This document shows, piece by piece, positions 1-64,000 of a stretch of 64,000 bases of DNA. The stretch covers positions 562,030,001-562,094,000 of the forward strand of contig CM097882.1 of the NCBI GenBank assembly GCA_044892505.1. The letters run 5' to 3'. How positions within the stretch are numbered: the first letter of the stretch is position 1; the number at the start of each line of letters is the position of its first letter. Below the pieces are notes generated by a model. That model did not search any database. It was not told the origin of the DNA and saw only the letters and a program-made list of their open reading frames with translations. The stretch comes from Schmidtea nova (taxonomy: Eukaryota). The position numbers and the translations under genes were made by a program.

Positions 1-2300
1 GGAGGGGTAAACTAATGCGAAAAATTACTAATGAAATAGATTGTTTGGTTTGCATGGACATGATTCGAATTAGTTTCACTGTACAGTAAATATAACAACA
101 ACTACAATAATGAAATCTAATTACTTAAAGAAGGGGTAGTGTAAAAAATATGTAGAGATTTCGACCCGACTTTTCGATAAGTACAGTAGGAAAATTTTTG
201 ACCATGCTGTTGGACAAATGTTACGATAGATATTGATACTCTCCCACCAGAACACGTTCAATAGATAGATAGGAAAATAGGAGAAACATAGCAGGTGTCA
301 TATTGAATGAGATAAAAGACAAATTAATTCATTAGAATAGATCATTATTTTGGACAGACTCAACATCTGATCAAATCCTTACGTCATCATTGAATGAATA
401 TAGGAATCAATTAAAAAAGAAACGCTCCAGAAAATAGACCGATACTAATGAGAAGACAGTATAAATATACAGAACAGGTTGAATTCAGTAAAACTGGAAT
501 AATACTTATTCCCAGAATTTTAGACGTTCGTAAGCATATAATTAAATTAATAAAGTAATTAAAATTTTTCTTGTTATTCTGCTAACATTAGATGGATAAA
601 CTATCAGACCTGAAAGGAGAACAGATGGCCGTAGATGATTACCCAATAACAAAGATCATAAATGATATTACTGTAATAGCAATGCAGTTACGAGATCCGG
701 TTCCATGGATCTTGGAGGATAAGACCGAAAGCCTGCTACTTCAACTAAAGGTGGACAATACGACTAACACGATGACCAGATGGTATGGACGAGGACAGGT
801 GGAAACCGTTTGAAGAGACAGTCATAAGTGGCCTAACGATGTGAATTTGAAAGATGATGGAACACCAACTCATTTTATTATCTCCTAGAATACTGTACCA
901 GGCTATTCCAGCATATCGTATGAAGGGAAAATTTCCAATGCCAAGTTAATGCTATGAGTAGATGTGTCACACCTCGTTTTCGAGCAAGAAAAATTCATGA
1001 AGGAAGTCATCAAATAGTATTTAGCCTGAAATGATATGATGAATGTTTTACTTTATTAGTGTTTTGATTTTTAACGTTGATAAATAAAAGTATTGTGTTT
1101 TATCAAGTCATTATATATGTGTTGTGTGAGAAATAAAGTATAATCATGAGGAAATAGATGATTCTGCGAATTTGCGTCAGTAACATCCAGATAGTAAATT
1201 TCCAACCGTTAAGTAATAAGGATGAAAATATCAAGGAAAAAAGATAAGAGATTGGGGGCCATAAAAGCCGAAAGTATTTATAAAATATTCAAAAGGTAAG
1301 AATACGTGATATTGCGTACAATATGTTATGATTGGGTTAGGAATGCGAAAAGTTTGTGTGAAATGTAATTAGATTCAATTTTTCTAGTAAATTACCGATG
1401 CCGGAAATCCTAGGGGAAAATATCCAAATGCGCAAGTGTTCTCGCTAGCAAGAGATGTGGAACCGACAGACAGAAGGGCGTCTCAAGACAGAATATGTGA
1501 ACTGAAAGCTACATTTCTTCGCCAATGGAGATTAAAAAGATACGCAACAGAGTGTCAAGAAAACTCGTGAGGATTTGCAGTAAAAATTAAATGAAACACG
1601 CTTAGAGCTACGAAATTGCATAGCTGCAAAGACCAAATTATTTGTACACCAAGAACTGATGGGGATGATAAGGCTATTAACCTTGGATTGCTGGTTCCCG
1701 CAGCCGTAGTCACGACTAAGCACAAAAAAGATGTACAGACTCCAAAGAATCCTATTAAAACCTCGAACCTAAATCGGATGAGTGATAAGAAAATACGCAC
1801 TCTCAAATGGCGACAGGAGAGTAAGTTCTACTACCAATTGATGAGACAGCTGGAATATATCAACGGATTATCATAGCTCGATCTCATTAACGAAATCAAC
1901 CCTTTGTAAACATTATGTACATAATTTGAATAAAGTGCTGAGTGATTTGTTATTTGATGTATGTTGATAATGTTTATTGTATAAGTGTAAAGGGTAGCTG
2001 ATCAGAGTATATTATACTACAACAAAACTGGGAGGGTGGCAAATTCTCGACCGAATACCTCAAAGCCGGAATGAGTGACCATAAATGAGTAACCAGAGAG
2101 AATTTATAGTCTTCTATCGACCGTAGTGAACCCATAATAGAAATGACTAATAGGGAGTAGTCATAGTAAATCAGCTCACCTGCATTTTAGCATTCGAAAG
2201 TTGCGATGTACATTACCAACGCGATTGTCAAAAATGATCGTAAGTACATGCGCGAGAGATTTAAATGTCTTGTGTGAAGGAAAAAGAAAACTTGGAAGAT
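1..2300 (+). mobile_element. Highly degenerate LTR-retrotransposon remnant(s)
   Basis: Polypurine tract aaagaaggggtag (about 127-139) directly followed by TGTAA at 140, then broken ORF pieces (592-813, 1616-1876) without a recognisable intact domain. Boundaries uncertain. Confidence 0.35.
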
Positions 2301-2419
2301 TTTGACCCTAGAAATTAAGCCAACGCACCAAAAATAACATGTGCTTATAAAAATTGTTTTCGTATATTTGGGATTGACTCAACAGGCTTACATTTACTTA
2401 ATAATTAAATATATCATAC

Positions 2420-2706
2420 GAAAAATGCTTAGTCCTTCTTTGATATCCTTCTTAATTCCTTGTTTGAAACCTGAAGGATGGCTAACTTTATTAAATATAT
2501 TAAGAGCTTTTAAGCTATTCTCATCAATAAACATTGTTTTTGTTCTAAAAAATACATCAAAAAATATTTTTCATGTTCAAGTGTATAAAAAATTACGTAG
2601 TATATATTTGAACATCTAAAACCGGAATGTTAGAAATTTCAGATTCTAATTCAACTCCAACTCGCTTCTTTTCCAGAAATTTTAAAAGACCACCGCAAGA
2701 TCTTAC
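2420..2706 (-). CDS. MSH5: MutS homolog 5, exons 6-7 (2706-2597, 2544-2420); gene continues left of the window
   Basis: Spliced translation VRSCGGLLKFLEKKRVGVELESEISNIPVLDVQIYT-TTKTMFIDENSLKALNIFNKVSHPSGFKQGIKKDIKEGLSIF matches MSH5 ([21 protein letters not shown]...IDQDTYSVLQIFKSESHPS...KEGLSLF). GT-AG intron of 52 nt (2545-2596). Confidence 0.9.
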
Positions 2707-3184
2707 CTTAAAATTTGAATAAAAAATTAAATAGTCAAAGTATTATCAAATTGAAAATAAGATCATGAGAATTTTTTGCAATAAAAAGTACAGCAAAAGT
2801 AATATTTAATGAAATTGGAATGAAAAATATTTCAACAAAATTTTCCTCAAATCCCTTATTTTTAATTAATTATTAAAAATGTTTGAATTTAAAACTCAAT
2901 TGACACTTTAGTGTTTTCTTATCGAAAGCGGTAAATTTTAAAATCCTAGTATTCCATAAATTTAAAATGAAGAACTCTTATTTAAGGAAATTGTTTTAAT
3001 TTTCTAAATAAAAAGTAATATTTTAAATCGCATTCTATTAATATTTAGGTAAATTTATAAATTTTAAAAATATATATTTATATACAGTTGTAATTAGTAA
3101 TTTTTACTGGTAATTAAAAATACCACTACAATTTTATTTGATTAACAATATTCTGTATAATTTTTAAATATATAGATTTTCTAT

Positions 3185-5927
3185 ATGGCTCCTACAATTC
3201 AAAAAGACGATATTAATTTTAACAAAGAAAATAAAGAAAAACGTGTTGAAAAACGTCCTGACTCGCTCATATGTAAAGTCAAATACACGAACACGTTACC
3301 GGATATTCCATTTGATCCTAAATTTTTACAGTATTCATTCGGTAATGAAAGGTTCAATATTACTATAGCAATTTATGTTATTTCAAATTAATTAATTACA
3401 GATTTATTAAATATAATCCAACATCACTGGAAAGAAATTACAAGCATGATCTTTTAACTGAGCACGACGTCGGAGTAGAGGTAGATCTGATCGATCCACT
3501 TATCTTCCAAATTAATTCTGAAGATAAATTACACCCGGACGATGAAAAGTTACTTGAAGATGACGCTTCCAGTGCTTTGGATTCTCGGAGGTTAATGAGT
3601 GTTTAATATTAATGTGTAATAATTGGGTAATTAGATCAAGACATCACAATAAATACGTTTCATGGATGAGGAAAACCGAATATATCTCCAACGAGCACTC
3701 TAATAAATACACGAAGACAGATAATTCTGAATCTAGGTAATGTTTGGATAAATAAAAAACGATATGATTTATTAGTTGGATTTAATTTAGAATCGGTTAC
3801 AAGAAGACGCTAATGAAAGAAGATGATGTTTATCGAGATAGAAAAAGTCAAATTGAAGCTATCGAAGCGACATTTGCAGCCGCTAAAGAACCATTTATTG
3901 AGCATTACAGCAAACCGAATGTAGTTGCTCAGAATATTTATCCAATTTTGCCGGACTTTAAGTTATGGAAGCATCCATGTGCTCAGGTAATTATTATATT
4001 ATATAATATTTGCATATATGAAAAATTTTTTATTACATTTCTCTGTACATTATAAGAAGGCATATTTATTTACAGATTTTTTTATATCGATTTTTAGCAA
4101 AATAGCCATTTTTATAACTTTTGAATAGCAGAGCCCCAAAAGTGAGAGTAAGCCTTTTTTAATGAAATATTTCGATCTTAAAAATATCCTGATCACTTCA
4201 ATACACAAATTATTTCCAATTGATTTATCCCTTTTAAAATGTGGAGCCCCAAAAACCGATAAAGAGCTAAAATATTAAAGATATTATTTACAAAGCATAT
4301 AGTTTTACTTATTATTGATATAATTATACTTTTTATTGTTGTCTAACCTTAATGAGAGGAATAAGGCTTTTTCAATTTCCACAGAGCCTGAAAATCGAAT
4401 TATTTATCTTTTTTTTGAAATAATCCATATTTAATTCTCGAAACTAAATCACTAAAAGGTGACAAAATATTTCCTTTGGCTTCGAATAAATATTTGGTAC
4501 TCACCGGTTATCTCGTCCTCATCAAAAAAATCTTTTTAAACCAATTTAGGCAATAAACAACAGAATAATCATTTTTATTTTAATTATTATTATTTTAATT
4601 ATTATGATTATTATTTATTTATTATTATTTTACCCGGAAAGTACCAAAAATAATAATAAACAATATAATTAATAAACAATAAAAATAAAAAATAATAACA
4701 ACAATAATAAAAATAATAATAATAATGATTATTCTGTTGTTTACTGCCTAAATTGGTTTAAAAACACTTAAAATTGAAATTGTTCATTTTTTGATGAGGT
4801 CGAGATAACCGGAAAGTACCAAATATTTTATTCAAACTGAAAAAAAAATTAATGTTTAAGTTGACATAAACAGATGCTAATTATACTTAAAAACAAGTGA
4901 TAATTCAATTGGAAATAGTTTCGTATTGAAGTGATCATGATATCTTTAAGATTGAAAAATGTCATCGAAAAAGGCTTACCACTTTTACTTTCTATTTTCT
5001 TTATTATTATTTAATTATTTGTTTTTAATTAGTTAATTTATTAATGGCATTTAAAAGTAACCATTGACCCAATTTATTATGTACTCATAGATATTGGTTA
5101 AAACTATCTACCAGTGATCTTTTATTCGTATTAGGTTATTTTCGATGATAATCCTCTCGGTCGAAATAAAGGCGACGGTAAGGATAGTTTCAACCGTGCT
5201 CTTATTAGGTTGGCATTTTTGACAATTTAATGGCTTTTGTTAATGAATGCTTCACAGAGGTATGGTAGATGAATCTGGACAACATTTTGTCGCATATTTC
5301 CTTCCTACTGAAGCAACTAAGGGCAAATTGAAACGTGATGCTGAGGAGGAAATCTTATTTACTGAGGATGATGTTTATGAATATTATCTAGCGCGTGAAT
5401 ATAACTGGAACGTTAAAAATAAAGGAATGTCAAATTATGAGGAAAACTATTTCATAGTGTTTCGATCGGACGGTAAATAAATCGGGAACTGTCTGTATAG
5501 AATTGATGTGCATATTTGAAATGTTTAGGTACCTATTACAATGAGTTGGAAACTCGGGTTAGACTGAATAAGCGGCGTAAAATAGGACCGAGTGCAGCTG
5601 CAGCGAACTTGAAAACGAAATTGCTGGTAAAACATCGGGAATTCAATGACATGGAATTCAAGGCCCAAGCCGACAGATTGTCGATGCTGGAACAGGAAAT
5701 TGACGAGGAAATGAGCGATGGAGAGGACAATCAGAACAATCAAGTGGCGAATGAATCTGGTAATGGTGTCATTCTGAATGTAAAATAAAATTGATTTATC
5801 GTAATATTTAGAAGCATATGTTGATGGGAAAGAACAAAAAGATCTGTCTGATACGGATTCAGATGTGCCTAAGAAGAAAGAATCACCAGCATCGTCCGAT
5901 TCGGACAGTGAAAGTTCAATTATATAA
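3185..5927 (+). CDS. PAF1: RNA polymerase II-associated factor 1; exons 3185-3351, 3402-3590, 3635-3736, 3791-3986, 5135-5208, 5258-5472, 5529-5759, 5812-5927
   Basis: Motifs [82 protein letters not shown]. All introns GT-AG (44-56 nt, plus one of 1148 nt). Frame conserved across junctions; acidic tail ends in TAA at 5925-5927. Last donor could instead be 5766. Confidence 0.95.
4138..4990. mobile_element. Foldback/MITE-like element in PAF1 intron 4
   Basis: Nested imperfect inverted repeats: about 4138-4229 vs 4890-4990 (taagcctttt...gatcacttcaatac) and about 4475-4570 vs 4725-4835 (atttggtac...ccggttatctcg...ctcatcaaaa). Confidence 0.75.
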
Positions 5928-6161
5928 AATAAGACCTTCACCGACATTTCAAAAAATTATAGATCCTGTTTTGTTTATGGCCTGCAGGCCATTAAATGTA
6001 ATAATTTGATTGTAAATTATAATTGTCTATTAATTTTGATCAGAATTTATTTTGCTAGCTTTCTACTTTTGTTTTAAATTAATCCCGTCACTGAATAGTG
6101 GACTGATTGTAACTAAACCATTTTACTATGGAAATTTATTTAAATAACAGTGTTTTTCTTT

Positions 6162-7470
6162 TTGTCTTGACTCCACCGACGAAATGAAACCCTTGGAGTT
6201 GCTGATGTTTTTTCCGTTTTCTCTCAATGTAGTATATTTCTCAAGGACATTGTACCTATCTTCCACATCGCTGTTCCACTGACTGTTCTCGGTGTAATCT
6301 CTTCTTTCAGATTTGGAATATTCTTTTCTATGCATGCTATTCTTTGATATCGACGGGGAACCTTTTTCCTTAACGAAAAACAATCTCGTGTCCTTCCTTG
6401 CCACATATCAGACACTTATTTCCTAGTGAGCACTCATATCTTCTTTGTCCCTTTTCGATACAGCAAAAACAATCACCTACTGTTTAATTTGGAGCAGGTA
6501 CTTGTTGTAGTCCTCTACTTTCGTTATAGAATATTCTTGCTATGTTCTTCATGGGAAATTGTTGGCAGTTTCTTTTCTGAGCCATTTGAGATTCTTGCGT
6601 TTCTCAAATATTGTTCTCTTGGGAATTGTTCTCGCCGACCGCGGTTATTTTCTTCGAATTGTATTGATTCGCCTATAGTGGTGATAACTAAATGGCTCTT
6701 CTGATAGTCTTCTTTGTGATGATGTAGTTTGGTATCTTGAGTATTCTTCACGTCTGCCCTCCCTCAGTCACGCTAGCACATGTTCTTTGACCGATTGCTT
6801 TAATAAATTCCGTATTATTGCTTACAATTTGTTACTCTCAAAATCTCGGCCAATATCTCGTTTTTTTCAATTTCGGGTTTCGTCATTAATATCTCCCTCA
6901 GTCTCGCATCTCGTGCTTTATTCGCGATGAGATCCTGAACAGTATCTTCTTATGATTGTCCTGAATTTATAACTTGAGCTTAAGCTTTCCCTAATCGTAT
7001 TTCAAAAGCTAAAAAATGTTCATCATCTTCCTGTTCTAAAACTGCCAATTCTCTGATTTTGTCAGTTATTGATTTCGTAATTGTGAACGTATTTAAGAAC
7101 AAAGTTTTGGCTTTCACATATGTTGTTTCTGTTTCTTTGACGTTTCCCCCACAATGTCTTAGCTTCTGCCACTAATAACACATCGAAAGTGCTTGTCAAG
7201 CGCTGTCAATTTGTCAACAGCCATTCTTCGATGTCCCTGATCAATTCTTCTTTTGATCCTTGTCTATCATATTGTCTGATGTTCAGTGTGAGCATTAACG
7301 ACTTTGCTGATTTCGAAACTGCATTAACATTCTATTTTTCGGCGTGGTCACCAGTTAAATCAAACTCGGCTTTAAAAGTCTTCGATTCCGTTATAAATTT
7401 ATTTAATCAAAATTTTATGAAGTGCCAAATAATCAATTATTTAAACACAAGTTAATTTAAATATCCAACT
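6162..7470 (-). mobile_element. Truncated Gypsy element A (5' LTR, PBS, decayed gag); relative of element B
   Basis: LTR AGTTG...TAACT at 7470-7353 followed by PBS TGGTGACCACG. The gag remnant shares DNNRGRREQFP and ERRDYTENSQ with ORF 56393-57577. Truncated after gag. Confidence 0.85.
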
Positions 7471-8579
7471 TAAGTTTTGTAACAAATATGTTTGGGGTGT
7501 CAATGAGTGCAAATAAATTTTAATTGCAAAGATTCGAATGTGATGCAGTTAAAGTTCAAAATTTAATTAAAATGAAAATAAAATTATGTGCAAAAAATTA
7601 GTAATAATTTGAAAAAATCAATATTTTTTGGGGGGAAAAGATAGGCGAATAGCATTTTACAATGAATATAAACATAATTACTTAAATCGACGGGTGTCCA
7701 TAGGTAAAGTTATTGCAAAAATACAAACTAATTATTTAAACAAAATCTTGCTGAAGGCATTATTATTATATAATGAATGATGTGTTGAAATTCGGCTAGT
7801 AGAAGTCATTCTGCATCAAAATTATAAATCAGGAGCGTTCAAAGTGAGGTTCATGTGGCTCTGACATTTTTGGGACTAAATAGTTTAGTAAGTTGTAAAT
7901 GAAATTTTAAGAATTTTTTTCAAAACGCCTACGATAATGTAAGTAAACATTAACTTTTCATAAATAATATAAAATAAATATTTTTAAAAAATGCGTTAAG
8001 TAATTATGGTAATGAAAACTAGTTAAAAATCTTGCGGCTCTACAGTGTTTCAATATTTTTAAACATGCTTCAGTATATATAAAGCTTTAAACAACCCTGT
8101 TATATACGAAATCTCCGCAGTGATATCTTAACTTCTGAAGCAACAAAAAATTATATTAAATATTTTATTTTATATTTGAGTATTGCATGAATTTAATTAT
8201 AATTTATAAAATAATAAAACAATTGCGAGATTCAAAAAATAAATAAAATAATGTAAATTTTTGCAGTTTTATTTTTACCAAAATACTGGTACAAGAAATA
8301 CACAAAATTTTCCTCTTTGGATGTCTCTGGAGATTTTTTGGAGTAGCCATAAATATGCGAAGACCTATAATGACGTTAAAAAACTCAAAAATCACCAAAT
8401 CTTACCTTAAAATTATCATCATTTATTCGAAATCGCAAACTAAGTATATTTTTATTAGACCTCTACTCTTACTTATGGTGGGTTACTGATAAATAAAATG
8501 ACCTTGATTTTTTATGACTCAAAACTTTCAATAACCCAACACAAAAATTAGTTAACTATATTATTACGTGCTACAGTGT

Positions 8580-8682
8580 AACATTATTACTGCAACAAAA
8601 GGGTGGACATTCGCAAAAAATGAGTTGAAACTATAATTGACAAATGTCACAGCCGGGTTCAAAGGCGACTGATAGAAGGTAT
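8580..8682 (+). repeat. Dispersed ~100 bp repeat, copy 1 (copy 2 at 13556-13658; diverged relative at 15365-15460)
   Basis: acattattactgcaacaaaagggtggacattcgcaaaaaatgag...gggttcaaaggcgactgatagaaggta is nearly identical at both loci. Confidence 0.85.
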
Positions 8683-9346
8683 TGTTGGGTATTTGCGATG
8701 TTTAGTCGGTGCTGTTAGTCTGACTCCTCGGTGTTCTTTAAATTTGATTCAATAAAATAACACAACACAGAAGAATTTATTTGTAACAATCACACTTTTT
8801 GACACACTAAGTCTCTTTAAAATTTCACAATAACTTTTATCACTGCTTCTCCGACTTCGCGTAGGGATAAGTCTCCCCAAGGAAGATCTCCCTTTCTGGT
8901 ACGCTGGAATAATAAATTTGGTTTGGAACTTTTCAAATATCGCTCTTAACTCCTCGCTTGCTAAATTCACTTACTCTTGCTTCGACCATTCTGGCAAACT
9001 TTAGTATTTGTCGTTCCCTTTTATACTGCTTCTGATGATTGGTTTCCCACTTCGCTGCAGCTGTCAAATGGTAGTTTCCGATTTGACGTTTTAATTTTCC
9101 ATCTGTCGGTTACTCTCCGGGTCTCCTCCAAAGTTATTTTTCTCAGGAATTATTACCTGTCATATTGCTTGTCCGGGTTTCCCACACTCTCCGGGTTCTC
9201 CATTGTCTCGGGTTTCCCATTTGCTCGGGCTTTCCCTTAGCCAATTAATTATTAATTAATACTTTAATATTTCAATTATTTCTTTCTGGGGACCCCCCAT
9301 TGACTTTGTTTTATTATTTTTGGATTCGTTTCAATATTCGGCATCA
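8683..9346 (-). mobile_element. Probable isolated LTR
   Basis: On the minus strand it starts TGATG and ends ...CCCAACA, with an internal TATA-like gcagtataaaagg and AATAAA near the 3' end. No matching TSD found. Confidence 0.5.
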
Positions 9347-9879
9347 GTAGAGTAGGGGGAGCGCCCAAGAACAGGAACAGACCCCCCTCCCCCCCCGAAA
9401 AAAAAAATTTTTTTTTTGTTTAAATGAAGTCTTTATTTATTTTTTATTTATTTTTATTTATTTTTATTAATTTTTATTAATTTATTTTTAATTTATTTTT
9501 TAATAATTTATTTGTANNNNNNNNNNNNNNNNNNNNNNNNNNNNNNNNNNNNNNNNNNNNNNNNNNNNNNNNNNNNNNNNNNNNNNNNNNNNNNNNNNNN
9601 NNNNNNNNNNNNNNNNNNNNNNNNNNNNNNNNNNNNNNNNNNNNNNNNNNNNNNNAATTTATTTTTAATTTATTTTTTAATAATTTATTTGTATTAATTT
9701 ATTTGTATTAATTTATTTGTATTAATTTTTATTAATTTATTTTTATTAATTTATTTTTTAATAATTTATTTGTATTAATTTATTTTTATTAATTTATTTT
9801 TATTAATTTTTATTAATTTATTTTAATTATTTATTTTAATTTTTATTTAAATAATTTTAATTTTTTGATCTGGTTATTT

Positions 9880-10380
9880 TTGTAAAGGATTTTTACTCTG
9901 GTAATTTTGTATAGGAATTTCTACTCCGAGATTTTCTATGGCAAAAAGGGACTCTGGATTTTTTGTACAGGGAATTTTTATACATGAAATTTTGGACTGG
10001 TATTTTTGTATAGGATTTTGGTCTGGTTATTTTGAATAGGATTTTCAACTCCCATATTTTTCTCAGGCAAAAAGGGACTCTGGTAATTTTGAACTGAAAT
10101 TTTAATGGTAAATAAAAACACGTGTAAATATTTTAAACAAGTAAATTATCATTAAAGTATTTTGTATAGGATTTTCTACTCCGAGATTTTTCTCGGGCAA
10201 AAAGGGACTCTTGTAATTTTGAACTAAATTTTTTATGGTAAATAAAAACACGTGTAAATTTTTTAAACTAGTAAAATACATTGAAATTATTTTGAATAGG
10301 ATTTTCAATTCCCAGATTTTTCTTCAGGCAAAAATAGACTCTGGTAATTTTGAATATGATTTTTAGTCTGGTATTTTTGA
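9880..10380. repeat. Degenerate tandem repeat (about 120-130 bp period)
   Basis: Recurrent ggatttt.c.actcc.agattt..ggcaaaaagggactc at about 9910, 10040, 10165 and 10300. Confidence 0.7.
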
Positions 10381-10409
10381 AAATAATATTTTGGTCGGGG
10401 AAAATCAAA

Positions 10410-11250
10410 AAATTAAAAAGTGGTCAGAATTCAATAATTTTTATACCAATCTACTGAGAATCGAATGGCGAACAAAAAAGGTTCAAAAAGTAAAAACATG
10501 AAATTTTGACTTTTCCGACCCAATTTTACACGTAAAAAGGGTCAACTCGGAGAATTTCCAAAAAATTAAAAATGCTCAGAATTCAATAATTTTTATACCA
10601 ATCTACTGAGAATTGAATGGGGAACAAAAAAGGATCAAAAAGTAAAAACATGAAATTTTGACTTTTCCGACCCAATTTTTACACGTAAAAAGGGTCAACT
10701 CGGGGAATTTCCAAAAATTAAAAAGTTGTCAGAATTCAATAATTTTTATACCAATCTACTGAGAATTTAATGGGGAACAAAAAAGGATCAAAAAGTAAAA
10801 ACATGAAATTTTGACTTTTCCTACCCAATTTTTACACGTAAAAAGGGTCAACTCGGGGAATTTCCAAAAATCAAAAATGCTCAGAATCAAATAATTTTTA
10901 TACCAATCTACTGAGAATCGAATGGCGAACAAAAAAGGGTCAAAAAGTAAAAACATGAAAATTTTGACTTTTCCGACCCAATTTTTACATGTAAAAATGG
11001 TCAACTCGGGGAAATTCCAAAAAATCAAAAATGCTCAGAATCAAATAATTTTTATACCAATCTACTGAGAATTGAATGGGGAACAAAAAAGGGTCAAAAA
11101 GTAAAAACATGAAAATTTTGACTTTTCCGACCCAATTTTTACACGTAAAAAGGGTCAACTCGGGGAATTTCCAAAAATTAAAAGGTTGTCAGAATTCAAT
11201 AATTTTTATACCAATCTACTGAGAATTGAAAGGCAAACAATAATGGTCAA
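10410..11250. repeat. Tandem satellite, ~153 bp unit, about 5.5 copies
   Basis: ttataccaatctactgagaat recurs at 10441, 10593, 10746, 10898, 11052 and 11206. Confidence 0.95.
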
Positions 11251-11389
11251 AAAATTAAAATCATGAAAAAATCAAAATTTTATACGTAAAATTACAGTCT
11301 CAGTAAAAAAGGGTAAAATACATATAAACGTGGAAATATTTAAAATAAAATTTTTAAACTAAATAATTAAATCTAAATAAATTTATGAT

Positions 11390-11690
11390 AATTAAATAAA
11401 AAAGTAAATAAATTCTATACGAATTTCAAAACTCAATAAATAATTCACTCATTATTTTGTATTTAATTTATCAAGTAAAATGGTACATTAAATAAAAAAG
11501 TAAATAAATTCTATACGAATTTCAAAACTCAGTAAATAATTCACTCATTATTTTGTATTTAATTTATCAAGTAAAATGGTACATTAAATAAAAAAGTAAA
11601 TAAATTCTATACGAATTTCAAAACTCAGTAAATAATTCACTCATTATTTTGTATTGAATTTATCAAGTAAAATGATACATTAAATAAAAG
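11390..11690. repeat. Tandem repeat, 96 bp unit, about 3 copies
   Basis: ttctatacgaatttcaaaactca at 11413, 11509 and 11605. Confidence 0.95.
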
Positions 11691-12399
11691 CATGGAAATA
11701 ATAAGTAAATTAAACTTAGAATTTAAAAATAATTTGTACTGGATTTATGAAAAATATCAAAGTAAATAAATTAAAGATAGAATTTTAAAAATAATTATGA
11801 ATTTAATGATAAATAGAAATATAAGTAAATTAAGAATAAAAAAGTAAATTAAGAAAGACGTGAGTTTTAATGTCATAATTTAAAAAAGAATTGCTTTTAA
11901 AGGAACTTTTTAAGGTAATATTTGAAAAATGTGAGAATAATTAATTATTTTTGAAATTTTTTAAAGTAAAATTTATTAACAATAAGGTCAATGTAGAATT
12001 TTTTAGCAATAAAATCAATGAAAATTTTTTAATTAATATTTTTCATAAGTAAAATTTTTTAACTAATAAATACAAATCTAATTGTTTTTTCAATATGATG
12101 TTTTTTAAGGAAATGGTCAAATGTAGTAAATAAAACACATGTAAATATTGAATTTATTTAGAATAAAAATAGTTATTAAACAAGAGTTTTTACAATTTTG
12201 TATACTAAGTTAAAAAATATCAATTAATGACATAAATTTTTAAAAATAAACGTAATAATTNNNNNNNNNNNNNNNNNNNNNNNNNNNNNNNNNNNNNNNN
12301 NNNNNNNNNNNNNNNNNNNNNNNNNNNNNNNNNNNNNNNNNNNNNNNNNNNNNNNNNNNNNNNNNNNNNNNNNNNNNNNNNNNNNNNNNNNNNNCTAAG

Positions 12400-13400
12400 T
12401 ACCAGCAATAAACCGATCAAATAACTAATAATCTCATTACACACACAAATAAACCACTGACTAGTAACTGATCAAATGCCAACTGACTCTATCCACAAAT
12501 CAACAATCGACTAGTTACTTACAAGTTACCAACTGACTCTATATATTAACCAACTAGGAAATTGTTCCATGTGTCAATCACTTTCTATTGCCTATATATC
12601 AAATAAACCAATCCCCTTAGTTAACAAATAGTACAATTCCTTACTTACTAACTTTATCTATACTAACCAACTAACTATACATACTAACCAGCAACCAATT
12701 CCTTACTAACCAACTAGTTTTATACATTAACCAACTAACTTTATTCACAAATCACCAACCAACTAACTAACTAACTAACCAGCAATCAATTCATTACTAA
12801 CCAACTAGTTCTATACATCAACCAACTAACTCTTCACATTAACCAAGTAACTAACTAACTATACATACTAACCAGCAACCAATACTTTACTAACCAACTA
12901 GTTTTATACATTAACCAACTAACTTTATTCACAAATCACCAACCAACTAACTAACTAACTAACCAGCAATCAATTCATTACTAACCAACTAGTTCTATAC
13001 ATCAACCAACTAACTCTTCACATTAACCAAGTAACTAACTAACTATACATACTAACCAGCAACCACTTCCTTACTAACCAACTAGTTCTATCAACTAATC
13101 TTATACCTATCAGTCTACCAACCAACCAACTACATTAACCAACTAACTAGCTATACATACTAATCTCTTACTAACCAAGTAACTAACTAACTAACCAATT
13201 CCTTACTTCACAACTAACTCTTCTCATTAACCAACTAACTATTCATAAATCAACAACAGGCTAGTTAATTATTAAATATCAATTGAATCTATCCACAATC
13301 TACTAGTTAAATCAACTAATCGGATACCAACTGACTCTATATATTAAACAAATAAATCTTCACTCTAAGGAAATTGTTCCACGTATCAATTAACTCTTTG
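12400..13400. repeat. AACC/AACT-rich simple satellite with a ~184 bp higher-order unit
   Basis: Monomers aaccaact/aactaact; ttattcacaaatcacc at 12741 and 12925. Confidence 0.85.
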
Positions 13401-13555
13401 CATTAACTAGATAAGATATTTAAAACTAACTGATTCTAAATATCGTGTCATAAAATTAAATTTATTACTTTGAATAATTTAATTAATCTTTAGTTGATTA
13501 TCAGTTTTCAAAAAGGTATACTAATATCTACGTAGTTAAAATGAAATTTTTTATT

Positions 13556-13658
13556 AACATTATTACTGCAACAAAAGGGTGGACATTCGCAAAAAATGAG
13601 TTGAAACTATAACTGACAAATGTCTCAGGCGGGTTCAAAGGCGACTGATAGAAGGTAT
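13556..13658 (+). repeat. Dispersed ~100 bp repeat, copy 2
   Basis: Near-identical to 8580-8682. Confidence 0.85.
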
Positions 13659-13994
13659 AATGCCTGTTTATATTCCCATACTCAATCCAAATATCTTATT
13701 ATTGATTTGCTAGGAATTTTCGGGAGAAAATCTAATAAGAAATTTTTTGTTCGATGACCACTATTGCTTCCATGGAACTCTTCAATTAATTAGCTTAAAT
13801 TGTTATAAAAGCCTTCGATATAGTATCCTTAAGTTCGATTCCCATTTACTTAGTATTCTAATTGCACATTTCAAATAACAAAATTATATATTTTACATCT
13901 ATCGGAGTGGAATAAATTTACATTAATTATTAAATGAATGAAATAAATAATTTACCAAATATACATAAAATCAATAATGAAGAAAATACAAATC

Positions 13995-14171
13995 CAGGTC
14001 AAATCGCGATGTAACAAATACCGAAGTAACGAAATTTCCAGTATAACAAATCTATAATTTGTCCCCGACGATTTGATGACAATATTGTATAGTACTCACT
14101 ATAACAAATTTTCAGTATAACGAAACAATTTACTCAGTCCCGTGAGCTTCGTTACAACGAGATTTGACCTG
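13995..14171. mobile_element. Tc1/mariner (pogo/Tigger-like) MITE, 177 bp
   Basis: TIRs caggtcaaatc(g/t)cg(a/t)tgtaac at both ends; TA on the right flank, TC on the left. Confidence 0.75.
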
Positions 14172-14189
14172 TATATAAAATTTCGTCTA

Positions 14190-14900
14190 TACATGAATTG
14201 TCAAATTTGAAAGCCTAGGGATCACTGTGAATTTTAAGATATTTAGTAATGTCATAGACTGGTTAGGCCAATTGAACCCTGGGTCGATTTCTTGAATTGA
14301 TCCATCATGCGTGTTTCCAAGGGGCGACCTCGACGTACTTTGATCACCTTGCTTGGTTTAAAACGCTTCGACTGCAGGACCAACTCTGCAATTTAGACTT
14401 CCTCTTCTGCTCGAACGGGTTCGAATAATTCCAAGGGGAGATTGGGTCTCGATGCCATTACGACTGTTGTCAGGTTAAACTCAATTCGGGCACGCGATAA
14501 CTGGGCATCGCGCCATTTTAGGGCTCTATTTTGGGTGAAATCTTCGGCGGCCTGCTGCTGCAGCAACGGAATTTGCATTTTGCCATTTTCCCGCGTCGGG
14601 CCGTGTTGTCTCTATGGTACGGCAACTCATCTTGAATTTGTTAAGTCATTCGCTCAACTAATTATTTTCTGTCCACAGTAGTTTTTTCCCTTCTTCCATG
14701 TCCATGAGTCGGACATTTATTTTCCTTACGCTGAGTTCTATGCTTTTCATTGACTTCACGAACTCATTCATGTGGGCATGTGACATCTGAAATTTGATGA
14801 AATCGAATAAAATCAACCAAATATCGGTTAATAAAATGCTAAATCTTTGAACGAACCTTTTTTGTACAAACAAGCGAAAATTATATACCCTCATCCCCTT
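14190..14900 (-). pseudogene. Decayed unidentified ORF, probably transposon-derived
   Basis: GC-richer block with co-linear minus-strand ORF pieces (14658-14894, 14393-14578) separated by stops; no family recognised. Confidence 0.3.
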
Positions 14901-15651
14901 TAATCATCATTTTCAAGCATAAATACTATATTTACACGACTCGATTCGGAAAATTTTAAAAGGGTTTTTGTTATTGATACGCGGATTTGTACTGGGCAAC
15001 TTTAAAGACAATATTTCCTGTTGCTAGATTTGATCATAAGGTCTTACGAGTTTAAATATAATTTTAAATGAAAATTATCTATTTGTCAAAACTATTTCTA
15101 TTACCTTGGATAGTAAATGAAGTTGTATTTAGGCTTTGAGTACGTTGGAGAATCGCAAAATTATGTTTTATTTGTAAATTACCCAAATTTCAAATCAACT
15201 ATATAAATTCCTTTTGAAATAACATTGAAGTTAGGCAACTTAAGAACATCAGCTCGTCGAATAAAAATGTTGGTACCATAGCAGGATTTAATTTTAAGGC
15301 AACTAAATAATTTTTGATTTAACCAGTAGTTACCCGTCGCAAGCATCGTCGGTAATGTATCTAATGGGCGAAAATACTCGCAAAAAGTGAGCGCAGTTTC
15401 CAGAACTATAATTGCTCGAGTAATTTCTGCGGGTTCAAGAGCTGTCGATAGAAATTATGCGCTCATTTCGATGTTCGGTCCTTTTCTTTCAAAAAAACCG
15501 TTTAACCTTTCTTAAATCTGGCTTTAACTTTCTAATATTCATTTACAAATTTTAATTTAATTTCCTGAAGCTTGCATTATTGTTTTTATCCGAGAAAAAT
15601 AGGAAAATATTTGATTAGAATGCATTTGTTTAGATGAACCACGATTTAATA

Positions 15652-16728
15652 TGTTGGGTTGTGGGGTTGTAATGGGGTTGAAATGGTAAAAGTTACCACT
15701 CAAATATCTGACTCCGAGCGTGCCTTTTAATTGACCCCAATAACAATTGACACTGTGAAATTTTATTGAATATCACAATTATTTTCTTAACACGGAATTG
15801 ACCAAATCAACAGACCAACAACTGATTACACGGTGCTTATTACGACACGATGGTGAAGAATAGCACTTTATATAATCTTGGCTCGAACTATCACTCACCA
15901 CTGATGGATACAACAATTGGTAATTTGGCTGGTTGTTTTCTTTATTTGACTTGGATTTACTCGGAACTTTATTCGATTGTCAACTGAATCAGCTCCTGTT
16001 GTTTATTTTCTCTGAGTTTCTTTTTAAGTCTTGTCTTGGGTTTCTGTACAATTCTCTTTACTTCTAATTCAATTATTCTATTTCACACCTTCTCCTTACA
16101 ATATTCAGTTCACAATTTCTCTAACAACTTTTGTTTCACAACTTCGGTTCACAATATTTTGTTTCACACTCCTCTAATAACTTCTGTAACAATTTCTTTC
16201 TACACTTCTGCTCTCAAATATGCTGTCTAAAATTCTCGCTTCTGTCTAATCTTTGTCTAAAATTCTGATCTCTTCTGCTGTGTCTCTCCTTTTATATCTC
16301 GTCACTTTGTGGCACTTAATATTATCACTTGTTATTCCATTTGTTCCAACATAATTTCCCCTTCATTTTTCCAGCACGGAGTTATCTCTGACAGCCGTCA
16401 AGATAACCTCTGTTTCCTTTCTGCAACTCCGGCTTGTTTGATTTTTTTTGCCCACTTTATCTCTGACCGGTTGTCGAAATAAAATTCTTGTTGTTGTTTT
16501 TTTTGTTTTTCCCAGTTTTCGAATTTTTAATGTTTGCACTAATTAATTAGTGCTGATCTTTGTTTTTATTTTCCTGTCTGATTTCTTTTGTCTGATTCCT
16601 CCTCCTCATTTCTTTTTATTTCCGTTTTCTTTTCCAAGCTCCTATCAATCGTGTCATTCCCCATGACGATTTTCCCCAAAGTAATTTTGTTTATTTATTA
16701 TATTATTTCTAATTTAGGTATCCTCAAC
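15652..16728 (-). mobile_element. 3' LTR of element D (~1.08 kb)
   Basis: Minus strand TGTTGAGG...CCCAACA, preceded by PPT aaagggggagata and the motif TTCGACGACGAA; TATA-like tataaaagg at about 16295. The terminal ~165 bp match 39481-39645. Confidence 0.85.
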
Positions 16729-16839
16729 ATATCTCCCCCTTTAAAAAAATTCGTCGTCGAATTAAAATTTTTAAGTTACCCTTTGTGCAATGTTCCCACT
16801 ATTATTCTCCCAAAACGCTTCTCTATAATATTGTAATTT

Positions 16840-17220
16840 ATTATTATTGTATAATTACTAGTTTACAATAATAGGAATAACAATTTTTATAATAACAGTA
16901 ATACTAATGACAATACTAATTATAATAACGATAATTATCCTAGTGATAATAATTATAATAATATTACTAATTTAAATTAATTATTATAGTTATACTATTA
17001 ATATTAACAATAATAACAATAACAATATTGATAATTATAAATTATAATTATAATTTATAATAACAATACCAATATTAATAACAATAATAATAATAATAAT
17101 AATAATATTAATAATAATAATAATATTAATAATAATAATAATACCCCCACTTATAATATTAATAATAATAATTATCACAATAATAATCACCATAATTATA
17201 ATTATAATAGTAATAATAAT
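16840..17220. repeat. (AAT)n-rich low-complexity tract
   Basis: Degenerate aat/att triplets. Confidence 0.9.
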
Positions 17221-17424
17221 TATTATTATCAATAATTCTCATAATGATGACTATAGATCAAAATTTTTTTTATAAACAATACCACAATATTTCGGCACAG
17301 CCTTTATCAAGTGTGTATAAATATAAAAAATACACACTTGATAAAGGCTGTGCCGAAATATTGTGTTATTGTTTATAAAAAAAATTTTGATCTATAGTCA
17401 TTATGAGAATTATTGATAATAATA
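17221..17424. repeat. Near-perfect palindrome (~97 bp arms, 11 nt loop)
   Basis: ...ttcggcacagcctttatcaagtgtgtat [loop] atacacacttgataaaggctgtgccgaa...; arms differ by one substitution and a 3 nt indel. Confidence 0.9.
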
Positions 17425-18514
17425 ATAATAAATGATAATAAATAATAAAATATAATAATAATTTATGAGCATTTCATTTTAAAATTTTATCTGAAAATGT
17501 ATTATGTAATTAAATGCTGTAATTGAATTAGTATATTAAAATACATATTTATTTCAATAAAAATTTATAATATTACATTTATTTTATTTATTATTTTTAA
17601 AACTATTATTACTGTTATCAAAATGGAACTTATAATAATTTTTAAAATACGAAAATACATATAGATATATTTTTGGCTTAAAATAATGAAATAGTGAACC
17701 AAGATAAATCAAGCACCGTTCGTTATCATTGACAAAATGCAACATTACCTCTCGAAACATATGTATCAGTATAGAAATCCTATTAAATGTATTTTCGGGT
17801 GTGTGTCGTATGTAATCCAATTGACACTACTGGCTGATTACCAACAATGTGTGCATGTTGACAAAGTAGATAGTTGTGCATTAAAAGTGAAAGCTACGAA
17901 TGATGCTAGAAGCCAACGCACATAAATGATAAAATTAGTCAACCCAAGAAATTGTGTTTATGATCGTATGTGTGTGTGTGTACAAAATAATCATAGTTAT
18001 CTTTGTGGCACTTATGTGCCATTCATTTTATTTTTTACTTTGCCGCTATCTTGACTAGCTGTCAAGATAGCTGAATTTTTCCAATTTATGGCATTTATTT
18101 GCCGTACTATGTACACATGCTGTCCAAATTTGCAGAACAAATACACTTTCTACAGATCTCAACAAAAATAGCGGCAAATCAAACAAAATTATGTGTACTG
18201 ATGATGAAAGTTTTTCTAAGCTGATTGATTGCTACGCTTGCGTGTTTGTGTGAACCTCTATTTTACCAGCACTTATGTGCATTAGATCAAAAGATTTGGA
18301 CAAGTCTGACATCCTGAACTTACAAAAATTTCTTCTCTCAATTGCCGTTTGCACTTCTGGAATGCCAATTTTATAGATGGCATTCCAGAATTTTTTCATT
18401 TTTATGATTTTTATGTTCGATTCCATGTAAGTTAAATTTTTGTTTATTGCATAATAATATTAATATAATGATAATAATAATAATAATTGTTCGAGTGTGT
18501 TGGATTAGTAGTTT

Positions 18515-18600
18515 GCGTCTGTGTGCGCATTTCATGTTTTTTTAATGCTGCTCTCGCGTCCATGTGCGCATTGAGAAATTGTTATCGCGTCTGTGTGCGC
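18515..18600 (+). promoter_or_regulatory. Three copies of GCGTC(T/C)(G/A)TGTGCGC upstream of the antisense cargo ORF
   Basis: Copies at 18515, 18556 and 18587; the same motif occurs four times at 62118-62229. Regulatory role is inferred. Confidence 0.45.
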
Positions 18601-18785
18601 TGGTTGCCTTTTTTTAGAATTTAGGCTCGATTTAATTGATTTGTAGATTTATGGTTGAATTAGTTTTTTTTTGTTTATTTAATCCAATTTGAATAGGGTT
18701 TTTCTGGTCTGAAAATTTGGATTTGTTGAGAACAATTTATTTTCGATTTTGATGATTTGAATTGAGGATACATAAAAGTTTACTA

Positions 18786-19535
18786 ATGATTAGTGCAGTT
18801 CTAAATGAGAATTATCTGGAATTTGATGAATGGCCTTTTCCCGATTATACAGAATCACCTGAACCTGATGATAATTTTGAAAGTCAATTGATAACGAAAT
18901 TTAAATGTGAAGATTATATCTATCGTAAACAAGCGTTTCAAAAAGCCATGATGTATATTCAGAGCCGACAATATTCAGAAAACAGCAGCAACATTTCATC
19001 AGCATTATTGAATGCTCTAATATCAATTTGCAACGATTCAGAAGTGTCTTTGAGGACGGATTTAGCTAAATTATTGATCACAATTACAAAGATGTGCACC
19101 GCAAAAGCGATAAAAGGAGATTTTGACAGCGAAAACTGTTTCACTGTGCCTGGTGTGATCACATTTATTCATGATGCAAATAAACAACTCAACAACGTTA
19201 TACAAATCCCTGAAGCGCGCTGGTTTTCTTGGTCTCAAATCAATAGCCGAACAAATCACAGAGAGCCTTTCTCTATTCTTTTACGTAGTGTTCATTACAA
19301 ACAACAACCTAATGATAACAAACTCGAGTTGCTCACTTATTGGCAAATAAATGAAACCTTTGGAGGCCTATTGGTTGCTTATTTGGCCTTTCATTTGATG
19401 ATTAACATTGATGCTGTTATGAAGGACAAATTGGTGGCTAGGAATAAAAATTATTATTTGGCCGTTCATTTGATGATTTTCCATGGTAGCAGAGCGTGGT
19501 TCCCATCGGGGACCACGAACTTTTTGGAGCTGTGA
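18786..19535 (+). CDS. Intronless ORF with PP4R1-like N-terminal HEAT repeats, antisense within element D
   Basis: ICNDSEVSLRTDLAKLLITITKMC...VPGVITFIHDANKQL aligns with PPP4R1 LADDSEPTVRAELMEQVPHIALFC...LPIVVRYLADQNNQV, after a similar acidic N-terminus. Similarity ends after about 135 aa. Confidence 0.6.
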   Translation: MISAVLNENYLEFDEWPFPDYTESPEPDDNFESQLITKFKCEDYIYRKQAFQKAMMYIQSRQYSENSSNISSALLNALISICNDSEVSLRTDLAKLLITITKMCTAKAIKGDFDSENCFTVPGVITFIHDANKQLNNVIQIPEARWFSWSQINSRTNHREPFSILLRSVHYKQQPNDNKLELLTYWQINETFGGLLVAYLAFHLMINIDAVMKDKLVARNKNYYLAVHLMIFHGSRAWFPSGTTNFLEL

Positions 19536-19557
19536 CAATACGGTTCTGATTTTATGA

Positions 19558-22500
19558 TTAGGTATAGGGGTATTCCAAGGGAAAAAATAGGGAGCACAAT
19601 GTTTTGCGGCGGGTTCGGCTCCCTAAGGAACCGGAAAAGATGCTGCTATGGACATAGTTCAAGATGATGTACGACTCAAAGGGATTTAGCAAATAATTTA
19701 TTTCTATCTCGTCTGTTATTCCTACATAATATACCCATACTCTGCACGTACAAGTTGAGCATATGTCCATTTTTTCTAATAACAGCACTTTATTGACCGC
19801 ATATGGCGCATTTATTTTCGTTTCATTAATGCTTGTCATGATGCTTAGGATTGTAATTATAAATAAAACTTTATTCATATATCCCAATGGGGTTGGATTC
19901 TTTTGAAACTTTTGTCGAATTTTTGTTTCCTCGTTAATTTTCTTTTCTTTTGAGCGTAATTGATATTCAAAATTCAGGTACTTTTTTACTTCTATTGGCA
20001 TGAACAATGATTGTTTCTGCTCTTTTATTATTAATCGGACGTAATTTTAAATTTGTTGCTGTTGCATCGCAGACCGTATACGGACCTTTAAATGGTCTTT
20101 GTAGTTTAGTTGACAGTCCTTTTACTGGCTCTGGTTTATTTAGGTATACTAGATCGCCAATTTTCATTCCGTGCTCATGCGCTATTTTGTCGTAACTTTC
20201 TTTGTATTGCTTCTGTCGATATTTTATCTTTAATCCTGCTTGAGTCCAAGCGGATTGTAAACGTTCTTGCAGAGCAACTTTATAATTTGGAATCTCTAAA
20301 TATTGAGAAGTTGGTGATTGAAACTCAAAATCGATCGGCATGTTATTTCGTCTTAGGTACATAAGATAAAAGGGCGTTTCTCCCGTACTCTCATTTACTG
20401 AATTTCGATAGGCATATATGCATGGTCTAATAAACAGATCCCGGTCTTTTTGCTTTCGATTCACATAGGATGAGATCATATTAATTAATGTACCATTATA
20501 CCTTTCCACTAAACCATCTGTTTGTGGATGATATGGTGATATGCTTAATTTATATATACCAAATAATTTTGTAATAGATTTAAATAGATCACTCTGAAAG
20601 TTTGTCACTTGATCTGTTAGCAATTTTTTGGAACGCCATATCTAAATATGATTTCTTCAACAAATATTTGTGCAACAGTTTCTGCCTTTTGGTTTGGCAT
20701 AGTAAACGCTTCTGGCCATTTGGTTAAATAATCACAGAATACCAAAATATATTTATTTTCATTCGTTGTCTCGAGTAAAGGCCCGATGATATCCATTGCT
20801 GAAAATTCCATTGGCGCTGCTGGTATTGGCATTGGTTTTAGAGGAACCTTTATTTTCTTTCCAGTATTTCTTCGAGTCAGGCATATTTTACAAGTATTGC
20901 ACCATTGCTTTACATCTTGCTCCATTGTGTTCCAGAAATATTTTAGTTTTAGTTGCGACAGCGTTTTTCTTGCCGACAAATGTCTTCCCAATGCTCCGTC
21001 ATGGTACTGCAATAATAACGTGTTTCGATGTTTTTTTGGAACCACTATTAACAGTTCATCATTTTTAATATATTTTAATATACCTTTGTGAATAATATAT
21101 TTATGTTTTTCCTCGATTAATTGTTTTAATTCATTATCCTTTTTCATTATTACTGTATGGTTTATTATTTGTTTCAGCTCCTCATCCATTTCTTGATCTC
21201 TCTGTAGCTCTGACATATTATTTGCTGCTTTAACTACTGCGAATACAGTATCTTTTAAGTTTATTTCTTCCTGGCTATTATTGATTTTTTCATTTGGAAT
21301 TCTAGACAAGGTATCGGCATTAGCATTTGATTTTCCTGTTCGATATTTGATTTCAAAGTTATATTCTTGCAAGACTAACGATCACCTAATCAATTTGCTT
21401 GCTGCATCTCGATGTTTCATCAACCATTGTAACGGATTATGGTCTGTATAGACAATGAATTTCCGACCTACCAAGTACTGTCGAAATGTTTTTATGCCAT
21501 ATACTAGGGCAAGAGTTTCCTTTTCGATTGTTGAATAGTTTTTCTCATGTGGTTTCATTGATCGACTAGCATATGCGATTACATGATCTTTTTCTCCTTC
21601 AACTTTTTGTCCTAATACCACTCCCAGCGCAAAATCGTTTGCGCCCGTCATTAACATAAATGTCTTTGTGAAATCAGGACATCGTAATATTGGATTCATC
21701 ATTAACTTTTGTTTGAGTATTTCGAAAACATCCTGCGGAGCTTTGTCCCACACGAATTTTGTGGTTTTCTTTAATAGCATCGTTAATGGTTGAGCAACAT
21801 GTGCAAAGTTTCTAATAAATTTTCTGTAATAGCTTGCTAACCCGAGAAATTGTCTAATATCATCAACATTTTTTGGAGTTGGATAATATTTAATTTTCTT
21901 AACATTTTCTGGATTTGGTTGTAAACCTTTTCGTGAAATGATATGTCCAATATACACTACCTCTGATTTTCCCCATTCACATTTTGATGGTTTGATTTTG
22001 AGATTTGCTTCTCTGAGCCGTTTAAATACTGTTTCCACATCTCTCATGTGCTCTTCGAAATTACCTGAGAAGATTATAATATTATCTATATACACCAAGG
22101 CTTGTGGAATATCTCGCAGCATAAAATTCATTCTTCTTTGAAATGTCGCTGGTGCACCTGTTAAACCAAGTGGTAACACATTAAATTCATACAAACCTTT
22201 TCCATCTGAAAACGCTATTTTCCCTTTATCTGTCTCTTTAACTTTGAATTGATTGTAGCCTTTGTTTAAATCAATAACAGTAAAATATTGAGCTTCTCCC
22301 ATTTTGTCAAACATTTACTGAGGAACCGGAATTGGATACGTATCCTTTCTTGTTACTTGATTCAGTTTTCGATAGTCAATACAGAATCTCAGTTCACCGT
22401 CTTTCTTTTTGACTACAACAATAGAGGAAGAAAATGGTGAAAAACTGTCTCTAATAATATGGAATTCTTTCATAGCCTTTATTTGTCTATCGCTTTCGTC

Positions 22501-24467
22501 TTGATGCGCATACGGAATTCTGTATGGCCGTAATTTAATTGGAGTTTAATCAATTAATGGAATTTCATGTTCAATTATATGAGTTACTCCCAAATCATAC
22601 TCATGTTTCGCAAAAATATCTTGATATTTTCTCAACAATTTTGTAAATTTTTGTATTTGCTCTTGCGTCAACTCTGCACTGTCAACTTGGGGTTCTTTGT
22701 ATATTTTAATATTTTTTGGTAATCTTTTATTATCGATTTTTAGAATTCTTGTTAGCTTTCCCGATTTCATTTTTGGTTTTAATGACACTTCTTTGTCGTT
22801 ATTGTTAGTGATGCGAACAGGAATTAATTGATGTTGAACTTTCACTACTTCGTCGTACATTAGAGTATCATATTTGGCAATTAAATTCTCACTTGGTTGA
22901 AATATAAATTCATCGTCTGGAACTCCCATTGTATTCACGTAACAAATGACTTCACTCTGAGGTGGTACTCTTAACGTTTGATTTAGAAATACATCTTTCG
23001 TTTCATGAATAGCTTTTCCCATTTTTCCTACAATTAGATTTCCGGTTTTCAGATAAAGAGAGACTCCTTCCAATTGCTATAACACATCCATCCCTACCAA
23101 ACACATTACTGGGCTATCTTTCATTATTAGCATCATGAACAATTTCTTTATTTCCAATATTAAACTTTACTTTGATCTGTCTAATGATATTTAATTTGTT
23201 TTTCGTCATTGATCGTACAACTTCTTCTGTGCTTTTCATTCGTGCTCCTTCCCCTGAATTTAATAATTTATTTGATAATATTGTATTGCTTGAGCTTGAA
23301 TCTATTAATGTTTCGACCCTATGTTTATTCACTTGTATCCATATTCTTGACTGTCTTCCTTTATTTCCAATTGTCATTAACGCATAATTTCCTGGAAATC
23401 CAAACTTGTTTCTCCTTTCAATTTTCGCACTGGTTGGTGCAATTTGCTCATTTCTCAATTCAATGTTTTCAACTGGTCTCATTTCTTTTAACTTTTCTAC
23501 TGGATATATTGGTGCTGTTGGTAGAAAAGTTTTTGGAATCCATAATCGACTGAACGTGTCTGTTCCACTTGCTTGTGGTATCGATTGCAGTAAATTTAAA
23601 GATTTAGATTTTTCTCGTATATCATTTATTTTAATTTTACTGTTTTTATAATAATATATAGGAGGCACTTTTACTTTCCCTCTATTCCCACTTTCGCTGC
23701 CCAAACTCGTATTAATGTCTTTTCCGTTTTTATTTAATCGTGACTTGACTTTTCCCATTTCTTTATATTGATGCTTTGTAATTACAAATTTTGCCAGAAA
23801 TGGAATACATCCGATAATCAGTTTCCAAGACCATCCCGAAATAACATATAGCTGATGAGTAGTTAATATTTGAAATATTATCACTTTAATCACCACGAAG
23901 ATAACATAAATTCCAATTAATCCTGCACATACTTGTCCCAAAAACATGAATTTTCCCCATATTTTTTTCATCGTATTGTACGTTGCTTTTTTATAATGAT
24001 CTGGTGTCAATTAATAGTCATAATTTACTTTGCTTTCACCACTTGGTAATATAGTATCGATCATTTCAGTAATTACTCGTTCTTTCTTGGATGGGAATAG
24101 TAGATTTCTTCGGGCTTCTTCAACATTTTCTTGAGAATACAATCCAGTTTGCGGTAATTTATCCAGTGATGTAAAATTTATTAAATATTCAAGTTTTGTT
24201 AATTCTAGTTTTTCTGGATTTCTCACTCCTTTATGATCTGGTAATGATATCCACGAATCTGATGTTAGTCGATATAATGGTGCGAACAATCGCTTACAAT
24301 TGCTAATTTTCACTTCCCCTGTTTGAAACCTGTTTGAAAAAGGGCCACATATCGAAAGATTGTAGGAGTAGGGATAATTCCACAGGGGAAAAATCATGTA
24401 CCAAATGCGGGAGAAACAATCATGTGGCGGCAAACTGCAGATTTTCGGACTTGAGTTGTGAGAAATT
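19558..24467 (-). mobile_element. Element D internal region: gB-like env C-terminus, PR, dUTPase-like spacer, RT, RH, IN, signal-peptide domain (decayed)
   Basis: WISLPD and TM segment KIWGKFMFLGQVCAGLIGIYVIF; protease LIDSSSS; RT IDLNKGYNQ and YIDN; RH ETLALVYGIKTFRQYLVGRKFIVYTDHNPL; IN HHCC (YHDGALGRH...CNTCKIC), PYHPQTDGLVER and GPY; then EYQLRS plus hydrophobic VLFIITILSIM. Confidence 0.92.
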
Positions 24468-24802
24468 TTTATATCGAATTTAAAAGTTTTTAATTTAAAT
24501 AAATTAATCTTAAAAATATAATATTCTTTTATTTTTATACAAAAAAATATTTTTTTTAAGAATATATTATAAATATTTTCATATTTATAAACAACAGAAT
24601 GATTGAAAACGAAATCCATGATCCCCAATTGAGCATTTTCAATTGGGGATCATGGATTTCGTTTTCAATCATTCTGTTGTTTATAAATATGAAAATATTT
24701 ATAATATATTCTTAAAAAAAATATTTTTTGTATAAAAATAAAAGAATATTATATTTTTAAGATTAATTTATTTAAATTAAAAACTTTTAAATTCGATATA
24801 AA
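24468..24802. repeat. Near-perfect inverted repeat (165/164 bp arms, 6 nt loop) at the truncation point of element D
   Basis: 24468-24632 is the reverse complement of 24639-24802 except for a one-base homopolymer difference; loop gcattt. Confidence 0.95.
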
Positions 24803-25489
24803 TTTTTTGACTATAATAAATTTTAAAATATATATTTTATTTTAAAAATTAATACTAATTTGTTCGAATAAATCGATTTATGTGATTTATATTTCGATGT
24901 AAGATTGGGTAGCACCTGATGAAGAGAATTAAGTTCTCGAAATATATTGTGCAAAATATATATTTGGATTCTCGTTTGTTGTTAATTTCTAGTTAATTCG
25001 ATTAATCGTTTTTTTTTGTAGCTTGTATTTATTTGTAACAAGAAAATTAAAAATTGCGTATATGGAAGGCAATTGTTTTCCTGCACCTGCACCCAAAAGT
25101 ATTAGGAGTCATTTCTATTTTCCGCGAATTTTATTATTTCTATTTTCCGCGAATTTTATTTAAAGTAGGAAATAGAAATTTATCACAGTAGGCTAGGCAT
25201 AGTAAAAATAAAAGTTCTTTAGTTATTTTGTCATTACATTGCTATTAGCATTTAGTTTTCTTTTAATAAACATTTAAAAGTGGTTGATATAAAAGTGAAT
25301 TATTTTTCGGTATATTAATACTTAAATTTTTAAAAAATATAAAATTATCTAAATAATTGTGCTCGAGAAAAACCTCTAAAAACAACACCAATTTTATCAA
25401 TAATCTCTTATTTTTCAAAACAGGTATACCTTTTACAAAATATAATATATAAAATATTTATATAATAAAAATTAAATTTAGATTAATCT

Positions 25490-27483
25490 ATGGCTGAGAA
25501 GGAAAAAGAAAGCGATTGGATTCAATCCAAAGAAAAGAGAAGTGAAATTTGGACTCATCTATTAATTAACAGCAAAGACAATAATATTTTAAAGTGCAAA
25601 CACTGTGACACTACATTTCGGTTGCATAAAACAACGACGTCATACAGGTATCATATGCAACACAAACATAATTTGTGTAAAGTGGTTGCTTCAACTTCAG
25701 CAGCAAGTCAAAATAATGACGCATCTAAAGTTACTTCGTTTTTTACCAAAAAATCTGCATCATCCCCAGGATACGTACTTGCTAAATTAACTGCATTAGA
25801 TCGCATACCGTTTGCTACTCTGGCAAATAGCGAAGAAATCAAAAATGGATGGAAAGCCCAAGGTTTAAGTTTTCCTGTAACAGAAAAGGGTATCAAGGCT
25901 ATGGTGGTTGATTACGCAGATACGATTCAACAAGCTCTGAAAAACAAACTTAAATTGAAAATCGAAGCTTGGGAACGATTTTCTTTGTCTTTAGATGAGT
26001 GGACTTCAAAACGCAATCGTCGATATATGTGTCTAAATATTCACACCAAAGATAAAGATGTTTTTGGGCTTGGCATGATAAGAATAAAAGAAACCATGCC
26101 AGCAGCCAAAGCAGTTGAAATTGTAAAAAAGAAATTAAGCGAATATGACATTATTTTGAAAAAGCACATAGTGGCATTTGTGACAGATGGCGCCTCTGTA
26201 ATGAAAAAGATGGGTCGTTTGATGTGTATTTACCATCAAGTTTGCCACAGCCACGGAATACATTTGGCAGTTGTAGACGTCCTCTACAAAAAAAATTCAA
26301 CTACGTTTGAAGAAATAGACGAGGAAATCCAATTGGGAAATGAAAACGCTGGAGATCAATCTGATTACGATTCAAATGAAAGTGAAACAGAAAGTGAACT
26401 TCAATTTTGGATGGAAGAAAATCCTTCAGAACACATAAACTGCGCTCTAGCTGATTAATTTTCAACAGTTATTCAAAAAGTAAGAAAAATAGGTCGAATG
26501 TTTCGTAAATCTCCTGTTAAAAATGATGTGCTGCAAAAAGCCTGTAAAAATAAAATTGGTAAGGAATTAAATTTGATAATTGATACCTCCACAAGATGGA
26601 ATTCGCTGCTGGCTATGCTTAAACGGTTCTTGGAAATGAAAGACGTTATAAAAACAGTTTTACATGATTTGTCTGTTGTTCAAATTTTTCCTTCCAATTA
26701 TGAACTAAATGTTATTTCGGATATTGTCGAATCATTGGAAGTAATTGAAGTAAGCTCCTTGGCCCTGGCCAGGAAAGATTGCAACTTAATACAAGCAACA
26801 AAAATCTTTGAATTCTTATTGACAAAATAAAAGAGCAATCCCACTCAAGTGTGCTGGCACAAAAGTTTTGCACGTCAATGACTACCAGAATTAATGAGAG
26901 AAGGAACCCAAATCTTGAAGGATTACTGGTGTATTTGGATGACCCAATAAAATATTTAGAAAGTGTATCGGATGAAAACTTTGTTTTTAAAAAACCAACC
27001 AAAAATGAGCTCGCTAATACCGCTAAAGATTTTGCTAATATTTACTTATACCGCTTACTTATACCGCGGTTACTTATACCGCTTACAGAAAATCCATCCG
27101 AAGCTGATTCTGATTACGAAGATGAAAACGATGTTATAGAAATTGTATCTGAAAAAAGAGCAAAATATTCAAAAGCAGATGAGTTACAGGAATTCTTAAC
27201 TAAAGAACTTGCTAAAACCAATTCAACAGCTGCATTCAACTATAGTTTACAAGATATAAAAAGGGAAATGATGGTTTACGAACACAGTAAAATAAAAACA
27301 GATTTACTATCAAAAATTTATAATGGATTGTTGAGTGTGCGGCCATCATCAGTGGAGGCGGAAAGAAGCTTTAGTGCTGCTGGTTTGTTCGTTACAAAGC
27401 TCCGGACATCCTTGAACGACAATACGTTGGATAAACTCTGCTTCCTACGTGCACATTTATTAAATGAAAAAAATACAAACTAA
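25490..27483 (+). mobile_element. hAT transposase pseudogene (one stop, one frameshift); right TIR at 27701-27710
   Basis: BED finger (W..L...CKHC...YRYHMQHKH), SLSLDEWTS, VTDGASVM, CHSHGIHLAV, TRWNS and the dimerisation motif PSSVEAERSFSAAG. Subterminal aatcgatt repeats end in ccatgcccta. Left TIR not found. Confidence 0.92.
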
Positions 27484-27710
27484 ATATTTTATAATGTATT
27501 ATTTTATTTTTTACCTATATATGTACTGAATTTAATTTGAAGTGAAATAAACTTTTATTTTTGTTAAAATGCAGAAGTTATTTACTTAAAATACATATAA
27601 AAAAATTAATAAATTAATAAATTAATCGATTAATCGATTAATCGACTCAAAAACTGAACAATTAATCGTTAATCATTTTTCTCTAAAATCGATTAATCAA
27701 CCATGCCCTA

Positions 27711-28150
27711 GTTGTCAGGTTGTTGACGACGAATATTTGGTAGATGTAGGATGTTTTCCACAAGAGGAAACTATTGTACTAATACTATTGGTCGAGCTTC
27801 CAGAAGACCAATAGGCAACGCTGAGATTGCCAGATAATGCTGAGTTGGAGAATGACGAAATCTCTCTCGAGCAACAACAAGCAGGTTCTGATACCCGTCA
27901 GCAGACAGGAGAAACCGTAGGTTTAGATGCTGAACTAGACAAATATTTACGGGAATTCGACAACACTGAGGATGAGTTGGTTGAGATAATGCCACCTATG
28001 AAAGATGAAAATATAAGATTAAACCGAAATGAAACGAACATCGGAGCTAGTACTTCGCAGGGAATTGGGCCACCAAGAGATAGGATGAGCCCGAGATTTG
28101 TTGAAAATAGGAGAAAGAAGGAGAGAAGGGGGAGACCAAGAAAGAGTTAA
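27711..28150 (+). pseudogene. ORF X: acidic, then basic segment ending in an AT-hook-like RGRPRK; 5' truncated
   Basis: One reading frame from 27713 with an internal TAG; its TAA (28148-28150) is immediately followed by the in-frame ATG of the Bcl-2-like ORF. Confidence 0.5.
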
Positions 28151-28651
28151 ATGAACCCGCCTCCAAGAGAACTCCTAAGGCCCGTTACTATACAAAGCGT
28201 AAACAGGCAGGTCTTGGCAGGGATAGCCAGCCAAATTGATAAAAGCGCAAGATATTTTAGTAGTAAAACAGAAACGTGGAGGAGATTGAACCAAATATTA
28301 CGACTGATGAAGCTTGAATGGCAAATCACGAAAGAAAAAGTTATAAATGTCGAGAGAATTACCGACAAGATTAAAAAGGCAATGAAAAAGATTCCGGGAG
28401 GCACCACGGAACAAGAACTGTTTGAAGTAGCAGAACAATTTATGCAAGAAGGGTTGACAAAAGGGAAAATGATAACAATTTTAGCCCTAATGTTTAAAAA
28501 CACCTTAATAATACTTAAGGATGATCCGTCAGGAATTCAATTAGCCTTAAACAGGCTGACTAATATTATAGAAGTGAATTTTGAAACATGGATGACTGAA
28601 CACAAGTTTTGGGAGACAAATGAAATGAAACGAAAGGAAAATATGAGATAA
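28151..28651 (+). CDS. Bcl-2-family-like protein (166 aa)
   Basis: LFEVAEQFMQEG-LTKGKMITILALMFKNTLIILKDD-PSGIQLALNRLTNIIEVNFETWMTEHKFW aligns to human BAX 92-158 (FFRVAADMFSDGNFNWGRVVALFYF...P130...W151IQDQGGW158) with two single-residue gaps. G103, G108, P130, W151 and W158 are conserved; BH3-like RRLNQILRLMKLE lies upstream. Confidence 0.7.
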   Translation: MNPPPRELLRPVTIQSVNRQVLAGIASQIDKSARYFSSKTETWRRLNQILRLMKLEWQITKEKVINVERITDKIKKAMKKIPGGTTEQELFEVAEQFMQEGLTKGKMITILALMFKNTLIILKDDPSGIQLALNRLTNIIEVNFETWMTEHKFWETNEMKRKENMR

Positions 28652-28662
28652 ACGAGGATTTA

Positions 28663-30783
28663 TTGACAGAACATATCCCAAGTAATCCACGGGGAATGGG
28701 TGGATTCACTAACTGGATGATGTTATTATTAATGATGGGAATATTGCGACAGGAAAATTCCTTAACAGCATATGATTGCAGCGAACCGATACTAGCAAGA
28801 ATTTATTCATTAGTAGACACAGTGGAATGCAAGGAAGCGTATCCAGATAAAGTTGCTAAACGGGATGATGCTGAATATCATGTTTATCAACAAACAGAGT
28901 TTTATAGGACCAGGGTGAGGGAATGTCGAATACAGAGAGCGACATTTGAGTATTACTGTGGAACAAACAGTTATACAGCATTTCTGGGAGCTAAGCTTAT
29001 CCCGGTACCATTGATAATCCCACCAGAGGATTGCATAAATGCTTTTCTATCGAAAAAATGTTAAAATAGATGATGAAGTGACAATCACATCAGAGGAAGG
29101 AAAGAAGCTGGGTATAACGATTACCAGGGGAGGACCGATATCAGATGATGGTTCTTGCACCGGGAGAAAGAAATTAAGAGGTTCTAATATTGTAAGTTAT
29201 GTTGTAACTGTCGAGGATTACACAGTAGAATTGATAGAATATGAAGGAACCTTTGAAGTAGCTACGGGGAAGATGATGTCCCATCCTGAATGTAATGTGA
29301 AGTTTGGGTATTGTAAAACCAGTACAGCGGTACTGACGTATCAATCAATGAGAGAATTTTGCGATTTGGGATACCTGAAAAAAGTAGTATTTTCAAGGCT
29401 TGATGGGAAAAGTTTTACATCGCAAGATTCACACCAAAGCGGGTGGGGAGATAAGATCACCCACAAAATGAAAAAAGAGAAAGTGCCTGAGAAAAGCATA
29501 GCAGTAGTATTAGTCGCAAAAGATCCTACAGATGCAATACGATTAGTTAGAAAGAAGCAGATAACAAAATGTGGTGTGCCAATATTCGAGACAAACTATA
29601 AGGGAATATTTTTAGCATACAAATATGTTCCGGCAGCGGAAACATTACATCTGTCAGATATAAAGATAGCGAAATATATCAATAATAAAATTGACTTTTT
29701 GTATCATGATTTACAGCAGCAATTACTAGACGTTTATCAGGAAGTGATCTTGAACGATTGCCGTTTAAACAGGGAAATAATACGGAATAGATTAGCAACA
29801 TCTATCTCAAACCCTGATTTAGTAATGCCAATGTTAACCGAGGAGGGAACGTTTGGTAGAATTTCGGGAGAAGCAATTTATAGTTATCAATGTAAAGAGG
29901 TGGAGGTAAAAATTACCAAATACGACCAATGCACTTAAGAGCTCCCAGTAAAATATAAAGGAAAATTAAGATTCATGATACCAGTATCACATCAGTTGAT
30001 GGGAGAAGATGCAACTCCATTGAAGACAATTTGTAATCCAGCAATGTCACCATTATACAAAATTAACAATATATGGATTTCTTTACCAGATAGAAAACCA
30101 CCTTCTAAACCAGTAGAAGTGTTGCAGGCCACTAAACTAGAAACTAAAATGGAATTTCGACCATTGAATGAGATGTCAAAGAGGGAGTATATACTCAGGA
30201 AGATATTGAAGAAGCTAGGATAGCAATAGTGTTTCCTTAAATCAGAGATCGAGGAGTGACAGAGATAATAACTAGAATTTATCAATCATACGACGGAAAA
30301 CCGTATAACAATTTATTTTTTGGACCAGAAAACTACAAGCAAGCCGCATCAAATGTGATTCGGAGAATCTGGGGAAGATTCACAAGCTTTGGAATTTTCG
30401 TAACAGGATGTTCAGGCATATACGCAATAGTGATGATATTGAAAATAATCATATCGCAATTATTTTCCACATATAGTATCTTCAAGATTGGAGGATGGTC
30501 TTGGAAGTTACTATTGGGAATGTTCCCAGTTTGTGCAGATTTCGCAGCATTTCATCATCATAATAAAGAGATTAAGAAAATGAAAAGACAAAATGTGACG
30601 AAGCACGAAATAATAAAGTATGAATATAGTCATCGAGACGATGACAATTCTGACGAGGGAGGTAACCTAGAGGGCGACAAGACTTCATATAACACCTCAA
30701 CAAAACCAGACAACAAAAAACCGAATTTTCAAAATTTTGAAATTAGTACTTTTCAACAGTACCCTGTTAAAACAAAAAGATGA
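28663..30783 (+). pseudogene. Chuvirus/Monjiviricetes-type class III (gB-like) fusion glycoprotein, several lesions
   Basis: Signal peptide WMMLLLMMGIL, then TAYDC, YSLVDTVEC, Q..F..TRVREC...YYCG, GSCTG, YINNKIDF, DCRLNRE, GEAIYSYQCKEV, C.ELPVKY, WISLP and a C-terminal TM region: the characteristic cysteine and motif series of this glycoprotein family. Confidence 0.88.
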
Positions 30784-33700
30784 AAACAACAGGAATGGCC
30801 TGTGAAATATGTGTCACCATATGAAACTAGGAGAAAGAAGTGGAAGAGGAGATGTTGAGGCGTTTTGATTTTAGGACAAACGCAGGTATGTCAGAACCTC
30901 CTACACATTCAAAGTACCACATGAAATTCGAGACAATGCCACCTTTGGGCACATCGGTATTAGAGACAGTACCAAAATATCCATTTAGCACGTTGGAGCG
31001 GCTAAAGGAAAATTATCAAGATGAAATAAAATCGGAAGATGACAGAGATAGCGAGAATCAACAGAAATTTAGAGACAATATTTGAGGAATCTCAACAGTG
31101 TTTATGGCAAATTCAAGTAAAAATACGCACAAGCCTACAATTAAACTAAAGGTTAATAGACAACGGTTCATGCCATTATCGATTCAGGATCAGATTTACA
31201 CTGATCGAAGCAAATTTATTAAATGAAAAAGAATTACTAGCAATAGTACCGACATTAACTATTGCATCAGGAGCAAATTGACAGCCAATCAATGTTATTG
31301 GGACATTAGATTGTGAACTAAGGTTGTGCGACCAGAAATTTAGATACGATATCAAGGTCACCAGACACTGTATGGCAGAATGTATCGTGGGAATGGATAT
31401 ACTGAAAAAGTTAAAAGACATTATATTTGATTGTGCAACAGGCGAATTGGTAAAAATGACGGGTAGAAAACGGAAAACATATAATGTTGATGTAGTCTTT
31501 CTGGATAGAACAGTAAGAATACCACCAAGAACTGAAACAGTTTGTTTTGTGGCAACACACTAAGAGGTTGAGGAAGATGTTATTTTCGAACCAAGTGAGC
31601 AGTTCATAAATAGATATAAAACACCTATGGTGCAAAATTTGGCAACAGAACGGGGAGGAAGAATCCCAATTAGATTAACGAATCTCGCGAATAAGTCATT
31701 GAGGTTGTACCCAGAGACGAGAGTAGGTAAAGTGATACAACTTTCTATTCCAAGGAAAGTGTCTGAATCAATATTATCGGTGAAAGAGGAGGAACAGGAT
31801 CCTGATATTGAGTATTACGATGTACCTAGTTGTGATAGTAAAACTTTAACTAGAAAAGAGAATATTAGAGTTAATCAATTGTTACGAAAATATGATCAAG
31901 TTTTTGCAAAACACGAATATGACTTAGGGCAAGTTAATATCCTAGAACATGAGATTAAATTAACAGAAAGTAAACCAATAAAGATACGCCCGTATAGAAT
32001 CCCTCAAAGTATACAAAGGTCCGTAGATAAACAAATTAAATTAATGCAAAAGTATAATATAATTAGACCAAGTAAATCTCCATATTCTTCGCCCTTGGTG
32101 GTTGTAGCTAAGAGATATGGTTCAGTTAGGTTATGTAATGACTATAGGAAATTAAATGAACAAACTGTAAGTGATAATCACCCACTACCTTTGTTAGATT
32201 ATATATACGATAAAATGAAAAATTCGAAACTGTTTACTGTGATGGATGCACAGAAAGGATTCTATCAAATAAAAATGATCGAAGACTCAATTCCTATGAC
32301 AGGATTTTCAACTAGTAGTGATCATTTTGAAAATTTAGTAATGCCGTTTGGACTAAAAGGAGCACCTCCAACTTTTCAGAGGGCTATGAATATTATGCCG
32401 ATGGATGCACATCATGCAATGATATATATTGACGACATTATTATCTTCTCGGAAGATTTAGATAAGCACTTAGAACATCTTGAGGATATATTTAAACGGC
32501 TAATTATGGCAAATCTGAAAGTAAAACCAAGTAAATGCAAGTGGGCAGGATCGGAAGTGATTTACGTAGGCCATGTAATATCACACGATTGCGTAAGATC
32601 AGATCCGGCTAACACGGATAAAGTAAAGAATCTCCCACAACCAGTGAATGTGAAACAAATCAAAGGATTTTTAGGGTTGACGGGATATTATAGGAAATTT
32701 ATTCGGAATTTCTCTGCGATCGATTTTCCTTTAACTACGCTAGAAAAGAAAGGAGTAAAAATTCTTATGGGGAGAGGATCAGCAGCAAGCGTTTGATAAG
32801 TTGAAAGATGCGTTATGCAAACCACCAATTTTACGGTTTCCAGATTTTAAAAGACAATTCATGGTGATGACCGATGCATGCACAAGAGGCATAGGCGCAG
32901 TTTTGGGACAGAAAAACGAAATTGGTGATGAATACGCAGTAGCATACGCAAGTCGTGGGTTAAAGCCACACGAAAAAAGTTACACAGTGATAGAATTAGA
33001 AGCACTGGCGTTAGTATTTGCAGTGGAGAAATTTAGTCATTACCCGTGGGGCAGAAAGGTAATTTTCTAAACCGATCATAGACGATTGCAATGGCTTTTG
33101 AAACATAGAGATGAGGCGTCGAAATTGGTAAGATGGGCATTGAGATTGCAGCCCTATAATATCGAGATCGTTTATCGAAAAGGTAAAGCCAACGGCAATG
33201 CAGATGCATTATCGCTGATTGAACAAGAACCGGAAGCGGAAGATGTAAAAGAAGGAAGACTGGAATGAACAATCTTTATGTTAACGAGAGAAGCAAATAC
33301 GTTGACTGATTTGGTAGAGGCGCAGAAGAGTGATGACGAGATCAACATGATCAGACAAGCCATCGAAGCAAAAGCCATACCAAGCGAATTTCAAAAATAT
33401 TGGTAGAAACATAAAGATAAATTTATCTTGGAAGAAGGGTTAATTAAATATGTGGAGACGAGAGATAATGTAATATTAGTGCCAAAGAAGTATAGAGAGT
33501 CGTTGCTATTACAATATCACGATGGAGCATTGGGAGGACATCTCTCAGCGAGACATACATTGTCTAGATTGAAAACAAAATACTTTTGGCCATATATGAA
33601 AGATGATGTAAAGAAGTGGTGTCAAACGTGTAAAGTATGTGTAACAAGGAGGAATACAGGTAAGAAACCTCATGTACCTCTAAAGCCAATGTCAGTACCA

Positions 33701-34682
33701 TCCTCGCCTATGGAGATGACGGCTATGGATGTACTTGGGCCGTTTAAGGAATCAACGATGGGAAACAAGTTTATATTAGTCTTTTGCGACTACTTAACAA
33801 AGTGACCGGAAGCATTTCCGATTCGAAACCATAAAGCAGATACAATTGCCAGAATATTTGTTGAGCAGATTGTATTTAGGTATGGAGTTCCATCAAAATT
33901 GCTTACCGACAGAAGAAAGGATTTCATGAGCAATTTGTTAAAAAGCATAAATTATTTTGGTATATTAAAGTTAAACACATCTCGTATCACCCACAAACGG
34001 ATGGGTTGGTAGAGGTTCAATGGAACCTTGGCAAATATGTTGTCATCATATGTGAACTCAGGACAGATGGATTGGGATGTGCATATACCGTCATGTTTGT
34101 TCGCATATAGGAATGCAATTCATTCAGTCACAGGAGAAACGACTTTTATCTAATGTACCTAAGGCATAGCAAGATGCCAGTAGATCTCATATTTTATCCG
34201 AAAGCTTCGCAAAACTGTGACGAAGGGAATTATTTATTTGAAATGAGAGAAAGAATGCAAGAAGCTTGGGAAAAGCAGGCTTAAAAATTCGTTATAACCA
34301 GGAGACAATGAAAGAATACCATGACCGTAAAGCAAAAGAGCATGGATTCTTAGTGGGAGATTATGTCATGTTAGAGGGACATTATAACAAAAAAGATTTG
34401 TAACCGAAACTTATGAGGAATTACAAAGGACCATATCAAATATTGAAGGCTACAGAGACAAATTTGATCTTGCAGTCGGTGGCAAACAAGAAAGCAGAAC
34501 CAATCATGGTTCACGCAAATAGATGCAAAAAGATAGCTCCACCGGAGAAAGAGAAACCGAAATCAGAAATAGACGAATTCGAAATAAATAAGCAATCGAA
34601 AAAGAAAACTTTGGAATCATATAAAAGTATCCTAAAGGGTCAACCAGAACGATACCCTTTACGATCTAGACAGATTCCTAAA
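30781..34682 (+). pseudogene. pol of element E (PR, dUTPase-like spacer, RT, RNase H, integrase), many stops/frameshifts
   Basis: AIIDSGSD at about 31172; RT SPYSSPLVVV, CNDYRKLN, YIDD; RH TDACTRGIGAVL; IN YHDGALGGH...CQTCKVC, MDVLGP, GPY. Confidence 0.92.
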
Positions 34683-35117
34683 ACGGTTACATTTTTAACA
34701 ATAATCAGCTGCGTCATGATGGTAGGTCAAGCATTCGAGAAGTTTGTACCAGAGTCGAGTCAACATCCAGATATATGATATCGACGAACTGATAGGGCTT
34801 TTAGATTCTATTTAAAGAGTATAAAATGGCAAAGATACGATTTATATCTGACAACACCTGAGAAAGGAATATCTTTCCATTTAAACAAATGGGATAGAGT
34901 GAAAGAGATAGGAGGACTAATGCCAAACACCGGATATCTCTTGGAAATCAAGACCTTTTTTGCGGATCCAGACGTTTCTGCAGACGGAGGAAATTGTGAT
35001 GACAAAGCGGGATGGATTTTGAAAACAGCAGTATTTACGGAAAAAGTAGAGATTTCTTATCATGGGCAGACGGTAAAATTCGCGCATGAGTATTGGATGA
35101 AAAATAATAGAATCACG

Positions 35118-35198
<81 letters not shown>

Positions 35199-35688
35199 AA
35201 ATATGAAGAGTCAAAAGATTGGTACTCAAACAATCATATCAAGGTCGAAAATGGACAATACGACCAAAAGTGGTTACGAAAGCCAATATAACATACTTGG
35301 AGTTTTCAGAGAAAATTGGTTGGTATACAGTACATCATGAATTGGTAGATCTGGTACCACATGCAATGGAGAAACTAACTAGCATGCAAGGGAGAGCTAG
35401 ATTAGTAAATATTCCTGGGTGTAAAGGAATAAGCCAAATGGATTTGAGGAACCTAAGAAAGGTAGTGAGTAAAATGCAACCCCTTGTAAATAAACTTCTA
35501 ACCAATTGTACCTGTCAAAGAGAAACTAGGGGATGTTACAAGATAAAATGCCAAATTGGCTATTTGTAGTTATAATAAGGGGAGTAACCAGTATGGTTTT
35601 AGTATTAGTAATAGTAACCCTTTGGATGTTTCAATTAACTTTAAGGGACAAACGTTATTGGGAAAATTATTACGAGACTGAGGTATAG
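34683..35688 (+). pseudogene. Second membrane glycoprotein (GP2) fused downstream of integrase
   Basis: RYPLRSR followed in frame by signal-like TVTFLTIISCVMMVGQA (34683-34733), a ~280 aa Cys-containing domain interrupted by (TA)n at about 35121-35193, and TM WLFVVIIRGVTSMVLVLVIVTLWMF with a short tail ending TAG at 35686-35688. Confidence 0.6.
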
Positions 35689-35890
35689 GGGGGAAGTCTC
35701 ACCAGAGTATAGGTAGTGTAAATATATAATTATATTTTTGATATTAGTATTTATAATTATGTAGATAATGGTGTTGGCTCAAAGGACCAATTGTAAAATC
35801 AGACATCAGCGTATGTCAACTTATTTTACCCTGGGAGGGTCTATGAAAAAGTGATAAAATCTTTTAATTATTTTTATTTTTTAGAAAACC

Positions 35891-36382
35891 ATGAATTCTA
35901 CCGAAGAATCAAGAGTTCCGACAAAATCAAACAGACAACACCCTATGATTACGTACAATTCCCAAAATAGAAGTAATATAGAAGTATACAGCACATACAA
36001 AGAGGAGTATGTTTACAGGTTCATAGGAACCACGGTGGCGACGAAGATGAATTACTGGTATTATCCAAGGAGGGTGGATATCCCAAATTATTATAAATTC
36101 CCAGGCGGAACTCGAAGGCAAATGATGGTGACGGTTGTGAACAACCAAGGTAGAATTAAAGTAGCAGAGTTATGCAGAGAATATGGCTCATGCCCTAAGT
36201 TAGAAAATATATGGCTTCATGCGATCAACAGACAGATTACTGTATTTATGGCTGGAATGGAACTACCAGTGGAATTAGATAAGCATTGCACATTGGAGGT
36301 GTATCATGCTGATGGTAGAGAACGTAACATAATGTTGCAAGCATCCGCAGTAAATACTATAACCTTACCCAATTGTGAGTAG
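35891..36382 (+). CDS. Cargo ORF (163 aa), possibly a very degenerate DEDDh exonuclease-fold copy
   Basis: MMVTVVNNQGRI, WLHAINRQ and LEVYHA echo the DEDDh motifs CSLVN..G, HGIT and LVGHN; weak similarity. Confidence 0.35.
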   Translation: MNSTEESRVPTKSNRQHPMITYNSQNRSNIEVYSTYKEEYVYRFIGTTVATKMNYWYYPRRVDIPNYYKFPGGTRRQMMVTVVNNQGRIKVAELCREYGSCPKLENIWLHAINRQITVFMAGMELPVELDKHCTLEVYHADGRERNIMLQASAVNTITLPNCE

Positions 36383-37913
36383 AAATGAGCCGACATGGAT
36401 TTATAATGTTAATGAAGAGGATTTACAACAAAGCAGATCATTCGTAGGGAGAAATATGTCGAAAGTGGAAGAAGATGAGGCCACAGTTTTTGTGTCGGCC
36501 GGATTTGCAAAATCGAGAATTGATATGAAGGAAACGCTTATCCAGATAGCGATCTTGGACATAAGAGGGAATAATTTATTGAGTGCAGTAGTGACCCCCA
36601 AAGATCCAGTTAAACACTACCAGACGCACCAATATAAGTTGAAGGAACAGGAAATCCGAGGAAACCTCGATGAGGAGGATTGTCACCATTTGATACGGAA
36701 AATCTGTGACAAGAAAATTGTGGTAGGAATTCTAGTAAAGGATTTACTCAAGGTAGCCAATCTAGCAGTGCAGAGATTATTAGGCATCCGTGATTTATCC
36801 ACGAATAAATTGTTAGAATCCCGAGGAGTCCCTAAGATTCATGGCTATTATAAATTAGGATTCCTGACGAAGACATTTTTGCGTACAGTGCCGGGAGAAC
36901 CAAGGAATTTGGTGTTTACAAATGAGGCATTAGCAATTCGTGCTATATATTTACACATCAGAAATGAATGGTTAGACCATATCAGTGTACCTCAGGAAGA
37001 ATTTAGGTCAAAAACTACGGCAGAGATAGTTGAACAAGAAGTTTTACAGACGCGGAAGTTACCCAAACCGCCATCTACATCGGAACAACCCCATACAAAA
37101 AGAAGGGAGAAGACACCAGAATATTTCCCACCACCCCCAATCATATCGATAGGCGAAGATGAATATGAGACATGCATCAGTGAAGCAGAACCACAACAAC
37201 CATTTACCAGCGCTGCCTATCAGCAAAAGGAAGAATCAGAAATTACGCCCGGTAAAAACAAACAGGAAACAGGCAATGTGGCAAGAATTCTTAAAAAGAT
37301 AATACCGGTAAAAAAAGATAAATCCAAGATGAAGCTGAAGAAGGTTGCTAAACAACCAATAGATCGAATAAAAGAATCGCCACAAAAAGAAAGAGAGGAA
37401 AAGATTACTACTAAGAAAGTTTTTGCCGAAATTGATGATGATATAATGGAAGTCGAGTTTCAACCGCCAATTAAGGAGTTGCAAGAAGCAATAAGGGTTA
37501 AGTCTGAACCCGAAGTTCGGAAAAAGATGTTGAAAATCGCAAAAGAGAATATTATAAAGAAACCAGTATCTGTAGATGTAGATGGATTTGAACCAATGTG
37601 GTATAAACGCCCCGATCCTCTATGGAAACCTAGAGCCAAAGATTACGACTGCCAACCGGTTACAAGAATGGTTATAAACAACAATGAAAAATATGATGTC
37701 TATGACGTGGACGGAATACCGTATGTAGTATCATCGCTTATATTAACAAGCGCGTTAGATGACAAAGCAATGGCAGTAAGCTTTGAGTTAGATACCCTGA
37801 AGAAGAGAAAGCAAGTATTGAAAAGGCAGTACGCAATCGCTAACGGTTATAGCACAACAGAAGTACATCTGTACAAGATTCCCGAGCCAGATCCCGATGA
37901 CCTGGATGCCTAA
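36375..37913 (+). CDS. ISG20/REXO4-like DEDDh exonuclease-fold protein with degenerate catalytic residues, Pro/charged linker and unknown C-terminal domain (512 codons, uninterrupted)
   Basis: IAILDIRGNNLLSAVVTPKDPVKHYQT, KKIVVG, IRDLSTNKLL, KLGFLTKTFL and EALAIRAIY parallel ISG20 CSLVNVHGAVLYDKFIRPEGEITDYRT, GKLVVG, IYDTSTDRLL, SLRVLSERLL and DARATMELY. The ExoI DxE is replaced by S-A. Confidence 0.7.
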   Translation: MSRNEPTWIYNVNEEDLQQSRSFVGRNMSKVEEDEATVFVSAGFAKSRIDMKETLIQIAILDIRGNNLLSAVVTPKDPVKHYQTHQYKLKEQEIRGNLDEEDCHHLIRKICDKKIVVGILVKDLLKVANLAVQRLLGIRDLSTNKLLESRGVPKIHGYYKLGFLTKTFLRTVPGEPRNLVFTNEALAIRAIYLHIRNEWLDHISVPQEEFRSKTTAEIVEQEVLQTRKLPKPPSTSEQPHTKRREKTPEYFPPPPIISIGEDEYETCISEAEPQQPFTSAAYQQKEESEITPGKNKQETGNVARILKKIIPVKKDKSKMKLKKVAKQPIDRIKESPQKEREEKITTKKVFAEIDDDIMEVEFQPPIKELQEAIRVKSEPEVRKKMLKIAKENIIKKPVSVDVDGFEPMWYKRPDPLWKPRAKDYDCQPVTRMVINNNEKYDVYDVDGIPYVVSSLILTSALDDKAMAVSFELDTLKKRKQVLKRQYAIANGYSTTEVHLYKIPEPDPDDLDA

Positions 37914-38195
37914 TCAATGCAAGTTGCTTATCAACAACGTCGCAAAGCAAATAGTGTATATACAGAAGACTTGATTTTTTTGTGACTCATATGACCCTGA
38001 ATTTGACTTTTAACAGATCTTTTGACATTTACTTTAATCATGTGATGTATAAATATAAAAAGTGACATCAGATTTGTGATAGTTCTTTTTACGCTGTGTA
38101 TATTTTAAATTTTTATGTTTTATGTTAATGCTGTTTGTGAAAAGCCTGGTTGTTTAATCTTGTTTTCGAGACGAAAATCTTTTAGGGGTAAGACT

Positions 38196-39155
38196 TGTTA
38201 GGATCAGGCCCTTGGCCTTAATGTATTTAGCTTTTAAAACAAATTATATTTAAAAATAGTAATAGTAAATTACTAAAAATAGTTAATAAAAAAATAAAAA
38301 TTACCAAAAATAATTAATCTAGAAAAAACAATTACCAAAAATAGAATCGAGTTATCTTTTGTAATTGCTAGTAAATTAAATAGTAATTTCTAGTTATTAA
38401 ATATAGTTTAGGTAATTTAATTCACATATAAATAGGACAGAGTTTTAGTTGAGAGGGACGATAATACTTTAGACAACGACAGAATTGACGAAAAGTTTTA
38501 ATTATAACAGAATAGTGGACGATAATAAGAAGAAATTAGATTTACAAGAAATCAATCATTTGGAGAAAGGAAAATCGAATTTATAAAGAAGCATAGATTG
38601 CCATTATAAATTATTACTGGAGCTGGAAAATTGTCGGTAAGAAGAAAATTCAATTATTTCGAGAAATTTTGCATTGAGTTGACGACAGGGAGATTTATAT
38701 AAATACTTCGATCACATTTTCTGGAGATATATTTTTCAGCTTTGGTAAGGAAAACGGTGAAGTATTAATTGTTTTGCGAAATTATCATTAGTTTAAATTT
38801 TGAAATTAGTGAAGGATAAATTTATCCTTTTAGTCTTAACATATTTTTTTAAATTAACAAGCGGGTACAAAGTAAAGTAGCTTACTTTAGTATCCTCTGG
38901 GTGCCTCAAAATCATACCCTCTTGCTTGCCCATCTTTGTTAAAACTCTTAGCGATCGTTGTGCTACACAGGAGCCAACGATTTCTTGCAGGCTGACACAA
39001 ACAGCAAGGATTAATTCAATCCATAATCTTGATTGTTCTTTTTGTACAAACATTTGATTGATAAAATACCATTGTAAATTGTTTAATAAAAGTATTTAAA
39101 GAGCAAAGTTTGTTTTCGTTTACAAATTACCTACTAAATAATATACGCAACCACA

Positions 39156-39161
<6 letters not shown>
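38196..39161 (+). mobile_element. 3' LTR of element E (~965 bp)
   Basis: TTCGAGACGAA...tttaggggtaagact (PPT), then TGTTAGG; AATAAA at about 39086; ends ...cactaa(t)a running into a (TA)n tract. Confidence 0.75.
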
Positions 39162-39218
<57 letters not shown>

Positions 39219-39457
39219 TTTATATACATTTATTTTTTTTTTTCATTGGTCAACTTGTGTTAAGATCAGTAACCCCCATCTTTTTGATCTTAACATTTAT
39301 ACAATACTTTGCTCGCCTTTTTGATAACTTCATCTCATTTTTCCATATTTAAATAATCGTATGTCCCAATTTCTAACAAAATATAACTCGTAATTGTCAC
39401 TTTATTTCGCCGGATATATCACAATTACTTTTTCAATAATCTCCTCACCAACGTTTG

Positions 39458-39645
39458 ATCACGTCGGGCTCACCAAATAATGTTGGGTTGTGGGGTTGTT
39501 GGTGAAATGGTAAAAGTTACCAATCAAATATCTGACTCCAAGCGTGCCTTTTAATTGACCCAAATAACAATTAACACTGAAAAATTTTATTGAATATGAC
39601 AATTATTTTCTTAACACGGAATTGACCAAATCAACAGACCAACAA
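39458..39645 (-). mobile_element. U5 end of a 5' LTR of the element D family with a tRNA-Trp primer binding site
   Basis: 39481-39645 resembles 15652-15820 (roughly 93 percent). Five nt inside the LTR end is TGGTGAGCCCGACGTGAT (39475-39458), 17/18 identical to the tRNA-Trp PBS TGGTGACCCCGACGTGAT. Confidence 0.8.
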
Positions 39646-39649
39646 ATAT

Positions 39650-41880
39650 ATAAATTCTTGAACAATTATTTCCAGTTTTTCTGTTATCTATTCATCAAAC
39701 CTTAATTTTATAAGTCTTTAAAGGAGATCGGGAGGCTGGAGATAAATCCTACTAGTCAAAAGAATAAGCATGGCAATTCACTCGAAACACGTGAGCCTAC
39801 ACTGACTACCTGCATTGCAGCAAGCTGTGATATCACAGCGAGTTAGAAAATCGGAAGGTCAAGAAATTTGAAAAAACCTTTCACTTTAGTGCTGGTGTGT
39901 GGAGTAAAAATTGAGTTTGTTGATGTTCTTATTAGGGTAACTACACCAACATAAAATCGTAAACCTCGCGATGGTGCCAGTTAGATACCCCTAATTGCAC
40001 CTCAGATTGAAACTGCGCCAACCGGTGTATGTCAAGAAGGCAAGAGAGCAACCTAGGCGGTTATTATTCCCCTCTTACCCATACGGGTTCATTCGGTCGA
40101 TAGAAGACCTTTCCCTGTCGTACACCTGGTCCCTTATACAAAAATTTTATCTAGAAATTACGATTCTATTAGATTATTTCGTCAAACAAAACATTCTCAT
40201 TCATATCCAATCATCACTCCTAAAACTCAATGGAAAATACACATTTATTCACTCGAATACACTAGTATCAATCGTTTTTAATAACTGTTGTTCAGTAAAT
40301 CCACTTGGATATTAAGCCGTGCAGCGAAAGCTCAGCGTTCTTGTCGTCCTTTTTCCCCCTTATCTGTTCCAGTGTTTTGGTTCCTGGCCTTTTTCTTTCG
40401 CTGGCTGGTTGGTGGGCACTATCTTTGAAGTGGCTGCTTCGTTAGTGAGGGAGAACTCGTTTTGGGTTTCTCTCGTCGAGGATCTATAAGCCGTCCATCT
40501 TTCCAAGGTGATGAATCGGATTTGACTTTTTAAGTGTTGGGATACAAAATACGCCGTCACCGCTCTAAGGCATTTATTGAGTTCAATTCGCGCTGTGGAT
40601 AACTCCGTGGTTTTATCTTCCAATGCCTGCTTAAGTCAATCGTTTCTAATCGCTACCACCTTTATGGCTGCTGAGGTGAACCAGGTTTGGCGTAACTCTT
40701 CGATAATACTAATCTGATGCGTGATTTTCCTCCTTAGCGCTTTATTCCCTTTCCTGAGTTCCATTATCGACTGGTTGTCCTCTTTCATTTCTTTCCGTCT
40801 CTTTCATTTATAATAATAAAATTAACGTTTATAATAATTATCTTGGTAATTCCCCTAAAACGATGCAATATCTACACTGCGTTGAATATTATTATTATCC
40901 CTACTTCTCTGGACTTATTGGGTGAACTCGTCATACCTCATATCCAATAACCAATCATTGCTCGTCCAAATCATCATCCTCATTCCACCGTTCCTCAATC
41001 ATGACTAAACACTTTACCTCTTATTTATCTATTACCCCTGAGAAATTCTTTATCTTTCAAGCATAACTATTCATTTCATACCAATCATTAAATCATTCGA
41101 TCCCCAACAAACAAAAGAAAAATAAACAACTCATTACTAAAATTAACTATTTCAGAACAAAATCAACGCGTTAATATATGTTATTCGATTCATTGATAAC
41201 AAATGGACTTTGCTCGATAGGCCTTATCGTCAAGCGCATATCCAATCTTGGGAGAAAGCTCATCCTTCCTTCAAAATACCATAATCGCCGTAGATGGCGG
41301 GATTTGGCTTCCAACATAAATATTCTTTATATAAGAAGATTTCCTGGATCTTGATATTCGTGAACCAATTCGATTTTCCTTTCCATTCTTCCTTGAATTA
41401 AAATGGAAGGTTCGAGTATCCGAGGGTTTCGCCGGTCTAGAGATAGCGAGGTTTATTCAACAGGATGTAACCCAACTTGTTTAAATCCCGTATCTCGATT
41501 GGTTGGAAGTAGACTAGCAATCTGAGAGTCAGAGTCCTATCACGTAACTCAAAGAACCACCTTTTAACTTCATGAAATTGCATATTTTCGGAACGTGGCC
41601 AATGAGGTCCACCTTCATAATGAACTTCGAATCCTTCTCAATCCCCGGAGCCGAACAGGACTGACTGGCGAAATTCTTGACGCCATCTTCTCATATGATA
41701 ATTGATTTCCTTACTGACGTCTGAGGGAATGTCCTTTAGAGGCCAATGGGCTGGTACTTCAACTTTGCCATTGCAAAAATAGATAACGCCTCTATTCTGG
41801 CGCGCCTGTCGTTCCATATTCATGTTATTCATAAGGCTAAAATCTCAACAATGTTTAAAAATGAATAAATTGCAGACATT
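39650..41880 (-). pseudogene. Decayed unidentified ORF cluster, probably retroelement-derived
   Basis: GC-richer blocks with broken minus-strand ORFs (41638-41832, 40360-40623), intronless; possible LTR edge (tgtcac) at 41880. Confidence 0.3.
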
Positions 41881-42765
41881 GTCACGATGTAATATAGATT
41901 TTAAATGAACTGAACGTTTCTCTTAATATCGATTGGTAATATCAATACATGGGTGAAATGGTGTAGAAAATCGGAATTGCATTTTGACTCAGTTTATCCA
42001 CAATCAATTAATTTTTTGCACTAAACTCAATCAACACATTTGTTCACCTAGCGAAAATGTGCGTCGAAATTAATCGCCAACGATTATTGAAAAATTTCTA
42101 GCCGTTGATCTCGTTCCCTGTCTATGAGTGCGTATATACTTTAGTCGATTAATAAATGTTCACATGTGTTGATTTCGAAATCCCTCCTCATTTAAATTAA
42201 ATCGTCCTTGTCAGAATTCAGCCCCATTCGTTTCCACCCAAAAACAAAACACATTCTCATCCCAATGGTCGTAATATGATATTCCGAATGGGCTATCTGA
42301 ATCCGTTTATCTCATCTGCTAAATGTTACTAAATCCGACTCACTTCATCTCAAAAAACGTGTGCTAGTAGCATCAATATGGCATAGATGTTCTACATATG
42401 TGAAATCGACTGAATATTTCAAATTCCTACCCAATCTGCAAAACCATACCCTAGGTTTAATATACAACTGTTTTATGTATGTGGAATCATACTAATTTCA
42501 AGATCCGTAAACGATTTAAATACATTTTAAACAAAACATGCATCCCTTACCTGTATTAGGCACATGGTCACCACATCGCCCAACTTCCAAAAGGAGTCGG
42601 AACGAGAGGCCAATTTCACCCATTAGGTCACGAGACCATCAGGACGTAATCCTATTGATTTTAGGAAAATCATTATGGGGGTTACCCGAGAATCATAAAC
42701 TAAAACAAAACAACAATAATGAATACCTTTTATTGAGTTCCATAGGAATACAAATTTTCAAATAG

Positions 42766-43420
42766 CAAAATGTCCAAAATTTCTCAAACAAGAATTTCTC
42801 TTACACAAGTCTAAAAGAAGCCGAAGTCACAATTGTCCCTCATACTGATTTAGCGCTGGTAATTATACCAGTTGAAAATTTCAGCCAGCCAATCAGAGGG
42901 CTTCCCTCGTTTATTAATTGGAAATTATTGATTTATTTACCAATTTATTTACATTTTAAATCATTTCAATTTTCAGCATTTGAGCCTCCATTCCCGTTGG
43001 GCAAATTTATGTCGTATAAATATTTGTTTTTATTTATTTCTCATTCCAGGCTGGTTGCATTCTCAGGTGATTTGTTCATTTTACAATTAATTTATTTTTC
43101 TTTAATTTAGGCATTCCTGGTCTTAGTACATTATTACAGGTGGTAATTATTTACTCTGCACTTTTATTCGTATGCAGTTCTTAGGCAATTTATTAATTTC
43201 ATTTTCGTTTTTCAGGTATTATCCCTTCTTATCCGGTTCCCAGTTAATGTTTGGTAATTTGTTATTACTATGTTTCATTTATACTTATCTATTTTTCTTT
43301 ATTCTTGTTTTCTAGGTCTTATCCTGATTACTGGTGAATATTATTTTTATTTGTTTAATTTATATGTTTATTATTTCTAATTTATTTTACATTCAGGCTC
43401 CATTTGGTTGGCCCAACATT
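42766..43420 (+). other. Candidate micro-exon-rich host gene
   Basis: Alternating AT/pyrimidine tracts ending in AG and short GC-richer blocks ending at GT (17-38 nt exons). One phase-consistent join reads ...RWLHSQAFLVLVHYYRWYYPFLSGSQLMFGLILITGSIWLAQH*. No homology recognised. Confidence 0.3.
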
Positions 43421-43999
43421 AATATCAATCAAGATTTCATTGATCCTTTTCCAGAAAACATTTATTCTTCCATATTAATAAAAATAGAAATTGACAAAGA
43501 CAGTCGGGGCTTGTGCCGGTGCTATATAAAATAGGACGAGCAAAGTAATAAGATCGATATATCTTGTATGTATGTAAAGATACCGTCTCTCCAAAAATTT
43601 GAGCAGCGATACGCCAAAAGTGATCTGACTCCGGCAGTGTAGAGCTCTTCCTAATTATGTAATAGATATTTTCAAATTTTCAAAAAGAACCTCTATTCTG
43701 AAAATTTCTCAAATTCTCAAGAGTGTTAGTGCTACTGAAAATGGCACTGCTATATATACCATCTATAGAGCATTTCATTTAATTGATTCAGTAAAACAAA
43801 TGCTTCTAAAAGGGTTTTTTATTTATTTTAATTTATTTTAAAAGAAAATATTTTATTTTTTACTAAAATAAATTTATATTTATGAATAAAATTTTATTCG
43901 TTGTTAAATTTCGAATATCATGCAGTTATTTTATCCAAATGCCCAAAAATTTGAGTTATTCTTACAAGTCATGCCCTACTAATATTTCTCTTATTGCCA

Positions 44000-44720
44000 A
44001 CTTTTGGATGTCTTTCATTTCAGCATACTCATCACATTGATTCCGACTGGCTACTTCAGTTATTCTGTGAATTATTGAATTAAAATGTCGCAATTTAACT
44101 CTAGGAGTCAAGTAGGCTGTAGAAAAACAATTATTTTGATATAAGTCGCATAGACATAACGTATATTCAGCATTAACATCGATGGCATCTTTGACAGTCT
44201 AGTCCGTTGATTATTATTGATTGTGCTGGAATTCTGTATTGTTTGTACATTACTCATATTGTGTTTGGGATTCGATGGTTTTTGGTTGAATTCATTATTG
44301 GTTTCACACTGACTCATATTGCAGCCACTGAAAATCGAAGAGTCATTAGGAATGTTTAACGAGAAACGTTGAGGATTGTTTTGAAATTGGTTGAATAAAT
44401 GAGAATTTGCCATTCCAACCGGAGTACATAATTGAGATTTAGACGAAAGAATTGTCGTATTTAATAACTGATGATTGTTATTGACACGATCAGATAGTTT
44501 GTAAGGATTCGATTCAGATAGCTTCTTTTCACTCAGTATTTCCACAGATCTCGGATTCGTCACGACGTTTGGATTTGAAAGTATTTAACTTGACTTCTTT
44601 TTTGATTTTGAATTAAAAATAGTGAGTTCTTGTTGGACCATGTTGGATTTATTTGAAAAAAGTATCTCGAAAAAGTAAATATTAAAACAATGCTATTTAA
44701 ATCTTCCATTCAATAATTAT
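44000..44720 (-). other. Candidate exons of an unidentified host gene (N/S/Q-rich)
   Basis: ORF 44563-44161 followed by a canonical 44 nt GT-AG intron (44160-44117) that keeps the frame open (LNIP/YLTPRVKLRHFNSIIHRITEV). Confidence 0.4.
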
Positions 44721-44764
44721 TTAATAAATTAATTAATTAAAAAAGAGAAATTTATAATCTAAGG

Positions 44765-45390
44765 CAGTGCTTCTTAAAGTGGTGGTCCGCGGACCGGTGT
44801 CGGTCTGCGAGTCCATAGTGACCGGTCCACAGAACATTTTTGTAAAGATTCACGCAAAGGAAATGAATGGATCCGAAATCCTTTTATTAAAATAAGGGAT
44901 AATTTGAGTGTTGGTTTGGAGAATTGGTTGTTGGAAATAGCTGCTGATGGGACTATGAAGTCGAATTTTGAAAATTTACCAACAATTGCTTCTTTTTGAA
45001 TTAAATTAAAATTAGAATATCCCGAGATCGCTGATATTGCTATTAAAACTCTGCTTCCTTTTCACTGAACATAACTTTGCGAGACTGCTTTTTCGACCAT
45101 TTGTGTCATTAAAACCAAACACCGGAATAGTTTGGATATTCGTGCTCCATTGCGCATGACATTATCCACAATTGAACCACGAATTGAGAAACTAATTTTT
45201 AAAAAAACAGGCTTATCCGTCACATTATTGTATTCGTTATTATTTTTTTACATTGTCTATTTGTTACTTTTTTAATAAATATTAGTAGTATTAATTAAAA
45301 TTTATGTATTCATTATTATTACATGCCGGTCCGTAGCAGATTAGGAAAAATATTACCGGTCCGCGACACAAAAAAGTTTGAGAAGCACTG
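44765..45390 (+). mobile_element. Non-autonomous hAT (Buster/Charlie-type) deletion derivative, 626 bp
   Basis: TIR cagtgcttct(t/c)aaa; exact 8 bp TSD ATCTAAGG (44757-44764 and 45391-45398); internal remnant of the hAT dimerisation domain (LEYPEIADIAIKTLLPF...CETAFS...KTKHRNSLD). Confidence 0.95.
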
Positions 45391-46247
45391 ATCTAAGGCA
45401 CTACATCGGCATCTTTGATTTTTCCGTAAGAATTCATAAGAATATTAAAACTTATAGTCAAAATTTCGACATAAGTAGAAATAATCAATAATTAACTAAA
45501 AAAAGACTCATATATTTTGATTTTACTGATGACCATGTTTGAGGGATTTCTGTGGAGCGGGTTAAACTGAGAAGAAACGGGGAATATTCTTCTAATGAGA
45601 AAATTGAGGAATTTGTTTGAATGCTATGGTGTTTATACATGAGATATTCGCAATTATATGTTGACAAAACCAAGCCTAATAATAGAAGTAATAAATGGAA
45701 ATAAATGGAAAATAAACTGTTAAATTTATGTTTAAATGTGAATTGAAACAGTTAATAACAGCTAACTTATCCACTGTGTATACAGGTAGTAAAATCTATA
45801 TTTATTTGATTTGTGAAACCATTTTAAGTCCTGCACTTCCATTATGTCAATATTGCAGTTCATGCGTAAGAGTCATTTACCCCAAATTGACCTAATTGAT
45901 GCTAACATTTAATACAGTTTGACATAACTCAAAAGAAAACAAATGAGCATATTCATTGTGACATCGAAATTATAATTTTATATTAAAATAAATAAATTAA
46001 CCAAATAGATAAACCAAAAGTGACCCCCAAAATAATACGTGCAATAACTACATTTTCCTCAGACAACACTGCCCCAAATTTATTATTTCATTGCTAAAAA
46101 TATCCTTAATAGGTATAATATTGTATTTATATTATTATACCTATTTTAATTTTCTAAAAAAATAGACTCCAAAAATTATTATTTATCGAAAAAATTTTTC
46201 AGTTTTAAAAAATCGTTGAAAATTAAATAAATTAACAATCAGATTAC

Positions 46248-46894
46248 CATATTATATGATTCAGTAGGAATTATAGAATGAATGAAAACCCATTTTTCCT
46301 GCTCTGTCATTGACATTGAGGAAGGCAAATTTAGTTCAAAAATTTTCCGTAAACTCATATTATAAGCTAAACGGAAAATGATATAAAATAATTGTAATCC
46401 ACTCACAAATGTCGTGATGAGTCACAAAAGAAAATGCCTCCTCTGATAACGTCATATCATCTTCATCATCTAATAATTTATCATAATATGTAATTATTTG
46501 TATCGGACTATAACTGATCTAACCATCATTAAAAATATTTTTAATTTTTTCATAATCATTTTTTGTTGAAACAAAAATTTTTGGTTGAATTTCAATAATT
46601 ACTGGAAATACTATTATTTAACCAATTATAGTTAAAACATTTTAAAATACAGTTAAATAAAGTTTCAAATTTATTATCAAGTTCTAAATCAGGAATCAGA
46701 AAAATTATATCAGATTTCGCATCATAAAATGAAAATCCAATATTTTTATTCTGAATACACAAAGCCAAATAAACCTTTTTATAAATTTAATACGTAATAA
46801 TTTGTAGGCATTTTACCTCATTAATTTCATCATTAATTGAATTCGTAAATTTATTCTTATCAGATGTATCTTTACAAGACAATTTATTCATCAT
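46248..46894 (-). CDS. MSH5: MutS homolog 5, exons 1-5 (46894-46817, 46774-46651, 46610-46524, 46469-46407, 46366-46248)
   Basis: Spliced VYLALCIQNKNIGFSFYDAKSDIIFLIPD...IIEIQPKIFVST...EKWVFIHSIIPTESYNM matches the MSH5 N-terminus ([29 protein letters not shown]...LDEINPQSVVTS...[17 protein letters not shown]). Four GT-AG introns of 40-54 nt in consistent phase. Confidence 0.88.
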
Positions 46895-47010
46895 ACTAAA
46901 ACTCAAAAATATTAAGACATTTAATAGTTATTTCTATTTAATTTCAAAATATGTGCAATATTGTTACGTTAAAACAAATATTTTTTATTTACATTTCTTT
47001 TTAAAATATA

Positions 47011-47265
47011 CACTAGAACCTCGATTTGCGTTGTTTTCGAAGTTGCGTTGTTCTTAAATTTTCGTCATTTCAGAGTTGCGTCGTTAAAATTTTGGTTTGC
47101 GTCTCTTAAAATTTATATAAATAAGATGTCTCATTTAATTCTGTAATTCAATTGTTTTCTGTTAGTACTTATTAACAAAATAGTTATACATACATCAATA
47201 CTAAAAACTCGATTTGCGTCATATTATTCAAGTCCCAATTAACGACGCAAACCGAGGTTCTAGTG
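47011..47265. mobile_element. Tc1/mariner (Tigger-like) MITE, 255 bp
   Basis: TIR cactagaacctcg(a/g)tttgcgt with TA on both flanks. Confidence 0.9.
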
Positions 47266-47699
47266 TACTTTAGTAAAATTTAAAAATTTTGAATTTTTAC
47301 AATATTAATTTAAAATTAATATTATAATTTTTAAAAATAAATCAAAATTTTTTTCATTTAATATCAATATTGGCATTGCCTTTATCAAGTTTGTCATTAA
47401 CAAGTGAAATAATACTTAAGAAACTAAATTTCAAAAATTTGTGCTGAAAAGGAGAAATTGTTGATTTATTGCCTGAAAACTAGAATAATATTATATGAAT
47501 AACAGAAAATAATTTAATTCTAAAATTTATTAAATCAAAAATTCTGCTATTTCTTTTTAATAATAAAACACATATTAATCATGAATTAATTAATTTCAAT
47601 ATTTTATTTAAATTATAAGTTCGATGTGTCACATGTCCATGTATAACGATCATGTTTATATTGGAGTTTTGTTTTTAAATTCTTTGGCAGGATATCTTC

Positions 47700-48960
47700 T
47701 AATTATTTCAACCGAATTTCGCTATTCATTGCCCGAATTTCTCTTCCTTGAATGAGAGTCATTCTTTAAGTTTCCTAGACACAATGCCTGTACTTTCTGT
47801 TGCACGCATTTTGCTTTCTTCATTGCAATTGAAATTACCCTTTAAATATTTCTTTACATGACTGAATCATTGTATTTACTGTATCACTCATATTTGGCCA
47901 ATAATATTCTTGCCTGAGTGCCGATAATATTTTTTCAATATCTATGTGTCCCATGAATTAACGAATTTTTTTCACGATATATTTTCTTCTATGGACTGAT
48001 ATTATTAATTTATATACCTCGTTCTTACATGAAAAAATAATCCACTTTTAAACATAAATTATTTTTAAATTTCCAAATTTCCTTGATTTCTTAGGTTTTA
48101 TTATCAATTCACTCATATATATTTCTGGATCATTGTCTTTCTTTCCTAAGATGTTTATAATTCATTTCATTTTAGGATCTTGTTGTTGTTCCCAATTTTC
48201 TTTTACATCGACAACTTGGCATAGTATTCTTTTTGAATTTTGATAACTGGTTGTTGAAATATTTTCTGACAAACCCATTTGTATACTTTTGCATTTCTTC
48301 GTTTCTTCAGTTCATTGTGTTATATAAAGCATTTTCTCGGATGGTGGTATTTCCTTTTAGATCGACAACTTTATAACCAATAGTTTCTTCCTTGTTATAC
48401 AATACTTAAATTTAAATTTTGCCATTATTTTAGAAGCATATTCAATAACTCTTTCTATTCCAATTTGTTTTTTAAATAATACAGTACCAATACTTTTGGA
48501 TATGTATCTGTACCAACAATGAACCAGCCTTTATTAACCGGCAAAGCCAAAATGGTTGGTTCTCAAATTTATTTTCCAGTTCTTGAAATGCGAATTTTCT
48601 TTCATCATTCCAAAAGAAATCACTATTTATATTTAACATAGCACTCAATTTCGCCGATGTTTTATCACAGTTCTGAAAAAACTTTCGATAGTAATTACAA
48701 AAGCTTCTAATTCTTTTTTTACAGTTACATATTTCCTATTTTTACATATAATTTTTTTGTACTCCTTTTAAATTTATTAAGTGACCCAAATAGTTAATCT
48801 ATGTTTTTAAAAATTTTCATTTACTTTAATCCAAAATCTTTGATGCATTTAAAGACTTTTGTTATTTTATGGATGTGGTCTTTAATCGACTTTCAAAAAT
48901 AAGTTTATCACCTAAATAAATTACATTATCTTTCCAATTTTCACTTCATTGTACTACATA
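47700..48960 (-). mobile_element. Highly decayed Gypsy pol fragment (RT/RH/IN)
   Basis: Remnants VNYYRKF and MGHIDIEKILSALRQEYYWPNMSDTVNTMIQSCKE (integrase zinc-finger region). Confidence 0.7.
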
Positions 48961-49093
48961 TCAATTTTTGAAAAGTAGCTGGTAAATTCGTTGTTAAATT
49001 TCGAATATCATACAGTTATTTTATCCAAATGCCCAAAATTTTGAGTAATGCTTATAAGTCATGTCCTACTAATATTTTTCTTATTTAAATGTA

Positions 49094-49303
49094 TTGACAA
49101 GAAAAAGCAATTGTATTTATGAACCAATAATATTCCTCGGTTTGAGAGTGCCTAAATTTAATATTTTATGTGTTAATGTATTTACCAGTGGTAAAATAGT
49201 TATTCTTGGAATAAAAAATTTAGAACATCATGCTTTGGTTGATGAAATTGTAAATTACATAAAATCAATTATTATTGATACTATGTTTATGACAGATGCA
49301 TAA
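49094..49303 (+). pseudogene. Single-repeat TBP-like fragment
   Basis: YEPIIFLGLRV...VNVFTSGKIVILGIK resembles the TBP repeat YEPELFPGL...LLIFVSGKVVLTGAK. Confidence 0.6.
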
Positions 49304-52300
49304 TTTCTAGCTTTTGCTTGATATTGAATAATTGTTTTATAAAATAAAAATGTCATTACAATTTGTTTGTTTATAATTAGAAATTATATTAGTTTTCCAA
49401 GGGACTTGTTATTATTTCAACTGTGAAATTCATGTTTAATTATTACTTTTATCGTAACTTTTAATTAAAATAATAATATTACAATGTAAATATTAATGTA
49501 AATATTAATTGTTAGTTATTTGATTAATAGTTGATTATTTAATTATTAGGTATTTATTGATTGATGGGTAGTTATTTTGTAACTGGTTATAAATTTGAAA
49601 AATTATCAATTCTATATTGAATGTAATAAACTTTTAATTCGAATTTATTACGTTTGTTTTCTTACTTAATGAATTTAATTTGATTCTTTTAATTTTTTTG
49701 TACAATGACTATTGTGACTAAACAAATAATCATCGATAACAACAAAATTTTATTTGAAAGAAAATATATTGGTGCTGCGTTTTTCTTTTGTTGTTCGAAC
49801 TCGATCTTGAATTGCATTGCTTTTCGAATTTTCTTCTTACTTTTTTGTGAATTCTCTATTGTGCCAGTACTTTACGTNNNNNNNNNNNNNNNNNNNNNNN
49901 NNNNNNNNNNNNNNNNNNNNNNNNNNNNNNNNNNNNNNNNNNNNNNNNNNNNNNNNNNNNNNNNNNNNNNNNNNNNNNNNNNNNNNNNNNNNNNNNNNNN
50001 NNNNNNNNNNGACGGAGGCACTACAATAGCCCCCGCCGAAGTACGCGGAGCGTATGGGAAATACGATAACGGGCAATCAAGGGTCGGAGTGGAAATTGAG
50101 ATGGTAGTCTGGAGATACTGTGGAGGACGGCGGATGCGGTTGTGCGAAGATAGATCGCTAAATGGTTCGGCTTGTGGATACTCTGTGGATACTCCGCTTG
50201 AGAAATTGGGTGTGTTGTGCCATCCGAGCAGTACGAACAGCAGAGATTTGTTCTAGCCAGAGCAAGATGCGAGAATTCGAAGTGACGTCTTGATGGTGCG
50301 GTGAGCGCGTTCGAAGAAGCTGTTGGTCTGTGGGTGATAAGCCGAAGTTCTTAGGTGTTTAATGTAAAGGGCGTTTGTAATATATTTTAATAGTTCTGAT
50401 TCGAAATAGCGGCTTTGGTATGTGATAATGGTTGTGAGGATACCGTAACGGGAGAACCAGATAGAGGCTAGAAAGTTTATGAGAGTAGGTGCTGTGATAT
50501 AGGGTTTAAGGACTGCTTCAAACCAACGTGTCTTACGATCTATCGTGGTTAGGAGTAAGGAAAACCCGTCGTCTGCTGGGAGGGGTCCTACTAGGTCAAT
50601 GTGCAGAATGTCGAAGCGGGAGCCGGTAAGGAAAGGGGTGAGCGGTAGTTTGACGTGCTTATTAACTTTATGTTGTTGACAGCCTTGGCACTCATTTACC
50701 CATTGTTTGACATCTATGAATAGGGCGTACCAGGTGACTTTCTGTCGGAGTAGTACGTAGGTGGATTTAATGCCGCGGTGATGAAGGTTTTGGACAGCGA
50801 GAAACGCTTCTTTGCGGAGTGATTCGTGTAGTATGAGGGCGCAGAGTGTTGTTGAAGGATGTGTCATAATGTACGCCGTTGATGAGTTTGTGTGAGTCTT
50901 TGAACCTAGAAATGTCGTTCTCGGAGGGTTGCGTAGAAGCTAGGGTGTCTAGTTAGAAGATGGAGAAGAAGGATATTGAGTTTAAGATCGCGCGTGAAAA
51001 ATATTCTGCAATTCCGTTGTCACCTCCTGCGATGTGTTTGATCTCGAAAATAAAAGATAATAGAAAAGCGAGCTGACGGAATACCCTATTTGAAGGATCT
51101 TTCAAGGTGAGGCAGTGTAGGAGAGGTTTGTGGTCGGTGAATATTGTGAAATGTCTACCCTCTAAGAAGTGCCGGAGATGTTTAGCGGACAGCACAATGG
51201 CTAGTAGTTCTCTCTCGAAGGCGCTGTACCTTGTTTCTGCTAGTGAGTATTTCCGGGGAAAAATTTGATGGGGCGGGAAAGTCGTCTTTATTTTGGTGGA
51301 GAACCGCCCAGCTGCTATGTCTGAGGCGTTGGTGGCCTGATCTTTTTTGTCGGAGCATTTGATAATAACCTTTTTGGGGCCGTGATTGAGTGCTTATAGT
51401 GATGCGGTAATGTGGGACGAATTAGGGATAAATCTGTGGCAGAAGTTTATAGTTCCTAGAAAACTTCGAAGTTCTGTGACCGTGGACGGCTTTGAAAATG
51501 CACGGATAACATATAGTCTTTCTGGAAATGGTTCACATCCGTCTGCGGATTGTATGTTGCCTAGGAAGCGGATGCGCGACTTGAAAAACTGGCACTTATC
51601 AGGGATAATCTGGAGGTTGTTTTGTCGAGGACGTCAAATACCTGCATTAGATCTTTTGCATGCGAAGATTCGTCGGGGGAAGCGACAATGATGTCGTCTA
51701 GATAGGCGAATGTGTGTTAAGGTGTCGGAAGGTGAGATCCATGAAGCGTTGTATTATTTGAGTGGCGTTTCTGAGGCCAAATGACATGAAAAGGTATTTG
51801 AAGTTGCCAAAAGGGGTAGTGACTGCTGTCTTTGGAATATCATCTCGATTGACAGGGAACTAGTGGAATGCTTTGGCGAGGTCAATTGTGGAAAAAACTG
51901 TGTTCCCGGTAAAAAATGAAAACAGATCCTTGATGAGAGGCATTGGGTAAGCGTCGTGTATTGTGACGCTGTTCAATGTGCGAAAATCGTTAAAAGACGA
52001 AAGGAACCGTCTTTCTTTGTTACTACGTGAATAGGAGAAGCCCATGGGGAAGAGGTGGGTCGAATGATGCCCTTGTCTTCTAGCTCGGAAAATTTGAATT
52101 CCACGGCCTGTCGTTTATTAATAGCTATAGGTCAGGAACGAGCGTTTTGTGGTGTGCACGGGACGGAGGTGATGAAATGGACGGACTCTTTGCTAGGGAC
52201 GTGTGTGGTAGACTTGGTCAGAGGGTTCCGGAAATGTGTGACGATGACTGACTCTACATTGTCTGCTCTTAATGAGATTGTTGTTTGTTGTGTAACTATC

Positions 52301-52569
52301 GTGGAAACTGGCTGAGGGAGCTGATATGTTCTTCTGTTCTTACAGTAGATGTTCACTTCTTCGGTCGTAAAGAAATCGAGGCCTTGTATAGGAAATGTGG
52401 TATCAGCGATGTAGAAGGAGTGTGAGAAGAGTTTGGAAAAACCTGTAAGGTGAAACCGAATTGTTTTGTATCGGAGAATAGTATGTGCATGCTGTTCGCA
52501 GCTACGGCGGAGGATGAACAGTGTGTTCGCGACGAAGGTGGTAGGTAGTATTAAATATAATGAGCCTGT

Positions 52570-54078
52570 TGTAATGTTCTGTGGTCACACTAATCCATTC
52601 AATCAAAGAGTGTTTTGAAGTCTTTATTATTATGTCGATGTATTTGTTGTTTCATTGTATATTTTATACACCATAATAGCTCTCGTTAGTAATGTTTGGA
52701 TATTTTTTAACTGTATGTGTTTATTTGTGTCTGTTTGAATTAATAATTACTAATTTTGATTAAATAAACTAATCTGTTCGTTGATAATAATATTACATAC
52801 TTTGATTAGAGATGTTATAATCATTTAATGCCTTGTCTTATTTATATTTAATGTTGTGTAATTATCTATGTAAAAATTTTGTAATACTGAATATTTTGTT
52901 ATTTTTATAAATTAAAAGTTGTTTAAAAAATTATGTTAGCGGATACCACGCACTATAAATTGTAAAAATATATTAGTTTCTTGATATCATTTGTCTCACT
53001 ATCTAATAATGTTTGATCAATTTTTACTTTCAAATCAATTTGAATATTTTACTGCTAATTGTCCAGTTTAAGCAATTAATGATTTTATTACACAAAGAGG
53101 TCATTTACTTTTGGAGATCTCTGCCGTTGAAAATACGATTAAATTTTTCAATTTCATGATTAAAAATGTTTATAAATGGGAGCAACATGACTTATCTAAA
53201 GCAGTGGGAGAAATTAGACAAATATTAGAGAAGAGAAATGGCTTCTTGCAGACTGAATACAAAGCAGGTTATAATCAGCTGCATATCGCCGGCATCGATG
53301 GGGAGAAAGGAATGGTAAGATATATTCTGATGCGCAACCTGATCTCAATTAATGATTGCGAAGTACCCATCGGTACTCTACTTTATCTGTCGATAATAAC
53401 AACCAAAAGAACCCTCATTGACATATTTTCGATTGTGCACCAGGATTACTGTTCCTCCAATTCTGCTGGTGAGACAGTTTTCACAACATTCTTCAAACAG
53501 TTTACTGATAAAGAAGATGATTATTGTATCATTTGCAATGATGATAATAGTAAATACTGGTCAATAAAATCATGCTATGTTGCGACGACTCACCAGTATC
53601 TGCCTCAATTGAAATTATCCCCTGAAAGAACAATATTTATATACCGACATTCTATTTTCATAAACTGTATGGTCTTATCCGATAATAAATATTCCAAAAC
53701 GCTCAAATTTACCTCATTACAGTTAATAAACGATGACATTAAAGTGACATGCAACTATACTATTGATAAAATCTCTTGCGACGTACGTTCCCTGGAGCCA
53801 AATAAATACAATGTTCTGTCTACTTCAAAAATAACTATTTCCAAATATAGTCCGGTAGTTCAAATTCAAAATGAGAGTTCAATTCACAGTTTCAGTTCCC
53901 CGTACACAAATGCAGTTGCCAAGCAACACAACTTTAGACCACCGGAACACAACGAAGTATTATTAAATTTATTTGTAAGATTAAATAAAATTAAAAGCGA
54001 GGAAACAAAACTAAAATTGATGAATCGGCAACCACACTAAAAATCAGAATACCTTGGTGTGATTTCCGGTTCATCAAA
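52570..54078 (-). mobile_element. 1.5 kb solo-LTR-like insertion in the protease DTG codons of element C
   Basis: 5 bp TSD CCTGT (52565-52569 and 54079-54083); removing the insert restores LLIDTGSLYLILP. Minus strand reads (tt)TGATG...AATAAA...CATTACA. Confidence 0.75.
53009..54040 (+). pseudogene. Ankyrin-repeat ORF (ATG at 53009, one TAA at 53069, then 309+ open codons)
   Basis: INDFITQRGHLLLEISAVEN, GYNQLHIAGIDGEKGMVRYIL and INDCEVPIGTLLYLSII fit the ankyrin consensus; intronless. Confidence 0.65.
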
Positions 54079-56107
54079 CCTGTGTCTATAAGTAGTGTTA
54101 TGGGGCGTCGATCGGGTTGGCCGTATTCTTCTAACAGTTCTGCGTTGATTGTGAAGTTTCCGGCAATTCTGGGTAAGATTAGTGTAATGGCTGCCTTGTT
54201 TGTGGTGACGATGGGCATTGGGGGGGTGGTGCATGACATGTAATTTGTAGCGGCTGTGGTAGAACGTGCGTATTGCCTGCGCTGGCTTCGTTGTGAGAAG
54301 AAATAGGCAATGCTTGTGGTATTTTTAGTGGTGTTTTTGATGGTACTGTGAATGATATTGTTGGCGGTCATGTGGGTAATCCTGTGTGTAGTGTCTTTGT
54401 TGTTGTTCGTGTTAGTATTGTGCGAGGTGTGCTTGGTGGTGCTTGTGCTGTACAAAGTTTTGGTTTTAAGCAAGGTACTTGTAATGTAGACGGATCAACG
54501 TTAATTTCGGAAATTTTGTTTGCTTGCGGAGATGATATAATGTGTGTTGGACGTGGTTTGTTGTGAAAATTTTGAATCTCTGGTGGTAAGTAATCGGGGC
54601 ATCCAGAAATGTCCGATGATTGGGTTAGTTTTTTGAAGAATGAAGTCGTGTCTGCACCAGATGCATCCGTCGAGACAGGATCTGGCTTCTTTCTTGTAGA
54701 GGTGATGATGAATACACACTGGGATGATTGGATTCTGATGGGTACGGAATTCGGACGTGCAACCAATGCCGTATTTCTGTGCATGTTGTCTTAATCTGCT
54801 GTGGTAAAAGCAGATTAGTGTGGCGCTGATAATGGGTTGCATGTTTTGTGCGTGTGTTGTTGTTAGGTGATTGGGATGCTGTTTTTCATGTGATGGAGAA
54901 GTGTTGTTGAGATATCTTTCATCTGTCCGAGGGAAACGGCGGTGAGGTGTATGCGCTGCGTTAACGATAGGGGGTAGTGGAGGTGCTGCGTAAATATCTG
55001 CGTGGGGTTTATTTGGTTGCTGTGCGTGAATGCGGTCAGCGATCTTCATGAGCTGATATGGATCTTCAGAGTCAATCAATGCCAGCGAAGTTTGTAGATG
55101 GTAGGGGAGTGCAGAAAGGAATTGGTTGGTCAATAGAGGTGCGTTTTTAGAAAGATCGGGCCCTGGTGCATCGTTTGAACTAACTATTTCTCCCAAAAAG
55201 AGACATGCAAGAGACATACATTGCAATGTCGGTGTGTAGATCGGAGGTAACGGCGATTTCCCGTATTCTGCTATTAAAACGCGTGAGGATATAGGCTGGT
55301 AGTATCGGTGTGATTTTGACGAAAAAATCGTTATCGTGTGTTGGATCTAAGTTAGAATTATGGGTGTGTTTTGGAGTTAAAGGGCGCAAGAAAGGCGAGA
55401 TAGAGAAACCGGGAAGGTTAATTTTATAAATAAATTTATTAAATATTATATATAAAATTATGATAAATATAAATAAAATTTTATCAATATAAATATAATA
55501 AATAATACGTATTGCCATGTAATTTGCATCGGTGAACATAATATCATTCGGTTGGTTGCTTGAAATTGATGGTGCTGTGGTACAGTTAATTCCTGACATG
55601 TCGCTTTGGTGATTAGAAGCATCCGTACTCCTAGGAAAAATCGATTGAGATACTTGATGTTGTTGTTGGATTTGCATTTGTGCATTAACATTTAATGCTG
55701 CTCAATGTAGATAACTTATTTGGTGAACTTCCCGTTGTATAGACCCGTTATTGGTAGTATTAATGAGCAATTGTTGTTCATAATATGATTGGTATTGCGA
55801 AGCTACGATTACAAAATTGCCAGGCTGCTGATTAATCGTTGATTGAGGAAGCATAGAATTTTGATGTATCTGAAACATCGGACTGTAGTTATGCTTTTGA
55901 AAGTGGCCAGTTCTGACACTAATTATCGTGACTGAACAAATAATCATCGATAACAACAAGATTTTATTTGAAAGAAAAACTATTGGTGCTGCGTTTTTCT
56001 TCTGTTGTTCGAACTCGATCTTGAATTGCATTGCTTATTGAATTTTCTTCTTACTTTATTATGGATTCTCTATTGTTCCAGTACTTTACGTGATTCAAAC
56101 AATTCTG

Positions 56108-56157
<50 letters not shown>

Positions 56158-56183
56158 TATTTTTAATTTAATATATATGTATA

Positions 56184-59100
56184 AGTTAGATATTTAAATT
56201 TACTGGTGTTTTAATAATCAAGTATTTTGGCACTTTTTATAAAATTTTAATTGAAATAAATCTATGAAGGAAGTTCAGTCTTTTAAAACCGAGTTTGATT
56301 TAACTGGCGACCACGCCGAAAATTAGAATGTCAATGCAATTTCGAAATCAACAAAGACGTTAATAGAATGCCTACCAAAATCATGCCAAGATATGCTCAC
56401 GCTGAATATCAGACGATATTATGGACGAGGATCGAAAGAAGCAGAAGAATGGATCAGAGACATAGAAGAATGGCTGATGACAAATGGACAGCAATTGACA
56501 AGCACCTTCGATGTGTTATTAGTGGCAGAAGCTAAGACATTGTGGGGAAACGTCAGAGAATTAGAAACAACAGATGTGAAAGCCAAAACTTGGTTCTTAA
56601 ATACGTTCACAATTACGAAATCAATAACTGACAAAATCAGAGAATTGGCAGTTCTGGAACAGGAATATGATGAACGGTTTGCAGCTTTCAAGATTCGATT
56701 AAGGAAAGCTTTAGCTGAAGTTATAAATTCAGGACGATCAGAAGAAGATATTGTTCAAGATCTCATCGCAAATAAAGTACGCGATACGAGATTGAGGGAG
56801 ATATTATTAACGAAACCAGAAACAAAAATTGAAGAAACGAGATCATTGACGAAGATTTTTGAGAGTCACCAAAAGGGAAGCAATAAAACTGAATTTATTA
56901 AAGCAATTGGTAAAAGAACATATGCCAGCGTGATTGAGGGAGGGCAAATGAGAATTCAACAGAATACTCAAGATACCAGACCTACACCATCACAAAGAAG
57001 ACAATCAGAAGACCTATTTAGTCATCACAAACGAAGAAGAGACGAACATCCGATACAATTCGAAGACAATAACCGCGGTCGACGAGAACAATTCCCAAAA
57101 GAACAATTTTTGAGAAATGTGAGAATCCAAGATGGCTCAGAAAGGAAACTGCCAACAATTTCCATGAAGAATATAGCAAGAAGGATTTATAACGAAAGTA
57201 GAGGACTACCACAAGCACCGGCTCCAAAATTAACAGTAGGTTATTGTTTTTGCTGTGGCGAAAGGGGACACAAAAGATATGAGTGCCCACTGGGAAATAA
57301 ATTCCTGATATGTGGTAAAGAGGGACACGGATTCCGAGATTGTTTTTCGTTACGGAAAGAGGTGCCCCGTCGATATCAAAGAATAGCGTGCATAGAAGAA
57401 GAAGATTCCAAATCTGAAAGAAGAGATTACACCGAAAACAGCCAAGATTTCAGAATGGCTCACAGCGATATGGAAGATAGATACAATGTTCCTGAAAAGT
57501 ATACTACATTGAGAGAAGACGGAAAAAACATCAGCGACTCCATGGGTTTCATTTCGTCGGTGGAGTCAAGACAATAAATTATGAAAGAAGAAATGAGCGA
57601 AGAAGAGACCAGGCAGAAGAAGAGATGTATCAGACGAAGGATGGAAAAAATTGGAGTAAAATAATGTTGAATAATACAGAAGTAGAGATGTTATGGGATT
57701 CTGGAGCGCCAGTAACAGTCATGAGCAAGAATCTGTGGGTGGTTATAGGCAAACCAGACCTTCAACGTAGTACTATATTATTATGCGGGGTATTTTCAAC
57801 TGGAGGTGAAGAGGCAATGGGATATATGAATATATCGGCCACATGGAATTAGAAGACCAAAATTATCACAGTAGTGGTTATAAAAGAGATCAAGCCCGAA
57901 TTCATAGGGGTTATTGATACAATGAAAGAGTTTGGAGTAAAGTTAGTGAAGATCAATAATATAGAAACCTCCTACATAAATAAATTCCACACTGATGAAG
58001 AAAGAATAAATAAAGCACTGATGGCAATGGCAAGTGAGGATAATCAAGACATTGAAGGAATGATTAGGAAATACGGCGGAATCTTTATGGCGTCAAAATT
58101 TGATTTGGGATTTACAAATTTAGTTTGACTTGAGATGCGGATAACAGGAGGCCCAATAATGCAACATCCTCGACGTCAACCAATGCACATGGAGAAAAAG
58201 ATTGAAGAACTGATAAAAGAATTAATAAAAGCAAATGTTATTCGGTGTTGCAAGAGTCCTTGGAATGCCCCGTTAGTTATAGTAGGGAAGAAAGATGGAT
58301 CCATCAGGATGTGTGTAGACTATCGTGGATTGAATGCCATAACAGAAAAGGAATCATTTCCGATGCCTAATACCAAATTCTTACTAGACTGTCTTGCAAA
58401 TGCTAAAATATTTTCGTCAATTGATTTAGGCCAGGCATACTATCAAGTAGAGTTGGCCCCAGAAATTCAAGAAATGACTACATTCAGTACAAGAGAAGGA
58501 CAATTTTGCTTTAACAGACTACCGTTTGGCCTAGCAACAGCTCCTGCGACATTCCAGAGACTGATGCACAAAGTACTAGAAGGAATGCTTTTCAAAGGAG
58601 TAGTTGTTTATTTAGATGATATTTTGATTTATGGGAAAAGTCAAAAAGACCACGACGAGCTACTAGGGGAAATATTTAGAAGAATTCAAATGGCAGGACT
58701 GAAGATAAATCCAGAAAAATGCGAATTCAATAAAACAGAATTGTGTTTCCTTGGGCACACAGTTAACGAGAAGGGTATCCAGACAAACAGAAAGAAAGTT
58801 GAAGAGATCGAGAAAGCAGAAATACCAAAATGTTCAAAGCAATTAAGATCGTTTCTCGGATTAACGAACTACTATAGAAGATTCATTAAAGACTATGCCA
58901 GAATCGCAGAACCACTATATGCCGCAACATCAAGATGCGATAAAGATATAATTTGGACTAAAGAATGCAATGAGAGTTTTCAAACACTGAAGGAACGGTT
59001 GTGCGAGACACCTATCCTTGATTATCTAAGAGAAGATAGGACATTTTTCTTAGACACAGACGCTAGCTTTGGAGCTATTGGTGCAGTTTTGAGCCAACTT

Positions 59101-60816
59101 AAAGAAGATGGAGAAGAATCTGTTATAGCATATGGTTCGAGATATATGATATCACATGAAAAGGGTTACTGTGTAACCAGGAAAGAACTGCTCGCTGTAC
59201 ATGAGTATGTCATACATTTTAGAGAATATCTTTACGGAAAGAAATTCATAATTCGCAAAGCCAAGGTTTTCATGAACATTACAAAAACACCAATCAGTCC
59301 ACAGTTTCAAACATGGTTAGCTAACCTGTCTGAATATGATTTTGAACTAAAATATCGGAAAGGTGAAGAACATTCGAATGCAGATGGACTATCAAGATTA
59401 AAAAGTTTGATTTGTTCCCAGTGTCAAACAAGACATGAAGATGCCAAAGAAGGAAAGTCAAAAATCAGATATATATATATATATATATACTATCCAAAGA
59501 ACAGAAGCTATGGAAAAAGTATTGGAGCAACAGCCGAAGGACATTAGGTTTCAAGACTTACGAGAGATATTCGAAAATGGATGCGCACGGGGAAAAAAGA
59601 ATTGTTTCCAATTATTACGTAAAAAATACAAGAATTGATGGAGGATTAATAACAGTAGAAAAGAACGAAAATATTTTGATGTTAGTTCCAGAAACCTTTG
59701 CAGGCTTATTAACAACAAACCTACATGAAGAATTATGTCATATTGGAGTTAAGAAATTATTCCATTAAATGGAAAAGATATTTTATTGGCCGAAGATGCA
59801 AGAAAGAATTCAGCTCTGTTTACAATGTTGCGATATCTGCTCTAAGAGAAAGATCGATCAGACAAGAACCAAAGAAATATTTATCCCTAGATGTAGTTCT
59901 GAATTCCTAGAACAGATTGTTATGGATGTGGCCTACATGGAGAAAAACACCATTAAAGATATATGTTACTAATGGTGGACCGTTTTAGTTAATTGATTTC
60001 TTTGACCGCAAATCACGAAACAAGACGAAGGAACAATTATCAAAACTATACTTAACAGTTGGATCTATCGATTTGGAAAACCAAAGAGCATTTTAACAGA
60101 TAGAGGACGCAATTTCTAAGGGAATTCTCTAAGGCAGAGACTACAGAAACTTGAAATTAAACTGGAATTTAGCTCACCTTACCAGCAGCAATCAAATGGA
60201 TTAGCCGAACGAGCCATACGAACGGTAAGAGATCTTATTACAGCGACATTGACAGGTGGGTGTGAAGAGAGAAACTGGCATGAACTTTTACCTAGAATAG
60301 AGTTCAGTAAATATAGTAGCCGGCAGAGTGCTACAGGTCTATCACCATTTGAGATAATTAACCTACATTGAGTTAACCTACATTCAAACCTGAAACAAGC
60401 AGATATTTCAAGAAGCGAATGGATAGAAGACGCAAAATACAACTCGAGTAAAGCCGCAGACACTATGGAGCTATGGATAAGGCAAAGAGAGGCACTCGTG
60501 TTTTTGAGGTGGGGGAGGAGGTACTCGTACGCAAAGAACCGCAGAACAGGCACAAGGATGGTATGCAGTACGATGGACCACATAAAATCATCAGATTTCT
60601 ATCACCTCATCGAGTTGAACTACATTCGCAAGAAGGAACGAAAGAAAGAAGAATCGAGTGGCTGAAGAAGTGGAACAGTTCTTAAGAAGGAGAGAGTTAG
60701 ATATTTAAATTTACTGGTGTTTTAATAATCAAGTATTTTGGCACTTTTTATAAAATTTTAATTGAAATAAATCTATGAAGGAAGTTCAGTCTTTTAAAAC
60801 CGAGTTTGATTTAACT
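56184..60816 (+). mobile_element. Element B: full-length Ty3/Gypsy element with identical 122 bp AGTTA...TAACT LTRs
   Basis: LTRs 56184-56305 and 60695-60816; 5 bp TSD GTATA; PBS TGGCGACCACG (tRNA-Arg-like); PPT aagaaggagag; protease WDSGA, RT YLDD, RH DTDASF, decayed IN. Confidence 0.95.
56393..57577 (+). CDS. Gag of element B (394 aa)
   Basis: Capsid-like N-terminus; zinc knuckles CFCCGERGHKRYEC and (F)LICGKEGHGFRDC. Confidence 0.88.
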   Translation: MLTLNIRRYYGRGSKEAEEWIRDIEEWLMTNGQQLTSTFDVLLVAEAKTLWGNVRELETTDVKAKTWFLNTFTITKSITDKIRELAVLEQEYDERFAAFKIRLRKALAEVINSGRSEEDIVQDLIANKVRDTRLREILLTKPETKIEETRSLTKIFESHQKGSNKTEFIKAIGKRTYASVIEGGQMRIQQNTQDTRPTPSQRRQSEDLFSHHKRRRDEHPIQFEDNNRGRREQFPKEQFLRNVRIQDGSERKLPTISMKNIARRIYNESRGLPQAPAPKLTVGYCFCCGERGHKRYECPLGNKFLICGKEGHGFRDCFSLRKEVPRRYQRIACIEEEDSKSERRDYTENSQDFRMAHSDMEDRYNVPEKYTTLREDGKNISDSMGFISSVESRQ

Positions 60817-61313
60817 GTATATATTTAATATATTACAATATAAAGATATATATGACGGAGGCACTACAATGTCAATAACTTTCTTTGATTTTTCATTGAC
60901 AACTTACTCATTTTGTTATTTTTTACTAACAAATAATTGTATAAGTGCAAACCAATTTGGTTTGATTTTGACCATTGAGTGTTGTTTTTATTAGGTAAAT
61001 AAGGATTACATTTTTATTATTAGTAATTTAATTAAAAATATATTTATTTATTTAAGTACTGACTAAATAATTAATTTTATTTAAAAATGTACAGACATTT
61101 ATTAGTAAGTGATTAGTTGATTGATAGGTAGTATATATTGATACCATTGTTATTTTGATGACTTTTTGAAAATTGATGATTGTGTAGAACTATTTCTTAG
61201 TTTTTGTGGTAATTTTATGCGTGTAGAGTGAATTGATAGTTGATTGGTAGCAGGTTAATATGAAGAACTTGTTATTTAATGTTTATAATTAGTTGGTTAA
61301 CGAGTTCTTGATT

Positions 61314-61490
61314 TGTTTGTAAACTAATTTAGAGCTATTAGCTTGAGAGTTCAATCCCAAAATATTACTCTCATTACGTCTACAAAAATTTATTCCCGCG
61401 TGTATCAATATATTTTCAAGCGGCAAATGTGTTATACTTGGAATTAAAACTTTGGATTATAAAAAGTATGTGGAAAATATAATTAATTAA
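61314..61490 (+). pseudogene. Second single-repeat TBP-like fragment
   Basis: C..TNLELLA.EFNPKILLSLRLQKFIPACINIFSSGKCVILGIK; homologous to 49094-49303 and to the TBP motif CKLDL..IA...YNPKRF...IFSSGKMVCTGAK. Confidence 0.55.
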
Positions 61491-62087
61491 ATAAATAATT
61501 AGTCAAGAAATTAGGAATTATTACAATTAGTCCTTGATTGTAAAAATTTGAAAATGTCTAAAAGTAATAGTATTTTTATTTTATATATTAATTTATTCTT
61601 TAGTTTATTTGTTTGAATAAGTTCTCAAGAAGATCCAAAACTATACCCAAAGGTTAAAAATAATCTCGATTATTGCTCCCTTGAGTTGTTGGTACACAAA
61701 CGATACCATTACACTGGGATCAACATCGAGGAGTTCCTCGAAATGCATTATGACATGATATGGTGCTTGGGGTTGACATCAAGTATGTCGAAAATTGCGT
61801 TGTATGTATAGATTCAATGCGAGTTTCATGTACCAATGGATGCGCTTGTTGCCATGACATTTAACGATAACAACCAGTACATATTTTGGTTACCAAAATG
61901 CGAAAGCATACTATGATGACCTTTACAACACAAAGTAATTGTCATAGATTTTCTTGAATAAAGATTTATTTTTAAAATTCTTTGTAGTTTTTATAATTTC
62001 TTTATGAATTTTTATTGTTGGTCGTTAAATTGTGAGTATTTTGGTATATAAAGTATTGATTTCTGACCTGTTTCGGCTGATACTGTA

Positions 62088-62229
62088 GCTCAGATAGATA
62101 GCTTACTATCTATCTGAGCGTGTGTGCGCTCTTGTTATTTTGGTCGTGTCTGTGTGCGTGTCTTTTGTGATTTTTTATCTTTAGCGTCTGTGTGCGCGTT
62201 GTTATTATCCTATTCACGCCTGTGTGCGC
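62088..62229 (+). promoter_or_regulatory. 14 bp perfect hairpin plus four GCGTCTGTGTGCGC-type motifs
   Basis: gctcagatagatag-ctta-ctatctatctgagc (62088-62119); motif copies at 62118, 62146, 62184 and 62216. Confidence 0.45.
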
Positions 62230-63504
62230 AATATTATTCTAGAATTGATTTTAAATTCTGGGATTAATTGTTTTGATATCTTATTGTTTTATCGATTCAC
62301 ATTGGATTGGAATTCTTTGATTGTTATTCTAAATTTTGCTTAGAAATAAATATTTTCTCAAAATTAAAAATTAGTTTTTAATTTATTTTGAAATAACTGT
62401 TGAGGTTCCGAGAACCTCAACTTGATGTTTCTTATATAAATAAAAAACAAATCTGGTTCTTTTCAAAGACTTTATTTATTTATAACAATTACAAATTTGA
62501 TGAAAATAAACAATTACCTCAAGGATAATAATTTTTGGTTATTTTGTATGTATATGTATGTGTGTGTAAGTGCTTGCAGTTTCCTGAGCTCGGATGTAAA
62601 AATTTTGTATGCTCGATTTTAATTTACAAATCGTTTACCGAATTTGTAATTCTTCTTACTGTGTAAGATTTTAATGGTGGTTTGACTGAAAAATCAGTCA
62701 GTTTATATACTAAATTTTAAGGCACCTAATCTGTCAATAATGATTGTTATTTTGCCTCTTGAGTTGATTAAAATTATTTTGAAAATAGAGTTGTTTTCAA
62801 AATAATTTTTTAACCTTGGGATATTATTTCATGTTTCTGACCTTTGTAGGTCATAAATATAATTTATTTAAACAAACAGTAATTTATTTATTTTTAATTT
62901 ATTTAAACAATCTGTATTATTTATTTATTTTATTATTATTATTATAATTTATTGAATTAAAATATTGAAATATAAATGAAAACATAATCCATTTTCCAAA
63001 TAGCTAAAAAATAATTTTTACATAAAATATTTTCAAAACAAAATATTCTTTCAAAATTATATAAAACTTTGTCCATCACCATAAAAAATGTCAATAAATG
63101 TTTGCAAGATTACAAAAAGATAAATTGTTAAAAGATAAAATAAATTGTTATATACATCACAAACCTGAATGAATTTGTCACACAATAGGATTGTCAAGAG
63201 ATAAAGTAGATTGAATGAAGAAAAATATAACAAATTTGTCACATAATCAAATTGTCAAGAGAAAAAATAGATTATTGTCTGGGTCACATGGTTGAATGGA
63301 TTTGTCGCATAGTATGATTTTCGAATGATACAATAGACTGCTATCTGAATTCCATCTTTTCATCGGGGGGGTCTTGTTGGTTGATGTGTCTATATGTATG
63401 TTTAGCCTATATCTATTTGTCCCTATGCTATAGTCTTCATCTAACTCAAATGTATCAACTATTTTCCCTGTCTCTAACATAACCGTAGCTGATAAATTTC
63501 TTTC

Positions 63505-64000
63505 ATGACTGAAGCTAAATTTCTCTCCGGAAGAGACATTTCTCAAAAGGTTAAAAGTGATTTAGGAATAAAAATAGCTGAAATTAAAGAACGAAAGATT
63601 GATTTTATGTCTTTTTTATCAATCGTTCAAATTGGAAATCGGGGAAATTCAAATGTTTATATTAAACAGAAAGGGTTAAATTCAAGAATTACTCAACGTC
63701 AGTTTGAATATGTCATTGATAAGTTAAATTGATACAATCTAAAAAACAAGATCACAGTGCAGGTACTTTGGATATAACTTCGAGCATTGATCCTGTTGAT
63801 TTTACAAATAAAGTTATCGGCGATACGGATGTTGATGGATTGAGTGAAAATAATGTTGGCAAGTTATATCATGGATAAATCAACTCTTATATTATCCCAT
63901 GTGCTTCTAAAAGACGTCCAAAGGCTGATTTGCATCTATGGAATCATGGAACTGTAGGGATTTCATATTCTCGAACGGAATATATCGCGAACACTGACCA
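63505..64000 (+). pseudogene. MTHFD1: Intronless, internally deleted MTHFD1/FolD-domain pseudogene; continues beyond the window
   Basis: EAKFLSGRDIS, LSIVQIGNRGNSNVYIKQK, DVDGLSENNVGKL, IPCASK and DLHLWNHGTV match the dehydrogenase/cyclohydrolase domain; stops, a frameshift and two missing blocks. Confidence 0.8.

What the first reader, a model, noticed from the sequence alone, without database searches (positions are those of the whole stretch)
27711..35688. Gypsy retroelement that appears to encode one polyprotein: X - Bcl-2 - gB-like Env - PR - RT - RH - IN - second glycoprotein
Seen: the class III fusion glycoprotein lies upstream of pol. ORF X runs into the Bcl-2-like ORF across a single in-frame TAA. 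The env frame is open from 28624, overlapping the Bcl-2 C-terminus. IN runs in frame into a second signal peptide. Established: LTR elements normally carry env downstream of pol and package Pol as Gag-Pol; chuvirus-type glycoprotein capture is known in insect BEL/Pao elements and env captures in nematode elements, in the downstream position as I recall. Inference: the ancestral element made one membrane-spanning polyprotein with consistent topology (signal, lumenal gB, TM, cytosolic Pol, signal, lumenal GP2, TM), so Pol would be tethered to the budding membrane by Env. I know of no description of this layout. Gag is not visible because the 5' end is truncated.
Basis: partly seen in the sequence, partly recalled or inferred. 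Interest (0 to 1): 0.92.

Follow-up and report, generated by a model that had tools for sequence, protein, structure and literature searches.

The report
Retrotransposon polyprotein with two surface proteins
This is a broken copy of a recently multiplied, likely flatworm retrotransposon whose unbroken sister copies encode capsid, a Bcl-2-like domain, a viral fusion protein, the copying enzymes and a predicted fibronectin-type second membrane protein in one reading frame; the order up to the enzymes is already published, while the second membrane protein was not found in print and would likely help particles attach to cells.

Summary
The window copy is decayed and 5'-deleted. The novelty claim largely fails: gag-BCL2-env-pol in one frame is described for planarian Burro elements (PMC6431247) and GAG-ENV-POL gB errantiviruses for flatworms (PMC13524379; nearest Smed_errantivirus_4). 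Not found in print: the post-integrase membrane protein, present in seven lineages examined (eroded in one), FN3-like by three weak but concordant tests, under purifying selection (dN/dS 0.18); and insertion at AAT/AT microsatellites (14 of 22 versus 3.4% background). The scan noted the FN3 protein before in another genome (e1-9041064). Inferred mechanism: a membrane-threaded polyprotein tethers Gag and Pol to the budding membrane. No particle or RNA evidence.

The parts
24320..24466 (+). Remnant of gag (zinc-knuckle region) of the same element, cut off from the rest by later insertions and a deletion
   Evidence: 91% DNA identity to L001:4334-4478, tblastn to polyprotein aa 241-285
24463..27709 (.). 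Secondary insertions that replace about 1.85 kb of the element: a palindromic MITE-like piece (24463-24807) and a hAT transposon remnant (transposase 25487-27483); not part of the element
   Evidence: inverted repeats I8, I9; zf-BED and Dimer_Tnp_hAT; element resumes at 27711
27711..27812 (+). End of the second ubiquitin-like domain
   Evidence: maps to polyprotein aa 904 onward; weak Pfam ubiquitin hits in family C (E 0.009) and P0008 (E 0.018); none in family A itself
27815..28147 (+). 'ORF X': acidic linker ending in a basic RGRPRK stretch; part of the polyprotein in unbroken copies
   Evidence: no Pfam hit; dN/dS 0.20 between two sister copies
28151..28636 (+). Bcl-2-like helical domain
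   Evidence: profile of 5 sequences: after 4 designed repeat proteins the 56 other listed PDB hits are Bcl-2 family, E 0.01-0.06; Pfam Bcl-2 E 0.0018 in family D; low-confidence model (pLDDT 50) matches only Bcl-2 family, E 0.08 or weaker; dN/dS 0.08
28702..28761 (+). Internal signal sequence 1 of Env; predicted to stay behind as the tail anchor of the Bcl-2-like domain
   Evidence: hydrophobic stretch before the conserved (L/M/I)xx(Y/F)DC start in 6 of 6 lineages; 20-62 aa after the BH2-like Trp; cleavage inferred by eye
28762..30350 (+). gB/chuvirus-type (class III) fusion protein ectodomain
   Evidence: PF24664 E 6e-80 in a sister copy; 14 Cys in 6 of 6 lineages; dN/dS 0.02; not folded here
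30388..30462 (+). Env transmembrane helix, followed by a cytoplasmic tail to about 31085
   Evidence: one strong hydrophobic segment; the second (GWSWK) stretch scores +4.6 to +9.4 against -0.5 to +3.1 on a recalled insertion scale
31086..31440 (+). Protease-cleavage-like motif and aspartic protease
   Evidence: gag-asp_proteas E 0.005 in family A, RVP E 4e-12 in family B; motif positions
31564..33210 (+). Inter-domain region (dUTPase-like by position in PMC6431247, untested here), reverse transcriptase (YIDD at 32425) and RNase H
   Evidence: RVT_1 E 1e-28, RT_RNaseH_2 E 2e-34; RT 96% identical to young sisters
33407..34680 (+). Integrase (HHCC, core, GPY/F-type C-terminus, RYPLRSR end)
   Evidence: Integrase_H2C2 E 1e-20; rve, MLVIN_C in sister copy; positions
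34683..34733 (+). Internal signal sequence 2, in frame with integrase
   Evidence: hydrophobic stretch 70-107 aa after GPY in 6 of 6 compact lineages
34734..35556 (+). Second ectodomain (GP2), predicted tandem FN3-like beta domains; interrupted here by an (AT)n run at about 35120-35206
   Evidence: weak model, FN3 hits E 1e-4; Tie2 FN3 E 5e-4; dN/dS 0.18; no relatives in 1.84 billion proteins
35557..35688 (+). GP2 transmembrane helix, short tail and stop of the polyprotein
   Evidence: KD window 3.0 in sister copy; dN/dS 0.02
35891..37913 (+).
   Evidence: RNase_T E 1.3e-5 in family C; alignment; acceptor-like sites
38180..39295 (+). Polypurine tract and 3' LTR (TG...CA, 38196-39295)
   Evidence: same termini as sister copies
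15708..24301 (-). Related family C element into whose env the finding's element inserted; its other part resumes at 39297
   Evidence: 95% identity to L009/L010; L009 6572 maps to 24301 and L009 5121 to 39297

Best explanation
The stretch is a decayed, 5'-deleted copy of a ~15.4-kb Ty3/gypsy LTR element whose unbroken sister copies encode one ~3550-aa polyprotein (Gag, two ubiquitin-like domains, Bcl-2-like domain, gB-type Env, PR, RT, RH, IN, second membrane protein) that is predicted to be threaded through a membrane four times. SHOWN: single frame, domain order, LTRs, TSD, tRNA-Trp primer site, recent copying, purifying selection on every module including GP2. INFERRED: signal 1 sends gB into the lumen and, once cut, would remain as the tail anchor of the Gag-UBL-Bcl-2 half; the gB TM returns the chain to the cytosol, so PR-RT-RH-IN would hang on Env's tail; signal 2 sends an FN3-like ectodomain out and its TM ends the chain. 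Gag starts almost directly with the capsid domain, so this covalent tether would replace a matrix domain and bring Gag, Env, Pol and GP2 together 1:1:1:1 at one membrane; the element's protease would then free CA-NC, PR, RT-RH and IN. gB would be the fusogen, GP2 most likely an attachment protein, the Bcl-2-like domain an apoptosis brake, ORF2 a spliced accessory pseudo-nuclease.
For: Open frames of 3500 aa or more in 33 of 82 family A matches; about 3450 aa in 17 of 41 family B rows; 3232 aa in 17 of 150 rows (family C); 3401 aa in 20 of 125 rows (family D); same architecture in two outside proteins P0007 and P0008. Domain order by Pfam. Hydrophobic segments in the order signal, TM, signal, TM. 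A PR-site-like motif falls at cytosolic domain borders: after NC, before PR, between RH and IN (family A 4 of 4 hits cytosolic). GP2: FN3 by Foldseek, profile search, Atlas; a giant relative has IN - ankyrins - signal - four FN3-like repeats - TM. dN/dS 0.02-0.20. LTR pairs without substitution in 14 of 18.
Against: No RNA, protein or particle data. Topology rests on hydropathy windows, not on a trained predictor; a second hydrophobic stretch after the gB TM could change it. Family A and P0007 gB have 0 sequons, and GP2 sequons exceed shuffles only in D (P 0.045) and P0007 (P<0.001), not in A, B, C, P0008. The young family C copy read (L010) has a shortened GP2 without a strong TM, yet 17 rows share its 3232-aa frame, so GP2 is not needed for copying there. 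The GP2 model has pLDDT 41 and TM-scores of 0.2-0.33; GP2 of A/B does not align significantly with C, D, P0007, P0008. The PR motif was drawn from these same sites, hits once inside the gB ectodomain of P0007 and not at all in P0008. No clear PR site separates IN from signal 2. dN/dS rests on one pair of copies.
Confidence: 0.7

Rival explanations
1. Same polyprotein, but GP2 (and Bcl-2-like, UBL, ORF2) are host-manipulating cargo: an FN3 receptor decoy or adhesion molecule left on the host cell surface, not a particle attachment protein.
For: FN3 hits include cytokine and signalling receptors (IFNAR1, IL-20RB, Tie2, CD45); GP2 diverges far faster than gB (26% A-B identity, against about 56% for gB); eroded in a successful family C lineage; Burro elements carry much apoptosis/ubiquitin cargo (PMC6431247).
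Against: Fixed position and topology in seven lineages, made 1:1 with the fusogen at the same membrane; fast divergence also fits a receptor-binding protein.
Confidence: 0.35
2. The element copies itself inside the cell; the single frame is real but Gag and Gag-Pol are mostly made from spliced or processed RNAs, and the membrane passage serves only as an assembly site on the ER, with no extracellular particle.
For: Splice-acceptor-like sites before ORF2 show that these elements likely splice; 1:1 Gag:Pol is unusual for gypsy elements (established knowledge); few sequons on gB.
Against: gB ectodomain is the most constrained module measured with changes (1 non-synonymous vs 13 synonymous) and keeps 14 Cys in 6 of 6 lineages, which a vestigial envelope would not.
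Confidence: 0.2
3. The layout is an artefact of nesting or of decay in this window (env belongs to another insertion).
For: The window is a nest of family A in family C with a MITE and a hAT inside.
Against: Dozens of dispersed copies hold the whole frame between identical LTRs with TSDs.
Confidence: 0.01

Closest known systems
Platyhelminthes GAG-ENV-POL HSV/gB-type errantiviruses, nearest Smed_errantivirus_4 (Chary and Hayashi, PMC13524379; seen: abstract, section 5 part 1 of 2, section 14 whole, passages, rows of two supplementary tables; figures not seen)
   Same: Ty3/gypsy pol, gB-type env between gag and pol, about 15 kb, multicopy; family A env is about 62% identical (157 of 252, counted by hand) to Smed_errantivirus_4; family D resembles Smed_errantivirus_1 by eye.
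   Different: The text has 0 occurrences of 'polyprotein', 'fused', 'in-frame', 'fibronectin'; Bcl-2, UBL, GP2 and ORF2 are not mentioned in what was read; tRNA type is listed 'none' for all six Smed elements, whereas a tRNA-Trp site is shown here.
Burro / GYPSM1 giant gypsy elements of planarians (Arkhipova and Yushenova, PMC6431247 section 7 read whole; Grohme 2018 not held; Jurka 2007 not seen)
   Same: One ORF: gag with CCHC knuckles, Ubi/SUMO-like, BCL2-like, env related to mononegavirus fusion glycoproteins in frame, PR, dUTPase-like, RT, RH, IN.
   Different: Burro is over 30 kb with a 4873-5140 aa ORF1 and MATH/TRAF, BIR, ankyrin cargo; this element is 15.4 kb, 3550 aa, without them; RT only 40% identical to a giant element of this genome. 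No signal peptide, TM or fibronectin domain after IN is described, although a giant element here has one.
Bdelloid rotifer Juno/Vesta LTR elements with DEDDy exonuclease ORF3 (PMC5408684, passages)
   Same: Extra 3' ORF with a DEDD exonuclease fold.
   Different: Here an RNase T/DEDDh-type domain, catalytically eroded in families A and B, and present besides an env.
Alphavirus/flavivirus membrane-threaded polyproteins and foamy virus Env leader peptide (recalled, no call)
   Same: Internal signal sequences that become anchors of the upstream protein; Env-dependent membrane targeting of a capsid.
   Different: Analogy of mechanism only; no homology tested or claimed.

Membership tests
Ty3/gypsy (Metaviridae) LTR element | pol order PR-RT-RH-IN | tested here: met
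   Pfam order in window and sister copy
Ty3/gypsy (Metaviridae) LTR element | TG...CA LTRs, short TSD, tRNA primer site, PPT | tested here: met
   18 of 20 LTR pairs parsed, 914-1147 bp; 4-bp TSD in 20 of 22, 7 of them in non-repetitive flanks; 18-nt match to tRNA-Trp 3' end
Ty3/gypsy (Metaviridae) LTR element | gag with capsid and CCHC nucleocapsid | tested here: met
   zf-CCHC E 3e-11; Retrotrans_gag E 7e-8 in family D, E 0.18 in family A
GAG-ENV-POL HSV/gB errantiviruses (PMC13524379) | gB/chuvirus-type env between gag and pol | tested here: met
   PF24664 E 6e-80 at aa 1474-1853 of P0001's ORF, between zinc knuckles and protease; 62% to Smed_errantivirus_4 env by hand count
GAG-ENV-POL HSV/gB errantiviruses (PMC13524379) | five-domain class III trimeric fold | not tested
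GAG-ENV-POL HSV/gB errantiviruses (PMC13524379) | placement in the published POL clade | not testable with these tools
   published POL sequences could not be entered; own RT tree of 10 rows resolves only A+B and C+D
Burro / GYPSM1 | gag-UBL-BCL2-env-pol in one ORF | tested here: met
   (UBL and Bcl-2 hits are weak in family A)
Burro / GYPSM1 | giant size (over 25-30 kb, ORF1 near 5000 aa) | tested here: not met
   15.4 kb between LTR ends, ORF 3549 aa
Burro / GYPSM1 | MATH/TRAF, BIR, ankyrin cargo | tested here: not met
   no such Pfam hit in families A or B; ankyrins found only in the giant element
Bcl-2 family | helical bundle with BH1/BH2 motifs | tested here: inconclusive
   all natural hits are Bcl-2 family but below curated cut-offs; BH2-like WxxExGGW intact in C and D, altered in A and B
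Bcl-2 family | binds BH3 partners / blocks apoptosis | not testable with these tools
   needs an assay
Fibronectin type III (GP2) | seven-strand sandwich with L-x-P-x-T-x-Y-type motif (motif recalled) | tested here: inconclusive
   concordant weak hits; no Pfam fn3 hit; model pLDDT 41
DEDDh exonuclease (ORF2) | catalytic D-x-E, D, H, D residues | tested here: not met
   absent in window, A and B; present in C and D

The most novel reading that the evidence does not exclude
These flatworm elements are enveloped, cell-to-cell infectious retroviruses built on a plan unlike any described retrovirus: one membrane-threaded polyprotein in which Env's signal peptide doubles as the anchor of a matrix-less Gag and of a Bcl-2 domain, Pol is packaged on Env's tail, and entry uses two proteins, a class III fusogen plus a captured FN3 receptor-like attachment protein fused behind integrase across the whole Burro-related clade; family A also aims its integration at AAT microsatellites.
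Probability: 0.3. Interest if true: 0.82.

Novelty: new variant of a known kind. Interest (0 to 1): 0.5.

Why it matters
The env-in-the-middle polyprotein has been on record since 2019 without a model of how it could work. The alternating signal/TM pattern, conserved in six compact lineages, gives a testable answer: covalent membrane tethering of Gag and Pol in place of a matrix domain and a Gag-Pol frameshift. The overlooked FN3-like protein behind integrase, also present in a giant relative, suggests either a two-protein entry system or a receptor decoy. Because many copies are very young (identical LTRs), natural particles and processing products should be findable in a tractable regenerating animal, which bears on whether invertebrate gB-type retroelements are truly infectious. 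The window copy itself is a dead fragment.

Tried and rejected
GP2 relatives: 0 hits in 1.84 billion proteins with the A/B profile, 0 in PDB sequences, Atlas best score 0.80 without family; A vs D GP2 not significant. gB against PDB sequences: nothing. Homolog search with env among 1169-3721 aa proteins: 2 of 6804 candidates. VIA-align searches never ran. RT tree: deep nodes open, giant element unplaced. The stretch fetched for one giant element (L056-L058) held no usable pol. Grohme 2018 not held. Cer1/CERV (PMC10309623, passages) considered as a model for ORF2: no homology tested, dropped. PMC8532177 passages and PMC13465017 passages gave context only. Rejected: nesting artefact; X as a separate gene; second TM after gB (scores unfavourable on a recalled scale, not excluded). 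Two of 20 LTR pairs did not parse (L023/24 lacks the expected 3' end, L025/26 differs at the LTR tail); both are counted in the 22. Not-in-print claims rest on searches and text look-ups; figures, most supplements, Grohme 2018, Sacco 2022 and the Burro1 B-IAP paper were not seen and may bear on them.


Full report
OBSERVATION. Pfam places the fusion-protein family PF24664 on four pieces between 28624 and 30780 and RT, RNase H and integrase behind them. X and the Bcl-2-like ORF share frame +2 across one TAA at 28148; the env frame opens at 28624; the last integrase piece runs into a hydrophobic stretch at 34683. The copy is dead: against a young sister it shows 8.1% mismatch, 14 premature stops and 16 frame-changing indel sites in 27711-35688.

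WHAT THE ELEMENT IS. A search of the window's genome with the env piece scored 131 of 2986 candidates. Besides the window itself, 82 matches are 89% identical or more (family A); 33 of these 82 lie in one open frame of 3500 aa or more and 42 in 3000 aa or more. 41 rows at 55-56% (family B) include 17 with frames of 3400 aa or more; 7 older rows were set aside. Families C (17 of 150 rows at 3232 aa) and D (20 of 125 rows at 3401 aa) have the same plan. So the single polyprotein is seen in natural copies, without any consensus. In one such copy (L001/L002) the order is capsid-like start, five CCHC-type knuckles, linker, two ubiquitin-like domains, acidic X, Bcl-2-like domain, signal, gB, TM, tail, PR, RT, RH, IN, signal, second ectodomain, TM, followed by a 702-aa ORF2. 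The unit is 15.4 kb between TG...CA LTRs. Of 20 further full-frame copies, 18 LTR pairs parsed; 14 of 18 have no substitution. A 4-bp TSD is seen in 20 of 22 copies, 7 in non-repetitive flanks. The primer site matches the 3' end of a host tRNA-Trp over 18 nt in families A to D. Two proteins from outside this genome, P0007 (3181 aa) and P0008 (3700 aa), repeat the architecture. The host is likely a planarian-type flatworm, inferred from the env similarity below.

THE WINDOW'S ANATOMY. The family A copy spans 24320-39295 and sits inside the env of an opposite-strand family C copy; a deletion took A's 5' LTR and start of gag together with about 1.45 kb of C, and a palindrome and a hAT remnant replace a further 1.85 kb.

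MODULE TESTS. Bcl-2-like: Pfam Bcl-2 E 0.0018 in family D, E 0.16 in C, none in A; a five-sequence profile lists 4 designed repeat proteins and then 56 Bcl-2-family chains at E 0.01-0.06; a low-confidence model (pLDDT 50) matches only Bcl-2-family structures at E 0.08 or weaker. Likely but not proven. gB: PF24664 E 6e-80, 14 cysteines in 6 of 6 lineages, but 0 sequons in A and P0007 and 1-2 in the others; its class III fold is taken from PMC13524379, not folded here. GP2: a signal-like stretch follows the integrase GPY motif by 70-107 aa in 6 of 6 compact lineages, then 200-320 aa and, in A, B, D, P0007 and P0008, a TM. The ectodomains are orphans and align significantly only A-B and weakly C-D. 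A weak model of A's GP2 (pLDDT 41) gives 26 Foldseek matches at E 0.001 or better, nearly all tandem FN3. A giant relative in this genome, located through an earlier scan note, carries after integrase ankyrins, signal-like stretches, four repeats and a TM; a profile of these four repeats plus A and B hits Tie2 FN3 at E 5e-4, then tenascin and IL-20RB more weakly, with some unrelated hits, and the Atlas returns FN3 for the ten best hits with a family, at 0.88, a lead only. Between two family A copies, dN/dS is 0.18 for GP2, 0.02 for its TM and tail, 0.08 for the Bcl-2-like domain, 0.15 for the UBLs, 0.20 for X and 0.02 for gB (one pair). ORF2 holds an RNase T/DEDDh-type domain, catalytic in C and D, without its acids in A, B and the window, behind a splice-acceptor-like site.

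MECHANISM (inferred). Hydropathy gives signal, TM, signal, TM. Signal 1 lies 29-36 aa after the BH2-like tryptophan in A-D (20 and 62 in P0007 and P0008), about the spacing of a Bcl-2 tail anchor (recalled), so after cleavage it would anchor the Gag-UBL-Bcl-2 half. One gB TM returns the chain to the cytosol, leaving Pol on Env's tail; the second hydrophobic stretch there scores poorly as a TM but is the weak point of the model. A protease-site-like motif falls after NC, before PR and between RH and IN in family A (4 of 4 hits cytosolic), with one hit inside gB in P0007 and none in P0008 (motif derived from these sites). The precursor would thus gather Gag, Env, Pol and GP2 at one membrane without a matrix domain or frameshift. 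How IN is freed from signal 2 is open. GP2 as attachment protein is my preferred reading, a decoy or adhesion cargo the main rival; the eroded GP2 of young family C shows it is dispensable for copying in at least one lineage.

COMPARISON WITH PRINT. PMC6431247 section 7 (read whole) describes Burro ORF1 as gag, Ubi/SUMO-like, BCL2, env with hits to mononegavirus fusion glycoproteins, PR, dUTPase-like, RT, RH, IN, and calls it the first env in frame between gag and pol. PMC13524379 reports GAG-ENV-POL gB elements in Nematoda, Bryozoa and Platyhelminthes and lists six Schmidtea mediterranea elements; family A env is about 62% identical to number 4 by hand count. So the headline layout is known. 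The element works like a compact Burro but fails Burro's size and cargo criteria; it fits the GAG-ENV-POL gB errantiviruses. DEDD ORFs in LTR elements are known from rotifers (PMC5408684). The post-integrase FN3-like membrane protein was not found in print, nor microsatellite targeting, within the limits stated under Tried and rejected; the scan itself noted the FN3 protein in another genome, which is not independent support.

VERDICT. Real, correctly read, mostly known. New variant of a known kind; interest 0.5. The boldest reading, an enveloped flatworm retrovirus with a membrane-threaded polyprotein and a two-protein entry system, has probability about 0.3 and would deserve about 0.8.

Noticed in passing
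termini of 22 family A copies (L001-L004, L013-L052): 14 of 22 copies touch an (AAT)n or (AT)n run, against 3.4% of bases in 15 evenly placed 10-kb stretches (P about 1e-11 with a doubled background). The 2 B, 1 C and 1 D copies read are not in such runs. No paper on this was found.
   Followed up: partly
G000:C3 from 128022754 (L053-L055): 1984 exact matches to the primer tRNA-Trp 3' end, those listed spaced about 282 bp apart on one strand: a very large tandem array of the tRNA that primes all four families.
   Followed up: partly
L076:403-2361 (-): A giant relative continues after integrase with ankyrin repeats, two signal-like stretches, four FN3-like repeats and a TM.
   Followed up: yes
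L010:1057-1794: The young family C copy read has a shortened GP2 without a strong TM, while the older family C copy in the window (about 19750-19950, -) resembles the full family D form.
   Followed up: partly
L002 vs L004, ORF2: Two family A copies nearly identical in pol have ORF2 only 60% identical with saturated synonymous sites, and different LTRs: likely a recombined 3' cassette; the window copy carries the L004 type.
   Followed up: partly
window 28130-28147; L005: RGRPRK, an AT-hook-like motif (recalled), ends linker X in families A and B only; RYPLRSR/YNLRS-type motifs end integrase in several lineages.
   Followed up: no
L045/L046: One copy's 3' LTR is followed directly by a primer site: a tandem element sharing an LTR.
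   Followed up: no
window 50253-52584 (-), 53072-55346 (-), 56327-60365 (+): Two further, unrelated decayed gypsy elements and gag-like ORFs.
   Followed up: no
window 24463-24807 and 25487-27709: A near-perfect palindromic MITE-like insertion and a hAT transposon remnant inside the element's deleted 5' part.
   Followed up: partly

Follow-up and report, generated by a model that had tools for sequence, protein, structure and literature searches.

When a retroelement appears to carry a regulator of cell death, it must be asked whether the domain in question really has the fold of that regulator, and what it could do inside a virus-like polyprotein. This is raised by a locus of Schmidtea nova, in the 64,000-nucleotide stretch of DNA analysed here (the window). 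An open frame of 166 codons (28151-28648, plus strand) is found there, and the Env frame begins at 28624. The original prediction, made from the letters of the sequence, was that of a Bcl-2-like domain borne on a retrotransposon and possibly sharing its tail anchor with the Env signal peptide. Positions 28151-28621 encode a divergent Bcl-2-fold domain, and it is almost certain that this fold is part of a polyprotein. The preferred reading, which is reasonably probable as a whole, is that the domain of the Gag-Env-Pol polyprotein is anchored at the ER by the Env signal and acts as a survival factor in the manner of viral Bcl-2 proteins.

The retroelement and its copies

The predicted location on an LTR element is correct, since the domain lies in a Gag-Env-Pol frame. 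A search of the element's own genome, covering the best 150 of 367 candidates, found at least 79 other copies with 82-88% identity across 161 residues or more; at least 33 of these sit in open frames of at least 3,500 codons. In intact copies, the domain is placed within one Gag-ubiquitin-like-Bcl-2-Env-Pol frame of about 3,550 amino acids, in a Gypsy LTR element of about 15 kb. Being part of a single polyprotein, it is synthesised one-to-one with Gag. One open copy encodes a Gag with three CCHC knuckles, two weak ubiquitin-like stretches, an AT-hook-like motif, the domain and Env, followed by protease (RVP), reverse transcriptase (RT), RNase H and integrase (rve). The first ubiquitin-like stretch of this copy matches ubiquitin at E 0.065; in a relative, P0016, ubiquitin is matched at E 0.0046. 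Within Pol, a protease comes first, then a dUTPase-like stretch (recognised only from its position and by eye), then RT, RNase H and integrase. This open copy has two identical LTRs of 1,064 bp and is 15.4 kb long; LTR-to-LTR lengths, taken from one copy each, are 15.4 kb in family 1, 15.0 kb in family 2 and 13.9 kb in family 4. The LTRs, the Gag, the gB-type Env between Gag and Pol, and the protease-RT-RNase H-integrase series are those of the flatworm GAG-ENV-POL Ty3/gypsy errantiviruses.

The window copy is dead: its 5' part is missing, and the rest aligns as 11 separate pieces that contain up to 16 stops (Table 1). Similarity to the retroelement begins at 27711, at the edge of a hAT transposon. 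The domain had been taken for an ORF of its own, which it is not, since the ATG at 28151 comes after a stop of the window copy and the other copies are open for more than 500 codons upstream. A single indel near 28620-28650 had also been proposed, and here the comparison agrees. The frame break is specific to the window copy, while the junction from the domain into Env is in frame in 28 of the 29 best-scoring copies among the 79; the 29th has a stop within the domain.

Table 1. Features of the element and of the adjoining transposon, by position in the window
Feature	Position	Strand	Basis or remark
hAT DNA transposon, abutting the element and separating it from its Gag part	25487..27710	+	zf-BED, DUF659, Dimer_Tnp_hAT
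Gypsy LTR element copy, decayed and 5'-truncated, Gag-Env-Pol order	27711..39296	+	91.6% nucleotide identity to another copy over 27711-35130
Second ubiquitin-like domain, end (approximate, weak assignment)	27711..27810	+	UBX E 0.15 in the other copy
AT-hook-like basic motif directly upstream of the domain	28124..28144	+	Sequence; family 4 has a weak AT_hook match at this position
Additional N-terminal helix, whose BH3-like string has no Asp	28184..28246	+	Helix 12-32, pLDDT about 50; outside the matched range 37-157
Bcl-2-fold core (residues 37-157): short alpha2-alpha4 connection, degenerate BH1, both BH2 Trp	28259..28621	+	pLDDT 82-96 over residues 41-157; Z 12.0, rmsd 3.0, 119 aligned; profile match 98%, residues 87-157
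Frame break between domain and linker	28627..28636	+	Frame change between aligned pieces; 28 of 29 other copies open
Hydrophobic segment, likely the internal signal peptide of Env; from topology, it would also anchor the preceding part by its tail	28705..28749	+	
Env, gB/chuvirus-type fusion glycoprotein, broken	28762..30625	+	PF24664 in four pieces, E 3e-12, 3e-22, 1.5e-6, 1e-11
Pol, broken (approximate limits)	31150..34550	+	RVT_1, RT_RNaseH, Integrase_H2C2; protease and rve from an open copy
3' LTR-like stretch of the window copy	38196-39296	+	

Several further features of the element and its surroundings were observed. The window copy matches another copy at 92% in its 5' part, but only at 67-82% in its 3' portion and LTR (35184-39296), a mismatch in identity which suggests that it may be a recombinant or belong to a second subfamily. 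The polyprotein runs about 400 residues beyond the integrase (window 34404-35570), with another hydrophobic signal-like stretch and no family match, and the tail beyond the integrase of the relative P0001 is similar. Between Pol and the 3' LTR, families 1 and 2 have a second ORF of about 700 amino acids (window 35885-37900; L079:315-2420) without a Pfam match. The minus strand of the window (19558-24310) carries another Env-Pol element, which belongs to the same broad clade (RT 54% identical) and is truncated within Env. Between it and the hAT transposon are a 147-bp piece of family-1 Gag and then a near-perfect palindrome of about 340 bp (24320-24807).

The Bcl-2 fold and its divergence

The window sequence alone gives no Bcl-2 match in Pfam, and none with phmmer against the PDB; neither it nor family 1 reaches the curated cut-off of PF00452. 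The signal comes from related elements. At least ten element families in the genome carry the module (the grouping being our own), with a median between-family identity of 17%. PF00452 is matched by the sister families 3 (E 0.007) and 2 (E 0.03), which are 37-38% identical to the window. It is matched more strongly, in the same position ahead of Env, by family 4 (E 9e-7) and family 5 (E 3e-7), copies of which pass the curated cut-off in a Pfam search of the genome. When the PDB was searched with a profile built from the window's three closest families, chosen without reference to Bcl-2, Bcl-2 proteins came first and made up 58 of the 60 top matches listed (best E 0.031). The joint family profile matches Bcl-xL at 9e-9. 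When compared with 1.84 billion proteins, it had 25 matches, namely 21 Pfam Bcl-2 proteins and four retroelement proteins that carry the module. Comparison with a profile of cellular Bcl-2 proteins gave a probability of 98%, limited to residues 87-157, the N-terminal half being unaligned by sequence. In a control, 1,000 shuffles reached at most 6.6 bits, and 15 of 20 cellular Bcl-2 proteins scored 11-24; the set is biased, because 14 of the 20 had previously been found with a related profile. A word-index search for the domain in longer proteins gave none among 456 candidates.

The domain was also modelled with AlphaFold2 from a 24-row alignment of element sequences, one of which (P0004) is of uncertain origin. 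Its pLDDT averages 80; residues 41-157 reach 82-96, those before them about 50. The model may have profited from the sister families in the alignment, whose Bcl-2 signal is clearer. In a structural scan of 48,161 chains, Bcl-2 folds fill ranks 1-32; the best has a Z of 12.0 (rmsd 3.0, 119 residues) and the first unrelated chain a Z of 5.6, to be read with the caution that values below about 13 can be common among helical bundles. Residues 37-157 of the model align end to end with Bcl-2 chains. Foldseek against the PDB and BFVD returned nothing at E <= 0.001, and the 44 PDB matches listed, all weaker than this, are all of the Bcl-2 family. The predicted Bcl-2 identity is thus upheld by the structural scan and by the profile probability over residues 87-157. 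Of the profile and structure searches that had been proposed as a check, PF00452 with the window sequence and Foldseek at this threshold came back empty, and the profile comparison and the full structural scan were positive. A Gag capsid domain, the identity that had been named as the competing one, is rejected on the scan and the position of Gag: there is no capsid among the 50 matches listed, and Gag is located about 1,000 residues upstream.

The motifs by which the domain had been recognised are present, with one qualification. The BH1-like segment, in which NWGR was said to be altered to TKGK, is found at residues 103-106; the Gly and a basic residue are retained, the Asn and the Trp are gone, and NWGR itself is absent. 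Both BH2 tryptophans are in place (W147 and W154, with the normal spacing of 7), and the GG is replaced in families 1-3. The claim of BAX-like spacing is correct in part only. From BH1 to the first tryptophan there are 44 residues, and from the first to the second 7; the corresponding distances in four cellular Bcl-2 proteins are 45-46 and 7. However, the Asp of the helix at the alpha2 position precedes the BH1 Gly by 29 residues, as opposed to 39-43 in four cellular proteins (BAX not among them), and the alpha2-alpha4 stretch is 10-14 residues shorter than in the cellular proteins compared. The model has a single helix between alpha1 and alpha4 where Bcl-2 has two. Since the Asp is too near to BH1 and only one helix is available, the BH3-binding groove is likely to be remodelled, and the short connection and single helix may mean that it is closed.

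The strongest BH3-like string, residues 22-30, is in a low-confidence helix outside the matched fold. This N-terminal helix has L-x-x-I-A (or -T/-S) in families 1-6, and in family 1 it shares five residues with the BH3 of Schmidtea mediterranea Bak-1, minus its Asp. Judging from sequence, it could be a BH3 mimic or pack into the groove; this is a post hoc observation, and chance is possible. The AT-hook-like motif ahead of it is present in families 1-4, in P0003 and in P0016.

Across families, the core helices and BH2 tryptophans are retained and the BH1 surface residues vary, the BH1 Gly and basic pair being found in three of the ten (families 1-3). Loss of BH1 is weak evidence against BH3 binding, because the host Bcl-2 proteins are also degenerate: NWGR is present in two of seven aligned planarian loci, and the host Bak-1 is without it. 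One host Bcl-2 exon is 90% identical to S. mediterranea Bak-1. In family 1, the domain is under purifying selection, with a core pN/pS of 0.11 (378 non-independent pairs, from copies picked by score) or 0.13 when lower-scoring copies are used, close to the 0.09-0.11 of Env. In a tree of the domain, for which 23 of the 24 rows were used, the 23 element-borne rows form one group (support 81/83) with long branches. The phylogeny that had been proposed with the Bcl-2 genes unites the element-borne domains; with this level of support and such long branches, it points to no donor gene and does not prove that capture took place once.

The Env signal as a probable shared anchor

All ten elements examined have a hydrophobic segment with a 15-residue hydropathy of 1.8-2.9, and in each of them small residues come next, ahead of the conserved start of Env. 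The rule of signal-peptide cleavage was applied to these small residues, and the pattern is as expected for a cleaved signal peptide (the cleavage site being judged by eye). The segment begins 28-48 residues past BH2 across elements, at 30 in family 1 and 29-32 in families 1-3, whereas the anchors of four cellular Bcl-2 proteins begin at 20-29. P0001, a full-length relative with a whole Gag-Env-Pol frame, has the hydrophobic segment and no match to the domain profile. As the segment persists where the domain is lacking, it is primarily an Env signal. This bears on the predicted sharing of the anchor, of which the physical link is sound (in frame in 28 of 29 copies) and the emphasis changes, the segment serving Env first. 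From topology, tail-anchoring would be a by-product of the Env signal.

Because the domain precedes the segment in one chain, cleavage of the signal would leave a Gag-Ubl-Bcl-2 protein tail-anchored, with the domain in the cytosol. The segment would start the translocation of Env, signal peptidase would cut after it, the upstream part would remain on the cytosolic face of the ER, and Pol would return to the cytosol after the membrane segment of Env. In hepatitis C virus (HCV) core-E1, according to PMC5402940, the envelope signal peptide forms the end of a cytosolic domain, which remains anchored in the ER once signal peptidase has cut. The proteins are unrelated and the analogy is confined to topology. 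Anchoring via the Env signal is considered probable. Among the papers listed in literature searches, none states the anchor-sharing idea, which may yet be found in Grohme 2018, Lee 2026 or their supplements.

Possible roles and known relatives

Planarian stem cells are culled by apoptosis. In the preferred reading, the anchored domain would dampen host BAK/BOK-type killing via its remodelled groove and so favour survival of the particle-making cell. A block of apoptosis is plausible, and the domain is a putative survival factor of this kind, with chances put slightly below even. Several viral Bcl-2 proteins (canarypox CNP058, fowlpox FPV039, ASFV A179L, BHRF1, M11L, F1L) have Z scores of 6.5-10.6 to the model, and share with the domain a virus-like carrier, degenerate BH motifs and a C-terminal hydrophobic segment. 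These proteins are encoded by free-standing genes of large DNA viruses, and their BH3 binding has been shown; unlike them, the window domain comes from a polyprotein and is known here from sequence and model. The survival reading leads for two reasons. The IAP of the Burro1 element reportedly keeps stem cells from caspase-mediated death (PMC13465017, citing Lee 2026), and the model lies closer to cellular Bcl-2 proteins (Z 10-12) than to poxviral A52, N1 or B14 (Z 5-6). Against it, the short alpha2-alpha4 connection and single helix of the model may close the groove. The BH1 Gly and basic pair in three of ten families, at a median identity of 17%, and the whole frame and hydrophobic segment of P0001 without the domain, would also speak against it, as does the fact that an ER anchor differs from a mitochondrial one.

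The domain might instead be a structural exaptation unconnected with cell death, in which the Bcl-2 fold and the Env signal form a matrix-like tether that keeps Gag close to Env at the ER for budding. The fixed place of the module at the Gag/Env border in ten families and in four outside proteins is consistent with this, as are the retention of core helices and BH2 tryptophans with variable BH1 surface residues, the shortened groove segment and the one-to-one synthesis with Gag. However, no more than the signal helix would be needed to tether Gag, and P0001 manages without the domain; the tether is held to be rather unlikely. In a more specific version, to which slightly less credence is given, an ancestral flatworm errantivirus captured a host Bcl-2 once and turned it into a matrix-like part with a closed groove, tethering Gag to the ER in ten families. 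If true, this would be a retroelement structural domain derived from an apoptosis regulator. The RT tree leaves P0001 unplaced relative to the Bcl-2-bearing families, and gives no order of gain or loss.

It is improbable that the domain is a non-apoptotic modulator of the host, similar to A52, B14 and N1, which are Bcl-2-fold blockers of innate signalling that act via other surfaces. This has a poxviral precedent (as described in PMC2494871 and PMC3240604), and the adjacent ubiquitin-like domains and fast divergence would fit a host-interaction module, but the model is closer to cellular Bcl-2 proteins than to these three. A helical spacer arisen by chance or a helical domain of the Gag capsid, which would agree with the missing Pfam and phmmer matches of the window sequence and with the unaligned N-terminal half, is very improbable in view of the family profiles, PF00452 in the sister families, the protein search, the profile comparison, the structural scan, the shuffle control (with its biased set) and the position of Gag far upstream. 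What probability remains as to function falls to a dispensable domain or another role.

Burro/GYPSM1 are giant planarian Gypsy elements (PMC6431247, citing Grohme 2018 and Jurka 2007). In the description given there, Burro ORF1 has Gag, Ubi2/SUMO-like and BCL2-like domains and an Env in frame between Gag and Pol, with a dUTPase-like domain, and these domains are proposed to meddle with host apoptosis (PMC6431247). The novelty implied by the original prediction is not borne out, since planarian Burro elements have already been described with a BCL2-like motif in frame ahead of env. Going by that description, the window family has in common with Burro/GYPSM1 one huge ORF, a CCHC Gag, a ubiquitin-like domain, the BCL2-like motif, an in-frame Env (mononegavirus-like in Burro), protease, a dUTPase-like stretch, RT, RNase H and integrase. 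It differs in size: about 15 kb with a 3,550-aa ORF and 1.06-kb LTRs, versus more than 30 kb and 4,873-5,140 aa. Under a strict definition of Burro, a BCL2-like domain and Ubl before Env are present (the Ubl being weak, E 0.065 and 0.15), but the size and the BIR, MATH or ankyrin domains are not; no Pfam match to MATH/TRAF, BIR, ankyrin or Smc was obtained in the stretches scanned (ORF1 and ORF2 of families 1 and 2).

Closer in size are six S. mediterranea GAG-ENV-POL elements of 14.5-18 kb catalogued in PMC13524379. Smed_errantivirus_4 (14.9 kb), the nearest of the catalogued elements, resembles the window family in its GAG-ENV-POL order and HSV/gB-type Env, and of the six its Env ectodomain is the closest, as judged by eye without an alignment. 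The sequences clearly differ, which makes it a sister family. The main text of PMC13524379 contains 'bcl' nowhere. The existence of the module is thus already known, and what is added here is the confirmation at the level of the fold, the spread over ten families, the shortened groove and a testable topology. A second cell-death module besides the reported IAP of Burro1, this one with a true Bcl-2 fold, is regularly carried by at least ten of the smaller, recently active element families in one genome. These families form a natural series, from near-canonical to unrecognisable, in which BH3 binding can be weighed against a structural role.

Other genes with cell-death domains were encountered in the genome. 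At least 150 near-identical BIR-domain frames, mostly of 399 codons, are present (150 of 1,295 candidates scored), and are probably the IAP cargo of a Burro1-like element. Two 20-kb stretches downstream of BIR-bearing frames gave no match to the domain profile, and at L153 two BIR-domain frames lie in tandem. Short, partly broken copies of host Bcl-2-like sequence, of two related types, are found at L054, L056, L060, L068, L074 and L077, and are perhaps a small expansion.
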